NCBI GenBank assembly: GCA_964349125.1
Contig: CAYGFH010000001.1
Span: 562,107 to 626,106 of the forward strand
DNA from: an uncultured Gammaproteobacteria bacterium
GTDB taxonomy: Bacteria; Patescibacteriota; Microgenomatia; UBA10105; UBA927
DNA length: 64,000 nucleotides
Reading direction: 5' to 3'
Shown: piece after piece, positions 1-64,000 of the stretch
How positions within the stretch are numbered: position 1 is the first letter of the stretch
How the letters are laid out: each line of letters opens with the position of its first letter
Translations under genes and position numbers: made by a program
Notes under the pieces: model-generated
Seen by the model: the letters and a program-made list of their open reading frames with translations, nothing else
The model's database searches: none
What the model was told of the DNA's origin: nothing

Positions 1-12
1 TATACTGTTTAT

Positions 13-1242
13 GTGAATATATCTGTCACATCAGTAAAAAATCTGTCTATCCCACAAAAAATTATTGGGGTCGTGATTGGCGTAGGACTCCTCATCCTCA
101 TATTAAAACCGTTTAGCACCTCCAAATCTGACAAATATGATACGTACACCGTAAAGAAAGGCTCAATTTCCGAACAGGTTGTGATAAGTGGTAATGCCAA
201 CGCAACTGCAAACGCTGTCATCTATTCCCCTTCTACCGGCGTTGTTGAAGAACTTTATGTAAAAAATGGAGATACAGTCACAGCAAATCAGGTCCTGATG
301 AAAGTAAAAAGTACAGCCATGGAGCTGGATAAATCCAATGCACTGGCAGCATATCAGGCGGCAGTCGCATCTCTGAACACGGCCAAACAAAACAAAATTA
401 CAAATCAGTCGCTTTTGGAGTCAGGAAGAAAATCAGTTATTGATGCTTCTGTGGCCCAGCAACAAATGACAAACAGAAGAAACGAAGGTCTGAGTAATCC
501 CGCGACAGGAAAAACGTATACACAGGATGAAATAGATAGCATCAATTCCCTGACAACCAGCACGAAAAATGCATTTTCTGCAGCAGAACAAAAATTTATT
601 ACCAGTGATGCTGCCATCGCATCTGCACAAAGCGCTGCATCCGCAGCACTGTTGGCATATCAGGCCACAGTAAACGGCACGATAAAAGCCCCAATTGCAG
701 GAACTGTCATGAATCTTGCTGTGGGAAAAGGAGAATATGTTACGGCAAAACTTGCAACGAACACGGGATCAGTAGAGTCCCCTCCTGTGCTTCGAATTGC
801 GACTGCAGATTCTATGACGATCCTCGTAAAGCTCAACGAAATTGATATAGCGAAAGTACATCCTGAACAGAAAGCAACGGTCGTTTTTGACGCCATCCCT
901 GACGCCAAAGTAGACGGCGTTGTATCACGCATAGATGAAGTGGGCACAAATGTAAATGCAGTAGTCACCTACAATGCCTATATCACCATTTCGCAAATAG
1001 ATGCCCGCATCAGACCTGCTATGACAGCGACGGTTACCATCGAAACAGATACGAAGCAGGACGTACTGATTGTACCTAATATCGCCTTGCAAAAAGAAAA
1101 AGATGTCATATCTGTGCTAAAGAGAAAAGGGAACGGTCAGGTGTTAACTTCGGTAACTGTTGGTGTGAAAAACGGCACACAGACAGAAATCATAAGCGGA
1201 CTATCTGAAGGTGACGAAATCCTCGTTTTGAAAACAAAATAA
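13..1242 (+). CDS. Efflux periplasmic adaptor subunit (HlyD/MacA-like membrane fusion protein). GTG start at 13, but the frame is open to the window edge, so the gene may begin upstream.
   Basis: N-terminal TM anchor, long coiled-coil-like Ala/Gln-rich middle and a C-terminal beta-barrel-like region. It sits immediately upstream of an FtsX-type permease and an ABC ATPase, the macA-macB arrangement. Confidence 0.65.
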   Translation: MNISVTSVKNLSIPQKIIGVVIGVGLLILILKPFSTSKSDKYDTYTVKKGSISEQVVISGNANATANAVIYSPSTGVVEELYVKNGDTVTANQVLMKVKSTAMELDKSNALAAYQAAVASLNTAKQNKITNQSLLESGRKSVIDASVAQQQMTNRRNEGLSNPATGKTYTQDEIDSINSLTTSTKNAFSAAEQKFITSDAAIASAQSAASAALLAYQATVNGTIKAPIAGTVMNLAVGKGEYVTAKLATNTGSVESPPVLRIATADSMTILVKLNEIDIAKVHPEQKATVVFDAIPDAKVDGVVSRIDEVGTNVNAVVTYNAYITISQIDARIRPAMTATVTIETDTKQDVLIVPNIALQKEKDVISVLKRKGNGQVLTSVTVGVKNGTQTEIISGLSEGDEILVLKTK

Positions 1243-1243
1243 T

Positions 1244-2530
1244 ATGCCGATGGGTGCGCGTATGAAACAATTCATCCTGGATCTGTCCACATCAGTACGT
1301 GTCGGCTTCTTCCTATCGTATAGAGATATTAAGCGTGCGAATATTTGGACGACACTGCTTATTACGTTCGTTATGATGCTGACATTTCTCAACCTGATTG
1401 TCATCAGAGGGATACTCGTAGGCCTCACGGAAGGATCCGTCAGATCATATCGTGAGCGGTATACAGGCAATATTTTCCTTTCAGCTCTTGATAAAAAGCA
1501 ATATATCGAAGACAGCCATTTGCCGATAACTCTCTCCCAAAATATTCCTCTGATACAGAGCGTCAGTCCCAGATACATAGGCAGCGGCATTGTGGAGGCG
1601 GACTATAAAATCCAGACACGACGTGATGAGGGTCCGGATAGAGCTAATGCAGTATTCGTAGGAATTGATCCGGAGAGTGAGGATGCAACGACAAATCTCG
1701 CCTCACTCCTGGTGAAGGGTACTTATCTGGATCAATCAAAACAGAATCAGGTTCTGGTTGGAGTATCGATGTTATCCCAATATGGATCAGCAGCAGGAAC
1801 AGGATCGATTGCACTCAAAAATGCGGATGTGGGTTCCACAGTTCGGATAACAGTAAACGGCATCAGCAAAGAAGTATTGATTGTCGGAGTGGTCAAGGGA
1901 AAAGTCACAAATATAGACAGTCGGATCTTTATGCTTGACCGAGAGCTCAGACCCATGATCGGAAGGACAGATTTCAATGTAAATGAGATAGCCATCAAGT
2001 CAAAAGATACGTCTCACGATCCCCTGATAAAAAACATGCTTCTGGGCAACAATATAGATTCCCTGGCAAAGGTGCAAACCTGGCAGGAGGCTCAGCCACA
2101 GTTTATTAAGGATATATCCTCCACATTCGCCCTTCTGGGAGATTTGATTGGTGGGATTGGACTGGTAGTCGCTTCCATCACGATTTTTATCGTCATTTTC
2201 GTCAATGCTATTACCCGCCGGAAATTTATTGGCATACTCAAAGGCATCGGCATCAGTCCTGCAGCAATCGAATTCTCGTATATGTTTCAGTCTTTTTTCT
2301 ACGCAGTCACCGGTTCAGGAGCAGGATTGTGCATAGTGTACGGGATTTTGGTTCCGTATTTTTCCACAAGACCTATAAATTTCCCGTTTTCAGACGGTGT
2401 GTTTATTGCAGATATTCCGGGCGTGCTTACCCGTGTGTTGATCCTTCTTATTGCAACCATTATTGCAGGGTATTTACCTGCCAGAATGATAGTCAAACAA
2501 AAAACACTCGATGCGATTCTCGGAAGGTAA
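1244..2530 (+). CDS. ABC transporter permease, FtsX/MacB-type (4 TM with a large periplasmic domain)
   Basis: An N-terminal TM, a ~250-aa extracytoplasmic domain and three C-terminal TM helices. It is translationally coupled to the adaptor upstream and the ATPase downstream. Confidence 0.7.
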   Translation: MPMGARMKQFILDLSTSVRVGFFLSYRDIKRANIWTTLLITFVMMLTFLNLIVIRGILVGLTEGSVRSYRERYTGNIFLSALDKKQYIEDSHLPITLSQNIPLIQSVSPRYIGSGIVEADYKIQTRRDEGPDRANAVFVGIDPESEDATTNLASLLVKGTYLDQSKQNQVLVGVSMLSQYGSAAGTGSIALKNADVGSTVRITVNGISKEVLIVGVVKGKVTNIDSRIFMLDRELRPMIGRTDFNVNEIAIKSKDTSHDPLIKNMLLGNNIDSLAKVQTWQEAQPQFIKDISSTFALLGDLIGGIGLVVASITIFIVIFVNAITRRKFIGILKGIGISPAAIEFSYMFQSFFYAVTGSGAGLCIVYGILVPYFSTRPINFPFSDGVFIADIPGVLTRVLILLIATIIAGYLPARMIVKQKTLDAILGR

Positions 2531-2533
2531 CAT

Positions 2534-3220
2534 ATGATTACTGTCAAAAATTTATACAAAACATATTTCTCAGGCACAGTAGAGTTTCCTGTCTTAAAAC
2601 ATGTATCACTATCAATCAAAAAAGGTGAATTTATAGCAATCACAGGTCGTTCAGGCTCAGGTAAAAGTACACTTCTCTATCAACTTAGCCTACTGGATAC
2701 GCCAACCAGTGGTGAGATATATCTGAACAATGTGTATACAAATACACTCTCAGACGAACAGCGCATCCAGTTTCGATTAGCGGAACTCGGGTACGTGTTT
2801 CAGGATTACGCGCTCATACCAAGTCTGACCGCTATTGAAAACGTTATGACTCCCCTTCTCATGCAAGGGTATTCAATAACTGATGCCCAAAAAAAAGCGT
2901 ACAGTGTTATGGATAAAATAGGGGTCGCAGATAAGCAGGATAACCTCCCCAATCAACTGTCAGGAGGACAACAGCAACGGGTAAGTATTGCCAGAGCCAT
3001 CGCTCATGATCCTAAAATTTTATTTGCAGATGAGCCCACGGCAAATCTCGATAGCGAAACGTCAGAACAGGTACTGGACACATTCTTGGAACTGCATACA
3101 TCGGGACAGACCATTGTAATGGTTACACATGAAGATATATACGCGAGGTTAACAGATAGGATAATTACACTTTCAGATGGATGCATCATAAAAGAAGTTA
3201 AACCATCAAAAAGAAAATAA
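2534..3220 (+). CDS. ABC transporter ATP-binding protein (MacB/LolD-like)
   Basis: Walker A GRSGSGKST, ABC signature LSGGQQQRVSIARA and Walker B ILFADEPT. Confidence 0.9.
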   Translation: MITVKNLYKTYFSGTVEFPVLKHVSLSIKKGEFIAITGRSGSGKSTLLYQLSLLDTPTSGEIYLNNVYTNTLSDEQRIQFRLAELGYVFQDYALIPSLTAIENVMTPLLMQGYSITDAQKKAYSVMDKIGVADKQDNLPNQLSGGQQQRVSIARAIAHDPKILFADEPTANLDSETSEQVLDTFLELHTSGQTIVMVTHEDIYARLTDRIITLSDGCIIKEVKPSKRK

Positions 3221-3250
3221 ATATATACGGAATTACTGTATACACGGAAG

Positions 3251-3760
3251 TCACTTTTTTAGGACATGATCGAGTGTCGTTTTTACAACGAGAAGCACGG
3301 GCACCACAAATACTGCACCGAGTAGCCCAAACAGCATCGTCCCAAGCATGACACTTACGATCAAAATAATTGGGTGTATGTTTGTTATCTTTCCCGTCAG
3401 ATAGGGCGACAGAAAATAATCGATGACGAAGTTAAATAACCCATACACAACCAGTAGTACTATCCCTTCAAAAATCGGCGACACATTCTGGAGAAATATT
3501 GCTCCGTCAAATATGGCAACCAGACTGACTATCAACGTAGACAATGGCATGCCAAAAATCGGTACCACTGCAAGAGCACCGGTCAGTACTGCCAGCAAGA
3601 GTGCAAATCGGACACCAAGAAGAGTTAACACCACCCAGGAGATAGCCGTTATCAGTATAACCAGAAGTAACTGTGTTTTGCCAAATCTGATTAGGGTGAG
3701 AAATATTTCCGCAAGAAGGCTTTTATTAGAAACTACCACATGCTTTCGTACTTGCTTCAT
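3251..3760 (-). CDS. AI-2E (PerM/UPF0118) family transporter-like protein, C-terminal half only; possibly a truncated gene
   Basis: Its TM pattern and motifs resemble the C-terminal half of AI-2E transporters. At 169 aa it is about half the usual length, and there is no room upstream before the next gene. Confidence 0.4.
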   Translation of the reverse strand: MKQVRKHVVVSNKSLLAEIFLTLIRFGKTQLLLVILITAISWVVLTLLGVRFALLLAVLTGALAVVPIFGMPLSTLIVSLVAIFDGAIFLQNVSPIFEGIVLLVVYGLFNFVIDYFLSPYLTGKITNIHPIILIVSVMLGTMLFGLLGAVFVVPVLLVVKTTLDHVLKK

Positions 3761-3908
3761 ATGTGTAGTATAGCAATATTGACCGCGGCGTGAAGTCTAT
3801 AGAGGCAAGAACATTGAATGTGTAAGACATACAGCAGATGATTACAAATAGTGGATTCGTACAGTTGGAGGTTCTGTACTATACACACTGAGTACAAGAA
3901 GACATCTA

Positions 3909-4538
3909 CTAGTACAGTATCCCCTGAAGAATGCTGTAAGAATTTGCAGCGATAAGAGCAATAGCAGTATTAAAGAGTAAATTTCCCAGACCCAACGGCA
4001 ATATCACCTTCCAAAATGGGAAGCGTATCAGTCCAGCAGTAATAGTGATGAAGTCGTTGGAAAACGGTATAAAGGTGCCATAGGCAAAACAGAACCAGGG
4101 AAACAGTTTCGGGTGATGTGTTATCAAATTTCGCAAGCGAAAAAAGAATTTTTCAAATCGCTTCGGGATAAAATCACTCCCCCTGTGTCCCAGATAATAT
4201 GATGTGGAATCGCCGAGCATAACTCCTGCTGCTGCTGATGTCCCCAGTATGAACGGGTTCAACCCTCCCGCTGCCATAGACACAACGACCAGATGATACG
4301 GAACACTGCTGAACGTTGACACTCCTCCCATAAACGCAAGGAAGAATATCAGCACATATGCGTTGTTAACCCCAATTGTATTGATAATCTGTTCCGGGGA
4401 AATAAAAATATTAACGACAATGGAAACGGTCAAAAATACTGTTATTGGAATAAGCCCTGCGATATATGTGTTCCAGGAGATTTTTCTCTTTTTGGGCGGG
4501 TGATTATTCTTCATGAGTTTATGGTTTCTTGGGCGCAA
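3909..4538 (-). CDS. DedA/VTT (TVP38/TMEM64) family membrane protein
   Basis: Multi-TM protein containing a Gly-rich re-entrant segment (MAAGGLNPFILGTSAAAGVMLGDSTSYYLG). Confidence 0.5.
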   Translation of the reverse strand: MRPRNHKLMKNNHPPKKRKISWNTYIAGLIPITVFLTVSIVVNIFISPEQIINTIGVNNAYVLIFFLAFMGGVSTFSSVPYHLVVVSMAAGGLNPFILGTSAAAGVMLGDSTSYYLGHRGSDFIPKRFEKFFFRLRNLITHHPKLFPWFCFAYGTFIPFSNDFITITAGLIRFPFWKVILPLGLGNLLFNTAIALIAANSYSILQGILY

Positions 4539-4863
4539 ATATGCGGATTATCTTTGCCTGTAATTCGCCTTTCTCATCTGGCTCAGCTATGACAATTACC
4601 GGAGTATTTCGTATCAGACCGCTATTGCCAACCACATGCGACCCTTTCAGGATTCGAGTGTTTCTGGAATAAAAAATCCGTGTTATTTTACTATTTTTTT
4701 CTTTGAGGGTAATCGATGTATCATGGATTTCTACGATTTCGCCAAAATACTGATTTTTTGCCCACTCACCAAATTGCGGAGATCTAAACCAGAGCATGGT
4801 GCTCACAACACCAATGACAATCAGAGCGATAAGTACAGGGACAGTGAAATGCAAGTGCTTCAT
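4519..4863 (-). CDS. Hypothetical membrane-anchored protein
   Basis: ORF with an N-terminal TM helix after an internal Met. No recognisable domain. Confidence 0.3.
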   Translation of the reverse strand: MKHLHFTVPVLIALIVIGVVSTMLWFRSPQFGEWAKNQYFGEIVEIHDTSITLKEKNSKITRIFYSRNTRILKGSHVVGNSGLIRNTPVIVIAEPDEKGELQAKIIRIFAPKKP

Positions 4864-4930
4864 ATATACCCATTCTATCAAATCCGCTTGCAAGATACGC
4901 GCTATTTCTATATGCTACTCCCGAAGCATA

Positions 4931-5881
4931 ATGAAGAGCTCTCTCTCACTTTTAGCACTTTCTGTCAGTCTATTTTCACTTTTGTTTGTCGCGTACATTG
5001 CATACTCCGCGGGGTACAACTCACAATCCGCGGTCATTATCAGCCCAATTCCTGAATCAGGATCATCTGAAAGTGTTCTGGCCGCACAGTACGCACCGGA
5101 AAATTTGAAAGAAAACAGACTCGCAGCAATAGTCTCTAATTCTCTCAGTGGCGCACCCGGTGAATTTAGCGTATATATCAAAAATCTAAAAACAGACGAA
5201 GTGTACCAGAAGGATGCAAACGAATCGTTTGAATCTGCAAGTCTATATAAACTCTGGGTTATGGCAAGCGTATTTCAAAAAATTCAAAACAGCAAATTAA
5301 CTCACTCCCAGATACTCAGTCAGGATGTACCAACACTCAATAAAAAATTCCAGATAGACTCCGAATTCGCCGAACTATCCGAAGGAGTTATCACGCAAAG
5401 CGTTGATGAGGCGCTCGAAAAAATGATAACCATATCAGATAACTATTCAGCTATGTTACTGTCTGAAAATGTTAGACTATCAACAGTCTCAGCTTTTTTG
5501 AAAGATAATTCACTACTTCATTCCTCCGTCGGAACGTCAGGTGGCCCCCCCACAACGACAGCATCAGATATCGGGCTGTTTCTTGAAAAGCTGTACTATG
5601 GCGATTTTGCGGATCGGCAATCAACAAATGTGATGCTCGCGCTGTTGAAAAATCAGAAACTGAGAAACGGAATTCCGAGACTGCTACCGAAAAATCAGTT
5701 GGTAGCAAACAAGACAGGTGAATTAGGTGCATATAAGCATGATGCAGGCATTATATTTTGCGATTCAGGGGATTATATCATCGTGTTGTTATCAAAAAGC
5801 GAAAACCCAAAAAAAGCTCAGGATACGATTGCTTTCGTATCCAGAGATGTGTTTGCTTTTTTTTGTACAAATCGGAACTAA
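4931..5881 (+). CDS. Class A beta-lactamase-like serine hydrolase with signal peptide
   Basis: SxxK (SLYK), SDN (ISDNYS) and KTG (NKTGE) motifs in the canonical order and spacing. Start re-assigned to the internal ATG at 4931 that precedes the signal/TM segment MKSSLSLLALSVSLF. Confidence 0.65.
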   Translation: MKSSLSLLALSVSLFSLLFVAYIAYSAGYNSQSAVIISPIPESGSSESVLAAQYAPENLKENRLAAIVSNSLSGAPGEFSVYIKNLKTDEVYQKDANESFESASLYKLWVMASVFQKIQNSKLTHSQILSQDVPTLNKKFQIDSEFAELSEGVITQSVDEALEKMITISDNYSAMLLSENVRLSTVSAFLKDNSLLHSSVGTSGGPPTTTASDIGLFLEKLYYGDFADRQSTNVMLALLKNQKLRNGIPRLLPKNQLVANKTGELGAYKHDAGIIFCDSGDYIIVLLSKSENPKKAQDTIAFVSRDVFAFFCTNRN

Positions 5882-5889
5882 AATGGTAT

Positions 5890-7890
5890 TTATTGCCTAC
5901 GCTTAAGAGGCATTGCATCGACAACGCTTAAGACCTCATCACCATCAAGACCTAGTTGATCAAAGTACCATTGAAGTGCACCATATTGTGGCTTATTTTC
6001 CTCGTTAACTATTTCCATCGCATCTCTTCGACTCAATGTTCCTTCTCTGATCTGTCTTGATCTAAAAGAGTCATTCTCTGTAAATCCCTGCCCGGTATAG
6101 TAAATATAGTTATAAAATGGAGAAGTTCCATCATCTGTTCGCCAGGTTTGAATTGTCTCCTTCGATGTTTCCCAGTTATATTCTTTTTTTAACGTGGAGA
6201 GAATTTTCTTTTCATCCCACTGTATGTAATGCCATAGGAAAATGTAGTTATGTTTCTGGATATATGTAGAAAAATAACCAAATGCGGTATCAAATAAAGA
6301 TGAGTTTAAGTATGATGGGTTCGTCATAAACTGTCCCGTATAGTATGCGGCCAGTTGTATTTTTCCGCTTAATCGCAGGTCGTGTATCACCCCGCCCGGA
6401 TCCGCGTTTTTTATTCCACATTGACCGGTTTTGAATTCCTCTTTCTCCAATTCATTACCCCGGCAAAAAAATACTAATTTTATATTATTTTGCTTTGCTA
6501 ATTTATCTGCGTAAAACTCGCATTGTTTATCTCCCACCATAAACAGTGGGACCATTCCCAGATCAGGTTTTTTCATCCATGCCAATATATTCTTGCGGAT
6601 ATAATTGCGTTTCATCGTTATATCAGCAGATACAATGATGTGCTCTACTCCTAACTTTCCCACCAGGCGCGCCTCATTTCTCCTTGCTATATCCTTTACC
6701 ATACCCCAATCATAGGTATACGCAATCGGATTTAAGTTGAGTTCTTTTTTCAAAAAATGCAGCCCATATGAGCTGTCTCTTCCACCGCTAAACGCTATGA
6801 TACAGTCAGGCTTATCAGAGTTACTTCTATATGGCGCTATGATTGTTTCGAGAGATTGTCTGCCCTTATATTGTATCTTTCTGTGCTCATGACAATAATT
6901 ACACACACCATGTGTGTCAAATGAGATAAAAGGCGTTGTTTCGGGAAGTATACACGTGGTGCACCGACGTAACGCATAGATGGTTTTATAATCAAAGTCA
7001 TGTTTTTTTAATTTGGCCAAACTGTTGATTCCACGGTATAACCGAAGTACATTTTCATCAGCCTTTGCGTTCATGTCCGAGTGATCTGTAATCACAGCCA
7101 TTCGTTTCTCCCGCTTTTTAGTTTTATTTCCAACAGCAAATATGTCGAACTGATGTATTATTCCTGTTCGCATAGAAATAAGTGCTCCGAATCCCGCCCG
7201 TAAGTGTTCTACGTTCCATGATGTTTTTTTGGTTAGGACCGCATGGTGTTTTTGCATCCATGTTCGAACGATACATTCCTCTGATGCAAATATGGTATTC
7301 CCTTCGATTGCACAGAAATATAGCGACCCGGTATTTGTGCTAACGGCAACTGTGTTAGAATCTGCAAACACCATAGCCAGCGACGCGGATCCCTCAATGC
7401 GTGCATACATTTTCTGGATTGCACCCTGGTGGGAATATCCCTGTGCGATATATTTGTTTATCAGCTCAAAGATAACCTCGGTATCAACTTCATATTTAGG
7501 TTTCTTTTTTAGAATCGACCAGAGCTCATGATCATTCACAATGATGCCATTGTGAACACCTACTGTATTACCTGTTACTACCGGTTGATTGTTTTTATTC
7601 TCTGTTTGCAGGCCATTTGTCGCTAACCGTGTTTGTCCAATAATTACGGAATTTTTTGCATAGGTGGATATCATGGTAAGCAAACGTCTGTAAGTCTCTG
7701 ATTGGAGAAATGATCGCGCACCGACGGGTTCTTTATACACATGTATATCGGTGTGCACCCGGGTGAGGATACCAGCAGCTTCTTTGCCTCTGGATTCAGA
7801 CAATAGTAACAGATCATTCGTTGCGGGAGCTATGTTCGCAAACGCACATGCATCTGGATTAGTTATAACAATTCCAAAAATTCCACACAT
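5890..7890 (-). CDS. Two-domain amidotransferase: N-terminal class-II (Ntn) glutamine amidotransferase fused to a WbuX/WbpG-like N-acetyl-sugar amidotransferase (PP-loop ATP pyrophosphatase)
   Basis: N-terminal MCGI (Cys2 nucleophile), a zinc-ribbon-like CxxC...CxxC (CTTCILPETTPFISFDTHGVCNYCHEH) and a PP-loop SGGRDSS. Confidence 0.6.
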   Translation of the reverse strand: MCGIFGIVITNPDACAFANIAPATNDLLLLSESRGKEAAGILTRVHTDIHVYKEPVGARSFLQSETYRRLLTMISTYAKNSVIIGQTRLATNGLQTENKNNQPVVTGNTVGVHNGIIVNDHELWSILKKKPKYEVDTEVIFELINKYIAQGYSHQGAIQKMYARIEGSASLAMVFADSNTVAVSTNTGSLYFCAIEGNTIFASEECIVRTWMQKHHAVLTKKTSWNVEHLRAGFGALISMRTGIIHQFDIFAVGNKTKKREKRMAVITDHSDMNAKADENVLRLYRGINSLAKLKKHDFDYKTIYALRRCTTCILPETTPFISFDTHGVCNYCHEHRKIQYKGRQSLETIIAPYRSNSDKPDCIIAFSGGRDSSYGLHFLKKELNLNPIAYTYDWGMVKDIARRNEARLVGKLGVEHIIVSADITMKRNYIRKNILAWMKKPDLGMVPLFMVGDKQCEFYADKLAKQNNIKLVFFCRGNELEKEEFKTGQCGIKNADPGGVIHDLRLSGKIQLAAYYTGQFMTNPSYLNSSLFDTAFGYFSTYIQKHNYIFLWHYIQWDEKKILSTLKKEYNWETSKETIQTWRTDDGTSPFYNYIYYTGQGFTENDSFRSRQIREGTLSRRDAMEIVNEENKPQYGALQWYFDQLGLDGDEVLSVVDAMPLKRRQ

Positions 7891-7932
7891 ACACTATATT
7901 ATACTGATACAATCAGTAAATAAAAGGAGAGC

Positions 7933-8721
7933 ATGTCGCACAAATACGCTTGCATATCATTGGACTTAGAACCTGATCACGCCGGAAGATCAAACGAATG
8001 TTACGACGCATGGACAAAATCAAATATCCAAGCATTGATGACAGTGCTTCGACAGTATCAAGTACCACTAAGCGCATTCATTGTAGGAAAATCTATCTCG
8101 AAAAACAAAGATATAGTTACGTATTTGGCACAACAAAAAACAGAATTTCACCTTCATTCCTATTCACATGACCTTCGCTATCCTGACAGTGCTAAAGAAA
8201 TCACCAAGGGAGTTCGCGCCTTTCGTGCTTTTTTTCACGCTCCGCCGTCGGGGTATAGAGCTCCTGAGGGCAGGATATCATCTCAAGGATATGCCACATT
8301 ACAAAAAAAGGGGTTTGTTTTTGATTCCAGTATATTTCCATCGTTCTGGCCACATCCCAAATATTTTTTCCAAAAAAGAACTATTCATAAAAATGCGTAT
8401 AACCTCATTGAGGTGCCCATAACAGTGGTTTCACCGTTTCGATTGATATTTTCATTAAGCTGGATACATCTGTTTGGCTGGAGAATATATAGACTGTTAC
8501 TTACGCTTTTTCCTCTACCAAACAGCGTAATATTTGATTTTCATCTGCACGATCTCTACACCGTTCCAACGACCAAAACGCTACCAATGTTTTGGAGATA
8601 TATCTATCGTAAAAATGCTGAAAATGAACTACAATTGCTTCAAACCGTACTGGACTATCTCCATAAAAAGGGATATATATTTGTACCGATGAGCACACTT
8701 ATTTCACATAAAAATATATGA
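7933..8721 (+). CDS. Polysaccharide deacetylase (NodB-like) family protein
   Basis: The N-terminal ISLDLEPDH motif and the HSYSH motif are characteristic of CE4-type deacetylases. Confidence 0.5.
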   Translation: MSHKYACISLDLEPDHAGRSNECYDAWTKSNIQALMTVLRQYQVPLSAFIVGKSISKNKDIVTYLAQQKTEFHLHSYSHDLRYPDSAKEITKGVRAFRAFFHAPPSGYRAPEGRISSQGYATLQKKGFVFDSSIFPSFWPHPKYFFQKRTIHKNAYNLIEVPITVVSPFRLIFSLSWIHLFGWRIYRLLLTLFPLPNSVIFDFHLHDLYTVPTTKTLPMFWRYIYRKNAENELQLLQTVLDYLHKKGYIFVPMSTLISHKNI

Positions 8722-10436
8722 ATATATTAGGCATTTCTGCATTTGGTCAAAACCCCGCGGCATGCCTCCTCGTTAATGGCAGATTAATTGCATTTGCAGA
8801 AGAGGAGCGCTTTATTCGAATAAAAACAGCGTACGGAAAATTTCCGATAGAAGCAATCAAATATTGCCTGAAGGAGGGTAATATCTCAATTTCTGATATT
8901 CATGAGATTTCAATGGGGTGGGATTATGCGAAGTACTCAACGTTTATGCCGTTATTCTCAGCAAGGGTGTGGTTGGAACATGCGTTTCTAAAGCACTACA
9001 GCTCATCAAATCGTGGACTTATAGATATGATCACCCTTCAACCGACAGAGGTACATAAACAAATTTCATTTCATCTTTCACAATTGGGTTTGTCCGGGAA
9101 ATTTCCTGTTATCTCCTATGTTTCCCATCACAAAGCACACGCCGCGAGCTGTTATTACGCGTCGGGATTTCCCAATTCGCTTATAGCGGTTATCGATGGG
9201 AGCGGTGAAGAACGTGCAACGTCGCTTTACAGAGCACATGGACTTACCATTGATGAAATCACACATCAAAATATTCCGCATTCGCTCGGTTGGTTTTATG
9301 CGGCTTTTACGGCATATTTAGGATTCAAACCATATGAGGAGGACGGGTTTGTCATGGGTCTTTCTTCATACGGAAAATTCACAGATGAATTCGCACAAAA
9401 AATATCCCGAATAGTACAGATTCAAAATGGTTCATACACAGTTGATCCCACATATACGCTATTAGGGCCGCACTCACATAGTGAACACTACTCAGATAAA
9501 TTAGTCGATCTGTTCGGGCCATTCAGAAGACCGTTCGAACCGGTAACACAGCGACATAAAGATATTGCGTATGCGGTACAAACCAAACTCGAAGATGTTG
9601 TGCTGCATAGCATTAGGGCGGCTATGCCCGCTGCGCAAAGCAGCAATCTTTGCCTTGCGGGAGGCGTCGCGCTTAACTGCAAAATGAACGGAAAGATTGT
9701 TAAAAGCGCTATAGCATCCGATCTGTTTATTCAGCCGTCCAGCAATGACTCTGGCACAGCACTGGGAGCAGCAATGCTCTGCTCGGTTGGCCATGGGGAA
9801 GATCCGAGGTTTCATATGAATCACGCCAAGTGGGGTCCTTCATTTTCCGAACAAGCCGTCAGGGACATCCTGGATGAAGCTATGATAGCGTACAGTCGAC
9901 CTAAACATATTGAAAAGACAGTAGCACGAGCTATTGCGGAAGGGAAAATTATTGCCCGATTTGATGGTCGTATGGAAATGGGTCCCCGGGCATTGGGAGG
10001 CAGATCAATTCTTGCCGATGCATCAAAAAAAGGCATGGATACCCGTATAAATAAACGGATAAAACATAGAGAACCATGGAGGCCATTTTGCCCATCAATG
10101 ATTAGTGACGTTGCACATGTATACAACGCCAATTGTATGGAGAATCGGTTTATGACCGTTGTATACGATGTGCCCAAAGCACGAGTTGGTGATATTCCAT
10201 CTGTGGTACATATCGATCGGACAAGTAGACCGCAGGTGGTTGATAAATCAGTCGATCCTGCATATTACAACATCATAAAATCCGTCGGTGAGTACACGGG
10301 TATACCCGTTGTATTAAACACATCATTAAACGTAAAAGGAGAACCAATAGCATGCAAACCTATCGATGCACTACGATGCTTTGAAAGTACAGGCATTGAC
10401 GCGCTTGCACTGCAGGGATTTTGGATAGAAAAATAA
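8718..10436 (+). CDS. Carbamoyltransferase (NodU/CmcH/NovN family)
   Basis: N-terminal MNILGISAFGQNPAACLL and the overall ~570-aa architecture are typical of NodU-family O-carbamoyltransferases. Confidence 0.75.
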   Translation: MNILGISAFGQNPAACLLVNGRLIAFAEEERFIRIKTAYGKFPIEAIKYCLKEGNISISDIHEISMGWDYAKYSTFMPLFSARVWLEHAFLKHYSSSNRGLIDMITLQPTEVHKQISFHLSQLGLSGKFPVISYVSHHKAHAASCYYASGFPNSLIAVIDGSGEERATSLYRAHGLTIDEITHQNIPHSLGWFYAAFTAYLGFKPYEEDGFVMGLSSYGKFTDEFAQKISRIVQIQNGSYTVDPTYTLLGPHSHSEHYSDKLVDLFGPFRRPFEPVTQRHKDIAYAVQTKLEDVVLHSIRAAMPAAQSSNLCLAGGVALNCKMNGKIVKSAIASDLFIQPSSNDSGTALGAAMLCSVGHGEDPRFHMNHAKWGPSFSEQAVRDILDEAMIAYSRPKHIEKTVARAIAEGKIIARFDGRMEMGPRALGGRSILADASKKGMDTRINKRIKHREPWRPFCPSMISDVAHVYNANCMENRFMTVVYDVPKARVGDIPSVVHIDRTSRPQVVDKSVDPAYYNIIKSVGEYTGIPVVLNTSLNVKGEPIACKPIDALRCFESTGIDALALQGFWIEK

Positions 10437-10506
10437 ATACATACCGACGAAATCAGTTTCATGAATATATTGATCATGAAATTAGAATACAAATACCCCA
10501 TACCAG

Positions 10507-11100
10507 TTATGGGTAGACTCCAGAGATAATGTGTTGATAGATAGGGTCAACAGGAATACTCAGTGGATATGCTGACAATTTCCTGAGCTGTTTGCCAAAC
10601 GTATACAATGGAGTTTTCATATGCATCATATGGGATTTCAGAAACTGCTTCCACAATACATACTGTGTTTTTGAAAAATGCATGGAACCTGTGCAGTTCT
10701 CTGAGCCACAATAGCATTTGTGGGCACAATTTTCGCATGTGTCATCCTTTGGGCTCAAACAATACGAAATTGCTATCTCCTCACCTGGGAGAATCGTTCG
10801 TATGGCAACAAATAGTGTGTGTCCTTTGTATATATACATCCAGCTATTGGGTGTACAAGAATGATTTATACAGTGGAGTCCCGGAGAGTGCACATCGGGA
10901 TATATACACGCATCATCGGTTAAGTACATGAGGTACAATCCTTGTGCATCATTCCCTACATCATATTCTGACATTTGCACGACTGTTCCCAAATAATCTC
11001 CAATAATAGCTCCCTGTGCTATGGGTTTTTTCGCAAATACTGCGCGTCCCTTCAACGGAGTGTTTCGAATTTCCCATGCATCATCCGGCAGTAAAAACAT
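10507..11100 (-). CDS. SET domain-containing protein (putative protein lysine methyltransferase)
   Basis: NHSCTPNSW (the NHSCxPN motif), GEEIAISY (the GEELxxDY motif) and a Cys-rich post-SET stretch CENCAHKCYCGSENC. Confidence 0.65.
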   Translation of the reverse strand: MFLLPDDAWEIRNTPLKGRAVFAKKPIAQGAIIGDYLGTVVQMSEYDVGNDAQGLYLMYLTDDACIYPDVHSPGLHCINHSCTPNSWMYIYKGHTLFVAIRTILPGEEIAISYCLSPKDDTCENCAHKCYCGSENCTGSMHFSKTQYVLWKQFLKSHMMHMKTPLYTFGKQLRKLSAYPLSIPVDPIYQHIISGVYP

Positions 11101-11170
11101 ATAGAACGCACTCTAGCACAAAAACGAGCAGGTAGATAATGGTTTTTTTACGTAAAAGACACGGATCGGG

Positions 11171-12133
11171 GTGTTCGTTTATACTACTGGTATGACAAAG
11201 GGAATTCATCATATCAGTGCCATCGCGTCCGATGCACAGAAAACTATAGATTTTTACAGTGGCATTCTGGGACTGCGACTGGTGAAACAAACAGTAAATC
11301 AGGATGATCCCGGGACATATCATCTGTTCTTCGGAGATACCGAGGGATCACCGGGAATGGATCTGACGTTTTTTATTTTTCTTCCATCACACAGAGGATC
11401 AATCGGAAATGGTCAGGTATCAAGAGTGTCTCTCGCAATTCCCGAAGCAGCGTTACCGTTTTGGAAACAACGATTAACACAGCATGCAATTCCTTTCACG
11501 GAGCGTAAACGGTTCGATCATAATCGTATTGCGTTTCGCGATTTCGATGGATTGCACCTTGAGTTAGTCGAGACTCGCCACGCTGATACCATTGATGATT
11601 CACACGTCTGGGCATCTTCAGATATCCAAAAGAAGTATGCTATACGTCAGTTTCATAGTGCCACACTGCAGGTACACGCAACCGCAGGTATACTTCCTAT
11701 ACTTACCGGGCTACTCGGATATACGACAATCACCACAGATGCCGAGACCACCCTTTTTGGAATATCAGATTCTACCCGTGCATCACTTTTGGAGCTTAGC
11801 CAAAATCCAGCGACACCGAGTGGCTTGCAAGGTGCCGGCACAGTCCACCATATAGCGTTTCGCGCTTGCCATGAGAAACAGCAAAATGACATTCGTACAC
11901 AGATAGAGAGATTGGGATTATATCCTACAGAAGTTATAGACAGATTTTATTTCAAATCCGTCTATTTCAGAACACCTGCTGGGATACTATTTGAGATTGC
12001 CACAGACGGCCCCGGATTTACCGCGGATCAATCGGAATCGGATCTTGGGACATCACTGTCACTCCCGCCATTCTTACGCCCGTTTCAAGCGGAGATAGAA
12101 AAAAATCTACCAAAATTGATCATAAAAACATGA
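11171..12133 (+). CDS. VOC-family ring-cleaving dioxygenase-like protein (two glyoxalase/bleomycin-resistance domains; MhqE/CatE-like)
   Basis: Tandem VOC modules with HHISA...GILGLRLV and HHIAFRA motifs. Confidence 0.6.
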   Translation: MFVYTTGMTKGIHHISAIASDAQKTIDFYSGILGLRLVKQTVNQDDPGTYHLFFGDTEGSPGMDLTFFIFLPSHRGSIGNGQVSRVSLAIPEAALPFWKQRLTQHAIPFTERKRFDHNRIAFRDFDGLHLELVETRHADTIDDSHVWASSDIQKKYAIRQFHSATLQVHATAGILPILTGLLGYTTITTDAETTLFGISDSTRASLLELSQNPATPSGLQGAGTVHHIAFRACHEKQQNDIRTQIERLGLYPTEVIDRFYFKSVYFRTPAGILFEIATDGPGFTADQSESDLGTSLSLPPFLRPFQAEIEKNLPKLIIKT

Positions 12134-12753
12134 TTAACAAGCTCACACTTTTCGACTACGAATTTGTAGATAATGCAGCGAAGCGCACGCTGTTTCTGCT
12201 GCATGGGACGGGTGGCAATAAACACGATCTATTATTTTTCGACGATCTGTTGCACGGGCAGTACAATCTCATGGGGTTGGAAGGAAATATCCGGGAAAAT
12301 GGCATGCCCAGATTTTTCAAGAGACATGAAGCGGGAGTTTTTGACCAGGAAAGTATTAAAGCGGAGACACTCAAATTACATATGTTTATTCGGTCATGGT
12401 GCATTGAATACGCGATGGAGCCTTCAACATTTTCTTTTTTGGGATATTCAAACGGAGCAAACATGCTTTTAGCAACACTGTTTTTATATCCCTCATATAT
12501 CAAACGGGTAGTGTTATTACATCCGCTGATGCCGTTACCTGCAAACCATCCTGAGCCTGATTTAACAGGACGCAGCTGCTTTGTGAGTATTGGCACCAGC
12601 GACACGGTTATAACACCGACACAAGGAGCATTCGTGTCAGATGTACTGCGCAGGAGTGGAGCAGACGTGACATTCAAGGCATATCCCAGCGGACATGAGG
12701 TCAGTGAGAAAGAGCTTGCCGACTGCTGTGAATTCTTACTATCCGCTATATAA
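12130..12753 (+). CDS. Phospholipase/carboxylesterase-family alpha/beta hydrolase (MhqD-like)
   Basis: GxSxG nucleophile elbow GYSNGAN with downstream Asp/His. It overlaps the dioxygenase stop by 4 nt, so the two are an operon. Confidence 0.6.
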   Translation: MINKLTLFDYEFVDNAAKRTLFLLHGTGGNKHDLLFFDDLLHGQYNLMGLEGNIRENGMPRFFKRHEAGVFDQESIKAETLKLHMFIRSWCIEYAMEPSTFSFLGYSNGANMLLATLFLYPSYIKRVVLLHPLMPLPANHPEPDLTGRSCFVSIGTSDTVITPTQGAFVSDVLRRSGADVTFKAYPSGHEVSEKELADCCEFLLSAI

Positions 12754-12808
12754 TAGACTCTTCAGACATCCAATACCGCGGCTGGATGGTATAATCCAAA
12801 TACACACA

Positions 12809-13495
12809 ATGAACAATGCAGTAGTAGTACATACGAGCCGCATTTTGATTGCAGCACTTTGCATCGCAGTCGGTTTTTTTGGAACACTGGCACTGATACC
12901 TAAAAATGAAACGATAGTGATGCCTCAGGCGCCCATTCCTAATGAAGCTTCTGACATGTTGACTGCTTTACCCTTTACGCTCACTCCACCGTCTCTCTCC
13001 CTGCGCGCACAGTTAACCACTGCAACCGGCGATGTACGGCATAAGACAAGAGATGCGGGCGCATTCCTCTTGGCAACGCCGTCGGCTACGATAGTGCTTG
13101 GAGAATCAATTGCTACGGGAGCTGACGGCAAAGCGACAATCACGATCCCCTCCCTTGTGTCCACCAACATGGAGAAAAATGCGGAACTCGTATTTGCAAA
13201 TATTTTTCTTGAAAACACCGTGCTTCAGCAAAAAGCCGGAGAGATTATGTACCGGATAGAATCCATAGACCATCCGGTGGCGATTCGGGCACTGCGAGCT
13301 CTGGTTAGTGCAAAAAATTCCGTTATTTCCATTACCATCGATGATGCGGATGTGGCAATTAGCGTACAAAAGGGAGAAGCAAAAGTTGGCATTGTAGACA
13401 GTGAAAACACCACGCATGTGTACACTGTTACAGAAGGAAACAGGGCAACTGTAGACACCTACTCCCAGACTATCCGGATAGTATCACCACGTTAA
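12809..13495 (+). CDS. Hypothetical membrane-anchored/secreted protein
   Basis: N-terminal signal anchor after the internal ATG at 12809. No known domain. Confidence 0.35.
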   Translation: MNNAVVVHTSRILIAALCIAVGFFGTLALIPKNETIVMPQAPIPNEASDMLTALPFTLTPPSLSLRAQLTTATGDVRHKTRDAGAFLLATPSATIVLGESIATGADGKATITIPSLVSTNMEKNAELVFANIFLENTVLQQKAGEIMYRIESIDHPVAIRALRALVSAKNSVISITIDDADVAISVQKGEAKVGIVDSENTTHVYTVTEGNRATVDTYSQTIRIVSPR

Positions 13496-14671
13496 AACGA
13501 ACGATTGTTTATATGATTCAAGCGGCTTGAGCATTGTATCGTCCTCATACCCAAGCGCCCAGAGTGCCACACCGCCGAGGTTATATTTTTTTGCCAATGC
13601 AATTTTTTCCTTCATAGAGGTTTCGTCTTCATAATATATTTGGTTATATACACCCCCCTCCTTATAGATGAGGTAGGGTTCTTTCGAATACGGATCAATT
13701 CCTTTCGTACAATCTGTACAGACTCTGAGTTTTTCCATAACCCGTCTGACACTTGCAGTGGATGATCCGCCGGGGATGGTGGCCGACTCACTCGCCGCTT
13801 CTATTGTCTCCCACTGGTATCCGTAGAGAGGAATGCCCAACAGGATTTTTTCTTTTGGCATAATTTTTAGTGCTTCACGTACCGCCACCTCGACATCAAA
13901 TTCGACGGTTTCCCCCGCTCCACCTATCGGTGCGACCGCCCCGGATGTGAGTGAACCGGAATAGTGGTAATCGTAGGTCATGAGTATCACTTCATCGGCG
14001 AGAGCTCCCAGCGCTTTCGGGTCATATAATTTTGGTCGCAGTAGCGCGATGGGAATGAGGTCAATGGAGAGTGTTCCTAACTGTTCTTTCACCAGGATAT
14101 CTTTGACAGCAGAAACAAATTGCGTAAACTTTGCTCTACTGCTTTCAGATGCTTCCATAAATGTCTCTATATCTAAATTCAAATCGGTAAATCCCTTTTC
14201 CTTCATAATAGGGCCGACATCACCCATCATCGTGGTTGCACTTTGCACAGGGTCAATCAGTAACTGTTCGATAACCGCATCATCACCGCTTATGATCAGG
14301 AGGGATTTTTTTAGTTTTTTTTCTGTCGCATCTTTGAGACGAGCGGATACTGCTTCCCGCTGTAGGTTATTCCAACCGGGCTCAAGTTCCCCGGGGTTTG
14401 TGGTCTTCATAATCGTGCCGTCACCGTTTAGTGCCAGCCCAAAATATGTAAGGGTGGTAATGAACCGCTCATACTGTTTATCCGCTTTACCCAGTAGCCA
14501 ATACGGAAGAAATCCAACAATCTTTGGACGGGTGACATGTGCGTTTGTTATATTTGGAATCCCTGCGGAAGATGTGTCAAACGATCCGCCCATATAGATA
14601 AATCCAAAAGCGGACAGGACACCAAAGAGGAGACAGCATGCGCCGATAGTTACAGAACGGACCATGCACAC
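13484..14671 (-). CDS. Glycoside hydrolase family 18-like (chitinase-like) secreted protein
   Basis: The MTYDYH motif and a DxxDxDxE-like catalytic stretch TDLNLDIE aligned to the GH18 DGxDxDWE, with Asp3 and Glu conserved. Also a C-terminal GVALWAL motif and an N-terminal signal anchor. Confidence 0.55.
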   Translation of the reverse strand: MCMVRSVTIGACCLLFGVLSAFGFIYMGGSFDTSSAGIPNITNAHVTRPKIVGFLPYWLLGKADKQYERFITTLTYFGLALNGDGTIMKTTNPGELEPGWNNLQREAVSARLKDATEKKLKKSLLIISGDDAVIEQLLIDPVQSATTMMGDVGPIMKEKGFTDLNLDIETFMEASESSRAKFTQFVSAVKDILVKEQLGTLSIDLIPIALLRPKLYDPKALGALADEVILMTYDYHYSGSLTSGAVAPIGGAGETVEFDVEVAVREALKIMPKEKILLGIPLYGYQWETIEAASESATIPGGSSTASVRRVMEKLRVCTDCTKGIDPYSKEPYLIYKEGGVYNQIYYEDETSMKEKIALAKKYNLGGVALWALGYEDDTMLKPLESYKQSFVLTW

Positions 14672-14724
14672 ATTGTACCATGCACGGGCTCAATGCCGTG
14701 GGTATTTGGTGTACAATTACACTC

Positions 14725-15222
14725 ATGAATGCGGATATGATAGTTTTATTCGGACTTCCGGGCGCCGGTAAATCATTTGTCGCAGATGTGCTTGGGGATT
14801 CATTTGGGTACACTCTCCATAACGGAGATGAAGATCTGCCGATATCCATGAAACAAGCGCTGTTGCAAAAAGCTCCCATCACAGACCGGATGCGTGAAGA
14901 ATTTACTGAGCGTATGATATCCTCATTATCACGTCTCTCCAAAGAGCATACGAATCTCGCATGCCACCAGACACTGCTTAAAGAATTTATGAGAGAGCGA
15001 CTGCAAAAAGAGTTTCCGACGGCAACATTTATTCTCGTCACATCAGAAACAGCAATCAGAGAAAAGAGATATATGAAACGGAAGTATTTTAACCTCGGTC
15101 TTCCGTATCTGCGACAGATGTCTCAGGCATTTGAAGCGGCTCGTATACCACACCAAGAGCTTATAAATCAAAACGATGGCCGACAGGAGATACTCGCCCA
15201 ACTCACGGGGATAGTATCGTGA
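14725..15222 (+). CDS. P-loop kinase, gluconokinase (GntK)-like
   Basis: Walker A GLPGAGKS followed by a GDEDLP...PITDRMR pattern resembling the GntK GDDLHP...LtDEDR pattern. Confidence 0.45.
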   Translation: MNADMIVLFGLPGAGKSFVADVLGDSFGYTLHNGDEDLPISMKQALLQKAPITDRMREEFTERMISSLSRLSKEHTNLACHQTLLKEFMRERLQKEFPTATFILVTSETAIREKRYMKRKYFNLGLPYLRQMSQAFEAARIPHQELINQNDGRQEILAQLTGIVS

Positions 15223-15273
15223 AGTGAGTTGGTCGGCATTGATTATTCTCCGGATCACTGATACCGTTGAAGT

Positions 15274-15828
15274 ATGAAAAAGAAAAAACTTCAGCTTATT
15301 GATGATGATATCTATACAATCAGACGGCTGGCATGGATGCGTGCGCCATCTCTCATCCTCGGACTTATCATGGGATTTGCCTTATCATTTGTTACCTCCA
15401 AATTCGAGCAGGTTCTGGAAAAAAATATTTCCGTTGCATTTTTTATTCCGTTTATTGTATATATGGCTGATGCTGTGGGCACACAAACACAAGCTATTTA
15501 TACGCGAGATTTGGGAAATGGCACAGCCAGGTTTCGAACATATCTGTTTAAAGAAAGCGGACTGGGAATTATCATGGGGTTGTTTTTCGGATGTGTCACA
15601 TTTCTGATTGTCACCACATGGTTTCAATCAATGCTTCTTGCCACGGCAGTCAGCCTTGCAACATTTTTTGCAATCAGCACAGCTCCCGTCGTTGCCATAC
15701 TCGTTACAGAAGTGCTGCAGTTGGAAAACCAAGATCCGGCAATCGGAGCAGGTCCCCTAGCTACGGTTATTCAGGATGCGGTGAGTATATTGGTCTATGG
15801 AGCTATTGCCAGCTGGATTCTCCTTTAA
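15274..15828 (+). CDS. MgtE-family Mg2+ transporter, transmembrane domain only
   Basis: Five-TM MgtE integral membrane domain with the conserved DAVG and PLATVIQDAV segments. No N-terminal CBS region is present. Confidence 0.55.
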   Translation: MKKKKLQLIDDDIYTIRRLAWMRAPSLILGLIMGFALSFVTSKFEQVLEKNISVAFFIPFIVYMADAVGTQTQAIYTRDLGNGTARFRTYLFKESGLGIIMGLFFGCVTFLIVTTWFQSMLLATAVSLATFFAISTAPVVAILVTEVLQLENQDPAIGAGPLATVIQDAVSILVYGAIASWILL

Positions 15829-15963
15829 CTGTAAAAAACAGTTTATTTCTCTGTCGAGAAAACCCTATGTTTCAAACGTGGAGATACGACAGCCCATAGA
15901 GAAGCGGAGGAGAATCAAACTGCGCTTCCTTTGAAATACGCTCTCGCTTTAGCCCGGCGCAGT

Positions 15964-17052
15964 TTATTCCAGATAATCTTTTAATTTCTTTGAGCGGGAC
16001 GGATGGCGAAGTTTTCTCAGTGCCTTTGCTTCGATCTGCCGGATACGCTCGCGGGTAACGCCAAACTGCGCGCCCACTTCCTCCAGCGTTCGGGGTCTGC
16101 CGTCTTCAAGTCCAAACCGCAGGACCAATACTTTTTTCTCGCGATCTGATAATGTCGTTAAGACTTCTTCCATGTGTTCTTTAAGAAGCTGTCTGCTGGT
16201 TTGTTCATATGGCGTAGGACCCGGATCAGAAATAAAATCACCCAAATGACTGTCTTCTTCGTCTCCGACAGGAGTTTCCAGAGATGTCGGCTCCTGGGAC
16301 ACTTTCATAATCTCGCGGACTTTCATGACATCCACTTCCATGACTTTTGCAATTTCCTCTGGTGTCGGTTCACGTCCCAAATCCTGCATGAGTCTCCGGC
16401 TCGCCCGCACAAACCTGTTGATGGTCTCAACCATATGTACAGGAATTCGGATGGTCCTGGCCTGGTCCGCAATGGCGCGGGTGATGGCCTGTCTGATCCA
16501 CCATGTGGCATACGTGGAGAATTTGTATCCTTTTCGCCAGTCGTATTTCTCGACAGCGCGGATAAGCCCCTGATTACCTTCTTGTATGAGGTCCAACAGA
16601 GACATACCCCGGCCGATATATTTTTTCGCTATGGAAACGACGAGTCTGAGGTTGGACTCGATCAGTTTTTTCTTGGCCTTTCGATCGCCCTTTTCATATT
16701 TCTTTGCAAGGGAAATTTCATCGGCAAATGTCAGAAGAGGTATTCGGCCAATCTCTTTTAAATACATGCGCACAGGGTCAGAGACACCTTCACTGGATGC
16801 TTTCACCAATGCTTCTATTTCTTTCTCAAGTTCCACGATACTCTTTGAGGATTCTTTATCTCCGTCCTGTGTGGTGGTTTCAAAGACATCGATCCCTTCC
16901 TGTATAAGGGTGTTACACAACTGGTCGAGTTCTTTGATATGCTCTTCTGGTTTGGGGAAAAGGAAGAGGATGTCTTCCTGTGTTACAAATCCGTTTTCTT
17001 TACCTTCGCGTATAAGGTCAGCAACTGTCGCAAGATTTTTTTGTTTAGCCAT
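15964..17052 (-). CDS. rpoD: RNA polymerase sigma factor RpoD (primary sigma-70)
   Basis: Region 2.4 [27 protein letters not shown] plus a region 4 HTH. Acidic N-terminus. Confidence 0.9.
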
Positions 17053-17220
17053 ATAAGTACCGTGAGTCCCTGCATCACCTTCGTATAAAAAAGTGATTAC
17101 ACTGTCTTATCGAAGAGAAACAAGTGACTTCGCTTGTTCATGACACAGTGTACGAGTATCCTCGAGTGTGTGCTGTATCAAGAATCCCGCTTCCGCAGGA
17201 ATGCACGAAGTATACCAGAT

Positions 17221-19047
17221 TTAGGTTTGATTTTCCAGATCCTTTAACTGCATTGTGGTGTTTTTGAGCTTTGACTGGAGTTCAGTTGCCTCTTTTTCGG
17301 ACAGATCATCAGATGATCCACGCCTCGTCAGCTCCTGAATTTGTCTGTGGAGTATCACACGCTTAAACTCCCGCAAGGTTCTGATCCATTCTTCCATAAA
17401 TGCATTTGGACTGTCCAGAAGCTCCTCCACATCCCACAAAAATGCCTCATCCAACGTCGGCAATAATTCTTTCGGCAGTGAATCAGCAAAATCTTTTATC
17501 AAAAATATCTTTGCTGTTTCCGGCCCCTCCTCATCCGGCATCAGAAACGCGAGAAGATGGTCAATTATTTTACACACAGTCGGATGGGAAAATTCTGGTA
17601 AGTACCCTGATTCCTGAAGTTCCTCGAATAGATCCACTGTTTTTCCCTGCAACAGAAGAGCGAGGATGTATACCTCCAGTTTCTCAGTTCTGGACGAGAG
17701 TTTATCTGGGAGACCGGATTGATTAGCCTGTTCGGTTGGAGCGAATGACACGGTGCCTCGCCCCATCCGGCGCATGCTTTCAAACAATGCTTCCTCAGAG
17801 GTCTTGAGGAGTCCCGCTGTTTTGTTTATATAATGATTTTGAATCACCGGGTTATCAATTTTTGCAATGACAGGCAGCAGTTCGTCACTGATTTTTTTCT
17901 TCCCATAGGCAGTTGCAACATCGTACCGTTTCAGTGCAGAGGAGAGGAAATAATCATAAATAGGCACCGCGTCTGCAATTGCTTTTTTGAGTAGTCCAGG
18001 CGATTCCCGTGCTGCTTCGTCAGGATCCTTTCCCATGGGGAGCGTTACCACCCGCATGTCCATACCTGACTGGTCGGCAAGCTCTATGCCCCGACGGGCA
18101 GCGGCGTCCCCCGCCATGTCACTATCCAGAGCAAACACAACGCGCTCGGTAAATCGCTTCAGTAACCGTACATGGCCTTCTGTAAGCGCGGATCCTTTTA
18201 TGGCTACGGCATTGCCGATTCCTGCCTGAAACGAGGAGATCACATCCAATTCACCCTCCATGACCACGGCTTCGTTTGCTTTTTGGATATTGCCTTTTGT
18301 TACATCCAGGCCATAAAGCACATTACTTTTTATGTACACAGGAGTCTCTGACGTGTTTATATATTTGGCATCTTTTTCGTCCCCCTCGAGGATTCTTCCC
18401 GCAAATCCGACCACATTTCCCCGGTGATCTTTGAGCGTAAACATGACGCGCCCGCGGAAACGATCATAGTACCGCGCCGCCCCGCTGCCCTCGCGGGAAC
18501 TGCGGATCACCAATCCTGCTTTTTCAAGGAGTTCATCTTCATATCCTTTTTTCCGCAAAAATCTATACAGTCCTTCCCAACTGTTTGGGCTGTAACCGAG
18601 TGAAAATGTTTTTATCGATTTTTCCGTTATGTCCCGGTTCTTCAAGTACGCTAGTCCCCGTTTCCCCAGCTCATGTTTGGTGAGTATGTAGTGGTAATAC
18701 TCACTTGCGAGATGATTAGCCTCCAATATGTTTTGTTTGATGCCGGAATCTTTGGAATCAGAATATTTTCTCGTCAATTTTACTCCTGCGATGTTTGCCA
18801 GGTCCTCCAGCGCCTCGGCAAAATCTATGTGGTGGTACTCCATCACAAAATCAAATACCGTCCCTCCTTTTTGGCATCCGAAACAGTGGAAAATCTGCCT
18901 GTCAGGAGACACGACAAATGATGGGGATTTTTCTCCATGAAACGGACACAGCCCTTTGAAGTTACGACCCGCTTTTTTGAGCTTTACATGCTTTCCGATT
19001 ATATCGGTTATATTGAGCCTGGATTTTATTTCATCGATATCTGTCAT
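17221..19047 (-). CDS. dnaG: DNA primase DnaG
   Basis: CHC2 zinc finger CPFHGEKSPSF...CFGC and a TOPRIM domain. Start placed at the internal MTDIDEIKSRL. Confidence 0.9.
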   Translation of the reverse strand: MTDIDEIKSRLNITDIIGKHVKLKKAGRNFKGLCPFHGEKSPSFVVSPDRQIFHCFGCQKGGTVFDFVMEYHHIDFAEALEDLANIAGVKLTRKYSDSKDSGIKQNILEANHLASEYYHYILTKHELGKRGLAYLKNRDITEKSIKTFSLGYSPNSWEGLYRFLRKKGYEDELLEKAGLVIRSSREGSGAARYYDRFRGRVMFTLKDHRGNVVGFAGRILEGDEKDAKYINTSETPVYIKSNVLYGLDVTKGNIQKANEAVVMEGELDVISSFQAGIGNAVAIKGSALTEGHVRLLKRFTERVVFALDSDMAGDAAARRGIELADQSGMDMRVVTLPMGKDPDEAARESPGLLKKAIADAVPIYDYFLSSALKRYDVATAYGKKKISDELLPVIAKIDNPVIQNHYINKTAGLLKTSEEALFESMRRMGRGTVSFAPTEQANQSGLPDKLSSRTEKLEVYILALLLQGKTVDLFEELQESGYLPEFSHPTVCKIIDHLLAFLMPDEEGPETAKIFLIKDFADSLPKELLPTLDEAFLWDVEELLDSPNAFMEEWIRTLREFKRVILHRQIQELTRRGSSDDLSEKEATELQSKLKNTTMQLKDLENQT

Positions 19048-19093
19048 ATGCGCACGAGGAAGGATAGCAGATATACCCGAAAAACGCGAACAA

Positions 19094-19711
19094 TTACAGT
19101 CGGGCAATTACCCGCACGGGAGCCGCTTCCGCATGAAGCTTCATAGGGAACGCCAGTATCTCAAACGATGAGACACCCAGAAGGGACTGCATATTCGTCA
19201 TATTTTCGATGATAAGGACTTCCTTCGAAAGCAAAATTTTGTGAATAGGATATGTTTCTTCTTTGTCTGGATTTATCATATCCATGCCGACAATGCTGAC
19301 ACCGCTGGAAACAAGCTTGTGTGTTAACGCCTCTGTGATCCGCGGATACTCTGTATTATATGATTCAGTACCGTATCTCTCTGCCATACCGGTATAGAGA
19401 AGCACAACAGATCCTTGTGGGACAGTTATCCCCGCAAGTGCATCCACATCGATTACCTGCTTATTGTAGGCATTCACCAGGACTCCCTGTCCCACAAATT
19501 TTTCTGGCGGAAATTCATCCATATATTTCCCATCCTCTATCATATGAAGCGGTGCATCCATGTGTGTCCCAACATGCATGACACTCGTAAGCTGATGATC
19601 CGTGTATCCGTTTGCTGCGATGGTAGTAATCTGTTTAAGACTCGTTGCGGGGTCTCCGGGAAATACGGGCATGTTATCAACAAATGTATGGGATAAATCG
19701 ATGTATGTCAT
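19094..19711 (-). CDS. Cyclase-family protein (arylformamidase/kynurenine formamidase-like)
   Basis: MTYIDLSHTFVDNMPVFPGDP N-terminus and HxGTHxDAPxH-like motif (HVGTHMDAPLH). Confidence 0.7.
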   Translation of the reverse strand: MTYIDLSHTFVDNMPVFPGDPATSLKQITTIAANGYTDHQLTSVMHVGTHMDAPLHMIEDGKYMDEFPPEKFVGQGVLVNAYNKQVIDVDALAGITVPQGSVVLLYTGMAERYGTESYNTEYPRITEALTHKLVSSGVSIVGMDMINPDKEETYPIHKILLSKEVLIIENMTNMQSLLGVSSFEILAFPMKLHAEAAPVRVIARL

Positions 19712-19717
19712 ATGTAG

Positions 19718-20188
19718 TTATTCTATCAAAGGTATCGGAAACATGCCTGACCGATAGTTCATATACAATTCGATCGTTTCTCCGTGATCAAATGCGAGTG
19801 CTTCTTTGTTGTATAGTTTTTCAAACGGTATAAATTCCACATTTGATGATTCCGCATCCGGTAAACCGGTTTTCTGTGTCGGACGGATCAAAAAATCAAA
19901 TGATACATTTTGTCTATCCTCATGCGGACGGATCGGATTTGTATTGATACGGAAGAGCGTGATGACCTCACCTTCCCACCCTGTTTCTTCGTACAGCTCT
20001 CGAAGCGCACCTTCATGGGCGCGTTCATCGCGGTTCAAGTACCCGCCAGGCAACCCCCACTTTCCGCTTTCAAGCAGATCCCCCGCCCGTTTTACCAGCA
20101 GTATGCCGTTATCTTTTTCCACGATAGCATGAACGACAATGTGTCTGAGCTCTGCTTCATACCCTTTTTCAAATCTGCAGATAATCAT
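19718..20188 (-). CDS. NUDIX hydrolase
   Basis: Nudix box GGYLNRDERAHEGALRELYEETGW. Confidence 0.8.
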   Translation of the reverse strand: MIICRFEKGYEAELRHIVVHAIVEKDNGILLVKRAGDLLESGKWGLPGGYLNRDERAHEGALRELYEETGWEGEVITLFRINTNPIRPHEDRQNVSFDFLIRPTQKTGLPDAESSNVEFIPFEKLYNKEALAFDHGETIELYMNYRSGMFPIPLIE

Positions 20189-20197
20189 AGAGTAGGT

Positions 20198-20539
20198 TTA
20201 GGAAACTGATTCATACTGACTCTCGTACCAATCAGGATTTGTTATCGTTATAATTTCCGCGTGATCAGTGACCAAATAGGATGTGGCTCCGGGCAATACT
20301 TCTATGACATCTCCTTTTTCAAGAACAAATGCTTCTCCGTTCACATACACCGTGAGAGTTCCCGAGACTACCGCATATGCTTCCCAACATACGGTATTTT
20401 TCCCTGAACCCGACTCAGGCACCCGTCCTGTTATTTCCTGAAACGTGATTCCGATCTGTTTGTTGGATAGGACATAATCCCAGACTGTCCATCCATCACG
20501 AAAGGCTAATTTTGTAGCATCTTTTTTCGAATGTTTCAT
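20198..20539 (-). CDS. Cupin-domain protein
   Basis: Small beta-barrel-like protein with a GDVIEVLPG motif. Confidence 0.4.
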   Translation of the reverse strand: MKHSKKDATKLAFRDGWTVWDYVLSNKQIGITFQEITGRVPESGSGKNTVCWEAYAVVSGTLTVYVNGEAFVLEKGDVIEVLPGATSYLVTDHAEIITITNPDWYESQYESVS

Positions 20540-20557
20540 AGTACTGTCTCTATCGTA

Positions 20558-21811
20558 TCATGATGATGCGGCATGTTTGCCGGCAATCCAGCCGGTCGCC
20601 CATCCCCAGGATAAATTGAATCCGCCGACAGCGCCGTCAACGTCCAGTATCTCTCCGGCAAAAAACAGTCCCGGTGTGAGGCGTGATTGCATAGTGTTTG
20701 GATCTACGTCACTCAGAGATACTCCGCCTGCGGTAAACTCTCCCTCGTTCCATCCCCGGGTTGCCTCTACAGGTGATTCAAACGAATAGAGCATCGCACA
20801 GATTGCTTGTTTATCCTCGGGTGACAGTTCATTTGCTATTTTTTCCTTCGGAAATTTTAATGCTGCACACACCCCTCCTGCAACTTTTTGCGTCACCAGT
20901 CCCCACAGACTTGCGGCAACGGAATACTGTGGGTACGCATGCCAACGTTTTTCAAGGATTGCCATAAGCGATTCTCCCGTTTCATCAGGGAAAAAGCACA
21001 GTCGCACAGAGCACCCCGCTTTGTGTTCCCGGTTTATACGTATAGAAAAATCCCGGCTTATATCAAATATTGCAGGCCCCGAAAATCCGTACTGGGTAAA
21101 CATCACATCCCCCTGTGCACTCGATAGTTCTGTTCCATCTATATATGAGGTAGCGCGCATCTCCATTTTTTCTCCCTGCAAAAAATGAGACAACACATTT
21201 TTAGATACCACGGGGACAGCACTCACCACAGGCTCTACAATGGTATGCCCAAAAGAAGCGGCGATGGTATATCCTGATCCGTCCGATCCGAGCGCGGGAT
21301 AGGTTTTTCCCCCTGCAGACACCACTATTCGTGAAGCGGTATATTCGCCTTTGGATGTGATGAGAATGAAGTGTTCTCCTTTGGTAATTGCTGTCACCGC
21401 TGTGTCGCAGTATATATCGATACGCAAAAACTTTAGATATTCCACTAGCATGTCGCGGATTGTTTTGGCGTGATCAATTTTTGGAAAAATTTTTCCTTTA
21501 CCTGTTTTTACTTCCAGATAGGTCGGCACTCCCAGCTCATCAAAAAAATGCATAATCTCGGAGTACCCGAACTTAGAAAATACCGTAGTGATGGCTGATT
21601 GGTCACCATGATAGTATCCGGATGGTCCGTTTTCCAGATTCACATTTGTCAGATTTCCGCGTCCAGCTCCTGCTGTCAGCAGTTTTCTGCCAAGTTCAAA
21701 TGTTCTATCAAGGATTGCGACACGACTTTCCGGGTTTTGTTTTTTCGCGGATATGGCAGCCATCATCCCTGCTGCACCGCCACCGATTATAATCACGTCA
21801 TACGTATTCAT
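20558..21811 (-). CDS. HI0933/BaiN-like FAD-dependent oxidoreductase (aminoacetone oxidase family)
   Basis: N-terminal Rossmann YDVIIIGGGAAGMMAA. The ~415-aa length and C-terminal region are typical of the HI0933 family. Confidence 0.7.
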   Translation of the reverse strand: MNTYDVIIIGGGAAGMMAAISAKKQNPESRVAILDRTFELGRKLLTAGAGRGNLTNVNLENGPSGYYHGDQSAITTVFSKFGYSEIMHFFDELGVPTYLEVKTGKGKIFPKIDHAKTIRDMLVEYLKFLRIDIYCDTAVTAITKGEHFILITSKGEYTASRIVVSAGGKTYPALGSDGSGYTIAASFGHTIVEPVVSAVPVVSKNVLSHFLQGEKMEMRATSYIDGTELSSAQGDVMFTQYGFSGPAIFDISRDFSIRINREHKAGCSVRLCFFPDETGESLMAILEKRWHAYPQYSVAASLWGLVTQKVAGGVCAALKFPKEKIANELSPEDKQAICAMLYSFESPVEATRGWNEGEFTAGGVSLSDVDPNTMQSRLTPGLFFAGEILDVDGAVGGFNLSWGWATGWIAGKHAASS

Positions 21812-21819
21812 ATTCTGTA

Positions 21820-21849
21820 TTGTATCAAGTCACAACGCATTGGTATAAT
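21820..21849 (+). promoter_or_regulatory. Near-consensus sigma-70 promoter, TTGTAT-18 nt-TATAAT
   Basis: Hexamers seen directly at 21820-21825 and 21844-21849. The ATG of a small uORF lies 7 nt downstream of the -10, implying a leaderless transcript. Confidence 0.45.
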
Positions 21850-21855
21850 ACCCGT

Positions 21856-21891
21856 ATGATACTCGTTTGCTGTTGTTGCCCTTCTTCATAG
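21856..21891 (+). CDS. Leaderless 11-codon uORF MILVCCCCPSS with four consecutive Cys codons (candidate attenuation leader peptide)
   Basis: The ATG starts at the predicted TSS. The codons are tgc tgt tgt tgc, followed by a stop and then a terminator hairpin. Confidence 0.35.
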   Translation: MILVCCCCPSS

Positions 21892-21922
21892 CGGTCGCTC
21901 TTGGCGAAGGGTAGTGTATGTA

Positions 21923-21944
21923 TATCCGCCGAGAGGCGGATTTT
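21923..21944 (+). terminator. Rho-independent terminator/attenuator hairpin ATCCGCC-GAGA-GGCGGAT followed by TTTT
   Basis: Perfect 7-bp GC-rich stem and T-tract. It lies between the Cys uORF and the LmbE-family gene. Confidence 0.5.
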
Positions 21945-22088
21945 TAGTGACTACTTAACGAATTCATTCATATGAATGAGTTTAGTAGGAACTATCCCCT
22001 GAAGCGAACATTCGTTTGTGTGGAGTAAATCGTAAAACGAATTTGAGCGGAGGGGGAAACAATATTAAATTTTTTATATGGAGGTTTT

Positions 22089-22803
22089 ATGCAAAAAGAA
22101 TATATGACAGTTGATAGCACATGGAAAGAAAAAGGCGCAGCATTTATACTCGCCCATCCTGACGATGAGGCATTATTTTTCGGCATGATGGAGTGTCTTT
22201 GTTGACGCCGGCGTCCCGGTCACTGTCATTCTCATGACCCTCGGAGAAATGGGAATACAAAAACATATGGTCGATGTACTCCCCGACCAGATGAAAGAAA
22301 TTCGTAGGCACGAATTTTCCCGGGCGATGCGATACTTCAGATCGACGGGAATTGCTCTGGATGCGGGTGATTTGAGTCTGCATAGATATGACGAGGATTC
22401 CCTCATAACGTCCGTGCTCAAGCCAGTTCGTGAAGAGGATTTTGGTGTGCTGTTTTCCTTCCGTCCGGAACCGACTCCCTTCGTGGATCATCCCGACCAT
22501 GATAAGACAGGGCATATCGCACGATTTGTTGCTGCAGCGTCGGATGTGGAACATTTTCATCCCGAAATTTCATCTACGGAAAGTAGGCCGAATCTGTTTT
22601 TACTTACCCATCAGGTAGATTCAGCCACCCATATACTTCCCGTATCATGGGCTACCAAACAACATAGGCTTTCCTATCTGGAAGGGTTTTATCCGTCTCA
22701 GTTCCCGACAGAATCTATTGCATCAAGCGGCGTCATATTTGAACGGCTTTCGACACATGAAGGGATAGAGGGAAACGCAGAGCTCTACATGCAAATTCGA
22801 TAG
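22089..22803 (+). pseudogene. LmbE/PIG-L-family N-acetylglucosaminyl deacetylase (BshB/MshB-like), interrupted by a +1 frameshift near 22197-22205
   Basis: The N-terminal 38 codons (frame 0) end ...AHPDDEALFFGMMECLC*, which contains the LmbE AHPDDE hallmark. The continuation VDAGVPVTVILMTLGEMG... is in the +1 frame (ORF 22234..22803). The break is at a T-run, cttTgtt. Confidence 0.6.
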
Positions 22804-22867
22804 ATACATCCGTACTCACCGTATGAAACCGGGATTGGATTTTTTTTAAATCCGAAATACCAAAAAT

Positions 22868-22905
22868 AAGAAGGTGAAGCGGATTTCACTTCACCTTCTT
22901 TTGTT
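22868..22905. terminator. Bidirectional Rho-independent terminator (12-bp perfect stem AAGAAGGTGAAG / CTTCACCTTCTT)
   Basis: Perfect inverted repeat with T-rich flanks on both strands. It lies between the convergent LmbE-like gene and a small minus-strand ORF. Confidence 0.6.
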
Positions 22906-22931
22906 GAGCCAATACAGTATCACACCTCATA

Positions 22932-23090
22932 TTACTGTGTGACATGGCTCACGAGCATTGACGGATTTGTCTGGGCCAAGCCACTCACAACTCCTCCAAA
23001 TGTTCTTCCATCCACACCATGTTTGAATGGCATACCCATCATCATGAATACGAACGCAAATGTAGATATTCCGAAAATTAATTGTTTCAT
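22932..23090 (-). CDS. Small hypothetical membrane/secreted peptide (52 aa, MKQLIFGISTFAFVFMMMGMPFKHG...)
   Basis: Strong SD AAGGAGGTGA 6 nt upstream of the ATG, a hydrophobic N-terminus and a terminator downstream. Not in the supplied ORF track because it is shorter than 60 aa. Confidence 0.4.
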   Translation of the reverse strand: MKQLIFGISTFAFVFMMMGMPFKHGVDGRTFGGVVSGLAQTNPSMLVSHVTQ

Positions 23091-23157
23091 ATATGTCACC
23101 TCCTTTCTGTTTATCCAAGCCGGCTACCGATGAGGTAACCAGCTCAATAAAAAGAAA

Positions 23158-23724
23158 TTACTGAGGAAGAAGCACCGTATCGATCACGTGAATCGTGCCG
23201 TTTTTTGCTTTGATATCAGCAGTAACAACTTTACTTTCATTTATGTAGACATCGCCATTTTTCACTTCGATTTTTATCGGTTGACCCTGCACAGTTGCCG
23301 TCGAAGTAAGTGTTACTACTTCAGACGAAGAAATATTTCCTGCAACGACGTGATAGGTAAGCACCTTTGACAGGGCGACTTTATCTTTCAGTAGCGACTC
23401 CAGTGTTCCGGATGGCAATTTTGCAAATGCAGTGTTTGTCGGAGCAAAGACTGTAAATGGACCTTCTCCCGAAAGAATCCCTACAAGACCGGCTTCTGTA
23501 ACTGCAGTGACGAGTGTTGAAAAATCTTTGTTACCCACAGCTATATCCACAATTGTCCCGGCCGTTTCTTCTTTCATATCTGTACCCTCCTCCATAACCA
23601 GCGGAGCAGGTGATGGTAGTGTTGCAACACCAGCAGTGTTTTGCTGTGGTTGCACCAATACATATCCGATTCCCAATATAGCTATCAATCCAACAACCCC
23701 AATCCAAATTTTTTGTTGATTCAT
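23158..23724 (-). CDS. Fasciclin (FAS1) domain protein with N-terminal signal anchor
   Basis: FAS1 motifs TVFAPTNTAF and a C-terminal GTIHVIDTVLLP. Confidence 0.7.
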   Translation of the reverse strand: MNQQKIWIGVVGLIAILGIGYVLVQPQQNTAGVATLPSPAPLVMEEGTDMKEETAGTIVDIAVGNKDFSTLVTAVTEAGLVGILSGEGPFTVFAPTNTAFAKLPSGTLESLLKDKVALSKVLTYHVVAGNISSSEVVTLTSTATVQGQPIKIEVKNGDVYINESKVVTADIKAKNGTIHVIDTVLLPQ

Positions 23725-24296
23725 TTTGTATCACCTCCCCTCAACGATTTGATTAAAAATCGATATATTCTTTCTACCAGATCATTTTTTTCTTTTCCTT
23801 TTGGCACATGAGGAAAATACTCGAGCAAAAATCCATTTATCGCATGTGTTATTACTTTGGCGTCATCGTGTAGATTGGTTATGTGGAACTCGCCTGTTTT
23901 ATTTCCAAGATCAAGCACCTCTTCTATATGAAGGGCGCTCTTATCCGGAACGAATCCGCCTCTCGTGCGTTTAAATTGCAATCTATGAGAAATATAGTAC
24001 TTCAATACGGTCACCACATCCTGCGAGTTATCTATTTGAAACGCGATCCGCTGCTTTAGCATCTCCGACGCTGATGCGACATGCGGAAGAGACGCTCTTT
24101 TTATACCTAAGGCATGGTTTATGTAGATAAAAATCTCACGCAAAAGAGTTTCTTCGTTTTTAAAATAATGGTAAATCACAGAATGAGTTATACCTATATT
24201 CTCAGCCAACCTTCTGATACTGAATTCTTCAAATCCACTTTTTGCGTATAGCATCGCTCCCTCTTTCAAAATAATTTCTTTGTCGATTTTTGTCAT
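23721..24296 (-). CDS. TetR/AcrR-family transcriptional regulator
   Basis: N-terminal HTH SIRRLAENIGITHSVIYHYF. Confidence 0.8.
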   Translation of the reverse strand: MTKIDKEIILKEGAMLYAKSGFEEFSIRRLAENIGITHSVIYHYFKNEETLLREIFIYINHALGIKRASLPHVASASEMLKQRIAFQIDNSQDVVTVLKYYISHRLQFKRTRGGFVPDKSALHIEEVLDLGNKTGEFHITNLHDDAKVITHAINGFLLEYFPHVPKGKEKNDLVERIYRFLIKSLRGGDTK

Positions 24297-24305
24297 ATTT
24301 TAAAT

Positions 24306-24323
24306 ATAGAACACTTGTTCTAT
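24306..24323. promoter_or_regulatory. Putative TetR operator: perfect palindrome ATAGAACA-CT-TGTTCTAT 9 nt upstream of the TetR start codon
   Basis: 8-bp perfect inverted arms seen directly in the sequence. Confidence 0.4.
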
Positions 24324-24413
24324 TTTGTCAATGCATTGTATACTCACGGTGAAAACCAGTGTGCACATCAGGAAATGACACGTATAGTATGGTAGAGTTT
24401 TAGCACGCATCTC

Positions 24414-25010
24414 TCAAAAATTCAGGAGGAACCGAGCGATTCTTGAGGCATATATGGTCATTGCCGCCGCAATTGATAGATTATGTTCAATAGATACTAT
24501 TTGTATATTCTGGGCTCCGTGAACCGGTATAGTTGATATAGGAACTGTTTCATCATATACGGCGCGGATCGTCAGGATTTTGCGTCGCTGCTCATTCGAT
24601 AGATTTGGTTCTGTTTTCTCAAACAACTCTACTGATTCTCTAAATGATCTGCTTGAACGGGATGCTGTTTCAAGAGTGGGAAAAACCTGAGCACCTGCAC
24701 TAAGCCGCCCGCAAATATTTACTACTTTGTGAATTTTATTTGATCGTTTTGTAAATGCGTTAAGTACAGCACTGCCCCCGGCACTTGTTCCAACTAATGA
24801 AATTATTCCTCCGCTTGCATGGACTGCGTCAATTCGAGATATAAGTTTTTCAAGTTTCGGTTCAAATTTCTGCTGACCATCTTTCCACACAACATCGTGC
24901 ATAATTGGAGTAAATCCGAATCGCTTCCATGTATTTGCAGCTATTCTAAACAATGCATTTTCCCCACCCAGTCCAGGGACAAAAAGTACGGGATGCGTTT
25001 TTGACTGCAT
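24414..25010 (-). CDS. Alpha/beta-fold hydrolase
   Basis: GxSxG (GTSAGGS) nucleophile elbow with an alpha/beta-hydrolase-like layout. Confidence 0.45.
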   Translation of the reverse strand: MQSKTHPVLFVPGLGGENALFRIAANTWKRFGFTPIMHDVVWKDGQQKFEPKLEKLISRIDAVHASGGIISLVGTSAGGSAVLNAFTKRSNKIHKVVNICGRLSAGAQVFPTLETASRSSRSFRESVELFEKTEPNLSNEQRRKILTIRAVYDETVPISTIPVHGAQNIQIVSIEHNLSIAAAMTIYASRIARFLLNF

Positions 25011-25055
25011 AGATTTCTATGAGGTTTCAGATATATTGTGAGAGTTTTGAATCAA

Positions 25056-25898
25056 TTATTTTTTCGAATCGATATATTTTTTTGCAACTTTAACCGCTAT
25101 ACTACCGCCGGGGATCAGTAGTCCCGCCGCATCTGCACCCACATCAAATAAAAAGTTGGGATCCAGTACCTTGCCCATGTATTCGGAAAATACCCGACTC
25201 CCTGTGGATACTGTTCCCGTCAGTCCGTCTACCTCAACGATTGCGTCTTTACGTTTTGTTTTCCAGGTATATTGAAATGCGTAGACGGGATGATAATACA
25301 AATCCACGCATGTTACCTCGACTGCTTCCTCATGAATTGTATCCGCCTGAATTCCTTTTATCATTTTGGACAATGAGTCACGCATGATGCCGCTGACCCG
25401 CGATTGTGGAGGGACAATGATTGCGTCTTTTCCAACAATCTTTTCCAGTGTGGTTGTCACAAGCGTTGGAAACAAAGAGACATAGTCCTTGAGCGACGGA
25501 TTTGTTTTTCCGCTCACGCCTTCCACAAATACTTCATCTGATTCTTCCTGTACACAGTGCTCTACGACCGGGAAATGAAAGTGGCCGCTACTTACTTCAA
25601 ATTTAGTTTTTTCATACGTGACTGCTTTCACGTGTTTCTCGCTCGCGGGAATCTGGTAATCATGGGTACGGTCGTACACATAGCGGGCTTTTGCCGCCAC
25701 GTGCCAAAACGGTTGGAACCGGTGTTCTGAATATGTGAGTTCAAAATCCTCATCCTTCGGTTTAGAAAATAAACTTGCCACCTGATTCATGGCACCAAAT
25801 GCAGAGAGCTTTTTATCCCATGCTTTTTTCTTAGCATCCTCAAATGAAAGCTGATCAGTAAATACGAGGATACGCTGTGGTGCTACGTTTATTTCCAT
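25056..25898 (-). CDS. Hypothetical protein
   Basis: 280-aa ORF with no recognisable motif. It is last in the ArsR-Grx-rhodanese gene string. Confidence 0.3.
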   Translation of the reverse strand: MEINVAPQRILVFTDQLSFEDAKKKAWDKKLSAFGAMNQVASLFSKPKDEDFELTYSEHRFQPFWHVAAKARYVYDRTHDYQIPASEKHVKAVTYEKTKFEVSSGHFHFPVVEHCVQEESDEVFVEGVSGKTNPSLKDYVSLFPTLVTTTLEKIVGKDAIIVPPQSRVSGIMRDSLSKMIKGIQADTIHEEAVEVTCVDLYYHPVYAFQYTWKTKRKDAIVEVDGLTGTVSTGSRVFSEYMGKVLDPNFLFDVGADAAGLLIPGGSIAVKVAKKYIDSKK

Positions 25899-25917
25899 GC
25901 GTTCAGTATAGCGTACT

Positions 25918-26259
25918 TCAACTCACAGGGAAATATTTTGCCCGCCATGCCAACAGGCCGTGATTCATATGGAACACATTCGTGTATCCCAACTTTTGCA
26001 TCATACTGACGGCGACACTGCTTCTGGCTCCGCTTAAGCAGTACACATATATTTTATCCTGCTTTTTTGGGATGAGTGCCTCCACGGAGCGTGAGACATC
26101 TTCAACGGAACAGTTGATACTCCCCTCCAGTTTTCCTCTGGAAAATTCTCCGGAGGTTCGGACATCCAGGATCACACACGCCTCTTTCGTATCCATAGCG
26201 TGCTTCACATCCTCGGCTTCGACTGTCGGCACTTCTGGCTCGTTAAATCCAAATAGCAT
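25918..26259 (-). CDS. Rhodanese-domain sulfurtransferase
   Basis: Active-site loop CLSGARS (the CxxGxRS motif). Confidence 0.75.
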   Translation of the reverse strand: MLFGFNEPEVPTVEAEDVKHAMDTKEACVILDVRTSGEFSRGKLEGSINCSVEDVSRSVEALIPKKQDKIYVYCLSGARSSVAVSMMQKLGYTNVFHMNHGLLAWRAKYFPVS

Positions 26260-26268
26260 AGTTATATT

Positions 26269-26523
26269 TTAAATACCCAACATATATGAGAGTTGCGGCG
26301 GGTTAAATCCTACCAAAAATTCAGGTTTTCGGTCTGGGTACTGTACTTCGATAACTGGCACACCCATCTGCCCTGTCTTTTTTACCATATCGGCAGCTGC
26401 CTGTTGGTCTTCATCAACTAATACTTTGGTGAATGCTATTTTTTTATTGGTTAACCAGTCTGCAGCCATTGTGCAATACGGGCATGTTTTTGTAGCATAA
26501 ACGATAATGTTTGAATAATTCAT
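26269..26523 (-). CDS. Glutaredoxin-like protein (NrdH/Grx family)
   Basis: CPYC redox motif (KTCPYCTMA) on an ~80-aa thioredoxin fold. Confidence 0.65.
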   Translation of the reverse strand: MNYSNIIVYATKTCPYCTMAADWLTNKKIAFTKVLVDEDQQAAADMVKKTGQMGVPVIEVQYPDRKPEFLVGFNPPQLSYMLGI

Positions 26524-26786
26524 ACAACCTCACTTTCTAATGTTACTAATTGTTTACTAATATGTGCGGCTTTCGGATACCGGAGCGAATAATACACCTG
26601 TTTTCCTTCTTTTTTGGAAGTCACTAACCGTGCCTCCTTCAGTTTTGCCAAATGCTGGGAAACCGCAGATTGAGATAATCCACAAGTGGCGATAATTTCA
26701 CTCACATTCTTCGACTTCTGTTCCAAACAAAGAAGTAATTTTGTCCGAACTTTATTTCCAAATGCGCAGTAGATATCGGCTGACAT
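26520..26786 (-). CDS. ArsR/SmtB-family transcriptional regulator
   Basis: Winged HTH VSEIIATCGLSQSAVSQHLAKLKEARLV. Overlaps the Grx gene by 4 nt. Confidence 0.75.
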   Translation of the reverse strand: MSADIYCAFGNKVRTKLLLCLEQKSKNVSEIIATCGLSQSAVSQHLAKLKEARLVTSKKEGKQVYYSLRYPKAAHISKQLVTLESEVV

Positions 26787-26790
26787 GAAT

Positions 26791-26814
26791 ATATATTAGC
26801 ATACGCTAATATAT
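26791..26814. promoter_or_regulatory. Putative ArsR operator: perfect 10-4-10 inverted repeat ATATATTAGC-ATAC-GCTAATATAT just upstream of the arsR-like start
   Basis: Seen directly. It begins 5 nt upstream of the start codon. Confidence 0.45.
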
Positions 26815-26828
26815 TGTCAAGCGGTACG

Positions 26829-27323
26829 TTACTTCCGCATGCGTCCCCACCCTTCCCCCCGTGGATGTGTGGTATTTTGGGTATTTTCCTGTTGATACAG
26901 TCGTTGCATAGGGCCCTGTCTCGACCAAAAAGTTGTCATGCCAGTTGCATCCATAAGCCACCCCGCCAGTACGACAGCAGCGATCAACGATAGGATTATC
27001 ATGGTGAAATTCTTTTTATACGAAACATCATATTGTTTCAAAAACCATACCCCGCTTGCTATGCCCAATACAGCCAACAGTGGTGCCCACCAGGGAAAAC
27101 TGGAAATGAGTTGTTGGAATCGCACAGCTCCCATTGGTCCATGAGTTCGAAGAGAAAATGCGACGATACTTACCAAAAATACGGAGGCAATTATTGAAGC
27201 GCCAATTCCGATGATGAGTGCCAGTGACCCCACGACAAAATACCACCGCGGTTTCATAGACACACGCCCGCTTAGGATCTGTTTCATCACCGCTTCTTTT
27301 ATGATATGTTTCGTTTTTGACAT
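26829..27323 (-). CDS. Membrane protein, putative anti-sigma factor partner of the upstream ECF sigma
   Basis: Multi-TM ORF overlapping the ECF sigma gene by 25 nt. Assignment is by position only. Confidence 0.3.
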   Translation of the reverse strand: MSKTKHIIKEAVMKQILSGRVSMKPRWYFVVGSLALIIGIGASIIASVFLVSIVAFSLRTHGPMGAVRFQQLISSFPWWAPLLAVLGIASGVWFLKQYDVSYKKNFTMIILSLIAAVVLAGWLMDATGMTTFWSRQGPMQRLYQQENTQNTTHPRGEGWGRMRK

Positions 27324-27850
27324 AATGCTTTCATCATGGCTTTCGCCCGGTTTATACGCGTTGCTACCGTTCCCATTGGGATTCGCAGCACATCACTCAC
27401 GTCCTCATACGATAGCTCCTCCAAATAAAAAAGTATGAGCGGTTGACTATAGAGATCAGGCATCTGAGATAAACACCATGACGCCCCCAGTATTCGTTCT
27501 TTCGTTATATATTCTGATTCAATGTGCTCGTCGCTTTGGAGCTCCCTCTCCGTAAACAGCGGCACTTCCCTCTTATATTTTTTTATACTGTTAACTGCTT
27601 CATTGTGCACTATTCTGTATATCCAGCTGCTGAACGTTTTTTTCGTATCAAATCCCTGTAAGTTCGTATACGCTTTTATGAATGAATCCTCTACGACGTC
27701 TGTTGCGACATCTTCCCGGTGCACAAGAGTTACGGCGTAGCGTATGAGTTTTTTTTCGTACCGGTCTATAACCTCCGAAAACAACTCGTGCTCACCGTTT
27801 CGTATACGGATCACCAACTCGCAATCGGTTTCTCTCGTGTGATCAGACAT
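27299..27850 (-). CDS. ECF-type RNA polymerase sigma-70 family factor
   Basis: Region 2 (FIKAYTNLQGFD) and region 4 HTH (LSYEDVSDVLRIPMGTVATRINRA). Confidence 0.8.
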   Translation of the reverse strand: MSDHTRETDCELVIRIRNGEHELFSEVIDRYEKKLIRYAVTLVHREDVATDVVEDSFIKAYTNLQGFDTKKTFSSWIYRIVHNEAVNSIKKYKREVPLFTERELQSDEHIESEYITKERILGASWCLSQMPDLYSQPLILFYLEELSYEDVSDVLRIPMGTVATRINRAKAMMKALCQKRNIS

Positions 27851-27923
27851 ATAGATTATGTGTTGTATAGCGCGCCACTATCCCGCAGACCGTACGTATT
27901 CTGCGGGATTCAGGCACACTGTT

Positions 27924-28283
27924 TTATTTTACTCTGTTTCTACCCATCCCCTGACCCATTCCTGATCCATTTCGAAGCCCGAGCCCAAGAGAAGTTCGTA
28001 GTTCGTTGGCTTTAGTTACATCACCCTTTTCATTTGCTTCGTGCATGAGTTTAAGTGTATGCAGTTCTGCTTGCGTGTCGATGACGGCACACATTCTTCC
28101 TGCTGTGCATGCGGCTTTAAATGCTGATAAATTTTCAGATTCGATGGCCTGTTCTTTTGCTTCAGTGTGATTCGGTCCTTTAACGGACGCATCACCTCTG
28201 TATGCCAGTGCTATCGTCGGATGCACGAAGTATACACCCAATGCCAACGCGACTGCTGCTACCACTATAGATTTGTTGTTCAT
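27924..28283 (-). CDS. Hypothetical secreted protein
   Basis: Start reassigned to MNNKSIVVAAVALALG (signal peptide), which has a strong SD GGAGGTGA upstream. Confidence 0.4.
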   Translation of the reverse strand: MNNKSIVVAAVALALGVYFVHPTIALAYRGDASVKGPNHTEAKEQAIESENLSAFKAACTAGRMCAVIDTQAELHTLKLMHEANEKGDVTKANELRTSLGLGLRNGSGMGQGMGRNRVK

Positions 28284-28397
28284 ATATTTCACCTCCCCTC
28301 TAGAGGTAATACAACGCGCGGGGAGATTTTCTTTCACTGGCGTTCACTTCCACTAGATACGTATTGAAAATACTTCTGTGTAGAGTACTATAGAAGA

Positions 28398-29129
28398 ATG
28401 AAAAAAGTATGTCTGATCACAGGGTCTACAAGCGGTATCGGAAAAGCTATTGCAAAACAGCTCGCAGAAGAATGTATTGTTATCCTTAATTCATTTGAAG
28501 AACTGCCGCCACATTTTATTGAAACCGAATTTTCAGGAAACACGGAAGTATCTTTTTTCAAAGCGGATATTTCAAAGAAACAGGAACTCGAATCACTTCG
28601 CACGCATATACACAACACGTTCGGCAGATTAGACTACCTGGTGGCAAATGCCGGAATCATGCCACTACCGTGTGGGATCGACACCATCACAGAAGATGTT
28701 ATCGAGAGAACTATTGCGGTTAATCTCAAAGGCACATTTTGGACACTCAAACTGCTGGGAGACCTCATCAAAGAAACATCCAAAGAAGGATCTATAGTCA
28801 CGCTTACATCTGTTGATGGCATCATTGGTGAACCATACGGTGTTATGTATTCCGCAACAAAAGCTGCCATTATTTCGCTGACCAAATCATTTGCACGACA
28901 TCATAAACGCCCACTTATCCGTGTAAACGCAGTCGCCCCCGGCCTTATTGATACGCCATTAACAGACAGCACGGGTGAAGACCCGCATGCAACCACGTCA
29001 CTCTCAATCATTGATCGCGTTGGGAAACCAGAAGAAATTGCGCAGATGGTAGCATACCTGCTTTCAGAAAATGCCTCGTATATCACGGGCCAGGTGTTTA
29101 CGGTTGATGGCGGATTTACACTGAAGTAA
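28398..29129 (+). CDS. SDR-family oxidoreductase (3-oxoacyl-ACP reductase-like)
   Basis: [12 protein letters not shown] cofactor motif and YxxxK catalytic motif (YSATK). Confidence 0.8.
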
Positions 29130-29138
29130 TGTTGTGTA

Positions 29139-29843
29139 TTACTCGTTTACGATTTTCTCAAGTTTTTTTTCGGATACACCAGGCACATCCGGGTGCCTCT
29201 TGTTTTGGATGTACTCATAGATCATCGGGAGGACAGACAGTCCGATAATAGCAAAAATCACATAGTGGAAATGTTCCTGCACTATTTCCATATTTCCGAA
29301 AAAGTATCCCGCACTCGTAAATAGTACCACCCAGATAATTCCCCCTACGATGTTGTAAATGATAAATGTCCGGTAATGCATAGATCCCACTCCCGCAACA
29401 AAAGGAGCAAACGTGCGGACAATCGGGACAAATCGCGCGAGAATAATTGTTTTCCCGCCGTGCTTTTTATAGAACTGTTCTGTTTTGTCGATATGTTCCT
29501 GATTAATCATCGGGATTTTTGGATTGTCCACAATAGCTTTTCCAAAATACCGTCCGATGGCATAGTTCACCGTGTCGCCCAAAATAGCGGCAACGATAAA
29601 CAGTGTGAGCACCAACGGGAAATTCAGGGTACCGAGCGCCGCAAGTGCGCCAGCAGCAAACAGGAGCGAATCTCCGGGTAGAAACGGAAGTATGACCAGT
29701 CCGGTTTCGGCAAATACGATACCAAATAATATCGCATAGCTAAAAAACCCATATTGCATCACTATCTCTTTGAGGTGGCGGTCCAAATGAAGAAAAAAAT
29801 CTAACACATTTTGTCCTAATTCCATAGACGTATATGATACCAC
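29139..29843 (-). CDS. DedA-family (VTT domain) membrane protein
   Basis: DedA-family signature pattern with the [18 protein letters not shown] segment. Confidence 0.7.
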
Positions 29844-29852
29844 AGTGGGGTC

Positions 29853-31142
29853 TCACCGCTCAATCCGAGTTACGATATCGGGGTGTATCCGATACGTTTT
29901 ATCTTTATAGGAAATAAGTTTCCAGGAAAATTTTTTGTTTATAGCCAAGACAGCGTCATATAGTGTGCGTGGATTGTATGCTTCTTTGGCTTCGCCGAAT
30001 CGGTCAAGTAGTTCATCAGTTTCCCATCTCTTGGTTGGACTGCTAAATAAAGCTTCACACACATAATATTGATTTGATGCATAGGAAACTGGATATACAT
30101 TGCCGTCCACGATGATCTCGGATTTCTTTTTATCAAAGCACACACGATTCGGTAACTGTCGAAGCAGTTCTTCCCTCTCTGCATCCGCATTCTGAATTGT
30201 TATCCGTATCCACGTTCTAATCAGATGGGAAAATAGGTACGAAAGTGGTATGACCACGCCAACACCAAATATGATTGATATGATATAAAAATTTTTTAAC
30301 AACATTTGCATATCAGACAAAGAATCCGCAGCGAGGATAACACCCTGCTCTTTTCCGTCTTCGCTAAAAATCGTATCGGTATACACATAAAATACCTCAC
30401 CAGTGGCAGCATCAGTGACAAATTCAGGAGGGTTTTTGCGCACGTTGTCAACATAACTGGGATCTATAAATGACGGAGTTCTCCCATTATTCAACAACAC
30501 GGCGTTATATGCAGTTACGATTTCAAATGATACGTCGTATTTAATGTTGCGAATATCTACGTGCTCAACGGACAATGCTCCATTCGGCAGCACTTCAATT
30601 TTCTCACGTAATATATCAATATTTCGCATTAGTTCCGCATCGACATGGGACATATCCGTTCCGATTGGCTCATATGTTGCCACCAGAATTACGCCTACAG
30701 CAGTTGTATCTTTGTACAACTCACGTGAAAGCACTCTCCACCGTTCATTGGTATCACCGGTAAGAAATTGAGGCGTGGAGAATGTGCGTATTCTGGAAAA
30801 ATCAGATGTGTCCAATAAACCTGCGATGGGACTTGACCGCTCAATAACAAATCCGTCGCGTGTCATGATATACAGCGGTTGGGTAAATCCACTGGAGCCG
30901 TTCGGGTGGGGTGTCATCGGATCTGCGAGGTACTTCTGCGTATTCCATGTGGATCCGGTAAATGAGAAATCATTTCGGACACGGGAGACATACTGTTGCA
31001 AATCTGTACGGACCCCACGGATAAATAGCAATCGTAGTAGCACAAAGTTTGAAGAGATATGAAGGATTGCCAACAGCACAAAAAAAACAGCAAGATATAA
31101 AAATAATACTCTTGAAATCTTTTTCTGACCGACTGGAAACAT
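29853..31142 (-). CDS. Hypothetical 2-TM membrane protein with a large extracytoplasmic domain and a C-terminal cytoplasmic region weakly resembling a winged helix
   Basis: TM topology only. The C-terminal stretch LYDAVLAINKKF...LISYKDKTYRI is only suggestive. Confidence 0.3.
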   Translation of the reverse strand: MFPVGQKKISRVLFLYLAVFFVLLAILHISSNFVLLRLLFIRGVRTDLQQYVSRVRNDFSFTGSTWNTQKYLADPMTPHPNGSSGFTQPLYIMTRDGFVIERSSPIAGLLDTSDFSRIRTFSTPQFLTGDTNERWRVLSRELYKDTTAVGVILVATYEPIGTDMSHVDAELMRNIDILREKIEVLPNGALSVEHVDIRNIKYDVSFEIVTAYNAVLLNNGRTPSFIDPSYVDNVRKNPPEFVTDAATGEVFYVYTDTIFSEDGKEQGVILAADSLSDMQMLLKNFYIISIIFGVGVVIPLSYLFSHLIRTWIRITIQNADAEREELLRQLPNRVCFDKKKSEIIVDGNVYPVSYASNQYYVCEALFSSPTKRWETDELLDRFGEAKEAYNPRTLYDAVLAINKKFSWKLISYKDKTYRIHPDIVTRIER

Positions 31143-31253
31143 GTGGCTGTATTATACTCATCTTGCCCCGATTTGCATACACGTACATGTGCAATAAGCC
31201 TATCATATAGATCTATATTCAATTCTTTCTATAATAGAAGATTGTCTAGAAAT

Positions 31254-31565
31254 CTACCAGTGATATGCCGATGTGTATATAAGAGATCCGATAGATTCAA
31301 GGCTCACAAACACACTGATTGTTCCGATGATGGCAAAAATAAAGGCATACCAATACATGTCTCGCTTTATGAAATGATGCATTACTGCTAAGCAGGCGAT
31401 AATCATACATATATACACCCCCGCTTTAACAATCCCACCTATGCTATAGAGCACTGCATGTGCAATCAAAAAACCAACAAGAGATGCCAGTGTCACAAGT
31501 GCATCTTGGTTCACTACATATTTTTGCGGGACAATCCGAGTATGCATATGAAGGAAGTGTAGCAA
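31254..31565 (-). CDS. Small hypothetical membrane protein
   Basis: Three predicted TM helices. Confidence 0.3.
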   Translation of the reverse strand: MLHFLHMHTRIVPQKYVVNQDALVTLASLVGFLIAHAVLYSIGGIVKAGVYICMIIACLAVMHHFIKRDMYWYAFIFAIIGTISVFVSLESIGSLIYTSAYHW

Positions 31566-31626
31566 TTGCCCGTGTGATTCACATGAGACTCACGTGTGAG
31601 AAATGGTATACAGAGCGAACAGGCTT

Positions 31627-31986
31627 TTACACATCAACAAGCTCACCCACGAGGATGGAGGGATCATGATATTTATCAATCAGTGCAAGATTTTTTACAT
31701 TTGCACGGAAAAATAAATCCATCACGATACCGATATACGGCACGACGCCAAATATATAATCTACGATGATGTTCCACAGCATGCGCAGGTATACATGTGT
31801 AGGCACCTTTACACGATAAGCAATCCAAAACAAATAACAGGATACGCCGACTGCAAGCGCATTACCCAATCCGGGGATGATATCCAATAAGGGATCTATT
31901 CCAAATCGTATGCCAAAGACAGAAAACTTCACATCCATCACAGACACCATCCGTCTGGCAAACCCAATTTCAGAAGTTACAGACAT
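31627..31986 (-). CDS. DUF4112-like small membrane protein
   Basis: GIDPLLDIIPGLGNALA motif. Confidence 0.4.
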   Translation of the reverse strand: MSVTSEIGFARRMVSVMDVKFSVFGIRFGIDPLLDIIPGLGNALAVGVSCYLFWIAYRVKVPTHVYLRMLWNIIVDYIFGVVPYIGIVMDLFFRANVKNLALIDKYHDPSILVGELVDV

Positions 31987-31997
31987 GATCCTCCCCT

Positions 31998-32609
31998 TTA
32001 CGCTTTACCAATTTGATTATATGCCCATCCCGCCAACGCTCCACCCACCAGTGGCCCCGCACTATATAATAGTAGGCTGGATATATGCGCGGAGACACCG
32101 GTTATATCAAAAATCAGCGGTGACACCCCCACCGCAGGGTTAAACGCTCCGCCCGATATTGGCCCGCCTGCAGTGGCAGCAGCCAGAAGCGTCATGCCGA
32201 TAGCGAGTCCATAATACTGATTCCCTTTTGCTTTTGACACTGCCACATGGTGTACTACACTCACCAGTGCGAAGGTAAAGAGCACCTCGATGATAAATGC
32301 GCTAATGAAAGATACCCCTTCACCGGGTGCAGGGATAAAGAAATTTTGTTTCACCAGAGAGTAGACACCTGCCGCGGCAAATCCACCAAACAGTTGCGCA
32401 GCCATATAGCGCTTGGCTTCTGCCCATTGTATGTTGCCGGACACCAACAGGCCGAGTGTTACCGCGGGATTATAGTGCGCGCCGGAAATATATCCGCCCA
32501 TATACACCATCGCAGTCAGGATGAATCCGATCGCAATCGGATTGCCGCTGAGAGCAACGGTGAGTACCAGAAAAAATGTACCGATTCCTTCAACAATATA
32601 GTGTTTCAT
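31998..32609 (-). CDS. MIP-family channel (aquaporin/glycerol facilitator-like)
   Basis: Two NPA boxes (HYNPAVT and FNPAVG) in a 6-TM protein. Confidence 0.85.
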   Translation of the reverse strand: MKHYIVEGIGTFFLVLTVALSGNPIAIGFILTAMVYMGGYISGAHYNPAVTLGLLVSGNIQWAEAKRYMAAQLFGGFAAAGVYSLVKQNFFIPAPGEGVSFISAFIIEVLFTFALVSVVHHVAVSKAKGNQYYGLAIGMTLLAAATAGGPISGGAFNPAVGVSPLIFDITGVSAHISSLLLYSAGPLVGGALAGWAYNQIGKA

Positions 32610-32715
32610 ATATCTGTATCATACATCACTTGTGGCGGTTGCTTCAAAGCAAAAGTCCCGTAGTGTCACAATTGTTTCCTTGACACAGTTCACCGGGCAT
32701 CAGCATACTACATGC

Positions 32716-33807
32716 ATGGACCCAAAAGTTACTCCTCCAAAGCCATCTCCCTCTACACAAAATTCAGGAATTCTCGCTATTCTTGCTCTCGGGTGTGTGG
32801 GCGCCTTTGTAGCGGGATTTTTCCTCAGCGATCTACTGAAAAATCAGACACAATCCTCCCCGCCTGTGTCCACTGGTACATCCCCTACACCAACCATGTC
32901 GCAGGGTGTAACGCAGACAGGATCTGGCATATCAGCCGTCGATTCTCTCAGTTTTGCCACAGGGCTTCACTATTTTGACGATACAGTTCTCGCTATCACC
33001 ACAGACACTCCGCGGAAAATTTTTATCGGGTCCATGGTACGGGTTGAAGATGAGCCCAATATGTATGTGCACAACACCCGGGTGAGTTTTTTTGACGGAG
33101 AGACATGGACACGCAAGACTGGATCCGCGCGCTCTAATACATCTGCCATCACCACAAGTGCTCTTATCAGTGCATGGAATATAGATATAGACGCGACCCG
33201 AGTTCTACGAGAACGAGTATCAGGAAAAGCTCAGGTGGATACACACTCCATTCAATTTTTTGCACCTGATCTGCAAAATGAGATGAGTGTGCGAAGTTTA
33301 CCCGGGTATACGAAATTTATGTCCGAAGGGGATGGGACCATCACCATCCAAGGGAAAAAACACGCTGCTAAAGTACTCTACACACGTATCTACTCCATGA
33401 ATACCGCGGATATCCAATTTTATAGTGAGCCAATTGGCGTCACCACAGACTGGGTGGCGTTTTGGGATACTGCAGGTAATTTCTATCATGTGGATGCCAC
33501 GTCAGTTGCCAAACCGACTGCTATATACAAATCTCATACACTGGGCATTCATTTGTCTCCATCAGGCGCAGTATCCAAAACGTTTTCTGTACAAACCACT
33601 AGGGATACCAATATTCCACCGGACAAATACTCTATTTCCATCGGCAATCCTATCGGATCCACACTTGATCTCACACGGAAAAACGCTATCAATAAAGCAC
33701 CGAATGGCGCGTATGATTGGTACTTAGGTGAAGTGGAAGGCACAGTGTCTCATGACGGTCAAACACCACTCTCAGGCTACGGTGTTGTTGAGTATATACA
33801 TGATTAG
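32716..33807 (+). CDS. Hypothetical membrane-anchored extracytoplasmic protein
   Basis: N-terminal signal anchor after the ATG at 32716 and a Ser/Thr/Pro-rich linker. Confidence 0.35.
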   Translation: MDPKVTPPKPSPSTQNSGILAILALGCVGAFVAGFFLSDLLKNQTQSSPPVSTGTSPTPTMSQGVTQTGSGISAVDSLSFATGLHYFDDTVLAITTDTPRKIFIGSMVRVEDEPNMYVHNTRVSFFDGETWTRKTGSARSNTSAITTSALISAWNIDIDATRVLRERVSGKAQVDTHSIQFFAPDLQNEMSVRSLPGYTKFMSEGDGTITIQGKKHAAKVLYTRIYSMNTADIQFYSEPIGVTTDWVAFWDTAGNFYHVDATSVAKPTAIYKSHTLGIHLSPSGAVSKTFSVQTTRDTNIPPDKYSISIGNPIGSTLDLTRKNAINKAPNGAYDWYLGEVEGTVSHDGQTPLSGYGVVEYIHD

Positions 33808-33822
33808 AAATTCTTTGTAGCT

Positions 33823-33898
33823 TGTCTTTGCGAGGAATCCTGAGAAAGGTCGACTAAATTCAGCCGAAGCCCTTGTCGAAGGATGACGCGGCAATCTC
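33823..33898 (+). repeat. REP/MITE-like intergenic element, copy D (TGTCTTTGCGA...GCGGCAATCTC)
   Basis: Conserved termini bracket a variable hairpin-capable insert. Sits between convergent genes. Confidence 0.5.
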
Positions 33899-33959
33899 AT
33901 CATCTTTACGTACGTAGCCCAGAGAACTGAGTAAACCCATTAGGTGCAAGGAGAGCATA

Positions 33960-34250
33960 CTAAATGATAGGGTGATTCGGCAAATAGAATCTGAGCCAGA
34001 GGGTGAGCAGGACACCCAAAACGAGGAGCACCACCAGCATCCACGCGATCGTCTGTGTCAGCGGTTTCCCAAATACACGGCTCCAGAGTGCACTCATACC
34101 GACTGCTGGCAAAGACAACCCACCAATAACTAGAGCCACTATTTTTATAATGGGGATCAGCACCACAGCGGGGAGGATGACGATCGCGTGCGCTTTCGGC
34201 AACATAGTCAGAGCAATAATTCCTACACAAAAAATGGCGATAATATGCAT
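33960..34250 (-). CDS. Small hypothetical membrane protein
   Basis: Three TM helices. Start placed at the internal MHIIAIF. Confidence 0.3.
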   Translation of the reverse strand: MHIIAIFCVGIIALTMLPKAHAIVILPAVVLIPIIKIVALVIGGLSLPAVGMSALWSRVFGKPLTQTIAWMLVVLLVLGVLLTLWLRFYLPNHPII

Positions 34251-34302
34251 AACTCTCGTACCCGGTATCCGATTGGTAGTAACGGGTATACAATGAGTAT
34301 AA

Positions 34303-35670
34303 ATGAAATCTGGCACGCAACAAACTGCGAAACAACTCCTCTATAGCGGCGGCATTGCCGAGATCGTCGACCACCCCACGCCCGTAACCCTTTCATTTCT
34401 CCAAACATGGTTTTCGGGATACGGCTCATTTGGCACAGCAATGCAGTTGCTCGGTTTACCCTTTCATTCATCCACAGACAGCATCCTCATTTGCGTCGAC
34501 GGAGAGTTGTTGGTGGATGTGAGTGCCGAAGAGCGTATGCTCTACGCGGATACCGTACTTGGGTACGGGACGCAAACGGATCATACACACCTGCCCTCAT
34601 TATCCATCCACCCTCTACGGCTTCTGTCTCCATCACACATATGGCAAACTATAAAACTCATCGCAGTGCAAAGTACATGGACAGCAAATCCCGACGGCAT
34701 CATCACCATCATGAACCAGATGGTCGATGCGGTAGCAGTACCCAAACGGTCTCTGACATTTATAGAACTGGATACGCATATCAATACCGTGGTTATGCCC
34801 GCTGTTATCGCAGTCGGATATGTGGCGGAATATTTTCATCAGTATTCACTGCACCAATCCGGTGCGCAGAAAGCCACCATAGAATCATACATTTCCTCAA
34901 AAGTCGCCGAGACAGATTGGATTTTCCATTCAGTGGCGGACCAGTATCTGGTGAAATCAGGCGAGAAATCATTTGACTGGTACATGGATCGCTATGGAAA
35001 CCGCGCCGATCGGGATTTCGAGATTACCTGTCCCAGGTGGTACGAAATACCCGAGCGCATACGAGAACAGATAGATAAAAGTATACAAACGCCCCAGTCT
35101 CGTATTGGGGAGCTCAAAAATGACTCGTTGAAACAGCTCGCAGATACCGTTATTTCTGTGCAGCGGATTCGAAGCCGCTTGAAACAAAAGGCACTCGGAT
35201 ATATAGCACTACTCAGGCGGCAGATCATGGATCTTGTACGGGAAACCGATGCTCTACCCAACGCGACAAGGGAGCAGCTTTTGTCTGGCAATCCTATTAC
35301 CATAACACTCCCTGTACCCGTCCCCACAACACAACAGCCCACTCCTGTACAAAATAGTGGCCGCGGCACACCAATATCGAAAGGGACAGTGACAGGCACA
35401 GTCATCCAAGTCACGTCTTCTCTGATGGATATCCCTGCAGGCACCATCGCCATATTCCCAAACGCCAGTCCCGAGTACAGTATATTGTTTCCGAAATGTG
35501 CCGGGATTATATTTCAAAAAGGCGGACAGACTTCGCACGGAGCGATCGTTGCACGCGAATATGGGATTCCTGCGATTGTGGAAAAGACTGCTCTCGCCAT
35601 ACCAAACAACGTTCGACTCACCATTAATGGTGAACAGGGAACGTGGCAGATAGTGACGTTACAGTCATGA
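34303..35670 (+). CDS. PEP-utilising-enzyme family protein (PEP synthase / rifampicin phosphotransferase-like) with C-terminal mobile His domain
   Basis: C-terminal GGQTSHGAIVAREYGIPAIV swivel-domain motif. Confidence 0.55.
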   Translation: MKSGTQQTAKQLLYSGGIAEIVDHPTPVTLSFLQTWFSGYGSFGTAMQLLGLPFHSSTDSILICVDGELLVDVSAEERMLYADTVLGYGTQTDHTHLPSLSIHPLRLLSPSHIWQTIKLIAVQSTWTANPDGIITIMNQMVDAVAVPKRSLTFIELDTHINTVVMPAVIAVGYVAEYFHQYSLHQSGAQKATIESYISSKVAETDWIFHSVADQYLVKSGEKSFDWYMDRYGNRADRDFEITCPRWYEIPERIREQIDKSIQTPQSRIGELKNDSLKQLADTVISVQRIRSRLKQKALGYIALLRRQIMDLVRETDALPNATREQLLSGNPITITLPVPVPTTQQPTPVQNSGRGTPISKGTVTGTVIQVTSSLMDIPAGTIAIFPNASPEYSILFPKCAGIIFQKGGQTSHGAIVAREYGIPAIVEKTALAIPNNVRLTINGEQGTWQIVTLQS

Positions 35671-35689
35671 TCAGGCGATTGTTGCTATA

Positions 35690-36829
35690 ATGCGCATACG
35701 CATGGAAGCTATCAACGAACCGCTCAAAATTTTATTTATCTATCTGGCTCATCCCCGCCAAAGTCGCGCGGATATGGAATCGGATATTACGGAGCTTTGG
35801 CATCTGGTGACGACTCTTGGTAATGCCCAGGTAGTCGACCTCATCCATCAGAAGGGCTCTGAGTTTCCGGGTACCTACATAGGTCCGGGTAAAGTCGCAG
35901 AAGTCGCGGAGTATCTCACGAGCCACAAGATTGATGCTATTGTCCTCAATGGCCAACTCAAGCCCAGCCAGAAATTTACACTCATGAAAGCGTTCTGGGA
36001 CATGGCGCCAAATATCCATATTTGGGACCGGGTTGATGTGATTTTGGAAATCTTTTCCCGCCATGCCAGAACCACAGAAGCCAAGCTCCAGATCGAGCTA
36101 GCCCGTATGCATAGCATGGGTCCGCGCATTTACGGCATGGGCATGGTGCTCTCCCGTCAGGGAGGCGGTATCGGGACCCGTGGCATCGGAGAAACCAATA
36201 CAGAGCTCATGAGGCGCCACTGGAAGCGGGAAATAAAGAGGGCGACAGACGCGCTCACCAAGTCGGCACAGTCTAGGGCAAGCCAGATGGATCACCGCAA
36301 ACATATCGGCTTACAGACGATATCGATTGTCGGGTATACAAACGCCGGAAAGACATCATTGTTCAATATTCTTACTCACAAGAAACACCTGGTGGAAAAC
36401 GCGCTGTTTGCGACTTTGGACAGTTCGGTAGGAGAAGTATTCCTCCCCTCTCTGGGCAAAAAGGTACTGTTGTCAGACACCATCGGATTTATTGCAAATC
36501 TCCCCCCCTCCCTTATCGAAGCGTTTAAATCTACGCTGATGGAGTCTGTCCACGCTGACATTATTCTCCATGTCATCGATGTGTCCGATCCCCAGATGAA
36601 TGAAAAGGTTCGCGTGGTCCACGACATACTCGCACAGCTGGGCATCCTGCGGGAAAAAGAGGTATATATATTTAACAAAATAGATGCAGCAGCGGATCTC
36701 AACCGCGACACGCTGATAGAGAAAGCGGCAGAAACTCCTCATGTATTTCTCTCCACAAAAACAATAGAAGGTGTGGACACTCTTCTAGAATCTCTCATCC
36801 CTAAACGATTGGCGGACATCAGTACATAA
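35690..36829 (+). CDS. hflX: GTPase HflX
   Basis: HflX N-terminal domain followed by a G domain (G1 GYTNAGKTSLFN, G3 DTIGFI). Confidence 0.85.
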   Translation: MRIRMEAINEPLKILFIYLAHPRQSRADMESDITELWHLVTTLGNAQVVDLIHQKGSEFPGTYIGPGKVAEVAEYLTSHKIDAIVLNGQLKPSQKFTLMKAFWDMAPNIHIWDRVDVILEIFSRHARTTEAKLQIELARMHSMGPRIYGMGMVLSRQGGGIGTRGIGETNTELMRRHWKREIKRATDALTKSAQSRASQMDHRKHIGLQTISIVGYTNAGKTSLFNILTHKKHLVENALFATLDSSVGEVFLPSLGKKVLLSDTIGFIANLPPSLIEAFKSTLMESVHADIILHVIDVSDPQMNEKVRVVHDILAQLGILREKEVYIFNKIDAAADLNRDTLIEKAAETPHVFLSTKTIEGVDTLLESLIPKRLADIST

Positions 36830-36856
36830 AATGCTCCTTGCACTTGAGACTATTGG

Positions 36857-37855
36857 ATGTACTATAGATGTATGACCATCGTTGTCGGACTGTTCTATGG
36901 ATTCCTCGCCTACCTCTTCATCCGAGTTGTCCTCACAGGGTTTTATGTCGTCGAGCAAAACGAACGCGCGGTGAAAACGGTGTTTGGCAAAGCCCAAAAA
37001 ATCAAAGGCAAAACCACACTCGATATTCCTGATTTTGCCGATTCACTGAGGAAAGATGAGCAGGAGCGCTACCAATTCCCGCAACTCAAAGTCATCCCCC
37101 CGGGTGGTTTGTATTTTAAAATGCCGTGGGAAGAAATCCGGAAAGTCTCCATCGCCACACAACTTATTGATATCGGGTTTGATCCGCAGGATCCCTCTGT
37201 CAACGAAAACAATACATCTCTGGCCGCCGTCACCAAAGACCAGCTCAATATCAAACTTCGCGGCCAACTGCAGTATACGGTGTCCGAGCAAAATCTCTAT
37301 GCATTTTTCTTTGGGGTCACCTCCCCCATTGCTCATGTCATGGGATATTTTATTTCCATTTTGCGCGAGCGCATCGCCAATTTTGAAGCACCCGTGAAAC
37401 ACGGTCCCAAAGATTCCCTCCAAGCATCACTTGGCACATCTATCAATGATTTGCGCAAAAACTTAGGAGAATTCAACAGCCATATGGCAGCGGAGTGTCA
37501 TTCCTCAGCTGCCCGCTACGGCATCACCCTGGATGCGGCACTGATCACCGCGCTTGAGCCACCAAATGATGTAGAGTCAGCGCTTGCCGCCATCAACACC
37601 GCACACAATCACGTGTCCTCACAGATCAGTCTTGCGCAGGCAAGCGCCGATCAAAAGATCGTCCAGTCAAAGACGTCCGTGGAAATTGAAACACTCAAGG
37701 CAAAATCGGAAGTACAGGTACTAAACGAAATGGCGTCCCAACTACTGCTCATCAAACAGAGCGGCAAAAAGACGCTTCCTGCATATTTGCGAAACGTCAG
37801 GCTGTCACTCTTATCTCAGGCAAAGAGGATATTTTTGGAGACCAAACATGAATAA
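36857..37855 (+). CDS. SPFH/band-7 protein (HflK-like)
   Basis: N-terminal TM followed by an SPFH domain. It sits directly after hflX, as hflK does in the hflX-hflK-hflC operon. Confidence 0.55.
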   Translation: MYYRCMTIVVGLFYGFLAYLFIRVVLTGFYVVEQNERAVKTVFGKAQKIKGKTTLDIPDFADSLRKDEQERYQFPQLKVIPPGGLYFKMPWEEIRKVSIATQLIDIGFDPQDPSVNENNTSLAAVTKDQLNIKLRGQLQYTVSEQNLYAFFFGVTSPIAHVMGYFISILRERIANFEAPVKHGPKDSLQASLGTSINDLRKNLGEFNSHMAAECHSSAARYGITLDAALITALEPPNDVESALAAINTAHNHVSSQISLAQASADQKIVQSKTSVEIETLKAKSEVQVLNEMASQLLLIKQSGKKTLPAYLRNVRLSLLSQAKRIFLETKHE

Positions 37856-38756
37856 CGCGCTACTCATACCATTTTTTGCGATAGGATTTCTGGTAGCAGA
37901 GTCCATAGTCCTTGGCATTGCCAGATTGTTTGGCGTGTACACCACGGTGCAGGAACGCGAGGCAAAAGTATTTGTGCTGTTCGGCGAAGTGTTGGGGGTA
38001 CTCGATACACCCGGACTCCATAGCCCCCTTGTAGAGTTCGGGTGGAAGGCACTCATCGTAAACATATTCGGAGAGACACATGTGAGAAGTTTGAGTCTCG
38101 ATCAGGAATATATCAGAAGCATTCCGGTGAATTCCGAAGAAGGCACGCCCATGGGAATCGGTGTCTGGTATGAGATGTTTATCTCCGATCCAGTCGCCCA
38201 TATTTTCAAAAACGTGGATCCCGAAGGGTCGCTGACTGCCAATGTGAAAAACGCGACGATCAAGAGTTTAAGTAACCTTCCCTTGGCCCAAATGCTTGCC
38301 AATCGCCACCAGATGTCTGGAGCGGTTCGAAGTGAAGTATCGGCACAGTCCTCTGAATGGGGGTACAAACTGGGGTCTGTTTACATCCGCAAAGTGCACT
38401 TCAGAGACGAAAATATGACCCAGCAGATAGAGGAAAAAGTAGTCAACCAACTGCGTCAGGTCACCTCCGCTATCGAGCAGGACGGACTTAACCAGGTCAA
38501 CGTCATCGCAAGCAAAGCAGAGCAGGAAGCATCCATCGAGCTTGCCAAAGCTGCGGCAGTGAGACCCAAAATCGTAGGAAAATCTCTGGAGGAAATTTCC
38601 AAGGACCCCGAGGTTCTCGACACCATGTTTCAGATATTGGAACAGCAAAAAATTACGGGTGGCAATACGGAGCTCACATTATTGCCTCAGGGCACTCCGA
38701 CAGAATTACTGACGCCGCTTCTGGCTTCCGAAAAAACATCAGGAAATAAAAAGTAG
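37848..38756 (+). CDS. SPFH/band-7 protein (HflC-like)
   Basis: N-terminal TM followed by an SPFH domain. Overlaps the preceding gene by 8 nt. Confidence 0.55.
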   Translation: MNNALLIPFFAIGFLVAESIVLGIARLFGVYTTVQEREAKVFVLFGEVLGVLDTPGLHSPLVEFGWKALIVNIFGETHVRSLSLDQEYIRSIPVNSEEGTPMGIGVWYEMFISDPVAHIFKNVDPEGSLTANVKNATIKSLSNLPLAQMLANRHQMSGAVRSEVSAQSSEWGYKLGSVYIRKVHFRDENMTQQIEEKVVNQLRQVTSAIEQDGLNQVNVIASKAEQEASIELAKAAAVRPKIVGKSLEEISKDPEVLDTMFQILEQQKITGGNTELTLLPQGTPTELLTPLLASEKTSGNKK

Positions 38757-38767
38757 CCTATCTTCAA

Positions 38768-38843
38768 TGTCATTGCGACGTGTCCCGCGAAGCCTTAGCG
38801 TAGTGGGAAGCCTTGGCGAAATGGGAAGTTGCACAGCAATCTC
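38768..38843 (+). repeat. REP/MITE-like intergenic element, copy A (TGTCATTGCGA...CAGCAATCTC), followed by AACCATGAAC and a heptamer tract
   Basis: Seen directly. Starts 12 nt after the stop of the hflC-like gene. Confidence 0.55.
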
Positions 38844-38866
38844 GTCCCTCACTTTCAACCATGAAC

Positions 38867-38908
38867 GGTTAACGGTTAACGATTCGCGGTTCGCGATTTA
38901 TGATTTAT
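38867..38908. repeat. Heptanucleotide tandem tract (CGGTTAA CGGTTAA CGATTCG CGGTTCG CGATTTA TGATTTA)
   Basis: Six 7-nt units with consensus CGRTTWA. The tract ends at the stop codon of the convergent ABC-F gene. Confidence 0.6.
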
Positions 38909-40359
38909 TTTTCCAAATCCAGCGTCTGATGGATTTTAATTTTTTCCACAAACTCGGGAATATGGGATACCAGCACGAGTGCTCCCTCATATGCGCTGAT
39001 GGCTTCGGCGATCACCGGCAAATGTCGGAAATTTATGTGGTTCGTTGGCTCATCCATGATCAGCAGTCCCGGTTCCATCAGCACGAGCCTGGCAAACGAT
39101 AAGAGTCCCTTTTGTCCTTCAGAGAGGCTTTTAATCTTGGCGGTTATCAGTTCCCCGGTGAGCAAAAATCCTGCAGCAGTGGCTCGCAGTTTCTGTTCGT
39201 TCAGCTGACAGTCAGATAGCTGCACCGCTTTGACGAGCGATTCCCACACGGTATCATTGTAGTCCAGTGTGCGGAAATCCTGACTGTAGTACCCTACTCT
39301 CACGCCGGGCGTGATCACCACTCCATCTGCTTTTCCGTTTGCGATGGCATCAATGAGTGTGCTTTTCCCGATCCCATTTGGCCCTTCGATCAACAGATGC
39401 TTCCCCCGAGTGAGTAGGACATGCGCGGGCTTTGTTACGACTTCATGGTTTTTCATGATAGACACACTGTCTATCCGTATCGCATCGCTTCCCAAATTTT
39501 TCTGTACGGGGATGGTGAATTTCCGTATCGTTTTATCTTCCCGTCGTATGTCGACTTTTTCGTCCTCAAGTTTTTCAATTTTCTCTCGCATTTTTTGGGC
39601 GACGTTTCGCATCTTACCGCCTTTATTGGCAAAGAAGTTGGCCTTCTCTTTATTGTCTGCGATCATCCGTTCCCGCTGCGCATTCTCTCGCTGCTGCTGT
39701 TCTATGCGGGTCTGGATTTCTTCCACCACATCCAGATAATTTCCCTGGTACTGTTCTATCTTTTTGGTAAAGCTGTCGAGGTACAGCACTCCTTGGGTAA
39801 ATGCATTTAAAAAGTCCGCATCATGAGAAATCACAATCACACTCTTGGGATACATCATCAGAAAATACATGAGGTGATCTATCCCCGCCCGATCCAGATT
39901 ATTGGTCGGCTCATCGAGAAGGAGTAAGTCGGGATCTTGTATCAGGGCCGATGCCAAAAGGAGCCTCGCCTTTTGTCCACCGGAGAATGATTTGATGTGT
40001 TTGTCAGCGGGCGCATGCAGGTTAACTGCATCCAGTACCCCTGCCATTCTTCTCTTCACATCATAACTTTCCGTATTGCAGCGCTTGGTGAAAAATTCCT
40101 CGATAGTCAGGTCGTACTCTTCAGGATCTATCACCTGGTGTGCTGTTGCCACGGTCAGCGATTTGTCGACACTGATTCTGCCGGATGTGGGAGTCAGTGC
40201 CCCCGTAAGCAGCTTGAACAGTGTGCTTTTTCCCGCACCGTTTTGTCCCATGAGTGCGACTTTCATTTCTTCTCGCACGGAAAAGCTCGCCTCATCGAGG
40301 ATCTGTTTTCCGTCACCATACTGGTAACTTACTTCATCAAAACGGATTATTGTTTTCAT
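38905..40359 (-). CDS. ABC-F family ATPase (two tandem ABC domains, no TMD; EttA/Uup-like)
   Basis: Two Walker A motifs (GQNGAGKST and GPNGIGKST) and two LSGGQK/LSEGQK signatures with an inter-domain linker. Confidence 0.85.
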   Translation of the reverse strand: MKTIIRFDEVSYQYGDGKQILDEASFSVREEMKVALMGQNGAGKSTLFKLLTGALTPTSGRISVDKSLTVATAHQVIDPEEYDLTIEEFFTKRCNTESYDVKRRMAGVLDAVNLHAPADKHIKSFSGGQKARLLLASALIQDPDLLLLDEPTNNLDRAGIDHLMYFLMMYPKSVIVISHDADFLNAFTQGVLYLDSFTKKIEQYQGNYLDVVEEIQTRIEQQQRENAQRERMIADNKEKANFFANKGGKMRNVAQKMREKIEKLEDEKVDIRREDKTIRKFTIPVQKNLGSDAIRIDSVSIMKNHEVVTKPAHVLLTRGKHLLIEGPNGIGKSTLIDAIANGKADGVVITPGVRVGYYSQDFRTLDYNDTVWESLVKAVQLSDCQLNEQKLRATAAGFLLTGELITAKIKSLSEGQKGLLSFARLVLMEPGLLIMDEPTNHINFRHLPVIAEAISAYEGALVLVSHIPEFVEKIKIHQTLDLEK

Positions 40360-40459
40360 ACTGATTTCTTTGTTTTGGATCTGTAAATCGAAACACCCAA
40401 AGCGTAGATATACACGCCAAGCTGAAGTATCGAAGATATCGCAAAACGAAGTAACAGTA

Positions 40460-41098
40460 TTATATCATGCGAAGCGTTGACAGTATTTCAGTATCGTTTT
40501 GTATGTAATACCTGATTTCCAGGTTCTCCGGATCAAGCAGGCTGTACAACGCGCGGATATCACGGTCAGTATGCCTCACGCACCCGGAACTGCCTGGAGT
40601 ATCCGCTCCAAGTTTGGACACATCCCCATTCACACCATGAAGTCCGAATGCCCCTGGAAGCACCCAGTCGCACCCTCCACCACATTCAGGGTACGGCACG
40701 GGTCCATACGGAGACCCCTCAGACACGGGCACGTCCAGCTCCAAAAAATACGGTGCCGTCTCGGGATTATCTGTTGGGTATTTCGCGGTGATGAACCAAT
40801 ATGGCCTTCCAACTAATTGCGGCACAGGAGTAGGACGCTCGTTTGGTATGCCTGTTTTTACCCGAAAAAACGCAATTGGCATACTGGCATGGGAAACTCC
40901 GGGTTGACCGAAATACAGTACCTCCACCTGCAACTCTCGTGAGAGGGAGAACCAAAATCCATATGCTGTTATCATTTGGTCAATTGCCCGCACTGCATGC
41001 ACGCGAGGGAGTGTCACGTACACACACAGCGAAAAAACCGATAGAATGGTCCCAATCTGATAAAATACCTGTATGATGAGACGTGCAGTTCTGTTCAT
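40460..41098 (-). CDS. L,D-transpeptidase (YkuD-family)
   Basis: Catalytic motif HG...SSGCVRHTDRDIRALY. Start placed at MNRTARL... (signal anchor), which puts it 26 nt past the start of the divergent gene. Confidence 0.55.
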   Translation of the reverse strand: MNRTARLIIQVFYQIGTILSVFSLCVYVTLPRVHAVRAIDQMITAYGFWFSLSRELQVEVLYFGQPGVSHASMPIAFFRVKTGIPNERPTPVPQLVGRPYWFITAKYPTDNPETAPYFLELDVPVSEGSPYGPVPYPECGGGCDWVLPGAFGLHGVNGDVSKLGADTPGSSGCVRHTDRDIRALYSLLDPENLEIRYYIQNDTEILSTLRMI

Positions 41099-42164
41099 CG
41101 TGTTGGGTATTGTATCAATACTTGCGTGGCGGTGGTACCACCCACCGTTTGTCCCCGTTGTCACGGGTATCCCCACCCGACCGACTCCTACTGTCACACC
41201 CACACCATCTCCGACTCCGAAGCCTATTCCCGCATCGTTTCTGATACCGGGTGGCACGCATGTATTTCAGACATTTAACAACTGCGGTCCCGCCGCGTTA
41301 TCGATGGCACTATTCTATGTCGGTATAAACAAAAACCAAACTGAACTGGGGCTCGAGCTTCGTCCGTATCAGGTGCCTGGAGGAGACAACGATGACAAGT
41401 CCGTGACACTTAAAGAACTGGGAGATAAAGCCATAGCATTAGGGCTCGTTTCCTATCACCGTCCGGGCGGCACCACCCAGTTGGTGAAACGGTTTATCGT
41501 AGCAGGCATTCCGGTGATCACCAGAACGAGACTGAAGAAGGAAGATGACATAGGACACTTCAGAATTATCAAAGGGTACGATGATGCCTCGGGCGAATTT
41601 ATACAGGATGATTCTCTGCAAGGGAAAAACCTCCGGTATTCGTACGCCGATTTTTCTGCACTCTGGCAGACCTTCGGGTATGAGTATCTTATTATTTCCC
41701 GCCCGGAAAAAATCGCAGAAATTCTTGCCATATTGGGCGATCAGGCGGATGAAACGGTCGCATGGAGGCACGCAGCAGATCAGGCAAGAAATGTGCTCAA
41801 AACTAACCCATCAGATATGTATACAGGCCTAAATCTCTCCGTTGCTTTGTATCATATTGGGGATTTCTCCGGGTCTGTAGCAGAATTTGAGAAAGTGGAA
41901 TCCCGACTTCCCTTTCGCACGCTCTGGTACCAAATCGAGCCGATGTTATCGTACTATGAACTGAAACATGACGCCCGCGTGTTTGACATTACAGACAGGA
42001 TTCTCAGCAATCAGAATCGCGCGTATTCTGAACTCTACCTACTTCGTGGGCGCGTCTACCAAAGACAGGGAAACACAGAAAAAGCCCGCGAAGAATTTGC
42101 AAAAGCGGTACTCTATAATACGTCACTGGGAGAAGCCCGTGAGGCGCTAAGTTCTCTACGCTAG
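41073..42164 (+). CDS. Peptidase C39-like domain protein with C-terminal TPR repeats
   Basis: NNCGPAALSMAL (catalytic-Cys context of the C39-like fold) and a TPR-like C-terminus. Confidence 0.5.
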   Translation: MMRRAVLFIVLGIVSILAWRWYHPPFVPVVTGIPTRPTPTVTPTPSPTPKPIPASFLIPGGTHVFQTFNNCGPAALSMALFYVGINKNQTELGLELRPYQVPGGDNDDKSVTLKELGDKAIALGLVSYHRPGGTTQLVKRFIVAGIPVITRTRLKKEDDIGHFRIIKGYDDASGEFIQDDSLQGKNLRYSYADFSALWQTFGYEYLIISRPEKIAEILAILGDQADETVAWRHAADQARNVLKTNPSDMYTGLNLSVALYHIGDFSGSVAEFEKVESRLPFRTLWYQIEPMLSYYELKHDARVFDITDRILSNQNRAYSELYLLRGRVYQRQGNTEKAREEFAKAVLYNTSLGEAREALSSLR

Positions 42165-42363
42165 CGCTTGGGATGCAGTACTGTTCTTGATGTTCCCCCT
42201 CGCCATTTCCCACATATCCCGCATCTTCCAATTGATCCAACAGTCGCGCTGCCCGGGAATATCCTATCTGCAATTTCTCCTGAAGGACACTAGTCGGTAT
42301 TGTATCCAAATGTTCCAACAGTCTCACCGCGTCATCAAATACACTGTCTTGTACATCCTTCAT
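42004..42363 (-). CDS. Stand-alone FtsK-gamma (KOPS-binding winged-helix) domain protein
   Basis: SVFDDAVRLL...LQEKLQIGYSRAARLLDQLEDAGYVG matches the FtsK gamma consensus (D.AV.....S.LQR.L.IGY.RAAR..D.ME..G.VG). Confidence 0.45.
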   Translation of the reverse strand: MKDVQDSVFDDAVRLLEHLDTIPTSVLQEKLQIGYSRAARLLDQLEDAGYVGNGEGEHQEQYCIPSASVENLAPHGLLPVTYYRVPLLQILRGLFLCFPVFGRRAHEVGRVQNTRDSDC

Positions 42364-42415
42364 ATCTCCAGTATACACTGGTGTATTTTAATCAGGTGCA
42401 TAGTACACTATATCT

Positions 42416-43267
42416 ATGAACCGACCTGAACAATCAAACAATGTATATAAAATGCTTTCGATCGCATTACTCTGTCTTTTTGCAGGACTTGGGATTGGCT
42501 ACTATATAGCCAAAAATCCGGTGAGAGTTTTTGAACCGCAGGGATGTACAATGGAAGCAAAAATCTGTCCTGACGGATCCGCTGTCGGACGCACTGGTCC
42601 GAAGTGCGAGTTTAGCCCCTGCCCACCTGAGACGAGAAAACAACCACAGGGTGACACAAACACGACAACAAATTCGGGCAGGTTTAGCAAACGATTGTTT
42701 GATCCCAATGGAACAATCATAGAGACTGCACCATTCCCCAAGGAAATGACGAAAATATCAGATAGCGCACTGGTTGGATTACAGTGCTCAGGGTTTTACT
42801 ACAATTACGGGAATGGGGGGTTTTTGATGGAAACAGAATCAGGATCAAAAGAGATGACGGATGCCCTACTACTTGATGTGGCCAGTAAACATCCGACGAT
42901 ATCTGCCCTATCCTCATGTAGGACAGAAACAGGCGGCACCATAGTACACTATGAGATTGAAGCAGGAGCTGCAGGTGCTGGGAACACCTCTTCCTTTTTT
43001 ACTCTGGAGACAGATGGCAGTCTCAAAAAGATTTCAAGTATATCCAATGACGGTGCACCGTATTTCATTTGCAGCAGACCGTACATGCTGACAGATAAAA
43101 ATATAGTGTATTGGGGGTGCGGCGGCGGAGACGGCGGATTCGGCCAATCATCCGTCTATGCGATCGACTTGAATACATCTTCAACCAGAAGAGTTATCAA
43201 GTGTACATCCACCGCAGACAGCGAGTCAGCCGATCCCGGCGGACCAAGTACAGTGAAGTGTGAATAG
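42416..43267 (+). CDS. Hypothetical secreted protein
   Basis: N-terminal signal anchor. No known domain. Confidence 0.35.
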   Translation: MNRPEQSNNVYKMLSIALLCLFAGLGIGYYIAKNPVRVFEPQGCTMEAKICPDGSAVGRTGPKCEFSPCPPETRKQPQGDTNTTTNSGRFSKRLFDPNGTIIETAPFPKEMTKISDSALVGLQCSGFYYNYGNGGFLMETESGSKEMTDALLLDVASKHPTISALSSCRTETGGTIVHYEIEAGAAGAGNTSSFFTLETDGSLKKISSISNDGAPYFICSRPYMLTDKNIVYWGCGGGDGGFGQSSVYAIDLNTSSTRRVIKCTSTADSESADPGGPSTVKCE

Positions 43268-43281
43268 ATCTTTCATTCATT

Positions 43282-43345
43282 TGTCATTGCGAGCGAAGCG
43301 CGGCAATCTCGCTTTTCTTGTTTGTCATTCAAACCATCAACCATA
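43282..43345 (+). repeat. REP/MITE-like intergenic element, copy B (TGTCATTGCGAGCGAAGCGCGGCAATCTCGCTTTTCTT...)
   Basis: Starts 15 nt after a stop codon. GCGAG/CTCGC stem followed by a T-run. Confidence 0.55.
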
Positions 43346-43372
43346 AAATAGAAACTATCCGGCTATGCTTTG

Positions 43373-44266
43373 TTATTTCGCCTTAGGCTTCTGTAGCTCA
43401 AGCGGCTCCATAGTTAAAATTCGGGAGTGTACAGGATCAGGAGCATTGGGTTTTATAAGGAACGGTAACGATAGTATCAATATATTTATGAGAGTAAATT
43501 CAGATACCACAGCGTACATTCGATTGAGAATCAATAGTCCCCAAGCAAGCATAATCATAAATAGCACTTTTGCAGGAGTGGTGTTTTCTTCGGTAAAATT
43601 CTTTATAACACACCCCATATACTCACGTATTTCCTCCAAACGCTCGGGCATTGTCTGACGTTTGCTTGGTATGGGAATGATAAACAACAGTCCCAGAATA
43701 GGAAGTCCAATGGAAGCAAACATCATACCGGACATAATAATCTGCAACACTGGCACGCGAACAAGCACATCAAACGATGGGAATATTTTTGTAAACTGAT
43801 CCAGCTGTATAAAAAACAGCATCAGATATATCAGATCATTCCAAAAGTACAATACAATTTGTTTTGTGTAGTCCAGCTCTCTTCTCTCAAAAATACTATG
43901 GATCACGATTGCGGTGGGGATAACTGATATGCAAATCAAAGGAGGAACAAACCGAGCAGGAATCAAAAACAGTATGGCATACCAGAGGATAATAGAATGT
44001 ACAGCAACGATATGTTCATTTACTTTCGGTATAAGCGCATTTCTAAATGAAAAAAAGGTCAGACTGATACAAATAAAAAAATATTTAATTAAGTGATCAT
44101 GTATATCATAGTGCGTCTCATTTTTATCAGGCAGAAGCCCGAGAAAGAAGGAGAATAGGATAACAAAAACAAAATTCCGTACAGCAGTCAGATTCTGTAA
44201 TTTTGGAGCAACATGCAAAAAGATGCCGAGACTAAACCAGAAGGTAACTATATAGGCAGGATCCAT
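43373..44266 (-). CDS. Hypothetical polytopic membrane protein
   Basis: About 8 predicted TM helices. Confidence 0.35.
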   Translation of the reverse strand: MDPAYIVTFWFSLGIFLHVAPKLQNLTAVRNFVFVILFSFFLGLLPDKNETHYDIHDHLIKYFFICISLTFFSFRNALIPKVNEHIVAVHSIILWYAILFLIPARFVPPLICISVIPTAIVIHSIFERRELDYTKQIVLYFWNDLIYLMLFFIQLDQFTKIFPSFDVLVRVPVLQIIMSGMMFASIGLPILGLLFIIPIPSKRQTMPERLEEIREYMGCVIKNFTEENTTPAKVLFMIMLAWGLLILNRMYAVVSEFTLINILILSLPFLIKPNAPDPVHSRILTMEPLELQKPKAK

Positions 44267-44334
44267 AAAACTATCGTACTCTTTTTGTATAAAAATCTGT
44301 AGACTGGCTTTTCCGCGTTTGCTACATTGTATAT

Positions 44335-44466
44335 ATGAAACGAAAATCTTCCATAAAGCCGAAGAGTAAGAAAACCTCCCGTCCCCTTCTTATCGGCATC
44401 ACTTCAGCAGCTCTTGCTCTACTTGCCACAGTCGCAGGCTTCCTTAAAGGCACGAAGTGTAAATAA
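44335..44466 (+). pseudogene. Internally deleted paralog remnant of the thermonuclease gene at 52601..53272 (43 codons)
   Basis: MKRKSSIKPKSKKTSRPLLIGITSAALALLATVAGFLKGTKCK* matches the N-terminus (RPLLIGITAAALALLTSVA) and C-terminus (GFVKGTKCK*) of the full-length nuclease. Confidence 0.45.
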
Positions 44467-44479
44467 ATTTACATCTAGC

Positions 44480-45460
44480 TTATTTTCCCAACAAAAGTGT
44501 GATCAGGCCAATAATTGTATCTTTTTTTGATGGGGCACTTTCTGCAATCAGAAGCGTTAATACAGTGAGTGCATCTGGAGAAAGTTTTTTAGAATCAAGG
44601 CGTTTTGCCCGATTTAAAAACCACACAAAGGCAAACGCACCAGAGCGTTTATTCCCATCAATAAACGGATGATTCTTTACGATAAAATACAGCAGGTGTG
44701 CTGCTTTTTCTTCAATACTTGGATACACATCTTCATCATTAAATGATTGGAGGATATTTCCAACGATTCCTTCAATTGCCTGCTTTGTTCTTTCTACAGC
44801 AAACAAGTCACTCGCCTCGCCTTTTCGAATCAATTCTTTCTTTAGAAGCTCAATACTACCAAGTAAATCGCCAGAAGTTACAGCTAGAGTTTTTTTAGTA
44901 ACTCCAACTCCAGTAAATACACCTCTGTCGTATGCATCCAAAGAAAACCAGGTGTGTGCAAATTCTTTTATTAGATCTATTACTTTCTTTGAATCTATCT
45001 CTGTGGAACCAGGCAGCAATGTCTGTATCTCAGTAACTGATTTCATAAACGCATCGTAATTCTTCGCGATTCGTTTTCGATTGATCGTATATCCATTGGT
45101 AATATGATCACGCAACGTTTTGGTTGCCCAAATACGAAATTGTGTTGCCCTTTTGGAATTTACTCTATATCCGACAGATATAATCATATCTAGGTTATAG
45201 TGATTCATCTCACGCTCAACATTTCTTGCTCCTTCTTTTTGAACTATCCGGAAATTCCGGAGAGTTGACCGTTCTTTAAGCTCAGAATCTGAATAAATGT
45301 TGAGTATATGCTCACTCACAGTCCTTATGTCGATATCAAATGCAGAAGCGATTTGCGCCTGTGTTGCCCAAATGGTTTCATGTGTGACATCTCCTCGGAG
45401 TTCTATTGCCCCGTTTTTCGCCTGATAAATAATTGGCTGCTGAACCACTTTCTGTTTCAT
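44480..45460 (-). CDS. RhuM-family protein with C-terminal Fic/Doc domain
   Basis: RhuM-type N-terminus (IIYQAKNGAIELRGD...ETIWATQAQIA) and the Fic/Doc core motif HPFIDGNKRSG. Confidence 0.7.
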   Translation of the reverse strand: MKQKVVQQPIIYQAKNGAIELRGDVTHETIWATQAQIASAFDIDIRTVSEHILNIYSDSELKERSTLRNFRIVQKEGARNVEREMNHYNLDMIISVGYRVNSKRATQFRIWATKTLRDHITNGYTINRKRIAKNYDAFMKSVTEIQTLLPGSTEIDSKKVIDLIKEFAHTWFSLDAYDRGVFTGVGVTKKTLAVTSGDLLGSIELLKKELIRKGEASDLFAVERTKQAIEGIVGNILQSFNDEDVYPSIEEKAAHLLYFIVKNHPFIDGNKRSGAFAFVWFLNRAKRLDSKKLSPDALTVLTLLIAESAPSKKDTIIGLITLLLGK

Positions 45461-45561
45461 ACAAAATTAGTATATCACCACTTTTTATAATACATTTCAT
45501 CGCGACGAATCTTGAGCTTATCAAAGGGATGACACTAAAAGCATATAGAATATATATTTAA

Positions 45562-46710
45562 TTATTTTCTTTCAGAAAATATATTGAGATATTCTTTATA
45601 GAGATAAGATTGACCATACGTTATATCAGTATCTTTTGGAGAAAGAATATTCATCTCAATAAATCGATTAATCACCTCTTGAGAACCAGGTCTGCTAAAG
45701 CCAGTCCATTGTTGAATAACTGCCACATTTATAATTGGCTGCGCAAAGAGTTTAGGCATAACGAGCATCGCTGATTCCGCAGCACGTTTGCCTAAATTCT
45801 GAATCTTCATCATATCCTGCTCGCGGAGTTTTGTAATCTTGTCTACCGTAATAATAGCTTCATTAGCAATTTCTATAACACCATCAAGGAAAAAATCTAT
45901 CCACGAAACAACATTACCATTGTGATAACTAGTTAATTTTTCATAATAGACTTCTTGATGTCTTTTAAAATATGAAGAAAGGAAAAGAACAGGGCTTTCT
46001 AGAAAATGCTCATGCCACAGGAAAAAGGTAATAAGCATTCTGCCGGTTCTTCCATTTCCATCTAGGAAAGGATGAATAGTTTCAAATTGAGCATGCAATA
46101 TACCTGCTTTAATTACAGTAAGTAAGTCATCATTCGCATAAAAATATTTCTCCAATTCATCAAGCGCTTGTTTCATTTCTTCTACAGGTGGTGGAACATA
46201 TCTAGCGTTATCTGGTCTTGTACCACCTATCCAATTTTGGGTTTTTCTAAACTCACCAGGATCTGCGAAATGTGTAGCTCTGGCTTTACTCATAAGTTCC
46301 TTATGTAATTCCCTCAAAAAACGGAGTGAGAATGGAAAATTTTCCTTCTTCGCCCTGTCCATACCGTATCGAAGTGCAGTAATATAATGGAGAATATCAT
46401 CCACATCAGCAGGGACATTTGTGTTTGTTTTTACTTCCGCTTCGATAGCGTCAATCATAGTGGCCATGGTACCTTCAATCTGGCTTGAAGCGGCGGCATC
46501 TTTTCGCAAATACATCAGGAGAAAGAAATCCAAATCTGGAAGTAATTTAGTAATTCCATCAAGCTTGCCGACGAGTCTTGTAGCCTCACTGGCTTTTTTA
46601 ATAGTTGTGCCGTCAAAGATAAATCCACCTTCGGGAGGAAACTGAGCAGGAATAAATGCTTTAAAACCTTGAGGTTGTTTTCGCAAAATTCCGATCGTAT
46701 TGGCGTCCAT
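45562..46710 (-). CDS. Fic-family protein (adenylyltransferase-like)
   Basis: Canonical Fic motif HPFLDGNGRTGR. Confidence 0.85.
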   Translation of the reverse strand: MDANTIGILRKQPQGFKAFIPAQFPPEGGFIFDGTTIKKASEATRLVGKLDGITKLLPDLDFFLLMYLRKDAAASSQIEGTMATMIDAIEAEVKTNTNVPADVDDILHYITALRYGMDRAKKENFPFSLRFLRELHKELMSKARATHFADPGEFRKTQNWIGGTRPDNARYVPPPVEEMKQALDELEKYFYANDDLLTVIKAGILHAQFETIHPFLDGNGRTGRMLITFFLWHEHFLESPVLFLSSYFKRHQEVYYEKLTSYHNGNVVSWIDFFLDGVIEIANEAIITVDKITKLREQDMMKIQNLGKRAAESAMLVMPKLFAQPIINVAVIQQWTGFSRPGSQEVINRFIEMNILSPKDTDITYGQSYLYKEYLNIFSERK

Positions 46711-46872
46711 ACTTTGTTACTATCTTTTTAGAGATGTAAACAAACTATACTACTTAGTTTACATCTTGTCAAGTGATGTAAACAAACTTATACGTGGATT
46801 TAAGCCATTAATACACGGTTTCTCTACATAATATCTTCTGTCGATTCACGATTAGCGGTTACCCCTTTTCCC

Positions 46873-47508
46873 TTATAAATTCTCTCCACACGTATTCTCA
46901 CACTGAAACACCTGCTCGGGATCATTAGGAAATTTCTTTTCGCATGCCTGCACACAGGTTTTACACGCAGTAAATTGTGTGTCTTCAATTTGTTTGCATG
47001 ATCCATTCACTACACCGCACGTTGCAAATTGCCGACACCGGTCTCCAAGTTGATACATCTCCGTGCACATCTGGGCGGGATTGCTTCCGCAGACGATGTC
47101 CAGCCCATGGCAATTTTCTATTCCACAGGTTGAAGTTATTACAGGAGGTTTCGTATCGGGATTATTTAGTCCCGTGCATCTATAATTTATTTCCGCCGTT
47201 CTTGTTTCTTCTTTCACCACACATGCCGGGTTGCATCCCTCATGTCTGCTGTTTAGATTTGCACTAAACCACCAGGTTTTAGAGTATTCATTATATGTTC
47301 CAGACCCAAGTGCTTCCCCACCTTTTATACAGGAGTTTTCCGCTATGTTTCGAGCTTCCTTTTCCGTCAACAGTGCATTTGCTGTATTCGTTGGTTTTTT
47401 GGAAAAGAGCACATCATACTTAGACAGCACAAACATGCCGATAGCGAAGACAATTCCAAGTGCCACACAAAACGCAAGAACAGTTTGAAGTATTTTACTC
47501 ATATTCAC
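46873..47508 (-). CDS. Hypothetical Cys-rich secreted protein
   Basis: Signal anchor followed by about 20 Cys in the mature part. Confidence 0.35.
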   Translation of the reverse strand: MNMSKILQTVLAFCVALGIVFAIGMFVLSKYDVLFSKKPTNTANALLTEKEARNIAENSCIKGGEALGSGTYNEYSKTWWFSANLNSRHEGCNPACVVKEETRTAEINYRCTGLNNPDTKPPVITSTCGIENCHGLDIVCGSNPAQMCTEMYQLGDRCRQFATCGVVNGSCKQIEDTQFTACKTCVQACEKKFPNDPEQVFQCENTCGENL

Positions 47509-47525
47509 ATCTTATCAGGATTCAT

Positions 47526-48077
47526 TTATTTAGGAAGCGAACTCTTAACGCATGCGCTGACAATTCGTTCAACGATTGGTTCGGATTGTGTTGGCTCAGC
47601 CCAAAGAGTCGGCTCTGTAAATGCGATGGAAAAAGCCTCAAAATCTATACTTTTTCCAATTAGCTCTTTTTGTAATTGTGCTTTCATTTGATCAAATTTT
47701 GAGTCAAGTATATTACCTGCAACTGTGATCTCGTTATCGAAATTTATGCTTATAGCACCACGAATGGATGCATGGGATATATCTACTGCTGGAGTTGTGT
47801 TATCAAAATATGCTGAAATAAACATATCTTTCCATTCCATTTCCCAAAATACTGAATTATCAGAGTATCTACTGAAATTGATAGCAACCGTATTACCTTC
47901 AAAATCAGAAAATTCCTGTCTGCCTGTCCAAGATATACTGTCATCCATACCAAAAGTTTCTTGCACACGCCTGGTAAACGTAACTCCTTCTAATCGTTTA
48001 TTCCATTTAACTATATCTTCTGGTCGCATGGACCTTTCATGTTCATTCATAACATTGCTTGCATTATTATACTGCAA
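47526..48077 (-). CDS. Hypothetical protein
   Basis: ORF only. Confidence 0.3.
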   Translation of the reverse strand: MQYNNASNVMNEHERSMRPEDIVKWNKRLEGVTFTRRVQETFGMDDSISWTGRQEFSDFEGNTVAINFSRYSDNSVFWEMEWKDMFISAYFDNTTPAVDISHASIRGAISINFDNEITVAGNILDSKFDQMKAQLQKELIGKSIDFEAFSIAFTEPTLWAEPTQSEPIVERIVSACVKSSLPK

Positions 48078-48171
48078 TATGAAATTTCATAAAATGAATT
48101 GGAGCAGCAGATTTTATGAATCCTCAACTTCACCATTCATAATTCAAATATAGTAGTATCATACCTACTAC

Positions 48172-48684
48172 ATGCCACACCAGATATTTCATGAATCGGT
48201 CGTATATCTATATGTCCTTACGCTCAGCATTATTCTGACTGTTGCGTATATACAAGGGTTGCTCACCTCATTTCTACAAGCAGGATTATCCATCATATCT
48301 TGTGCATTTGATCTCATTTTTGGAAAAATATTTTTAGGTTGGGTATCACGCACCCGCGACGCAATAGCCTTTCGCATCACGGATCCCGTAAATTCGTTTA
48401 TAGACAGAATACCCAGAGGCTTCAAAGCCATGTTTTTTACACTGTTAGGATACAGCATATTTGTGTTGGATCATCTGTATAACACGACACTATTTGCAGA
48501 AGATGAAACAACATTTTATGACATTGTTATATACGGTCACAAATACTGGATAACAGATTATGCTCTCATGATTGGTGGAGTATTTCTTTCTTATGGACTC
48601 CTGTATTTTTTTATTCTTATCTCAGAAGTCATTCTTTATTTCGTCGACCGACGCATTAAAATTTTCGTCGTAGTACGGAGGTAA
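48172..48684 (+). CDS. Hypothetical membrane protein
   Basis: Four predicted TM helices. Confidence 0.3.
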   Translation: MPHQIFHESVVYLYVLTLSIILTVAYIQGLLTSFLQAGLSIISCAFDLIFGKIFLGWVSRTRDAIAFRITDPVNSFIDRIPRGFKAMFFTLLGYSIFVLDHLYNTTLFAEDETTFYDIVIYGHKYWITDYALMIGGVFLSYGLLYFFILISEVILYFVDRRIKIFVVVRR

Positions 48685-48779
48685 CCCCGGTTAACAACAG
48701 TAACGCACTTGAAAGTGCAGATAATACACCTCTCTTGTTCATTTGCTCTTTTACACCCCAAGTCTTATAGTATCAGTAT

Positions 48780-49930
48780 ATGCCACGGGATATCGTAAAA
48801 GAAGCACAACGTATAGAGCTCCATACCAATTCTTCAGATGATGCGCGTGATAGTATGTTCGACGATGCGGTGCAACTTGTTGCAAAACACGACATGGCTT
48901 CAGCATCTCTGCTTCAACGCAACCTTTCATTCGGGTACGCCAGGGCAGCCAGAGTACTCGATCAACTCGAAGAAGCAGGTGTCATTGGTCCTGCCGAAGG
49001 GTCCAAACCTCGTGAAGTCCTTATTTCTTCGTATGAAGACTATATAAATAGATCATTTAAAAAGCCAAACGTTGCCCTTGATGAAACAGATCCTGATTGG
49101 AACTCCTACAAATCTCCGAATTGGAAATCGCATGTAACACACTCATCATCAATTCTGCTGTTTGACGCAATTTCCAAAAACAGTGGTACTTCCCCGTTAT
49201 CGTTTCCAATCGGCTGGGAAAAAGAATCACTGAAAATCACGACTCTGTTAGAGACACCGCACTGTATTATCACGGGAAGCCCGCACAGCAGAAAATTGGA
49301 ATTTTTGGATACCATGCTTTTGTCACTTATAGCAGTAGCGTCTCCAATAAATTTGCGCATAGTGCTACTCGACGGCGCTCATTATTTGTCGCCATATACC
49401 GGCATTCCTCATCTGCTCACGCCGGTTACAGCTGAACCGGATAAAGCACTCGCAGCACTTCGGTGGGGAGAAATGGAAATGGAGCGCAGATGGAACGAAT
49501 TTTCAAAAGCAAACTGCAGGGATATTGCCTCATATAACAAAGCGTCATCAAATCCCATGAGTCATATAGTGTATGGCATCACCCAGATAGAGTATGTATG
49601 TCCTATGCAACAAATGAATTCATAGAGGGTCTTAAACATCTGACGTCGTTGGGATCCCGCGCCGGAATTCATATGGTGCTGGTATCAGATTCATTAGCAT
49701 CCCGTACTATTGCCAAAGAGATTAGAGAAAATATTCCAAATGTCATCTCGTTTAAGTCGACATGGGATGGAAGTTCAAAGCCAAAAGACTCCGAAGGTCT
49801 CGCACCAAACGAATTACTGTATAAAAATGATGCGGATAACACAGTAACGACACTGGATGCTCCATTGTTAGAAGAATCCGAAGTTCTAGGAATTCTTACG
49901 GAAATAAAAAAGAGCAACAATCATCCTTAG
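48780..49930 (+). pseudogene. Degenerate FtsK/SpoIIIE-like ATPase with an N-terminal gamma domain, split by a frameshift (48780..49625 frame 0; 49598..49930 frame 2)
   Basis: Gamma domain [10 protein letters not shown]...[27 protein letters not shown] at the N-terminus. Motor-domain blocks [24 protein letters not shown] and, in the second frame, AGIHMVLVSDSLASRTI...IPNVISF. The Walker A is degenerate (ITGSPHSRK rather than GTTGSGKS) and the Walker B is LLDG. Confidence 0.6.
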
Positions 49931-50379
49931 AAATTCTCTATCACAAGTTTTTTCATTTCCATCATATTGGCAAATGCATTCGGGCGCTTCATCAGTTCCC
50001 CCATATTCTCCGGGACTATTTGCCAACTTAACCCGTATTTGTCTTTGCACCATCCGCACTGTTCGGATTCCTTGACGCTTGAAAGCTTACTCCAATAATA
50101 ATCAATTTCTTCCTGATCTTTACATGGGACGGCAAAAGATACAGATTCATTAAACGTAAATTCAGGTCCGGCATTGATTGCCATAAATTTGTTGCCAGAA
50201 AGTTCAAATTCTACTGTCAATACTTTTCCGGCCAAGTCTTTTTGAAAATCAGCCAGTCCCTCACTGGGATAATATTCTGTGGACAATATTTTACTGTCAG
50301 GAAATACAGATACATAAAAGTCTACAGCTTCCTTCGCATTCCCATTGAACCATAAATTTGGAGTGATCGTTTTTTTCAT
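49927..50379 (-). CDS. VOC-family protein, PhnB-like
   Basis: MKKTITPNLWFNGNAKEAVDFY N-terminus typical of the PhnB/3-demethylubiquinone-9 methyltransferase-like glyoxalase fold. Confidence 0.55.
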   Translation of the reverse strand: MKKTITPNLWFNGNAKEAVDFYVSVFPDSKILSTEYYPSEGLADFQKDLAGKVLTVEFELSGNKFMAINAGPEFTFNESVSFAVPCKDQEEIDYYWSKLSSVKESEQCGWCKDKYGLSWQIVPENMGELMKRPNAFANMMEMKKLVIENF

Positions 50380-50421
50380 ATGATTTATTGTAACATACCA
50401 CACATAACGCACTCGCACAGT

Positions 50422-50462
50422 TGTCATTGCGAGTCCCGATGCACTTCGGGACGCGGCAATCT
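50422..50462 (+). repeat. REP/MITE-like intergenic element, copy C, with perfect inner hairpin GTCCCG-ATGCACTT-CGGGAC
   Basis: TGTCATTGCGA [hairpin] GCGGCAATCT, followed by AACCATGAAC and a heptamer tract. Confidence 0.6.
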
Positions 50463-50498
50463 ACTCACTGACTACGAACCACCAACCATGAACTAACA

Positions 50499-50540
50499 CG
50501 CTTTGCGGTTAACGATTAACGATTAACGATTTGCGATTAC
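50499..50540. repeat. Heptanucleotide tandem tract (CGCTTTG CGGTTAA CGATTAA CGATTAA CGATTTG CGATTAC)
   Basis: Six 7-nt units. It overlaps the stop codon of the DUF2207 gene. Confidence 0.6.
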
Positions 50541-52417
50541 CACTTTCCACCTCCCCCTCCTCCGCCTCCCCCTCCGGAGTAACCACCCCTGCGTCCACCG
50601 GATGAATGAGATGAAAATCCACTGGAAAATCCTCTAGTCGAAGACGTGCGAGTCGGTGTGTAATACGTATTTGAGTTCGACGGGCTATGTGTAAAAGTTT
50701 TAGAGACAGCGTGATGAAACCGAGTGAACACAAAGCCTTGCGTCTGATCATAAGAGGTATACCAACTTGGAACCTTTAACTCCAGCTCTTTAAAACGCGC
50801 TAACCAAATTTTTTCCACTCCAAACGCTATAGCATATGGCAGTAATTTTTCAAACATAAACTGCTTTTCAGACATAAACTCAAATTGCCTATCCTGGCTT
50901 TTCAAAAATTGCTTCAGCGCGATAATCATATTCTTTGTTACCACTCCATATTCAGTTTTTTTTGGCTTCGCATTTTGAATCGTAAGTATGACCACCAATA
51001 GAGGGATATTCACTGTAAGGAATGCCAAAAATGATAAGAATGATTTTGAACTTCGCGATGCATCTATGGGCTTTTCATATATCTTTTCATCTATGCACAT
51101 AGCATGGATCATGTCGTATATGTTCTCTAATTTGTCTGCTATTTCAAGTTCATCAACGTTAACCATCTTAAAATTTATCGTAGAAATTGCTTTATCCAAA
51201 TGATCCAAGTTAAGCTCTGATGATTTTCCGTCAAACACAGTTTTACCATTAATTTCTATCGTTGTATTGCTTTGTGAATCTTCAGTATTTATATACGAAG
51301 GGGTGAATATTACGTTCAATAATTTTTCTTCAAACGGCAGAAGACCTGGATCTTTCATGTTGGTATTCTCTCTGTTGAGTTTTTCAAAATAAAATTCACC
51401 TTTTTTCTTTTCAAAAATTTTTAGATATCCCCTGCGGGCTAAATCGACGATGGTCGCCGTTATTTCCGGCATGCCTGCACTACCATTCAGTATTGTTCCG
51501 CATACTGCGGGTGGATATTCACGTTTTGAGAGTGCTGATTTTGGCACCGAGAATGAAGCACTTGCAATACCCATCGGTACTTTCGGATCTTTACCAAACA
51601 ATTTCCATTTGATGACATACAAAAACGGAAAAACTATAAACCAAAAAACGATCAACACCTGGATCCACTCAGGAATTTGAAGCATTTCTGCACTGCTATC
51701 ACTCAAGGATGCGCGAGGGGTGGCGACTGAAATCGGCATCGGATCTACAACCGAAACTATCTGCTTTGGGAAGCCGGCAAGGATGGTGAATCCTTCTTTC
51801 GGGTTCAAAGTGCGACGAAGTGAAAATTTGTATACACCGGCATAATAACTACTTACACACGCAGCTTCGTTTGATCCTAATATTCCCGTGAAACAATCAA
51901 ACTTCACGTTTTGAGCAGGAATTTTTTCAGGCAATATCACATTGACCACAGAAGAGGTTATGCCATCTTCCCAAGCGTTACCGGTTACGTTCCAATAAAA
52001 TTCGTCATGATCAGAAAAATACGTGATACCCCCTTTTAATTGATAAGAAATTTTGAAGAACTGAGGACCTTTGAGAAATATATTCGGATCACCGATTTTT
52101 ATGCTTATGACACCGGAGGTGTTTGATGTTGAGAATCTGTATGGAACTCCTTTATCGTTCACTACTGTAATATCAGTGATACTCAGTTGAAATTTCTGAT
52201 TGTTCGAATTAGTTTTGACTGTCGGAATATCTCGAAGTATGCCATGCACCGGACTACTACCCAAGTCGTAGAAAATTTTTTCGGTAATTTTTGCCGAGCC
52301 GTCTTTGTGTAACACTATATCCGCATTAAATTCTTTGATCTGGCTTGCAAAAACTGTCTGAGGCACGACAATTGCAAAAAGTATTATCGTTAAGAGTCTC
52401 CAAAGAAACATACGCAT
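50537..52417 (-). CDS. DUF2207-family membrane protein with C-terminal Gly-rich tail
   Basis: Signal peptide, large extracellular domain, TM helices and the characteristic ...SGGRRGGYSGGGGGGGGGGKW terminus. Confidence 0.6.
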   Translation of the reverse strand: MRMFLWRLLTIILFAIVVPQTVFASQIKEFNADIVLHKDGSAKITEKIFYDLGSSPVHGILRDIPTVKTNSNNQKFQLSITDITVVNDKGVPYRFSTSNTSGVISIKIGDPNIFLKGPQFFKISYQLKGGITYFSDHDEFYWNVTGNAWEDGITSSVVNVILPEKIPAQNVKFDCFTGILGSNEAACVSSYYAGVYKFSLRRTLNPKEGFTILAGFPKQIVSVVDPMPISVATPRASLSDSSAEMLQIPEWIQVLIVFWFIVFPFLYVIKWKLFGKDPKVPMGIASASFSVPKSALSKREYPPAVCGTILNGSAGMPEITATIVDLARRGYLKIFEKKKGEFYFEKLNRENTNMKDPGLLPFEEKLLNVIFTPSYINTEDSQSNTTIEINGKTVFDGKSSELNLDHLDKAISTINFKMVNVDELEIADKLENIYDMIHAMCIDEKIYEKPIDASRSSKSFLSFLAFLTVNIPLLVVILTIQNAKPKKTEYGVVTKNMIIALKQFLKSQDRQFEFMSEKQFMFEKLLPYAIAFGVEKIWLARFKELELKVPSWYTSYDQTQGFVFTRFHHAVSKTFTHSPSNSNTYYTPTRTSSTRGFSSGFSSHSSGGRRGGYSGGGGGGGGGGKW

Positions 52418-52514
52418 ACTTCAATTATAGTATCGCTGATCACAAACACCAGATCCTATTTCGAGATTGCGTATGACTACTCTAATCAATCACTCGCATT
52501 CCATCTTTTATAAA

Positions 52515-52577
52515 CGATTTACGCTTTACGATTTACGATTTACGATTAACGTGTAACGGATAGCGATTAACGATATT
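52515..52577. repeat. Heptanucleotide tandem tract (nine 7-nt units, CGATTTA type) in the divergent promoter region between the DUF2207 and nuclease genes
   Basis: Seen directly: CGATTTA CGCTTTA CGATTTA CGATTTA CGATTAA CGTGTAA CGGATAG CGATTAA CGATATT. Confidence 0.6.
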
Positions 52578-52600
52578 CGCTATGGTGCTATAGTAATACT

Positions 52601-53272
52601 ATGCCCACGAAAACTCCCAAGAAGTCGAAGAGCAAGATAGCCACTCGCCCACTTCTCATCGGTATTACAGCAGCGGCGCTTGCGCTTCTCACATCGGTCG
52701 CTTCGTTTAATCAACTGCGCGGAGAGAAGGTCATAGAGGTTATAGACGGAGACACGTATCGTATAGAAAACAGACAAATTGTGCGTCTCTACAGTATCGA
52801 TGCCCCTGATGTGGATGTATGCATGGGGCAAGAAGCGAAAGAGAAACTATCCTCTCTCATTCTCGGTAAACGTATCACACTCCAAAACATCCGCTCGGGC
52901 GGATTTAACAGAGTGATGGGGTATGCATACGTGGATGGCAAATCAGTGGAAACAGAGATGATGAAAGGCGGATATGCAGTACTCACTCGGGGTACCAAGG
53001 AACTACCGGAACTACTGGAATCTAGCACATATGCCAGACAGAAAAAACTCGGCGTGTTTAGTGATGCGTGTTATCAGATGGAAAATAAAGTAAATCCCAA
53101 ATGTAACGTAAAGGGTAATATCGGGGAGACAAAGCAGGACAGATATTATTTCACTCCCTCATGTCCCAACTATACACAGACAGTCGTCTGGACCAGTTTC
53201 GGCGACCGGTGGTTCTGCACAGAGAAAGATGCTGTTGAAGCGGGGTTTGTTAAAGGAACAAAGTGTAAATAA
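52601..53272 (+). CDS. Thermonuclease (staphylococcal nuclease, SNase-like) family protein with Cys-rich C-terminal extension
   Basis: Signal anchor, then SNase core motifs (VIDGDTYRI, YVDG) and a C-terminal CxxC-rich region. Confidence 0.65.
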   Translation: MPTKTPKKSKSKIATRPLLIGITAAALALLTSVASFNQLRGEKVIEVIDGDTYRIENRQIVRLYSIDAPDVDVCMGQEAKEKLSSLILGKRITLQNIRSGGFNRVMGYAYVDGKSVETEMMKGGYAVLTRGTKELPELLESSTYARQKKLGVFSDACYQMENKVNPKCNVKGNIGETKQDRYYFTPSCPNYTQTVVWTSFGDRWFCTEKDAVEAGFVKGTKCK

Positions 53273-53433
53273 TTTATTATCTAATTAATATTTAGTATTC
53301 CCCGAGCCTCAACTCACTATACCAGAAAGTGCCTAGGTTTCTATCCTTCAGACTTTCCAAAATCTAGGCTATATGGTGAAATGAGGCAAAGGTGGAACGA
53401 TAAAAAGAAACTACAAAACACTCCTGCGATTTC

Positions 53434-53919
53434 TTATTGAATAAAGAATATACACAGTCCAGCGTAAATTAATCCAAAAACAATAGGAATATAGAGTTCA
53501 ATATGAGAAAAAGGGAAATATTTACTATTATCTTTGCCTTCTCCCAAAATTTTCCACTCATTTTCATAAAGAGCAATTGGAAGCCTTTCCTCTATTTGAT
53601 GTAATACTTTAAACTTCCCGGTATTTAACTGCTTGTAGGAACGAATTAAAAACCAAAAAATTATGCTGATTATTACTCCAATAGCGGAAAGTAAGATATA
53701 TACCCATTTCGATTCCTGGAAAAATTCGATTTGAGTAGATAAGCCAATTATTGAAATTAAAGCTGTATTTATTGTTAAAAAATAGCTGTTTGCACTCTGT
53801 CTTCTATCGCTTGTTTTTTCAATGCTTTCTACATAAAGCTTATATTGGTCAAATAAATGTTCCTTATAACTCTCTCCATAATTCTTTTCTGATTCTGTAA
53901 ATAATTGATTATTTTTCAT
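53434..53919 (-). CDS. Small 3-TM membrane protein, last gene of the hsd-linked operon (candidate effector)
   Basis: 161 aa with three hydrophobic helices. Its start is 2 nt after the stop of the TIR-like gene. Confidence 0.4.
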   Translation of the reverse strand: MKNNQLFTESEKNYGESYKEHLFDQYKLYVESIEKTSDRRQSANSYFLTINTALISIIGLSTQIEFFQESKWVYILLSAIGVIISIIFWFLIRSYKQLNTGKFKVLHQIEERLPIALYENEWKILGEGKDNSKYFPFSHIELYIPIVFGLIYAGLCIFFIQ

Positions 53920-53921
53920 AG

Positions 53922-54299
53922 CTACCTATTGCCTGCAATTAAAGATTTGATATTATCCCAAGTCCATCGATATGTTTTATCTAATCCTACTGGAACAGGA
54001 CAACTCTTATTTGCATACCCGTGAATGCCGAAATGGGGAATACCAGCTTGAATAGCCATCTGAATCTCTTTAAGCACCCCTTCGCACGCATAGGTATATG
54101 GGCCTACCATAACAATAAAAATGTCACATTGAGAAATCTTCTCGTAGACTCTTTGTTCCCAATTTCTTTGAGCAAATGGTTCTTTAACAGACCAATCAGC
54201 GATTTCAAAAGGAGTGTCTGAATTTCTTGCCTGACCTACAATGGAATCTCTTAAAAATTGGTCATTATCAAAGTCAAAACTTATAAATGCTCTTTTCAT
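53922..54299 (-). CDS. TIR-like domain protein (ThsB/DUF1863-like)
   Basis: N-terminus MKRAFISFDFDND resembles the ThsB/DUF1863 KRVFFSFHYxD start. Downstream segments W...CDIFIVMVGPYT...GVLKEI..A...GIPHFGIHG fit the same family. Confidence 0.5.
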   Translation of the reverse strand: MKRAFISFDFDNDQFLRDSIVGQARNSDTPFEIADWSVKEPFAQRNWEQRVYEKISQCDIFIVMVGPYTYACEGVLKEIQMAIQAGIPHFGIHGYANKSCPVPVGLDKTYRWTWDNIKSLIAGNR

Positions 54300-54304
54300 A
54301 TTCT

Positions 54305-55828
54305 CTACTGCATTCTTTTATTAATAATTACTTTCAAATCATCAATTACCTCGTAACACATATCATCATTCAGTTTTTCAGTAGTATTAAAGTATTCTTT
54401 TGGATGAACGAAATTCCTTTTCTCTCTAATCTTGTCTGCTCTCCTAATTAAATCCTCATCAAAAATTTGTGTATGAACTTTTTTCAATTTCCATAGTAAT
54501 TTCCCAAGTGTGAAATCTTCTGTATCGGGTGAAAAATAATCTTTTTTCTCTACTTCACTCATCCAGTCTAAGAGAAAGGCTTCCAAAACTGAACCTGAGA
54601 GTATTAGAAAGGATTTATAGAGCTTTTTATCAATGCATGTGTTCAATTCCTTTAAATCTCCTTGTATAACCTTCTCAATAACATCTTTTTTAAACATCCG
54701 TAGTACTTCTAATTCTTCAATAATAAATTCCCGTTGAATGGGTTTATCGGGAGTGGCATCATCAAACAATTCCTTATTTATGGCTTGAATAACATCAACT
54801 TTATCTTTTAAGAAAAGTGTCTTGAATACACTCTCTGATTTCTGTTGAGTAATCTTATCAGGCAAGATAACTGGTAACTCTAGTAAATCTTTCGACCTTA
54901 TATGAGGAAAAAAAGTGCCTCTTTGAAATAATTGAATATATTTCATCACAGTCTCACTTTGAAGATAAAGAAAAAGATATTCAGGTGTGATTTCTTCCGA
55001 TTTTGGTCTAATTACTACTAAAAAAGTGGATGAAAAGATAGATTCCTTGAAATCGTCAGTAACGAGATAAAATTTCTTGTTTCCTGAAAATGAATCTGAG
55101 AATAAAATATCTCCTTTTTGTAATCTAATTGTAGTCTGTTGTTCTTCTGAAAGGTCTTTAATACTTAATGGATAGACAAAGTCTTTAGTTTTAATAACAT
55201 GCCCTTTGGAGCCTTCGAGCTTACGAGGTCGTAGTATCTCCGCCAATTCTTTTAATGCCTTAGTTTTTTCTTGCTTTAGCTTCATTAATGCCTGTCGAGA
55301 ATCTGGCTCGTAAAAGCTGATTTGAAGATTATCTAAGTCGATTTCTGAATAATTAAGTTTCCAAATGCTACGGCTTTCATCAGTTGCTTGATTGATAGTG
55401 TCGTTATTAATTGTATTTTCTAAACTAGAAATATAATCTTTGTATGACTTCGTAATTTGTTGTTCACCAATTATTCCAGATTTTCTATAGTCGAGCTTAC
55501 CAGTAAATGTCTCCTTTGAAAGATACTTACTGAAATACACATGCTGAGGCTTACCTTTTTGAATAACTAAAAGTATAAACTTAACATTTGTTGCTGGTTT
55601 CCAAATTTCAGCTAAGTCGAAAATTCCATTAATATACCAGTCATTAAATATTCTTTGCCTTGAATTTACTTCTTTAATTGAATGTAAAAGCATCACTGGA
55701 ACAACTAATCCAACTTTCCCACTATCTGTATTCAATTTAGAGGTTATATATTCTGTTTCAGAGTTTTTTAAACCTGATATCGGATAACTTTTTCGTTCCT
55801 CAATTAATTCCTGAATATCAATTTTCAT
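54305..55828 (-). CDS. HsdS-like protein (degenerate TRD / conserved-helix architecture) fused to an uncharacterised ~170-aa C-terminal domain (possible HEPN-like Rx6H)
   Basis: Central segment ...FLVVIRPKSEEITPEYLFLYLQS...LLELPVILPDKITQQK resembles an HsdS TRD plus the conserved LPLPPLEEQ region. The C-terminal REKRNFVHP is suggestive only. It overlaps hsdS by 11 nt. Confidence 0.45.
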   Translation of the reverse strand: MKIDIQELIEERKSYPISGLKNSETEYITSKLNTDSGKVGLVVPVMLLHSIKEVNSRQRIFNDWYINGIFDLAEIWKPATNVKFILLVIQKGKPQHVYFSKYLSKETFTGKLDYRKSGIIGEQQITKSYKDYISSLENTINNDTINQATDESRSIWKLNYSEIDLDNLQISFYEPDSRQALMKLKQEKTKALKELAEILRPRKLEGSKGHVIKTKDFVYPLSIKDLSEEQQTTIRLQKGDILFSDSFSGNKKFYLVTDDFKESIFSSTFLVVIRPKSEEITPEYLFLYLQSETVMKYIQLFQRGTFFPHIRSKDLLELPVILPDKITQQKSESVFKTLFLKDKVDVIQAINKELFDDATPDKPIQREFIIEELEVLRMFKKDVIEKVIQGDLKELNTCIDKKLYKSFLILSGSVLEAFLLDWMSEVEKKDYFSPDTEDFTLGKLLWKLKKVHTQIFDEDLIRRADKIREKRNFVHPKEYFNTTEKLNDDMCYEVIDDLKVIINKRMQ

Positions 55829-56930
55829 AATTATTTTTCTTGAATGTGTTTTGCATCAATGATTGGAATTGATTATCTAATTCTCGAGACTGCTCAAGCA
55901 TTTTTTGCTTAAGTACTTCAGTGTCCTTAGCAATCATTGCAAAGTCATCTTGTAACTCTATAGGTGGAATAATCATTTTAATTTTTTCAAATTCACCCTT
56001 AGTAAGAATTCTTTTCATACCTCTGGTCGCATGGTCTTGAATATATGTTCTAGAATTTCTTAAAAGCCAGTACAAAAATAAAGAGTTTATCTTTTTATTA
56101 GGCTGAATAGCATTAATTTGTTGATTGAATGACACTTTTCTATCAGCAATTGCAACTCGCCCAATAGATGCAATGCTACCAGCAATACAAGCCATTAGAA
56201 CTGCTCCAGACGTAACAAATCTAGCCTTATTTAGGCCGTTCTCCGATAGATATTCGCTAGCATTAGTTATATACAGATTTTCTTCTACAATATTGTCAGT
56301 TTTTATCCATTCAATAAATCTGGATGAATAATTGTCTTTTTCATTGCGAGAAGGAGTATTGCCAGTTATTATTTCTCCAAAGGACTTCAATTCCGACTTC
56401 TCCCAACTTTTCGAGTTAGAAATTGGGTCTCCAAACATTTCTATAAAGACTGACTTTATGTATTCATCTAGTAAGCCTGTTGTCTGCTTCCGCTTTTGTC
56501 GAAGGGCTTCGGCTTTGTCTAGGATATTTACAATATTTCTTTGTTCAGTGATTGAAAGCAAGGGTATTTCGGGGTCAGTTAAATTGTTTAATTTAATATA
56601 TTTAATCACTCCTCCAATAGATAATTGTCTCAATTTTTCTACATATTTAAATAAAAACCAATAAAGGTATTTTGTATCTAAAATCGTCTCATCTAAGCTC
56701 TCAATAATATAAGTTCTTTGATAGGCATCAAACTTTCCTTCATAGTACTTCACATTTAAGTCTCCGTTTCCAGCGACTAGCACACATTTGCAGTCATAAG
56801 TATAGGAGTTGATTTTGTATGTATCTTTAGAGCAAGTAAAAAAAGGGTATGCGCCATCATCAGAGCCCGCATTAGCATCCAGCTTACCTGTTTTAATTTT
56901 TGTTAATCTTCCAAGTTGACTAGTATTCAT
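55818..56930 (-). CDS. hsdS: Type I restriction-modification specificity subunit HsdS
   Basis: Two TRDs separated by a conserved central helix, an HsdS-type N-terminus and a 4-nt gap to hsdM. Confidence 0.8.
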   Translation of the reverse strand: MNTSQLGRLTKIKTGKLDANAGSDDGAYPFFTCSKDTYKINSYTYDCKCVLVAGNGDLNVKYYEGKFDAYQRTYIIESLDETILDTKYLYWFLFKYVEKLRQLSIGGVIKYIKLNNLTDPEIPLLSITEQRNIVNILDKAEALRQKRKQTTGLLDEYIKSVFIEMFGDPISNSKSWEKSELKSFGEIITGNTPSRNEKDNYSSRFIEWIKTDNIVEENLYITNASEYLSENGLNKARFVTSGAVLMACIAGSIASIGRVAIADRKVSFNQQINAIQPNKKINSLFLYWLLRNSRTYIQDHATRGMKRILTKGEFEKIKMIIPPIELQDDFAMIAKDTEVLKQKMLEQSRELDNQFQSLMQNTFKKNNYEN

Positions 56931-56933
56931 ACT

Positions 56934-58445
56934 CTACTTTAGCTTTAAAAGACCATCCATAATTTCTTTTTCCAGTTTTTCAATCTTTTCTAATATTATT
57001 TTTGGCGAGTCATATTTGACCTCCTTATAATCGGCATCCTTGTAACTATTGATGCTTAGGTCGTATTTATTTGCTTCTATTTCTTTTCTAGGTACAAAAA
57101 AGACTTTTTGTTTACGATCAGTATCAGTCTGCTGATTTCTACTTTTCCATTTGCTAATAATGTCTGGAATATCGTTATCTGTAATTCTTGCTCTTTTATC
57201 ATCAAGACTATAGCCATCTGATTGCATATCGTAGAACCAGATACTTTCTGTGCTTCCACCTTTTACAAATATCAAAACTGCGGTGCTCACCCCTGCATAA
57301 GGCTTGAATACTCCTGATGGCATGGAAATTACACCTTGAAGCTCACAATCATCAATCAGCATCTTTCGCAAATTCTTGTGAGCGTTTGAAGAACCAAAGA
57401 GGACACCATCTGGAACAATAACGCCAGCTCGGCCACCAATCTTGAGGGATTTGATGATTCGGTTAATGAAAAGTAGTTCTGTTTTAGTTGTCGGAAGAGA
57501 TAGTGACTCATTGATATCACCCTTATCAATACTTCCTTTGAATGGAGGATTGGCCATGATGACATCGAAATAGTTGTCTTCATCATATTTTTTGGACAAC
57601 GTATCTTTTTGTTCTATGTTTGGAATTGAAATACCATGCATCATTAAGTTCATGAGGCCAATACGAACCATACTGTCGTCCATGTCATAGCCGTAGAATG
57701 TTTTTTCTTTAAGTTGTTTCCATTGGCGTTCATCAGTGAGTTTGTCGCCTAATAGTCCGCGGGTAAGGTCATTTTCATCAGTGGTTTGGTGCTCCTTACT
57801 GGTGTGAGCAGTCAAGATATGCTGATAAGCACCTAAGAGGAAACCACCAGTCCCGCAGGCGGGATCACAGATTGTGTCACCAAGCTTTGGGTCGACAAGT
57901 TCGCAGATGAGCTGGATGATATGTCTTGGGGTTCTAAATTGACCTAATTTACCGGCACTCGTTATTTCTGCAAGCAAATGTTCGTACACATCACCCTGAG
58001 TATCCTGAAATCCTTGTCCTTTTTGTTCTTGTTGAGAAATTTCTTCATAAATTTCATCGATGATGTTGATAGACTCCACAACTAACGAAGGTTTGGAGAT
58101 AATGAACACTGCATTTCCCATGTGTTTCGAGTAGGCGCTATTTTCGGAGTTTAGATTTTTAAGGAAAGGAAATACTTTTGTTTGAATGTGGGTCAGCATC
58201 TCACCACCTTCCAAGTGCCGGAAGTGACTCCAACGCATGTTTTCATTTTCACCTGCAAAAATTGACTTGTAGGATTCACCAGTAAATTCAGAGTCATGCA
58301 TCTTCTTTAAATCCATTTGATCAAGCCGTTTCATGAATAGTAGATATGAAATCTGTTCTATGGCGGTGAGTGGATTAGAAATTCCACCACTCCAAAATTT
58401 ATCCCATAGCCGATCGATTGATGATTTGATAGTAGTGTTAAGCAT
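56934..58445 (-). CDS. hsdM: Type I restriction-modification N6-adenine DNA methyltransferase HsdM
   Basis: HsdM N-terminal domain with the catalytic motif IV NPPF (IMANPPFKG) and motif I DPACGTGGFL. Confidence 0.9.
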   Translation of the reverse strand: MLNTTIKSSIDRLWDKFWSGGISNPLTAIEQISYLLFMKRLDQMDLKKMHDSEFTGESYKSIFAGENENMRWSHFRHLEGGEMLTHIQTKVFPFLKNLNSENSAYSKHMGNAVFIISKPSLVVESINIIDEIYEEISQQEQKGQGFQDTQGDVYEHLLAEITSAGKLGQFRTPRHIIQLICELVDPKLGDTICDPACGTGGFLLGAYQHILTAHTSKEHQTTDENDLTRGLLGDKLTDERQWKQLKEKTFYGYDMDDSMVRIGLMNLMMHGISIPNIEQKDTLSKKYDEDNYFDVIMANPPFKGSIDKGDINESLSLPTTKTELLFINRIIKSLKIGGRAGVIVPDGVLFGSSNAHKNLRKMLIDDCELQGVISMPSGVFKPYAGVSTAVLIFVKGGSTESIWFYDMQSDGYSLDDKRARITDNDIPDIISKWKSRNQQTDTDRKQKVFFVPRKEIEANKYDLSINSYKDADYKEVKYDSPKIILEKIEKLEKEIMDGLLKLK

Positions 58446-61248
58446 GTTGGAAAATTTGATTCGTAAAGTTTAATATTTCAAACTGCATTGATTTATCAAA
58501 TAATCCCAAGATTCCATTTTCATGAATTTTGGTAAATGGCTCCTGAACCAAATCTTTCTTGGTTAGTGATCCATTCTCGATAATAAATGTTTGCAGAGTC
58601 TGTAAAAATTGAATCTGCTTGGAACTTAAGGTATTGTGATCAGCGATGAATTCAGCAAATGCCACTGACACTTTTTCTGGAAAAGTTACTAGGCCACCAA
58701 TCCCCATAATGTATTTAATTAAATCAAGAAATCTAACTTGGCGGGCATCATAGGCTTTTTGAAGGTTTTCTTCGGTTGGATATGGTTCGTATTCAGCGAG
58801 TGTTTGAGCCAACTCATCGATTTCTTCACCAGTAATGCTGTCACCGTTTTTAATCCTTCTTAAAGTATCATTTTCCTCTTCTAATTTTTTGATCAATGCT
58901 TCAACTTTTTCGCGATACTTTTGAATAGTCACACGCTCATTGGCGGGACCAAATTTGATATACATTTTTTCTGAGGTTATATCGCGCAAATCAAAGGCAT
59001 CCTGACTTGGCTTAATACCTTCCTCTCGATACTTCATGAGAGGAGCTATTCGATCAATCAAAACATCAAGGTCGGCATCCGTGGCTTTAGCTAGATATCC
59101 GCTATGTAGCACTTCCTCAATCAAATCCTTTTCGTTGGCAACCACATTAACAGTGAGCGGTAAGTCGGATACCATTTCAATCAACACATTTTCGAGCGCA
59201 CTGACTTTCTTTTCTTGATTGTCAGCTTGAGAAAATTTGGCAATCGAATACTGCATGACTTTTAACTCAAAACTCATTGCCTTGTAGTCCTCACCTGTCC
59301 GCGTTCTCATAAGTGGTGCAATGTCTTTTTGAAGTAATGCGAGTTTGTCTTCATTTAGTCGTGCCCAAAATTGTTCATCGAGCGCATCGAGGGTATTTTT
59401 TGCGTCAAGGATAATCACATTATTTTCAGGCAACTTTTTAACCTCGTCCTTTAGTTTTTGGATGGTTGTTTGAATTAGGACTTCATCACTTAGTGATTGG
59501 GCGACCGAGAGTTTTTCGAGCTTGGTTTCAAATAACCTGACTGGAATCGGTTTGGATTGACGATCAATCTTGCCTTTAGGATTCATTTCAAAATAATCAA
59601 AGTTTTCCCAACAATCCATTATTAAGAACTTATCTTTTTGGGTGCACCAAGGCTTAAGTTTCTTTGGCTCTAATATGCGGGTGCCACGACCAATCATTTG
59701 CCAGAATTTGGTATACGAAAAAACAGGTTTGGCAAAAACAAGATTGACCAATTCTCGAACATCAATTCCGGTATCAAGCATATCAACACTGATGGCGATT
59801 CTTGGGAAATCATTGTTCACAAACTGATCAAGCAAGCCACCTTTACCGTAGACTCGAGAGTCATCTGAAACGATCACTTTAGCAAAATTACCTTTATGTT
59901 CTGGGTATAAGTCATCGAAAATTTCTTGAAGCCGTCTCGCGTGCTTCATGGTCATAGCAAAAATAACGGATTTACCAGGGAGTGTTCCGCTATTATCTTT
60001 TATGGATTCTTCCATGAATTCCTGTACGATCAGTGCATTGGTTCCACGATTCGTGACCTTTTTTTCGAGATCAGTGCCCTCATAGTTTATTTCTTCTGGT
60101 TCTTTTCCGTCTGAAATCAGCCGCTGTTGCTCTGCGAGTGAAATATTAGTTTTTCTAATGCCTTCCTTTTGAAATTTTGTGCGGATTTTGAGTACTTCAA
60201 AGTCACTCAGATACGGCGGTTTGTTGTTGATAGCTTCTTCGTATGAATATGCATATGTCGGCAGACCATCATCACAATTAAATAGACTGAAAGTGTTATG
60301 TTCTACTGCATCTTTTGGCGTAGCCGTTAATCCAAGTTGGACTGTGTCAAAATAATCAAAAATGTTTTTGTAGACGTTATAAATCGAACGGTGACTTTCA
60401 TCAGCTACAATCAAATCAAAGAAGTGTGGACTAAGTGGACAGTCTTTATTCTCAATGATATTTAACATGGTTGGATATGTCGCAGAATAGATACGTCTAT
60501 CTGTTGCGATTTCAGTCTCCCCAATTTTTGGCCAAACTGGGGCATTAGGGATATATTCCTTAAATGCGTCTAGAGCTTGATTACGAAGCGCAATTCGATC
60601 TACAAGAAATAATACTCGTTGAACTCTATTTGTTCTCATTAGAACATCCATCATGGCAGCGCATGTTCTTGTTTTTCCGGTTCCAGTAGCCATAACAAGC
60701 AAGGCTTTTCTTTTACCTTTATCCATGTTTTCAAATACAGAACGGATTGCTTCAATCTGGTATGGGCGACCAGCTATATCACGATTAATTAATTCTTGAG
60801 AAATTGGCTTCTGATTTTTTCTTAAAAAGAGTAGTCGTTCTAAATCTTTTTTGGTGGGGAATCCATAAACTTTTCGAGGCGGGAATTTTTCTGTGTCCCA
60901 GAAATAAATATCATTGCCATTGGTGTAGAAAACAAACGGCATATCTTTGCCAGAATTCTTTTGAATGTTAACTGCATATTGTCTGGCTTGTTCCTGTCCT
61001 ATACGAGCATCCCTTGAAGTTTTTTTTGCCTCTACAACTGCCAAAGGATATCCATCATCACCGAGTAATACATAGTCAGCAAATTGATGTCCTTGATATT
61101 CGGATTGCTGCTCTCTAACTCCTTCAGGCAATCCGATCCATATATCCAATTCTGATGTGACATGAGAAGGATCATCTACATCCCATCCAGATTTCAGTAA
61201 GCGCTTATCAATTATTTCTTTTCTAGTTAATTCTTCACTCTTATACAT
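58438..61248 (-). CDS. hsdR: Type I restriction enzyme R subunit HsdR
   Basis: N-terminal nuclease region and SF2 helicase motifs (LVMATGTGKT, DESH in IVADESHRS). About 936 aa. Overlaps hsdM by 8 nt. Confidence 0.9.
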   Translation of the reverse strand: MYKSEELTRKEIIDKRLLKSGWDVDDPSHVTSELDIWIGLPEGVREQQSEYQGHQFADYVLLGDDGYPLAVVEAKKTSRDARIGQEQARQYAVNIQKNSGKDMPFVFYTNGNDIYFWDTEKFPPRKVYGFPTKKDLERLLFLRKNQKPISQELINRDIAGRPYQIEAIRSVFENMDKGKRKALLVMATGTGKTRTCAAMMDVLMRTNRVQRVLFLVDRIALRNQALDAFKEYIPNAPVWPKIGETEIATDRRIYSATYPTMLNIIENKDCPLSPHFFDLIVADESHRSIYNVYKNIFDYFDTVQLGLTATPKDAVEHNTFSLFNCDDGLPTYAYSYEEAINNKPPYLSDFEVLKIRTKFQKEGIRKTNISLAEQQRLISDGKEPEEINYEGTDLEKKVTNRGTNALIVQEFMEESIKDNSGTLPGKSVIFAMTMKHARRLQEIFDDLYPEHKGNFAKVIVSDDSRVYGKGGLLDQFVNNDFPRIAISVDMLDTGIDVRELVNLVFAKPVFSYTKFWQMIGRGTRILEPKKLKPWCTQKDKFLIMDCWENFDYFEMNPKGKIDRQSKPIPVRLFETKLEKLSVAQSLSDEVLIQTTIQKLKDEVKKLPENNVIILDAKNTLDALDEQFWARLNEDKLALLQKDIAPLMRTRTGEDYKAMSFELKVMQYSIAKFSQADNQEKKVSALENVLIEMVSDLPLTVNVVANEKDLIEEVLHSGYLAKATDADLDVLIDRIAPLMKYREEGIKPSQDAFDLRDITSEKMYIKFGPANERVTIQKYREKVEALIKKLEEENDTLRRIKNGDSITGEEIDELAQTLAEYEPYPTEENLQKAYDARQVRFLDLIKYIMGIGGLVTFPEKVSVAFAEFIADHNTLSSKQIQFLQTLQTFIIENGSLTKKDLVQEPFTKIHENGILGLFDKSMQFEILNFTNQIFQHA

Positions 61249-61289
61249 AATTCAGGGAATAGAATATTAAAATTACTTGACAGACATGA

Positions 61290-61507
61290 CCAAATTATAC
61301 TCCCCTCACGCACAAATTACGATCAGATATGTTATGTATTACCGAAGTTAACGCTCGGCCCATCCGATGATTCAGAACCTCCCATCCTAGCCTCAAATCT
61401 AGCTGTATCACCCACTATTTCCTTGATTTTTATACGCTCGAGCGTGAGAAAATCAAGAGCGCTTCCGATTCACTGGTACGTACTCAACCACCTCGGAGGT
61501 GGAAAGG
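61290..61507. repeat. Copy 1 of a ~220-bp direct repeat immediately upstream of hsdR
   Basis: Near-identical to the copies at 62281-62519 and 63272-63490. Contains the 36-bp imperfect palindrome CTTGATTTTTATACGCTC|GAGCGTGAGAAAATCAAG (61422-61457), a CCACCTCGGAGGTGG palindrome, and a TATAAT on the minus strand pointing at hsdR. Confidence 0.8.
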
Positions 61508-61547
61508 TATGTAATTTTGTTTATGGTTTTTGAACATTAATGGGTAA

Positions 61548-62273
61548 TTATTGGGAATTCTTTGGAAGTAATTCCAACAATGTGCTGGAAATTGTTCCCA
61601 CCTGATCTGAAGTTAGCACCATTGGATTTTCTTGAATTGATCTCAATAGCCATTTGGAACCTATAACCAATACCCCATCGATCGGCTTCATGCCAAAACG
61701 CAACACTGCATACGGACTAGAGAAAACTAAAATTGGCTTAATTCGTGGGGAAACAATATTTTTGTTATGTAAATAATCATCCAATCGGATGGCACTCCCA
61801 CGAGATTGTTTCAAAAAACCTCCTTCAAAAATCCCATGCACATACAGCTTATTGTCGCTATAACATATATTCCCCACATGACTTTTCACTTCCAATGCAA
61901 ATACTCCGGTCGGCCCAATGACAACAAAGTCTATATTCGAGGTCAATGGCGGAATTATTAAATTTTCTATGATCACATATTCATGAGACAATTGAAGGAG
62001 TACAGCTCGAACATCCGCCTCCCCGCCCAAACCTCTTGCCAATCGTCGCAATTTCCATAACGTTCTTTCAATTGGACCACGCATGATGATATAGAAAATT
62101 AATAGCAAGCTTCCTGCGATATTTGAACCAAGATGCGGAAATCCAAATGAGAACAAATACACCCAATATGTAATTATTGCGACAAAGAATATATACACGA
62201 GAAACAGACCATCAGTTTTGTGAGAAAATTTTTGTTCAATAAGATAGATATCTTTACCGTATATCTTTGCCAT
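61548..62273 (-). CDS. NERD (nuclease-related domain) protein with two N-terminal TM helices
   Basis: NERD signature GLGGEADVRAVLLQL...NIDFVVIGPTGVFALEVKSH. Confidence 0.75.
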   Translation of the reverse strand: MAKIYGKDIYLIEQKFSHKTDGLFLVYIFFVAIITYWVYLFSFGFPHLGSNIAGSLLLIFYIIMRGPIERTLWKLRRLARGLGGEADVRAVLLQLSHEYVIIENLIIPPLTSNIDFVVIGPTGVFALEVKSHVGNICYSDNKLYVHGIFEGGFLKQSRGSAIRLDDYLHNKNIVSPRIKPILVFSSPYAVLRFGMKPIDGVLVIGSKWLLRSIQENPMVLTSDQVGTISSTLLELLPKNSQ

Positions 62274-62280
62274 ACTAAAA

Positions 62281-62519
62281 CTATACTCTCCCCATTCACA
62301 AATTACACTTGAGAAAGATCAAGTGTAAACGATCGGATGTGTTATGTATCACCGTAACTCAAACCAGGCCCTTCCGATGAGTTAGAACCGCCCATCCTAG
62401 CCTCAAATCTAGCTGTATCACCCACTATTTCCTTGATTTTTATACGCTCGAGCGTGAGAAAATCAAGAGCGCTCGGGTCCTCGTACTGTGTGATGCTCAC
62501 CTCGAAGGTGGCAAAAGTA
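62281..62519. repeat. Copy 2 of the ~220-bp direct repeat (upstream of the NERD gene), with a 20-bp palindromic insertion CACTTGAGAAAGATCAAGTG
   Basis: The core CCATCCTAGCCTCAAATCTAGCTGTATCACCCACTATTTCCTTGATTTTTATACGCTCGAGCGTGAGAAAATCAAGAGCGCT is identical to copy 1. Confidence 0.8.
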
Positions 62520-63254
62520 TTAGTTTCCGAGTAGTTTGATGATTGCTTCGAAGTGATCTGAACCTAAGTTTTTTTTCGAAAGATAGACGCCCCTGGGATT
62601 CTTATGTTTCACGTAATACGGATAGTCTGTTAATTCCGGAACAGCTTTAATCCAAAATCGTTCCATCCGAGTCATAATCACGTAAGCTTTCTTTTTCATT
62701 AATTCTCTCAGAAGATAAAACGTATAGTTTTGAGATTCAGGATACTGATCAGGATATAGAAGGCGTTTAGATCTATACGGGAAGTATTCCATAAATAATA
62801 CTTTGTTTGCCACATTTTCCCAGTTTAAACCTATATGTTCATGTAATCCTCGGGTATGCATCCAATACCAGCAGCGACTAGCTGTTCCATCTGTATAAAC
62901 CCATTCCCTATATTTTGGTGTCATTGAGTAAATCCCAGGAGTATTTAAATGAAATAAATTCTTATAATCAAGGTCCATAATGTCTTGGTAGTCAGGTCTT
63001 AATGACAATTTTGAATCATGGCCGGGATTTGCCTGTAATACTATAACTTTTGCAGTATGTGGATTACCGAAATATGGAAATGGTATATCCTCTGTATGTA
63101 ATGAATACGTGTCGATAATTTTATTTTTCTTTTCTTCACCTGAATATCTGGAAACGATTTTCTGTAATTTCTTTTGATATTCTAAAACCCACTCCTGATC
63201 AACATCCAAAATATATGGTTGTCGTTTGCTGAGTGTATTCCATGGATTTTCCAT
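62520..63254 (-). CDS. Hypothetical protein (244 aa) between two repeat copies in the defence island
   Basis: ORF with no recognisable motif. Its upstream region carries repeat copy 3. Confidence 0.35.
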   Translation of the reverse strand: MENPWNTLSKRQPYILDVDQEWVLEYQKKLQKIVSRYSGEEKKNKIIDTYSLHTEDIPFPYFGNPHTAKVIVLQANPGHDSKLSLRPDYQDIMDLDYKNLFHLNTPGIYSMTPKYREWVYTDGTASRCWYWMHTRGLHEHIGLNWENVANKVLFMEYFPYRSKRLLYPDQYPESQNYTFYLLRELMKKKAYVIMTRMERFWIKAVPELTDYPYYVKHKNPRGVYLSKKNLGSDHFEAIIKLLGN

Positions 63255-63271
63255 AATTACATTAATTTTCT

Positions 63272-63490
63272 CAAATTATACTCCCCTCACGCACAAATTA
63301 CGATCAGGTGTGATATTTTCACCGAAGTAAACGTTCGGCCCTTCCGATGAGTCAGAACCGCCCATCCTAGCCTCAAATCTAGCTGTATCACACACTATTT
63401 CCTTGATTTTTATACGCTCGAGCGTGAAAAAATCAAGAGCGCTGCGATTCACTGGTACGTACTCAACCACCTCGAAACCGAAAGATGTTT
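63272..63490. repeat. Copy 3 of the ~220-bp direct repeat
   Basis: About 90% identical to copy 1 by eye over its full length. Confidence 0.8.
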
Positions 63491-63517
63491 CAACAAATAC
63501 TAAATCTTTGTTATTTG

Positions 63518-63625
63518 GCCTCGTTTTTGAATGCCACCTCGGAGGTGGAAGATGATCCGCAAGAATTTTAAAATTCACCCCAAATTTAGCCTCGTTTTTT
63601 ACTACCACCTCGGAGGTGGAAGTTG
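63518..63625. repeat. Two 37-bp direct repeats (GCCTCGTTTTTGAATGCCACCTCGGAGGTGGAAGATG and GCCTCGTTTTTTACTACCACCTCGGAGGTGGAAGTTG) separated by a 34-bp spacer. Each contains the CCACCTCGGAGGTGG palindrome.
   Basis: Seen directly. A degenerate third unit lies at about 63465-63488. Confidence 0.6.
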
Positions 63626-63667
63626 AAATAGGATTATCCCTAGACTTACGACAGCGAAGCGATAGGT

Positions 63668-64000
63668 TTACCGTGATAATCTCAAAAGTTCTTGTGTGAG
63701 TGACGTCATGTCCAATATCCTCTTCCCGTCTACTACCTGTGCCGTGGAATACAGCACCCTTCGAATTGCTTCGGGATCTCTTCCTACAACCTGGGCAATT
63801 GCGCAGCACGCGGCAGATACATATGGGGCCGCAGCCGAGTGAGACTCAGGCACGACTCGTTTATATCCACGTACAGGTATTTCTATTTCTCCGGGTGCAT
63901 ATATATCAATTCTCTGCTCGTCATTCGATTCGATAAATTGTCCCTTCTGAGTGATACCTCCCACCACTACTGTGTTGGAAAAGAATCCATAGGAATCATC
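63668..64000 (-). CDS. Subtilisin-like (S8) serine peptidase, C-terminal part; 5' end lies beyond the window
   Basis: The frame is open to the window edge. DIYAPG (subtilisin D-I-V-A-P-G) and the Ser-region SHSAAAPYVSAACCAIAQV (subtilisin GTSMAAPHVAGAAALI). Confidence 0.55.
   Translation of the reverse strand, partial: DDSYGFFSNTVVVGGITQKGQFIESNDEQRIDIYAPGEIEIPVRGYKRVVPESHSAAAPYVSAACCAIAQVVGRDPEAIRRVLYSTAQVVDGKRILDMTSLTQELLRLSR

Follow-up and report, generated by a model that had tools for sequence, protein, structure and literature searches.

Type I restriction-modification (R-M) operons are already known to host additional defence genes, documented cases being PrrC (PMC3710099), TgvAB (PMC11411939) and those reported by Payne et al. 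2024 (10.1101/2024.01.29.577857). Among the Thoeris systems, a TIR protein accompanied by a three-transmembrane (3-TM) protein has been listed as a putative type (Fig. 1C and Table S1 of Yirmiya et al. 2025, 10.64898/2025.12.03.692087); this '3TM' type is not among the systems tested in Table S2 of that study, which also states that many bacterial TIRs are NADase effectors. RAZR, an abortive-infection antiphage RNase of the DUF4145 family, uses a catalytic arginine and histidine (PMC13017515), and according to Anantharaman et al. [quoted passage not shown]

Here we analyze a six-gene operon in a 64,000-nucleotide stretch of DNA (the window) from an uncultured bacterium with a genome of about 0.84 Mb. 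A sequence-only reading had regarded its combination of a type I R-M operon with a TIR, a small membrane protein and an extra specificity-like subunit as undescribed. This has to be given up in view of the embedded defence cassettes and the listed TIR plus 3-TM pairs cited above: operon-embedded defence is a kind already known, and the present combination is a variant of described arrangements. The locus is probably best understood as a layered defence operon, in which an R-M core is extended by two independent add-on modules. Its gene content, the domain identities of its products and the independent distribution of the modules are established by the analysis below.

Gene content and the restriction-modification core

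The six genes occupy positions 53434-61248 of the minus strand, in the order hsdR, hsdM, hsdS and the genes for a 507-aa protein, a 125-aa TIR protein and a 161-aa membrane protein. The features discussed in the text are:

58438..61248, minus strand: hsdR, restriction subunit, 936 aa, EcoAI/EcoEI-like (Pfam ResIII 5e-40, EcoEI_R_C 2e-25, HSDR_N; PADLOC REase_I 3e-167)
56934..58445, minus strand: hsdM, N6-adenine methyltransferase (MTase) subunit, 503 aa (Pfam N6_Mtase 4e-65, HsdM_N; PADLOC MTase_I 3e-180)
55818..56930, minus strand: hsdS, canonical two-TRD specificity subunit, 370 aa (Pfam Methylase_S in two stretches, 1e-28; PADLOC Specificity_I 6e-89)
54305..55828, minus strand: 507-aa R-M-linked accessory protein with a methyltransferase remnant, a single TRD with coiled-coil helix and a HEPN domain
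55319..55828, minus strand: its N-terminal ~170 aa, the C-terminal half of a gamma-class N6-MTase domain (Pfam N6_Mtase positions 174-275 of 311, E 0.003)
54629..55273, minus strand: its single TRD and conserved-region helix (half-HsdS), residues 186-400
54308..54628, minus strand: its C-terminal HEPN (DUF4145-like) domain, residues 401-507
54404..54418, minus strand: R471-N472-F-V-H475 motif, putative HEPN catalytic site (R, N and H invariant; translation confirmed)
53922..54299, minus strand: ThsB-type mini-TIR, 125 aa (Pfam PF08937 ThsB_TIR, E 6.8e-9; 36.5 bits against a cutoff of 21.2)
54066..54068, minus strand: codon of E78, predicted catalytic glutamate of the TIR (invariant in 37/37 homologues; codon confirmed)
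53434..53919, minus strand: 8xMP (PF24838) 3-TM protein, 161 aa, predicted Thoeris-type effector (Pfam E 1.3e-42)

Open reading frames for all six genes are present at these coordinates, and the public gene calls of the same genome (L100) are concordant. In gene order, hsdM overlaps the hsdR stop by 8 nt, hsdS follows after 3 nt and overlaps the 507-aa gene by 11 nt, and the TIR and 8xMP genes come after gaps of 5 nt and 2 nt, in agreement with the initial description of six same-strand genes with no overlap or gap above 11 nt; this spacing suggests that the six genes are co-transcribed. HsdR, with its SF2 helicase and nuclease N-terminus, the N6-adenine methyltransferase HsdM and the two-TRD HsdS are each matched in Pfam, PADLOC and NCBIfam, as is typical of a type I R-M system. 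HsdR is 55% identical to the HsdR of L094, L096 and L001, and HsdM is 69-76% identical to its counterparts in the orthologous operons, all of them systems without a TIR; the identity between the HsdS proteins of these operons and that of the window is only 28-39%. The six genes and the eight nearest ORFs (61548-62273 and 62520-63254 upstream, and six between 48172 and 53272 downstream) contain no ThsA-like gene of the SIR2, SLOG or Macro kind, as had been noted before, and no CD-NTase (SMODS) of CBASS is found in the six genes and their immediate neighbours. A CBASS system adjoins the orthologous operon in L094 and L095, but not the operon of the window.

The two accessory modules

The 125-aa protein had been read as a ThsB/DUF1863-like TIR, and both the fold and the predicted catalytic glutamate, for which checks had been proposed, are recovered. 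In addition to the PF08937 match, profile searches align it with TIR structures in the PDB (8fz9 TIR, 1e-6; 6lhy, BcThsB), and its invariant E78 falls opposite E85, the catalytic glutamate of the VRYEI motif in Bacillus cereus ThsB, as is typical of ThsB-type TIRs. Its identity is 35% (E 3e-18) with a TIR from a characterised type IV Thoeris system, that of Pseudomonas sp. 1-7, and about 52% with P0198, the neighbour of a Peptidase_C14 gene; a match to the PADLOC model PDC-M50B is weak (9e-6).

The 161-aa protein matches PF24838 at 145.3 bits (cutoff 30), in an alignment that spans profile positions 1-134 of 136, and no other family: there is no DUF2270 match, and that to SLATT_3 is very weak (E 0.14). 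It thus belongs to none of the validated Thoeris effector families of types I-XI (ThsA SIR2-SLOG, Macro-TM, caspase, DUF2270, DUF6650, SLATT and others). Searches found no PADLOC model that matches 8xMP, no solved structure or significant fold match, and no literature on PF24838. The predicted monomer model (pLDDT 75.5) has helices at 11-63, 71-112 and 138-160. Mean column identity across phyla is 74%; the first membrane helix carries the invariant polar positions N44, N51, T52, S56, G59 and Q63, and the stretches for which a cytoplasmic location is predicted contain the invariant K35, R39, R40, H107 and H139. The protein may be an octamer, a property that the name of the Pfam family suggests. 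Such column identity is unusually high for a killing effector, and 8xMP might instead be a sensor or have a role closer to housekeeping.

Of 80 genome loci with 8xMP, 68 have a TIR gene no more than 700 bp away, mostly immediately upstream on the same strand, and the window has the same two-gene arrangement with an adjacent predicted effector. The TIR partners are drawn from at least four TIR families, and some loci encode two TIRs and one 8xMP. TIR and 8xMP constitute an autonomous two-gene cassette found across bacteria and archaea. Two TIR clades that pair with 8xMP also pair with caspase-like genes, the configuration of type IV Thoeris, and this interchangeability places 8xMP in the effector slot, supporting the earlier suggestion that the 3-TM protein is a possible effector. 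Judged by gene order and sequence, the cassette is very probably the '3TM' candidate Thoeris type. Ten of the 12 metagenomic loci closest to a '3TM'-labelled TIR (L101, L103-L108 and L110-L112), whose TIRs are 79-84% identical to ga0073581_1010215 and stand in for the exact IMG genes, have a downstream gene for a 159-162-aa 3-TM protein with a match to the 8xMP HMM; of the other two, L102 has a gene for a 329-aa non-TM protein and L109 is truncated at the end of its contig.

The 507-aa protein was initially described as having an HsdS-like architecture followed by an unassigned C-terminal domain of ~170 aa. The TRD with its helix was recognized correctly, but there is one TRD and not two (Methylase_S, residues 188-353), and the N-terminal methyltransferase remnant of ~170 aa had gone unmentioned; the extra C-terminal domain likewise exists, but spans about 105-145 aa and adopts the four-helix up-down HEPN fold that had been named as one to look for. 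The remnant lacks motifs I and IV: DPVCGxGS and D[LP]PMG are present in the 600-aa relatives P0020 and P0025, and are absent from the aligned 507-aa protein. It is also the least conserved part of the family (36% mean pairwise identity), hereafter the TRD-HEPN family, which comprises about 300 representative clusters at 50% identity. Within the HEPN domain the R, N and H of the RNxxH motif are invariant in 23/23 family members, which suggests catalysis. Its Rx3H spacing is one residue below the canonical Rx4-6H, and R468, the arginine at the DUF4145-equivalent position, gives an Rx6H spacing in the 507-aa protein but is an arginine in only 14/23 members. The 507-aa protein itself has no match to PF13643 (DUF4145); its homologues P0023, P0274, P0281 and P0322 score above the gathering threshold, and distant relatives of ~500 aa that do so also carry Methylase_S. 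This transitive sequence evidence, together with the fold, probably places the C-terminus in the DUF4145 family.

Distribution of the modules and competing explanations

We examined 183 loci, of which 12 encode the TRD-HEPN family and 111 encode 8xMP; both occur together only in the window's own genome. Outside it, a TIR or 8xMP is found in 0/11 TRD-HEPN loci, and a TRD-HEPN gene in 0/110 8xMP loci. The TRD-HEPN family lies downstream of type I R-M operons in 11/11 independent loci, and in L001, L094, L095, L096, L004-6 and L099 the gene follows the R-M genes without TIR or 8xMP. The slot occupied by the cassette is empty in the orthologous operons or houses a SIR2 gene (SIR2_2 in L096). Conversely, the nearest TIR-8xMP pair (L097, in the order R-M-S-TIR-8xMP) resides on an unrelated R-M system whose HsdM is 33% identical to that of the window. 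The trio of 507-aa, TIR and 8xMP genes is unique to the window's genome among the 183 loci, and the TRD-HEPN gene and the TIR-8xMP pair are independent add-ons rather than parts of one new six-gene machine.

These distributions bear directly on the proposal of the sequence-only reading that the HsdS-like protein serves as the sensor for the TIR and membrane proteins, which is unlikely: that reading had named a lack of co-occurrence in related genomes as refuting it, and this is essentially what the loci show. In its extended form, a single integrated system, the 507-aa protein would sense DNA or phage and activate the TIR, whose signal would in turn activate the membrane protein. Such a system would be in keeping with the close spacing of the six genes, with a TRD that is conserved and might recognise an unvarying ligand, and with a TIR that has no obvious sensor domain of its own; yet the closest TIR-8xMP pair (L097) lacks the 507-aa gene, the closest 507-aa homologues (L094-96) lack TIR-8xMP, and each module has different evolutionary partners. 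The distribution has already largely refuted it, and we consider it highly improbable. That the 507-aa protein is an ordinary second HsdS allele is out, given its single conserved TRD, its extra domains and its lack of similarity to hsdS (BLASTP against the operon's own HsdS, E 5.2). It could still be a working alternative specificity subunit, forming a half-S homodimer that directs HsdM and HsdR to a second, palindromic target, with a non-catalytic HEPN domain. This is quite improbable: the TRD is conserved (54% mean identity, up to 82%) across operons whose HsdS diverge, which is the opposite of diversifying specificity, no sequence similarity or recombination repeats were found between the gene and hsdS, and the invariant HEPN residues suggest catalysis.

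With respect to the cassette, the roles might be reversed, with 8xMP as the sensor, for example of membrane perturbation at phage DNA entry, and the TIR as the NAD+-depleting effector of an NADase abortive-infection pair. While this would suit the far stronger conservation of 8xMP than of its several TIR partners, and NADase effectors are common among bacterial TIRs (10.64898/2025.12.03.692087), the same TIR clades swap between 8xMP and the caspase-like proteins known as signal-activated type IV effectors, the window TIR resembles a signal-producing type IV TIR, and the loci with two TIRs and one 8xMP recall Thoeris systems with multiple ThsB sensors; reversed roles are therefore unlikely. Coupling to restriction in the manner of PrrC, in which TIR-8xMP, TRD-HEPN or both are silenced by the R-M complex and fire once anti-restriction proteins disable it, is doubtful. 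TIR-8xMP lies in or adjoining type I R-M operons in 16/80 loci (genes within 8 kb; two or more such genes in 12), often between hsdS and hsdR. The usual order is hsdM-hsdS-TIR-8xMP-hsdR, and in L066, L074, L077 and L080 the start of hsdR abuts or overlaps the 8xMP stop; further copies follow an MmeI-like methylase with an SNF2/PLD helicase. The consistent R-M linkage of the TRD-HEPN family and the PrrC precedent (PMC3710099) point in the same direction. Against this, the retrieved flanks of about 80% of TIR-8xMP loci contain no type I R-M gene, some loci being clearly solitary, and the hsdS-hsdR slot also carries unrelated cargo (DUF4143 ATPase, DUF1828/1829, RhuM-Fic and AAA_21), which is consistent with a general hotspot for cargo (Payne et al. 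2024, 10.1101/2024.01.29.577857). Still, the recurrence of translationally coupled TIR-8xMP between hsdS and hsdR, which the layered reading takes as co-regulation only, could reflect a genuine functional link with restriction. In a more elaborate and distinctly unlikely guard wiring, which this recurrence and the constant R-M linkage of TRD-HEPN would reflect, TRD-HEPN would be a methylase-specificity decoy whose RNase fires on detection of anti-restriction proteins that mimic DNA, and TIR-8xMP would be triggered by the disabled restriction complex; if true, type I R-M operons would be a guard-immunity platform whose membrane effector, and perhaps also its TIR signal, would be new.

For the layered operon that we prefer, we infer two separate modes of action, and with them the activity of the RNase, the chemistry of the signal, the formation of a pore and any crosstalk between the add-ons and restriction. 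The 507-aa protein, a regular companion of this type I lineage, probably descends from a single-chain methyltransferase-TRD-HEPN enzyme that lost its catalytic MTase half, and retains a conserved DNA-recognition TRD, a dimerising helix and an RNase-like HEPN domain. Like PrrC, it might be a latent RNase that the R-M complex, or DNA via its TRD, keeps in check or in place, and whose release upon failed restriction would shut down translation. The second add-on would be a self-contained Thoeris-type signalling pair: the TIR may sense infection and, by means of E78, convert NAD+ to an ADP-ribose-derived signal, plausibly a cyclic ADPR isomer since its closest characterised relative makes N7-cADPR. 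The signal might bind the conserved, positively charged juxtamembrane region of oligomeric 8xMP, so that a pore opens or assembles, the membrane is depolarised and the infection is aborted.

Comparison with known systems

The first reading is thus corrected to three stacked layers, in which restriction of DNA is joined by what is probably an RNase and by a TIR that signals to a membrane effector, within a genome of only about 0.84 Mb. The analysis further ties PF24838 to the '3TM' Thoeris candidate, providing a concrete target for a new TIR signal-receptor pair, and defines a sizeable R-M-linked TRD-HEPN family. That about one-fifth of TIR-8xMP cassettes lie in or beside type I R-M operons gives a basis for asking whether they are only co-regulated with the restriction enzyme or guard it.

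As in the window, the putative '3TM' type of Thoeris has a small ThsB-type TIR gene directly followed by that of a ~160-aa 3-TM protein. The TIR clades differ: the listed 3TM pairs show the pattern YNLFISHSW...WNTxSIV, whereas the window TIR shows FISFDFDND...WTWDN, the pattern of a clade that Yirmiya et al. label mostly 'Caspase - Type IV', and by sequence pattern it falls into their cluster 2635319349. Their study (10.64898/2025.12.03.692087) leaves the 3TM effector family unnamed and does not mention restriction systems. Type IV Thoeris (TIR and caspase-like ThsE, with the signal N7-cADPR) has a homologous TIR, but its effector is a protease, and that predicted in the window is a membrane protein. 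The effectors of types V (DUF2270/ThsF) and VII (SLATT/ThsH) are small multi-TM proteins whose predicted assembly is a ring oligomer, in which a cyclic ADPR isomer binds to positively charged pockets; 8xMP, with its three TM helices and conserved basic juxtamembrane residues, resembles them but constitutes a separate family.

PrrC/EcoprrI, TgvAB and the PDC and HEC candidates of Payne et al. 2024 resemble the present locus in having extra, tightly spaced same-strand genes in or after a type I R-M operon. Like the 507-aa protein, a putative RNase, the RNase PrrC has a HEPN domain linked to R-M, but it is an ABC-ATPase-HEPN protein, whereas the 507-aa protein has its HEPN domain fused to a TRD and an MTase remnant. 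A classification as a PrrC/RloC anticodon nuclease fails for want of the ATPase domain, the R-M-embedded context and the HEPN domain alone being common to both. RAZR differs in its zinc-finger N-terminus and R-x7-H motif, as against the TRD partner and invariant RNxxH seen here. The methylase-HEPN fusions among the relatives (P0020, P0025 and P0397) contradict the generalisation of Anantharaman et al. 2013. The best structural match for the TRD-plus-helix part is Esub1, a half-S subunit (PDB 8VSQ), and those for the order of MTase, TRD and C-terminal domain are CamA and M.BseCI; relative to such CamA / M.TaqI-type single-chain methyltransferases, the 507-aa protein lacks the SAM-binding and catalytic MTase half, and its C-terminal domain has the HEPN fold.

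The type I restriction operon and its surroundings

Six minus-strand ORFs, arranged head to tail, span 53434-61248, concordant with the public gene calls of the source contig, which is metagenome-assembled and of ~0.81-0.84 Mb.

Genes of the operon (coordinates in the window, strand, product)
58438-61248, minus: hsdR, 936 aa
56934-58445, minus: hsdM, 503 aa
55818-56930, minus: hsdS, 370 aa
54305-55828, minus: gene for the 507-aa protein
53922-54299, minus: gene for the 125-aa protein
53434-53919, minus: gene for the 161-aa protein

hsdR and hsdM overlap by 8 nt, and hsdS and the 507-aa gene by 11 nt; 3 nt separate hsdM from hsdS, 5 nt the 507-aa gene from the 125-aa gene, and 2 nt the latter from the 161-aa gene. 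This spacing bears out the tight single-strand packing (overlaps or gaps of at most 11 nt) described in the sequence-only reading. A consensus scan for promoters and terminators of the operon did not rise above shuffled controls, so it is from spacing alone that we infer co-transcription of the six genes. Rfam recovered no RNA families in the window. The identities of HsdR (Pfam ResIII, EcoEI_R_C and HSDR_N), HsdM (N6_Mtase and HsdM_N) and HsdS (Methylase_S, in two stretches) are unambiguous, with PADLOC E-values of 1e-89 to 1e-180. The G+C content is 31-33% in hsdS and the three genes that follow it (53400-57000) as against 38-40% in hsdR and hsdM (57000-61250), with flanks at ~39-42%; the low values are consistent with horizontal exchange of the 3' part of the operon.

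Upstream of the operon, and co-oriented with it, is a NERD nuclease-related gene (61548-62273, minus); downstream, in convergent orientation, is a staphylococcal-nuclease-like gene (52601-53272, plus). Both are candidates for additional defence or nuclease genes. An element of ~200 nt occurs in three copies of 81-90% identity in minus-strand orientation (61249-61475, 62274-62500 and 63255-63450), each directly upstream of one of three consecutive minus-strand genes, namely hsdR, the NERD-domain gene and one encoding a 244-aa protein that matches nothing in Pfam. Every copy contains a perfect hairpin (CTTGATTTT..ACGCTCGAGCGT..AAAATCAAG) and ends in GAGTATAAT. Short spurious ORFs arise from the element, all encoding one shared peptide, ALDFLTLERIKIKEIVGDTARFEARMGG. 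It has no significant RNA fold (z +1.2) and no copies in the other loci examined, and may represent a promoter or operator common to a small defence island. Upstream of the element, the intergenic regions repeatedly contain short palindromes, namely CCACCTCGGAGGTGG (63513-63626, within which a 43-nt unit occurs twice) and CCACCTCCGAGGTGG (~61493-61507). Farther away, an FtsK-like gene (48780-49930, plus) is apparently split into overlapping ORFs of 281 and 110 aa and has an unusual domain order, FtsK_gamma followed by the FtsK_SpoIIIE motor; it may be frameshifted or rearranged.

The TRD-HEPN family

The 507-aa protein contains one TRD (Pfam, residues 188-353) and, at residues 34-135, a weak Pfam match to the C-terminal half of N6_Mtase; its AlphaFold model, obtained with an alignment of 23 homologues, is confident (mean pLDDT 85.4). 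The family alignment includes 600-aa relatives (P0020 and P0025) in which the methyltransferase is whole and both motif I (DPVCGxGS) and motif IV (D[LP]PMG) are present, ~507-aa members whose sequence starts past motif IV, and ~340-aa members that retain the TRD and HEPN domains alone. The methyltransferase part thus appears to be dispensable and decaying. Mean pairwise identity within the family is 36% in this N-terminal remnant, 54% in the TRD and 59% in the HEPN domain.

The C-terminal domain, which had been left unassigned from sequence alone, can be identified as HEPN: the window's protein itself gives no match to PF13643 (DUF4145), but homologues do (P0023 at 2e-6; P0274, P0281 and P0322 above the gathering score), and R471-N472-x-x-H475 is invariant across the family, as are YKS, LEA and DW motifs. 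DUF4145 has been recognised as a HEPN family with links to R-M operons (PMC3710099); in RAZR it works as an RNase in abortive infection, with R146 and H154 as the catalytic residues (PMC13017515). When the HEPN domain alone was the query of a full HMMER scan, 306 representative clusters were recovered at E <=1e-3 (139 at <=1e-10), most of them ~500-525 aa long with the domain at the C-terminus; judged from these sequences, TRD-HEPN is a sizeable family of fixed architecture. The 507-aa protein shows no similarity to the operon's own HsdS (E 5.2) and is no ordinary second HsdS allele. A spare hsdS allele or shufflon was likewise rejected, as the two genes have no recombination repeats in common.

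At all independent loci examined, the family gene lies beside type I R-M genes, and none of the loci tabulated here contains a TIR or 8xMP gene.

Loci of the 507-aa family in other genomes (R, M and S, hsdR, hsdM and hsdS; number, length of the family protein in aa)
L001: R-M-S-506
L002, L003: fragmentary type I system, with the family gene ~1.7 kb downstream
L004-6: R-S-DUF8168-M-519, then a YhcG/NucS-like nuclease
L094, L095 (76% identity): R-M-S-507, adjoining a CBASS system
L096 (67% identity): R-M-S-506, followed by a SIR2_2 protein of 1027 aa (7110-10193)
L099: M-S-332
L098 (601-aa form): ~6 kb downstream of R-M-S-SduA_C

The CBASS module, comprising a SMODS/AGS_C cyclase and a SAVED effector, is situated directly upstream of the closest orthologous R-M and 507-aa operons (L094 1010-3476; L095 484-4251).

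The TIR-8xMP cassette

The 125-aa protein scores above the Pfam ThsB_TIR threshold, and a profile of 37 homologues matches solved TIR and ThsB structures (8fz9 at 1e-6, 8wcf and 6lhy), confirming its earlier assignment as a ThsB/DUF1863-type TIR. In the alignment its invariant E78 coincides with the VRYEI glutamate of B. cereus ThsB (E85), which we take to be the known catalytic residue. The latter number was counted on the sequence in Table S1 of Yirmiya et al. 2025 (doi 10.64898/2025.12.03.692087). Along its whole length the protein shares 35% identity (E 3e-18) with the characterised type IV Thoeris TIR of Pseudomonas sp. 1-7, and a homologue of ~52% identity (P0198) adjoins a Peptidase_C14 gene, which is the type IV configuration. 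As the PADLOC PDC-M50B match is weak, PDC-M50 is a different system, and this identity was rejected.

The 161-aa protein belongs to the "octameric membrane protein family (8xMP)" (Pfam PF24838, E 1.3e-42), for which a full-text literature search found nothing relevant and PADLOC has no model; PDB sequence and profile searches and Foldseek of the model gave no significant match to a solved relative. More than 1000 homologues (1,019 protein clusters at 90% identity) are spread over Patescibacteria, numerous other phyla of bacteria, and archaea, and their conservation is remarkable (mean column identity 74%). Phage carriage was rejected: a search of 2.9 million viral contigs gave just 3 weak 8xMP matches. 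In the model (pLDDT 75.5), residues 11-63 and 71-112 form long helices and residues 138-160 the last one; hydropathy marks two strongly hydrophobic segments, 69-95 and 139-161. The first membrane helix is amphipathic, with invariant N44, N51, T52, S56, G59 and Q63, and the soluble segments contain invariant K35, D38, R39, R40, Q41, H107, E121 and H139. Three membrane passes place both soluble segments on the same side of the membrane, and we predict a ligand site in the cytoplasm and a pore lined by polar residues.

In 68 of 80 genome loci that the 8xMP profile retrieved, a small TIR gene occurs within 700 bp, mostly directly upstream on the same strand; it belongs to the window's clade in 46, to a second clade in 14 and to both in 8. 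Five of the loci with no nearby TIR are ended by the contig end, and others include an IS110 insertion separating TIR from 8xMP and pentapeptide-repeat proteins. Three loci with no small ThsB-type TIR have as neighbours an nSTAND1 NTPase with an N-terminal TIR-like DUF4062 (L072 8546-11014), a stand-alone GGDEF cyclase (L092 8590-9267), and TIR_2 with OmpA/TPR (L090 5881-7982), a hint that 8xMP may also work with other signal generators.

Among the 29 putative Thoeris types listed by Yirmiya et al. 2025 is one with a "3TM" effector, unvalidated and so far only predicted. An HMM from their "3TM"-labelled TIRs picks up the second TIR clade adjoining 8xMP. In 10 of the 12 metagenomic loci nearest one such TIR (79-84% identical), the downstream gene encodes a 159-162-aa three-TM protein matching the 8xMP profile, the exceptions being L102, with a 329-aa non-membrane protein, and L109, ended by the contig end. 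More distant loci have ~320-aa non-membrane proteins, presumably caspases. From these comparisons, "3TM" is very probably 8xMP.

At least one type I R-M gene lies within the fetched 8 kb in 16 of the 80 8xMP loci, and at least two in 12, an undercount because just 39 loci are 12 kb or longer. The typical order, all co-oriented, is hsdM-hsdS-(cargo)-TIR(s)-8xMP-(cargo)-hsdR, with Pfam support for the flanking genes (T1RH-like HsdR and Methylase_S); in L066, L074, L077 and L080 hsdR starts flush with the 8xMP stop or overlaps it. Other cargo in the hsdS-hsdR slot includes a DUF4143 ATPase, DUF1828/1829, RhuM-Fic and AAA_21. In four assemblies (L007-L010, 1079-8892) the pair is downstream of a PLD/SNF2 helicase and a 1189-aa MmeI-like methyltransferase, a restriction-like system that is not of type I. 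One locus has a solitary pair. By its genomic distribution, TIR-8xMP is an autonomous cassette.

Independent modules and a proposed three-layer model

The closest relative of the window's pair (L097; TIR 82%, 8xMP 75%) has the order R-M-S-TIR-8xMP with no 507-aa gene, and its R-M genes are unrelated to the window's (30-33%). The window's HsdR (55%) and HsdM (69-76%) have their orthologues in L094, L096 and L001, which possess the 507-aa gene and lack TIR-8xMP. The end of these orthologous operons is empty in L001, L094 and L095, and is occupied by SIR2_2 in L096 and by TIR-8xMP in the window; comparison of the loci thus points to a variable cargo slot.

The best supported model has three layers of defence. 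Unmethylated DNA would be restricted by the type I system, and the 507-aa protein would be a PrrC-like latent HEPN RNase tethered by its conserved TRD. HEPN RNases work as dimers and half-S proteins dimerise via a helix; a ligand-dependent rearrangement of the dimer is therefore a plausible switch. In the third layer the TIR would make an ADPR-derived signal that gates 8xMP or assembles it into a pore, by analogy with the ThsF and ThsH effectors (Yirmiya et al.).

The TRD of the family is conserved across operons whose true HsdS reach just 28-39% identity, and a reading of the 507-aa protein as a working half-S subunit is less well supported than the tethered RNase. The same holds for a reversal of the sensor and effector roles within the TIR-8xMP pair, and for a true guard coupling of the add-ons to restriction. 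Among 183 loci, the TRD-HEPN family is present in 12 and 8xMP in 111, and the two overlap solely in the window's own genome (L100), so that the three added genes do not form the conserved unit with hsdRMS that had been entertained.

Defence genes inside type I R-M operons are established, as with TgvAB (PMC11411939) and PrrC (PMC3710099), and Payne et al. 2024 made of this a "guilt by embedding" approach (doi 10.1101/2024.01.29.577857). With a TIR and a 3-TM partner also already predicted, the initial view that the arrangement was undescribed does not hold as such. What is new is the tie of the 3-TM Thoeris prediction to PF24838 with its near-obligate TIR association, the recurrent placement of TIR-8xMP between hsdS and hsdR, and a defined TRD-HEPN family whose members include methylase-HEPN fusions, contrary to Anantharaman et al. 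2013, who reported that such fusions were not observed.

Follow-up and report, generated by a model that had tools for sequence, protein, structure and literature searches.

The defence-gene island described here lies on the minus strand of a Patescibacteria (CPR) genome, at one end of the window, the 64-kb stretch of DNA that was analysed. A type I restriction-modification operon is formed by hsdR (58438-61248, the first gene), hsdM (56934-58445) and hsdS (55818-56930). Upstream of hsdR are found a gene for a 241-aa membrane-anchored protein with a NERD domain (61548-62273), a gene for a 244-aa protein that belongs to no Pfam family and has a weak, sub-threshold match to the model of the Brig1 anti-phage DNA glycosylase (62520-63254) and the 3' end of a subtilisin-like (S8) peptidase gene (63668-64000), which is cut by the window end. 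Three direct copies of a repeat, 215-240 bp long and 81-93% identical, lie 5' of hsdR, the NERD gene and the 244-aa gene, as the original prediction stated. They constitute the entire intergenic spacers. Copy 1 (61291-61502, minus strand) is the full spacer between the NERD gene and hsdR, copy 2 (62277-62511, minus strand) separates the 244-aa gene from the NERD gene and copy 3 (63272-63485, minus strand) precedes the 244-aa gene.

A repeat search of the window returned a 145-nt family (61319-61463, 62329-62473 and 63299-63443), whose members show ungapped identities to copy 1 of 90% and 81%, flanked by families of 45 and 30 nt. Gapped alignment gave 92.7% identity over 205 nt for copy 1 versus copy 3 and ∼ 90% over 145 nt for copy 2 versus either of them. 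The arrangement is not an assembly artefact, since a second assembly, built independently from a different sample (ERZ27247817), matches at 100% over 6168 bp in its locus L022, copies 1 and 2 included. Nor is it a segmental duplication that includes the genes, the outcome that would have undone the original prediction, because the flanked genes are unrelated (NERD protein versus 244-aa protein, BLASTP E = 5). BLASTN of the unit against phage and plasmid collections gave no match, and Rfam covariance models gave none at gathering thresholds in the 64 kb and none at E ≤ 10 in window positions 61200-64000.

Each copy is a mosaic of three parts, a REP element, a 107-nt core and a promoter-like segment. 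Copy 2 also carries a 24-nt insertion, which together with adjoining bases gives a hairpin of 26 nt (arms of 10 bp, loop of 6 nt) at 62303-62328, minus strand. An extra element in this copy had been predicted, but as a 20-bp perfect palindrome. The core (minus strand) occupies 61357-61463 in copy 1, 62367-62473 in copy 2 and 63337-63443 in copy 3 and is 95-97% identical among them. Its borders are sharp: in copy 2 the adjoining 23 nt and 14 nt bear no relation to the corresponding bases in copies 1 and 3 (5/23 and 6/14 positions identical). Every core contains the predicted 36-nt imperfect palindrome (61422-61457, 62432-62467 and 63402-63437), which has outer 9-bp arms and a perfect 12-bp centre, ACGCTCGAGCGT. 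With at most one mismatch it occurs three times in the 64 kb and nowhere else, for a shuffled expectation of 0.00. Between the end of the palindrome and the -10 box lie 123 nt in copies 1 and 3 and, because the 24-nt insertion shifts the spacing, 147 nt in copy 2; the palindrome is upstream of the box as predicted, but not by ∼ 110 nt. As single-stranded DNA the hairpin, which starts 8 nt from the left end of the core, has a folding energy of -9.2 kcal/mol (z = -2.7).

The core has been seen in this genome only; exact scans with core 22-24-mers returned 0 matches in viral contigs, GTDB genomes and JGI metagenomes. Its ends (AGCGCTCTTG... and ...GGAAGGGCC) are not inverted repeats and the flanks of the copies hold no target duplication, unlike those of a MITE. 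We rejected derivation from a diverged REP with its tail, for which local alignments scored no higher than shuffled sequences did (p = 0.02-0.7). No T-runs follow the hairpins, which are therefore not classical terminators. Complex RNA structure was discarded for want of support: the whole units have z-scores of +0.7 and -0.8 and the copies share the palindrome hairpin alone. An apparent compensatory outer helix, in which 5/8 pairs are kept in copy 2, has an estimated ∼ 14% probability of arising by chance.

The GC-rich palindrome CCACCTCSGAGGTGG is a REP element, a mobile hairpin of a known type. Eleven copies (≤ 2 mismatches), mostly in doublets and all intergenic or at gene ends, lie in a 6.3-kb stretch (L001 5506-11767), where shuffles predict 0.02-0.1; the rest of the DNA seen, 68 kb made up of L001 1-5500 and 61 kb of the window, contains none. 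These counts, and those of the core and promoter motif in the source genome, refer to 74 kb of a ∼ 810-kb contig. The REP is a 15-nt self-palindrome whose hairpin is stable as single-stranded DNA (z = -2.9 to -3.8). A conserved 20-nt tail is present on the first member of each doublet only, doublet partners are as a rule 61-71 nt apart and the central base (C/G) is not consistently inverted between them. The original prediction placed a GC-rich palindrome in each copy. It is intact in copy 1 only (CCACCTCCGAGGTGG, 61488-61502, minus strand, of the second-of-doublet type without the conserved tail), has two mismatches in copy 2 (62497-62511, minus strand) and has lost its left arm in copy 3 (remnant at about 63468-63485, minus strand). 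Two first-of-doublet units, 71 nt apart, lie just beyond copy 3 (63513-63626, hairpins at 63534-63548 and 63605-63619, minus strand), each being a REP followed by its tail, CCACCTCCGAGGTGG-nAGTAAAAAAyGAGGCTAAA.

REP doublets with partners 61-71 nt apart also bracket (L001 5506/5567 and 6286/6348) a gene for a 245-aa protein that adjoins radC ∼ 3 kb past the window end. The protein matches the NCBIfam model REP_Tyr_transpos (E 1.6e-12), but with 47.5 bits versus a cut-off of 80, and also Pfam Y1_Tnp. The P-N-H-x-H (HUH) and R-Y-x-H-x-N-P (tyrosine) residues are invariant across 26 homologues, and we refer to the protein as RAYT-like. A profile search of the PDB put 4ER8 first, at a weak E of 0.04; this entry is the Escherichia coli REP-associated transposase in complex with a REP hairpin. 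Foldseek also placed it at the top for the confidently predicted structure (pLDDT 84.5; E 1.4e-8, TM 0.69), with E-values about four orders worse (∼ 1e-4) for the TnpA proteins of IS608 or ISDra2. A REP of the CCACCTCSGAGGTGG type flanks the RAYT-like gene in all eight related loci examined, from at least six assemblies. The REP-flanked homologues are 45-80% identical (L002/L003/L014, L010, L015, L021, L025, L006 and L024), and in L006 and L024 the outer REP stem pair is changed compensatorily from C-G to A-T. The REP is tied to the RAYT-like gene and is not specific to the repeat unit, of which the original prediction had listed it as a component. The gene product presumably handles the REP family that flanks its gene. 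In two related MAGs, 3 and 5 contigs carry the REP-plus-tail pattern, and doublets also lie between ordinary genes there; the exact pattern had 0 matches in viral contigs.

The 3' ∼ 45-50 nt of the copies (GATCGTAATTT-N11-GAG-TATART) are kept in two related genomes, where they lie 5' of other defence-type genes. The block at L003 8727-8762 is 100% identical over 36 nt to this segment; the shared genes are just 66-75% identical. Alignment of the three genomes gives the order REP1 with tail, spacer, REP2, variable body and conserved promoter-like block. The relatives' modules lack the core, so the promoter evidently does not need it. The promoter-like segment of copy 1 (GATCGTAATTTGTGCGTGAGGGGAGTATAATTTG, 61291-61324, minus strand) has TATAAT at 61294-61299, with the ATG of hsdR 45 nt downstream. 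The segment of copy 3 (63272-63305, minus strand) has TATAAT at 63275-63280, with the ATG 20 nt downstream. The -10 box of copy 2 is TATAGT (62280-62285, minus strand) with an ATG 6 nt downstream. The predicted GAGGGGAG-TATAAT is therefore exact in copies 1 and 3 only, copy 2 reading GGGGAGAG-TATAGT. In each case AG precedes the hexamer to give RGTATART, a motif that other genes in the window also have before them.

This genome is largely leaderless. A -10-like hexamer ends 6-8 nt before the ATG at 20/65 gene starts in the window versus 2.3% of all ATGs (odds ratio 29, p = 5e-19), and a Shine-Dalgarno-like motif is found at 8/65. The spacings in copy 2 (6 nt) and in the related modules L010a (6 nt) and L010b (8 nt) are within the genome norm, whereas the 45 and 20 nt of copies 1 and 3 exceed the usual 6-8 nt; a transcript from the -10 box of copy 1 would begin with a 4-codon mini-ORF. 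A scan with the sigma-70 consensus did not call the sites of the copies and found no acceptable -35 hexamer. The hexamer at a 17-nt spacer from the -10 box is TCGTAA (versus TTGACA). Instead, the conserved GATCGTAATTT block occupies about -37 to -27; further downstream come a tract rich in G (-20 to -13) and the -10 box, RGTATAAT. Because copy 2 fits the -10/ATG spacing of the genome exactly, the putative promoter at the 3' end of the copies is well supported, and the portable promoter of the original prediction is supported by recurrence of the segment before defence-type genes of two relatives. The exact promoter pattern had 0 matches in JGI metagenomes and viral contigs. Copy 2 and L010a have the promoter and the first ∼ 10 codons in common while the proteins are ∼ 35% identical, which identifies the module as a recombination junction. 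Between the three genomes radC, the RAYT-like gene and a gene for a 363-aa NERD protein are syntenic, and the content downstream differs gene by gene; a 107-aa gene, present in L001 only, sits between two REP doublets.

Taken together, we put at roughly 60% the probability that the copies are spacers, delimited by REPs and bearing promoters, in a cassette-like defence island, and that they were assembled from three elements with different histories. Each copy would be a complete spacer between two separately transcribed defence genes of a variable island, in which REP doublets appear to fill nearly every intergenic gap throughout the clade. The 5' end would be a REP hairpin of the family that flanks the gene of the RAYT-like HUH tyrosine transposase. 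The 3' end would be a ∼ 50-nt promoter common to related genomes. In copy 2 it is predicted to start an mRNA for the next gene that has no leader, in copies 1 and 3 one that has a short leader and no Shine-Dalgarno motif. The middle would be the lineage-specific 107-nt core with its 36-nt imperfect hairpin, probably copied into all three spacers. We suggest that transcription begins at the promoter segment, that the hairpins may end or stabilise the upstream transcript, and that the three copies came about through one-at-a-time addition or swapping of genes, with recombination or gene conversion inside the spacers. The role of the core is outside the reach of this explanation.

The system resembles the REP/BIME/REPIN elements and their RAYTs described in Enterobacteria and Pseudomonas (Bertels and Rainey 2011, PMC3116915; Bertels et al. 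2017, PMC5581495) in its short GC-rich extragenic palindromes, mostly in doublets; in the Y1/HUH transposase gene that these flank, with a predicted fold closest to E. coli TnpA-REP; and in the synteny, conserved in three genomes, that joins radC, the RAYT-like gene and the NERD gene, as would be expected of a domesticated gene. It differs in its host, a member of the Patescibacteria/CPR, and in its protein, which has 225-245 aa versus 165 and scores below the NCBIfam cut-off. The REPs are 15-nt self-palindromes with a conserved 20-nt tail on the first of the doublet. Unlike REPINs, the doublets do not obviously form one long hairpin, and unlike dispersed REPs the copies are packed into one 6-kb defence island (within the 74 kb seen). 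A full-text literature search found no paper reporting REP-RAYT systems in Patescibacteria/CPR. REP-RAYT systems are known mainly from Proteobacteria, with REPs scattered over the genome. In the present case a REP-type hairpin and a RAYT-type enzyme are found in a CPR bacterium with a tiny genome. The hairpins cluster in a defence island, coupled to a promoter block whose sequence remains identical even as the downstream genes change. Should the reading as REP-delimited promoter spacers be correct, it would explain how newly acquired defence genes are expressed immediately in a reduced, largely leaderless genome, and how gene-by-gene turnover of the island comes about.

A different account takes the 107-nt core as a small non-autonomous, hairpin-dependent single-strand element (an IS200/IS605-like PATE, or REPIN-like), inserted into or converted between three spacers, its place before defence genes being incidental. 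The sharp identity borders (95-97% inside versus 5/23 and 6/14 in the flanks of copy 2), the imperfect hairpin 8 nt from the left end and the Y1 transposase gene 4-6 kb away would all fit, and HUH/Y1 transposition is expected to leave neither terminal inverted repeats nor a target-site duplication. The absence of the core from related genomes fits a recent gain. However, only three copies are known, which lie within 2 kb and occupy equivalent positions in their modules, the hairpin is unlike the REP that flanks the RAYT-like gene, the right end has no hairpin, no pair of empty and filled sites was found and no collection searched held a copy. On balance we regard this account as unlikely. Neisseria Correia elements are intergenic repeats with outward-facing promoters, and the present units are similar in that a 100-250 bp intergenic repeat provides a -10 box to the downstream gene. 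Unlike Correia elements they have neither terminal inverted repeats nor target duplications, their promoter block and core have separate histories and only three copies are known.

The original prediction of a promoter-operator module, in which one regulator binds the 36-bp palindrome and co-controls the three defence genes, is partly supported; only part of it holds, because the copies combine a REP, a promoter and a 107-base insert. Its operator half is unlikely. The palindrome is strong (9-bp outer arms around the perfect 12-bp centre), nearly invariant in the three copies and unique within the 64 kb. In other CPR genomes the close homologues of hsdR have upstream a small HTH (controller-like) gene, which is absent here and replaced by the module. 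On the other hand, the palindrome is missing from the otherwise homologous L003 and L010 modules. In the present copies the gap of 123 nt, or 147 nt in copy 2, between it and the -10 box is too wide for it to block the promoter, and this spacing is not kept. No HTH or other regulator gene is present among the genes scanned (L001 157-1035 and 2996-9587, window 41-64 kb), and the high identity among copies can stem from recent copying rather than selection. Controller (C-protein) operators serve restriction-modification systems and likewise place a palindrome 5' of a restriction gene, for which the HTH gene of the other CPR hsdR homologues offers a parallel. The present locus differs from them in that it has no C gene, the palindrome is 123-147 nt from the -10 box and it also precedes two non-restriction-modification genes. 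In the CPR genomes whose hsdR genes are 88-89% identical, homology starts exactly at the ATG; HTH gene aside, the upstream regions of these homologues are uninformative on the module.

The palindromes or REP doublets might instead be crossover sites of a dedicated site-specific cassette system, an integron analogue, with the repeats as junctions of circular cassettes, which we judge to be improbable. Integron gene-cassette arrays can carry defence genes, and the island shares with them a run of single, unrelated defence genes in one orientation, a related hairpin-forming repeat between genes and a content that differs cassette by cassette among relatives. Direct repeats bracket single genes, as integration of a circle by a single crossover would give, entire genes with REP doublets at their borders distinguish the islands of three related genomes and the island start always adjoins the RAYT-like gene. 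Yet no IntI integrase and no attI site is present here, and each gene has its own promoter versus one common Pc promoter. A search for an integrase or regulator in the flanks outside the window had been suggested. Pfam searches of the genes across L001 and window 41-64 kb (74 kb seen in all) found no integrase or serine recombinase, and the only recombinase-like gene is the Y1 transposase. REP doublets occur between ordinary genes on other contigs of related MAGs, RAYTs are known for spreading REPs and not for moving genes, and ordinary homologous recombination between repeated spacers gives the same pattern. The earlier suggestion that cassette-type acquisition left the repeats behind as scars agrees with the way related islands differ from one another gene by gene, but any mechanism behind these differences can only be surmised. 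As a long shot, the RAYT-like transposase and the REP doublets may form an integron-like gene-capture platform in this Patescibacteria clade. Single defence genes could then, though we think it improbable, travel with a REP doublet and a leaderless promoter block. It is equally speculative that genes might be inserted, swapped and lost singly beside the radC-RAYT anchor. Only with great reservation would we view the three repeats as the latest insertion junctions and the core as a site of recombination or single-strand processing in this lineage.

Least probable of all is that the core is transcribed as a structured 3'/5' UTR RNA element, or as a 17-27-codon leader ORF or micropeptide (VGDTARFEARMGGS...) that modulates expression. 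All copies have an open frame on the sense strand, and in copy 2 the 14 substitutions that fall within 30 nt preserve this frame with its stop codon and change amino acids mostly conservatively (V/L, F/Y, D/E and N/D); GAGG-N5-ATG and AAGGA-N4-GTG precede candidate starts. Against this, copy 3 is frameshifted, the antisense frame is open too, Rfam gave no match even at E = 10, and no common fold extends past the hairpin (unit z-scores +0.7 and -0.8). A protein-coding core was rejected, as Pfam gave no match and a search of 1.84 billion proteins gave only its own copy-3 ORF and spurious repeat proteins (Big_2 or LRR-like, with scores that are sums of weak repeats). The core with its 36-nt hairpin is an orphan element that deserves experiment. 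The promoter motif and the leaderless start rule should be useful in annotating this uncultured lineage.

The three direct repeats, which lie on the minus strand before hsdR (copy 1, 61291..61502), a NERD gene (copy 2, 62277..62511) and a 244-aa gene (copy 3, 63272..63485), are best read as parts of a REP–RAYT system (short extragenic palindromes and a REP-associated tyrosine transposase) in a Patescibacteria (CPR) genome, joined to a conserved, putatively leaderless promoter block. They sit within a cassette-like defence island whose spacers also hold one orphan 107-nt hairpin element. A repeat search of the window confirmed the three repeats at the predicted positions, as a 145-nt family (61319-61463, 62329-62473 and 63299-63443) lengthened by flanking families of 45 and 30 nt. 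Gapped identity is 92.7% over 205 nt for copy 1 versus copy 3, and ∼90% over 145 nt for copy 2 versus either of them. The 36-nt palindrome CTTGATTTTCTCACGCTCGAGCGTATAAAAATCAAG has these three sites and no other in the 64-kb window (none expected in shuffles). An independent assembly from another sample matches at 100% over 6168 bp spanning copies 1 and 2. Segmental duplication of repeats and genes together is ruled out, because the NERD protein bears no relation to the 244-aa protein. Copy 2 does carry an extra element, which is not the 20-bp perfect palindrome of the original prediction but a unique 24-nt insertion between GATCG and TAATTTG; with neighbouring bases it forms a 26-nt hairpin (62303-62328, minus strand; 10-bp arms, 6-nt loop; z = -4.7 as single-stranded DNA) with no second instance in the window or any fetched locus.

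Alignment of the copies with the matching spacers of two related loci, L003 and L010, reveals REP1 with its tail, a spacer, REP2, a variable body and, at the 3' end, a conserved ∼50-nt block. In L003 this block matches copies 1 and 3 base for base over 36 nt, with the genes in common only 66–75% identical; in L010 the block is present twice (L010a, L010b). The genes behind it are unrelated: hsdR, the 244-aa gene, NERD genes, an L003 gene without a Pfam match, and a 331-aa gene, with no more than a sub-threshold restriction-endonuclease match, that is the immediate upstream neighbour of a type I hsdR. Conservation at this level makes the block a well-supported putative promoter common to relatives. 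The portable promoter–operator module originally proposed is thus supported in part: as a portable promoter, given its presence in L003 and L010, but not as an operator (see below), with the GC-rich palindrome turning out to be a REP.

Across the whole window we surveyed 65 gene starts. A -10-like hexamer ends 6–8 nt before the ATG in 20 of the 65, the distances peaking sharply at 6 and 8 nt; over all ATGs the share is 2.3% (odds ratio 29, p = 5e-19). A Shine-Dalgarno-like motif is present at only 8 of the 65 starts. The source genome appears largely leaderless. This spacing is matched exactly by copy 2 (TATAGT-N6-ATG), L010a (N6) and L010b (N8), and the distance from -10 box to ATG is 45 nt in copy 1 and 20 nt in copy 3. 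Just past the copy 1 -10 box (61249-61290, minus strand), a 4-codon mini-ORF (ATG TCT GTC AAG TAA) begins at leaderless distance (TATAAT-N6-ATG), ahead of the hsdR start, which itself has no Shine-Dalgarno motif. No canonical -35 hexamer was found at the block sites. Ahead of the -10 box, GATCGTAATTT and a tract rich in G are peculiar to these island promoters, and a weaker form of this arrangement precedes island genes of L023, from a more distant genome.

An exact-protein look-up gave a source-contig locus (L001; ENA ERZ27247837 k141_2193826, 809 kb) that reaches ∼9.3 kb past the window end; its plus strand is the window minus strand (window = 73255 - L001). The GC-rich palindrome CCACCTCSGAGGTGG, predicted to be part of the 220-bp unit, is not specific to it: there are 11 copies within L001 5506-11767 and none in L001 1-5500 or window 1-61000. 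The copies are mostly doublets spaced by 61–71 nt, the first REP bearing a conserved tail, nAGTAAAAAAyGAGGCTAAA. Between two doublets, adjoining radC and ∼3 kb past the window end, lies the gene of a 245-aa RAYT-like Y1 transposase (L001 5592-6329), whose 3' end runs through a REP that encodes the last residues (...PPATSEVAVKNEAKVQ, then stop). The protein matches Pfam Y1_Tnp and, under the curated cut-off, NCBIfam REP_Tyr_transpos (E 1.6e-12). Its family has > 6600 members, the majority in Patescibacteria, and keeps the HUH and tyrosine motifs. A confident structure prediction (pLDDT 84.5) fits 4ER8, the E. coli REP-associated transposase in complex with a REP hairpin, at E 1.4e-8, ∼ four orders of magnitude better than the IS608 or ISDra2 transposases. 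The same REP flanks the RAYT-like gene in every related locus fetched (proteins 45–80% identical). Two more distant relatives (L006 9873-10774, L024 8466-10710) have a variant, ACACCTCGGAGGTGT, in which the outer stem pair is changed on both sides from C-G to A-T; L006 keeps the 20-nt tail AAAAAATGAGGCTAAATTTG despite a transposase only 57% identical. Short REPs flanking a RAYT gene of this transposase type are the defining features of REP–RAYT systems (PMC3116915, PMC5581495); here the REP is the GC-rich palindrome, associated with the RAYT-like gene. In two related MAGs REP plus tail also turns up amid ordinary genes on several further contigs, so in principle the REPs are not restricted to the island.

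The 107-nt core, which contains the 36-nt palindrome, is 95–97% identical in all three copies; the sequence bordering it in copy 2 (23 nt on the left, 14 nt on the right) shows no relation to copies 1 and 3. It was found neither in the modules of L003 and L010 nor in any collection searched and is, as judged from these comparisons, lineage-specific. The palindrome folds into a 9-bp stem, a 3x3 internal loop, a 4-bp stem and a tetraloop (-9.2 kcal/mol as single-stranded DNA, z = -2.7); elsewhere in the core there is no consistent folding, and Rfam gave no family match to the repeat region. A short sense-strand ORF, kept in copies 1 and 2 and frameshifted in copy 3, has no homologs that we could find. 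Several points count against the palindrome as operator of the downstream promoter: 123–147 nt separate it from the -10 box downstream, the copy 2 insertion changes this spacing, and no regulator gene was found near the repeats among the flanking genes scanned, including those outside the window. The core has sharp boundaries, no terminal repeats or target duplications, and a hairpin near its left end, which fits gene conversion and a small hairpin-dependent mobile element alike.

Several proteins have homologs labelled Patescibacteria, Gottesmanbacteria or Levybacteria, which on homology identifies the host as a CPR bacterium. In transcription order the island reads radC, the 245-aa gene, a 107-aa membrane protein, a NERD protein of 362 aa, a 101-aa ORF, an S8 peptidase (only the gene end is in the window, at its end, minus strand), copy 3, the 244-aa gene (62520-63254), copy 2, the 241-aa NERD gene (61548-62273), copy 1, hsdR (58438-61248)-hsdM-hsdS, an HsdS-like 507-aa protein, a ThsB-like TIR protein and an 8xMP membrane protein, the genes with coordinates being on the minus strand. 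Three genomes share radC, the RAYT-like gene and a NERD gene of 363 aa in synteny; further downstream, island content varies by entire genes that have REP doublets at their borders. For example, the 107-aa gene occurs in L001 only, with two doublets around it. The promoter and first ∼10 codons are common to copy 2 and L010a, whose NERD proteins are ∼35% identical. Many CPR lineages, very different from one another (Levybacteria, Peregrinibacteria, Pacebacteria, Moraniibacteria; L026, L027, L028), have this hsdR at 78–89% identity, which suggests recent horizontal spread. Homology between these hsdR loci and the window sets in precisely at the ATG. Of the three loci examined, L026 and L028 have a small HTH gene (MerR/HTH_17 or HTH_3), without counterpart before the window hsdR, in place of the module. 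The simplest account is that the repeats would have arisen by gene-by-gene replacement, through recombination inside the repeated spacers; a dedicated RAYT/REP-based gene-capture mechanism is a much less likely alternative.

Further observations concern individual genes. The 244-aa protein, without a Pfam family, weakly matches the NCBIfam Brig1 anti-phage DNA glycosylase model (E 5.6e-5, 22.7 bits versus a cut-off of 230). Right after the type I restriction-modification operon, a 125-aa ThsB-like TIR protein is directly followed by the 161-aa 8xMP protein (Pfam E 1.3e-42; 53434-54299, minus strand), and the two may form a defence pair. The 507-aa gene (54305-55828, minus strand) comes after the regular hsdS, overlaps its end by 11 nt, and encodes a single HsdS target-recognition domain plus a weak N6_Mtase fragment. 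A short ORF (MANLETNDLGR...) and the 101-aa ORF (L001 8089-8632) jointly resemble a single 181-aa gene of L010 (2579-3124); the source genome probably has this gene in disrupted form. Two MAGs with the title 'uncultured Gammaproteobacteria bacterium' (L010-L019; GenBank CAYSEV01..., CAYHHA01...) have the same radC/RAYT-like/NERD synteny and REPs; they belong to the Patescibacteria clade of the window's source and are probably mislabelled. A low-GC stretch (0.37–0.40) holds a pair of neighbouring Fic-domain genes (44480-46710, minus strand), one of them carrying a fused RhuM domain, and L006 likewise has a RhuM-Fic gene in the island adjoining its RAYT-like gene.

What the first reader, a model, noticed from the sequence alone, without database searches (positions are those of the whole stretch)
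61548..63254. Membrane-anchored NERD nuclease and an uncharacterised 244-aa gene as stand-alone candidate defence genes
NERD-domain proteins are recurrent in defence islands. This one has two N-terminal TM helices, so is membrane-tethered. Its neighbour (62520..63254) has no recognisable domain but the same upstream repeat module and sits between a NERD gene and an S8 protease gene fragment. Both are candidates for uncharacterised anti-phage functions.
Basis: partly seen in the sequence, partly recalled or inferred. Interest (0 to 1): 0.5.

Follow-up and report, generated by a model that had tools for sequence, protein, structure and literature searches.

The report
Brig1-like glycosylase plus membrane NERD nuclease
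The "domain-less" 244-aa gene encodes a divergent uracil-DNA-glycosylase-fold protein distantly related to the anti-phage glycosylase Brig1, and with the neighbouring membrane-anchored NERD nuclease it forms a gene pair that recurs next to restriction-modification systems, so the two are a plausible but untested two-gene defence module, not two stand-alone genes.

Summary
Both ORFs are real. Their start codons are confirmed by homologues.

**NERD gene (61548..62273, minus strand).** It is a bona fide NERD protein (Pfam E=5e-15). Its E85/D115/E128-x-K130 nuclease tetrad is intact. It has a two-segment hydrophobic N-terminus that is conserved in all 7 relatives examined.

**244-aa gene (62520..63254, minus strand).**
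- It has no Pfam domain, but it is not featureless.
- Its only library hit is the anti-phage glycosylase Brig1, far below the family cut-off. The same holds for 40 of 43 family members.
- It belongs to a large unannotated family of 2,780 cluster representatives.

**"Stand-alone" is not supported.**
- In another lineage the orthologous pair (55% and 34% identity) is separated by 3 nt and followed by a type II R-M system.
- Other close relatives are followed directly by RadC plus type I R-M, or by an HNH nuclease.
- The closest NERD homologue precedes a type IIG R-M system.

**Caveat.** The broad family has mixed, often housekeeping, neighbourhoods.

**Other points.** The shared upstream module is real, with three copies found only in this genome. 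It sits in a cluster of REP-like hairpins near a RAYT-like gene. The "S8 fragment" is only a window-edge cut.

**Verdict.** A new variant of a known kind (antiviral glycosylase), of moderate interest.

The parts
62520..63254 (-). 244-aa gene: divergent UDG-superfamily, Brig1-related putative DNA glycosylase
61548..62273 (-). 241-aa gene: NERD (PD-(D/E)xK-type) nuclease with an N-terminal two-helix membrane hairpin
   Evidence: Pfam NERD E=5e-15. E85, D115, E128 and K130 are invariant in the 6-sequence alignment A6, and the same motifs at constant spacing are present in the L050 homologue. Two hydrophobic segments are present in 7 of 7 homologues. The AlphaFold model shows a helical hairpin followed by an alpha/beta core.
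63272..63487 (-). Repeat module copy upstream of the 244-aa gene (degenerate hairpin, conserved core, TATAAT-like end)
   Evidence: the repeat finder families D1 and D3; alignment A2.
62277..62511 (-). Repeat module copy between the 244-aa gene and the NERD gene (hairpin CCACCTTCGAGGTG starts 8 nt after the stop codon)
61291..61502 (-). Repeat module copy between the NERD gene and hsdR
63534..63619 (.). Two further REP-like hairpins, CCACCTCSGAGGTGG (63534-63548 and 63605-63619), between the S8 gene and the module
   Evidence: 3 matches in the window against 0 in 100 shuffles
55818..61248 (-). Type I R-M operon directly downstream on the same strand: hsdR 58438..61248, hsdM 56934..58445, hsdS 55818..56930
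   Evidence: PADLOC REase_I E=3e-167 and MTase_I E=3e-180; Methylase_S
63668..64000 (-). 3' part of a small S8 peptidase gene, cut by the window end and complete in the source contig
   Evidence: Peptidase_S8 E=1.9e-9

Best explanation
The two genes are the upstream part of a composite defence locus.

**The 244-aa protein.** It is a single-domain enzyme with the uracil-DNA-glycosylase fold, from a large unannotated family that is a distant sister of the anti-phage glycosylase Brig1. By analogy with MUG, TDG and Brig1, three elements would form a base-flipping pocket:
- the Asn76-Pro77-Gly78 loop directly after strand 1;
- Glu156 and the F-P-Y-x-S segment at the end of the next core strand;
- an N-P-x-G...L-S loop after the last strand.

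The pocket would excise a non-canonical (phage-modified) base and leave abasic sites.

**The 241-aa protein.** It is a PD-(D/E)xK NERD endonuclease held at the inner face of the membrane by a two-helix hairpin.

**Proposed mechanism.** The glycosylase marks invading DNA that the adjacent R-M system cannot cut. The abasic sites then block replication, are converted into breaks by the NERD nuclease, or both.

**What is shown:** fold, motifs, gene pairing, R-M adjacency.
**What is inferred:** glycosylase activity, substrate, nuclease target, cooperation, anti-phage effect.

In this genome, REP-like hairpins and a ~210-nt repeated module have been inserted between the genes.
For: **Fold and family**
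- AlphaFold pLDDT 90.9, pTM 0.89.
- Brig1 (NF047634) is the only NCBIfam hit for the protein (E=5.6e-5) and for 40 of 43 family members (best 8.5e-16).
- N76-P77 are invariant and G78, W129, F158-P159 and S162 nearly invariant in 43 sequences.
- hhalign places the LNPG motif on MUG's catalytic GINPG (weak).

**Pairing**
- In L049, L050 and L051 the UDG-like gene (55% identity) is followed after 3 nt by a TM-NERD gene (34% identity, E=5e-40; HMM E=7.5e-55).
- After a further 13 nt comes a 393-aa gene, with a convergent Eco57I-type N6-methyltransferase beyond it.

**Other close relatives of the 244-aa protein**
- One is followed after 10 nt by RadC, HsdM and AAA_13.
- One is followed after 9 nt by an HNH nuclease.

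**NERD**
- The closest TM-NERD homologue (47% identity) directly precedes a type IIG R-M system.
- The NERD tetrad has the same spacing as ZwsA E535/D567/E580/K582, which were shown to be required for ZwsA defence against an RNA phage; K582A served as the inactive control in the RNA-cleavage assays (10.64898/2026.04.06.716636).

**Precedents**
- Brig1 and Brig2 show that UDG-fold enzymes can be antiviral (PMC11078745; 10.1101/2025.10.29.685425).
- A Brig1 homologue lies next to a type I hsdR gene.
- No intrinsic terminator is predicted between the genes.
Against: - There is no experiment of any kind.
- The Brig1 score is 22.7 bits against a cut-off of 230. Foldseek matches are weak (E=0.013, TM 0.3-0.4).
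- No direct alignment to Brig1 Y121/E147 was possible, because no Brig1 sequence was available.
- The pair is seen in only two independent lineages.
- In 36 MAG loci of the broad family, no NERD neighbour was found. The 134 neighbours were heterogeneous and mostly housekeeping, with only a few defence hits. Two of the individually inspected loci also look metabolic.
- More distant TM-NERD homologues sit in cell-wall or miscellaneous contexts.
- In this window each gene has its own upstream module, so co-expression is not assured.
Confidence: 0.5

Rival explanations
1. One reading: two independent, stand-alone single-gene defence systems that merely share a defence island. A Brig1-like glycosylase acts alone, as Brig1 does, and a separate membrane NERD nuclease also acts alone.
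For: Brig1 and Brig2 protect as single genes (PMC11078745). ZwsA is a stand-alone NERD effector. In the window each gene has its own copy of the promoter-like module, with 246-299-nt spacers. L011 has the TM-NERD gene without the UDG-like gene. L001 and L052 have the UDG-like gene without NERD.
Against: The gap between the two genes in L049-L051 is 3 nt, at 55% and 34% identity, while the surrounding genes differ. Every close relative of the 244-aa gene with context (4 of 4) is followed within 3-12 nt, or here 246 nt, by a nuclease, RadC or R-M gene.
Confidence: 0.22
2. Neither gene is a defence gene. The 244-aa protein would be a DNA-repair glycosylase of a new UDG family acting on ordinary lesions. 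The TM-NERD protein would have a cell-envelope or division role like S. aureus SmdA. Both would lie in a variable region by chance.
For: The broad family has mostly housekeeping or mixed neighbours in 36 MAG loci and in L007 and L008. SmdA is a membrane-anchored NERD protein needed for cell division (PMC9040797). The TM-NERD homologue P0270 overlaps an upstream gene in a Mur-ligase, DivIC and glycosyltransferase cluster.
Against: SmdA lacks the most conserved NERD residues, whereas this protein keeps the full E/D/ExK tetrad. The genes sit in a ~15-kb island of R-M, TIR, NERD and RadC genes next to a RAYT-like gene. The closest relatives of both genes are R-M-adjacent. Family distribution is sporadic: the family also occurs on Streptomyces plasmids, one copy 5.6 kb from cas3, and beside a serine recombinase.
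Confidence: 0.18
3. The UDG-like protein is an accessory or alternative restriction subunit: a base-excision restriction enzyme, or a repair or control factor tied to the neighbouring methyltransferase. On this view it does not read phage base modifications.
For: It lies immediately upstream of three different R-M arrangements: type I here, a 393-aa gene plus Eco57I-type methyltransferase in L050, and RadC-HsdM-AAA_13 in L001. Restriction glycosylases exist, namely the R.PabI family (PMC10273834).
Against: The type I system here is complete (R, M and S) without it. The partner R-M type varies, which argues against a specific subunit role. R.PabI-type enzymes have a different fold. Most family members have no methyltransferase nearby.
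Confidence: 0.1

Closest known systems
Brig1 (NCBIfam NF047634; Hossain et al. 2024, PMC11078745), an anti-phage UDG-superfamily glycosylase that excises alpha-glucosyl-5hmC
   Same: Single-domain protein of about 220-260 aa with the UDG fold. It is the only significant library hit for the protein and for 40 of 43 family members. It is located in defence islands, and one Brig1 homologue sits next to a type I hsdR gene. An acidic residue (E156 here) lies at the end of the core strand, the position assigned to Brig1 E147.
   Different: 22.7 bits against the 230-bit equivalog cut-off. PGAP annotates family members as hypothetical. The family has its own hallmark motifs (N-terminal MxNPW, LNPG, EYFPY[HR]S, PSQxYxF). 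The substrate is unknown. The gene is paired with a nuclease gene. The family is much larger than the 42 Brig1 homologues reported.
MUG/TDG and SMUG1 (UDG families 2 and 3)
   Different: No sequence-level hit to any solved structure with either family profile. hhalign probability is below 1%. There are extra N-terminal helices and insertions. The gene is not in a repair-gene context here.
Brig2 (Getz et al. 2025, bioRxiv 10.1101/2025.10.29.685425), a UDG-like defence enzyme against phages with modified thymidine
   Same: A UDG-fold protein with at most 20% identity to Brig1. It has hundreds of homologues across phyla and is often near mobile elements or defence genes.
   Different: The Brig2 sequence was not obtainable here, so identity with this family could not be tested. 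The reported taxonomy (mainly Pseudomonadota and Bacillota) differs from this family's (Chloroflexota, Planctomycetota, Acidobacteriota, Patescibacteria).
ZwsA and other defence-associated NERD proteins (PglW and MAD6 N-terminal NERD domains)
   Same: The NERD domain has the same E...D...ExK tetrad and spacing. There are weak hits to the MAD6 and PglW N-termini.
   Different: ZwsA is a large soluble multidomain RNA endonuclease. PglW and MAD6 are kinases. This protein is a 241-aa NERD-only protein with a membrane hairpin.
SmdA (S. aureus membrane-anchored NERD protein, cell division)
   Same: An N-terminal membrane anchor plus a cytoplasmic NERD-like domain.
   Different: SmdA has one TM helix, lacks the most conserved NERD residues, and is essential and conserved in its family. 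This protein keeps the catalytic tetrad and lies in a variable island.

Membership tests
UDG (uracil-DNA glycosylase) superfamily | Alpha/beta fold with a central parallel sheet shared by UDG families 1-6 | tested here: met
UDG (uracil-DNA glycosylase) superfamily | Motif 1: a water-activating or positioning loop directly after strand 1 (GQDPY, GINPG, GMNPG, GEAPG) | tested here: met
   L73-Q-A-N76-P77-G78 follows strand 70-74 of the model. L73, N76 and P77 are invariant and G78 is at least 90% conserved in 43 sequences. hhalign aligns the motif to MUG GINPG.
UDG (uracil-DNA glycosylase) superfamily | Motif 2: a DNA-intercalating loop after the last strand (HPSPLS or NPSGLS) | tested here: inconclusive
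   N220-P-R-G-V-Y-L-S227 follows strand 214-216, and the family consensus is NPxNPxIS. The resemblance is by eye only. No residue-level structural alignment was available.
UDG (uracil-DNA glycosylase) superfamily | N-glycosidic bond cleavage activity | not testable with these tools
   This needs a biochemical assay.
Brig1 family (NCBIfam NF047634, equivalog) | HMM score at or above the curated cut-off of 230 bits | tested here: not met
   22.7 bits, E=5.6e-5. Among 10 members scanned individually the highest score was 49.2 bits. Across all 43 members the best E-value was 8.5e-16 and none approached the cut-off.
Brig1 family (NCBIfam NF047634, equivalog) | Pocket residues Y121 (stacking) and E147 (essential) as defined by mutagenesis | tested here: inconclusive
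   E156 is invariant in the close set and is E or Q in the wider family. It lies at the end of strand 152-156, the position equated with Brig1 E147 and S. tokodaii UDG N82. W129 is a possible stacking residue. No Brig1 sequence could be obtained for a direct alignment.
NERD domain (Pfam PF08378) | Pfam score above the gathering threshold | tested here: met
   56.4 bits against 22.1, E=5e-15, residues 81-185 covering profile positions 2-111 of 111.
NERD domain (Pfam PF08378) | PD-(D/E)xK-type catalytic residues E, D and ExK | tested here: met
   E85, D115, E128 and K130 are invariant in the 6-sequence alignment A6, and the GE, IDF and EVK motifs recur at constant spacing in all 7 homologues including L050. 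They lie on helix 46-92 and strands 113-120 and 123-130 of the model. The spacing matches ZwsA's mutagenised tetrad.
SmdA-like membrane NERD cell-division proteins | Conserved housekeeping locus and a degenerate NERD catalytic site | tested here: not met
   The tetrad is intact. The gene lies in a variable R-M island. The nearest homologues are also R-M-adjacent.
R.PabI-type restriction glycosylases | HALFPIPE fold paired with a cognate methyltransferase | tested here: not met
   The fold is UDG-like. The review names only the R.PabI superfamily as restriction glycosylases.
REP/RAYT element (for the intergenic hairpins) | Short palindromic repeats clustered around and flanking a Y1 (HUH) transposase gene | tested here: inconclusive
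   There are 11 hairpins, all within 6.3 kb, with 2+2 flanking the 270-279-aa gene. The Y1_Tnp hit is 20.7 bits, below the 23-bit cut-off. There is no PDB hit. HUH-like NHFHLLV and a YIHLNP motif are present.
Brig2 family | Sequence homology to Brig2 | not tested
   The sequence is not in the held text or supplements; the tables are truncated.

The most novel reading that the evidence does not exclude
The pair is a previously undescribed two-component restriction module. A UDG-fold glycosylase removes a phage-specific modified base. A membrane-tethered NERD endonuclease then cuts the abasic DNA at the point of genome entry. The module rides at the 5' end of different R-M systems to cover phages whose modifications defeat those systems.
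Probability: 0.25. Interest if true: 0.72.

Novelty: new variant of a known kind. Interest (0 to 1): 0.55.

Why it matters
Antiviral DNA glycosylases (Brig1, Brig2, Brig3, Dag) are a very recent class, and each known example works as a single gene.

A large sister family of Brig1 with no Pfam or NCBIfam model would widen that class to phyla known mainly from metagenomes. It comprises 2,780 cluster representatives, and every member that carries a source name is called hypothetical protein.

A conserved link to a membrane-anchored nuclease and to R-M systems would suggest how base excision is coupled to DNA destruction, and how bacteria back up R-M systems against hypermodified phages.

The enzyme could also become a reagent for mapping a modified base.

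Tried and rejected
**Sequence and profile searches**
- Sequence search of solved structures with two family profiles gave no UDG hit.
- Pfam gave nothing for 43 members. PHROGs and PADLOC gave only noise for the 244-aa protein.
- hhalign against E. coli MUG aligned only the NPG motif, at under 1% probability.

**Structure libraries**
- The AFDB Foldseek library was unavailable.
- The BFVD viral library gave only weak UDG-like hits.

**Reference sequences**
- Neither the Brig1 nor the Brig2 sequence could be retrieved from the papers or their supplements.

**Related loci**
A six-sequence subset worked.
- The family is nearly absent from IMG/VR by pattern scan: 1 locus. It is rare in phage records, with 2 unannotated metagenomic contigs. 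I therefore rejected a phage-borne origin.
- TM-NERD had no match in plasmid or phage collections.

**Repeat module**
- Rfam gave no match at the gathering threshold anywhere in the window. An E-value scan of 52000-64000 gave only one chance-level hit, outside the modules.
- Exact-pattern scans of genome and metagenome collections gave 0 hits.
- The module is absent from all related loci.
- Three near-identical copies allow no covariation test.
- Only the 37-nt palindrome folds consistently. The z-scores for the three transcribed-strand (minus-strand) copies are +0.48, +0.48 and -3.22. I therefore rejected a structured-RNA reading as unsupported.
- The consensus sigma-70 scan did not flag the module's TTGATT/TATAAA pair, because the sixth base of the -10 element is A.

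**Organism**
- The organism could not be named, because no source names its proteins.
Full report
**Observation**

The minus strand carries ORFs at 61548..62273 (241 aa) and 62520..63254 (244 aa). They lie directly upstream, on the same strand, of hsdR (58438..61248), hsdM and hsdS.

Both start codons are supported by homologues. All 43 aligned relatives of the 244-aa protein begin M-x-N-P-W. Relatives of the NERD protein begin MAKI/F.

A module of about 210 nt precedes each of the 244-aa gene, the NERD gene and hsdR. Its 145-nt core is 81-90% identical between copies without gaps, and the central ~110 nt are almost identical.

**The NERD gene**

- Pfam NERD scores 56.4 bits (cut-off 22.1, E=5e-15) over residues 81-185.
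- The PD-(D/E)xK-type residues E85, D115, E128 and K130 are invariant in a six-sequence alignment. They are also present in a seventh homologue, with constant spacing.
- That spacing (30, 13, 2) mirrors E535/D567/E580/K582 of ZwsA. ZwsA is a NERD endonuclease in which these residues were shown by mutagenesis to be needed for defence against an RNA phage; K582A served as the inactive control in the RNA-cleavage assays.
- All seven homologues have two hydrophobic segments within the first ~70 residues.
- The AlphaFold model (pLDDT 78.8) shows helices 5-44 and 46-92, followed by an alpha/beta core. E85 lies on the helix and D115 and E128-x-K130 on consecutive strands.
- Residues 65-80 are rich in Arg and Lys. 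By the positive-inside rule (inference), the nuclease domain is cytoplasmic.

**The 244-aa gene**

*Library and homologue searches*
- Pfam finds nothing for it or for any of 43 relatives.
- NCBIfam gives one hit, the anti-phage DNA glycosylase Brig1: E=5.6e-5, 22.7 bits, against a 230-bit cut-off.
- Brig1 is also the only hit for 40 of 43 family members, best E=8.5e-16.
- A word-indexed search found only 7 homologues. An exhaustive profile search found 2,780 cluster representatives at E<=1e-3 and 580 at E<=1e-30.
- Members are mostly single-domain proteins of 215-235 aa. Every member that carries a source name is called hypothetical protein.

*Structure*
- An AlphaFold model built on 7 sequences is confident: pLDDT 90.9, pTM 0.89.
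- Foldseek gives the same proteins at the top but weakly: E=0.013, TM 0.3-0.4.

*Motifs*
- L-Q-A-N76-P-G directly after strand 70-74 is the position and chemistry of the MUG/TDG/SMUG G-(I/M)-N-P-G loop. hhalign aligns the two, though not significantly.
- E156 lies at the end of strand 152-156. This is the position that the Brig1 paper equates with its essential E147.
- N220-P-R-G-V-Y-L-S after the last strand resembles MUG's N-P-S-G-L-S.

*Assignment.* The protein is a divergent UDG-fold putative glycosylase, in a sister family to Brig1. It is not a Brig1 equivalog.

**Context of the pair**

The window's own contig, fetched as L003, extends the island beyond the window end. The gene order is:

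1. RadC
2. a RAYT-like gene
3. a 107-aa membrane protein
4. a second NERD gene (362 aa)
5. a 101-aa ORF
6. a complete S8 peptidase (264-269 aa)
7. the UDG-like gene
8. TM-NERD
9. hsdRMS
10. a 507-aa Methylase_S-like gene
11. a ThsB-like TIR protein
12. an 8xMP membrane protein
13. SNase, on the opposite strand

The decisive result comes from relatives:

| Locus | Relation to the window genes | Arrangement |
|---|---|---|
| L049, L050, L051 | UDG-like 55% identical; TM-NERD 34% identical (E=5e-40; HMM E=7.5e-55) | UDG-like, 3-nt gap, TM-NERD, 13-nt gap, 393-aa gene with an HNH-like HVHHILPRH motif, then a convergent Eco57I-type N6-methyltransferase |
| L001, L002 | UDG-like 54% identical | UDG-like, 10-nt gap, RadC, HsdM, AAA_13 |
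| L052 | UDG-like 45% identical | UDG-like, 9-nt gap, HNH endonuclease |
| L011 | TM-NERD 47% identical | TM-NERD directly precedes a type IIG MmeI-like R-M enzyme, beside homologues of the SNase and DUF2207 genes that flank the island in the window |

- All four contexts available for the close subfamily of the 244-aa protein place it immediately upstream of nuclease or R-M genes.
- All three close TM-NERD homologues precede an R-M system, each of a different type.
- "Stand-alone" is therefore not the best description.

**Limits of the defence inference**

- Eight loci were inspected individually for the wider family. Some are mobile or defence-like:
  - beside a serine recombinase, with a ParB-methylase and a terminase-like gene nearby;
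  - in a WYL/AAA/HD cluster;
  - with PemK, HNH, DUF2779, PIN and RadC genes.
- Others look metabolic.
- 36 further loci came from species-representative genomes, all MAGs. The phyla include Chloroflexota, Planctomycetota, Acidobacteriota and Patescibacteria.
- In those loci, 134 genes within three positions showed no recurrent partner and only scattered defence hits. These were 2 Mrr_cat, 2 serine recombinases, a type IV restriction enzyme, a MAD6-like kinase and a few others. No NERD neighbour was found.
- More distant TM-NERD proteins lie in a cell-wall cluster or among miscellaneous small genes.
- S. aureus SmdA shows that a membrane-anchored NERD protein can serve in cell division. SmdA, however, lacks the conserved NERD residues.
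- The family is almost absent from viral collections. It is present on three Streptomyces plasmids, one copy 5.6 kb from cas3.

**Repeat module and hairpins**

- The hairpin CCACCTCSGAGGTGG occurs 3 times in the window, against 0 in 100 shuffles.
- It occurs at 11 sites in L003. All lie in the 6.3 kb between RadC and hsdR, in intergenic DNA. Two copies sit on each side of a 270-279-aa gene.
- That gene has HUH-like NHFHLLV and YIHLNP motifs and a sub-threshold Y1_Tnp hit of 20.7 bits against 23.
- This looks like a REP/RAYT cluster, but membership is not proven.
- The longer module was found only at the three sites here. It is absent from all related loci and from exact-pattern scans of the genome and metagenome collections.
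- It contains a 37-nt palindrome, CTTGATTTT..ACGCTCGAGCGT..AAAAATCAAG, that embeds TTGATT-N16-TATAAA. It ends in GAGTATAAT.
- Only the palindrome folds consistently. Rfam has no match at the gathering threshold. Three near-identical copies allow no covariation test.
- No intrinsic terminator is predicted between the genes.
- My reading (inference): a hairpin-associated element carrying promoter- or operator-like sequence was inserted between genes that are contiguous in L050. It may give each unit its own, possibly co-regulated, promoter.

**Mechanism proposed**

*Shown:* a UDG fold with an MUG-type Asn loop; an intact NERD tetrad; a membrane hairpin; recurrence of the pair; R-M adjacency.

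*Inferred:*
- the glycosylase excises a non-canonical base from invading DNA, as Brig1 does for alpha-glucosyl-5hmC and Brig2 for modified thymidines;
- the resulting abasic sites stall replication;
- the membrane-tethered NERD nuclease cleaves the damaged DNA or acts in parallel;
- the module complements the neighbouring R-M system against modified phages.

I put about 0.85 on the fold and domain assignments, about 0.55 on an anti-phage role, and about 0.25-0.3 on true cooperation of the two proteins.

**Comparison and novelty**

- The protein is not a member of the Brig1 equivalog family, because the cut-off is not met. It is homologous to that family and plausibly works like it.
- Whether it equals the Brig2 family could not be tested.
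- Restriction glycosylases of the R.PabI type have a different fold.
- I found no description of a UDG-like/TM-NERD pair in the literature searches.

**Verdict.** A new variant of a known kind. Interest is moderate (0.55).

Noticed in passing
window 61488-61502, 62498-62511, 63534-63548, 63605-63619; L003 5506-11753: REP-like hairpins, CCACCTCSGAGGTGG usually followed by AAAAAnGAGGCTAAA, occur at 11 intergenic sites confined to 6.3 kb of the island. Two copies lie on each side of a RAYT-like Y1-transposase gene (L003 5517-6329; Y1_Tnp 20.7 bits, below the cut-off). There are none elsewhere in the 64-kb window.
   Followed up: partly
window 61291-61502, 62277-62511, 63272-63487: A module of about 210 nt is present three times, upstream of hsdR, the NERD gene and the 244-aa gene. 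It contains a 37-nt palindrome embedding TTGATT-N16-TATAAA and ends in GAGTATAAT. It was found nowhere else: not in the related loci, nor in exact-pattern scans of the genome and metagenome collections. It may be a promoter/operator cassette, but its function is unknown.
   Followed up: partly
window 53434-54299 (minus strand): A ThsB-like TIR protein (125 aa, PF08937 E=6.8e-9) is immediately followed by an 8xMP octameric membrane protein (161 aa, PF24838 E=1.3e-42), directly downstream of the type I R-M operon. This could be a TIR plus membrane-effector defence pair. A literature search for '8xMP' found nothing relevant.
   Followed up: no
window 54305-55828 (minus strand): A 507-aa gene overlaps the end of hsdS. 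It has a Methylase_S domain plus weak TaqI_C and N6_Mtase hits. It may be a second specificity-like or remnant type IIG-like gene inside the R-M operon.
   Followed up: no
L003 6924-9587 (beyond the window end): There is a second NERD gene (362 aa, with a long N-terminal helical region), a 101-114-aa ORF, and a complete small S8 peptidase (264-269 aa) with no signal peptide evident by eye (not tested). They lie upstream of the 244-aa gene, each separated by REP-like hairpins.
   Followed up: partly
L003 4835-5497; L001 7512-8198; L009 10578-11231; L013 about 9212-9990: A RadC (JAB/MPN) gene lies within 5 kb of the UDG-like family gene in four independent loci. It is directly adjacent in two of them (L001/L002 and L013). 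This is far more often than expected for a roughly single-copy gene.
   Followed up: partly
window 38851-38905, 50498-50552, 52514-52575: Runs of heptamer repeats (ACGATTA, ACGGTTA, ACGATTT) lie in intergenic DNA. The two nearer the island flank the DUF2207 and SNase genes at the island border.
   Followed up: no
window 52601-53272 (plus strand); L011 8255-8935: A staphylococcal-nuclease homologue with a C-terminal 'sunset' domain borders the island. Its homologue (43% identity) borders the TM-NERD/type IIG R-M locus in a related genome. This suggests a shared integration hot spot.
   Followed up: partly
proteins P0148, P0209, P0046, P0030, P0015: The UDG-like domain also occurs fused to other regions. 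One is an N-terminal DUF6508 (PF20118, E=3.7e-29). Another is a ~500-aa N-terminal extension. There are also C-terminal extensions of ~100-140 aa with no Pfam match.
   Followed up: no
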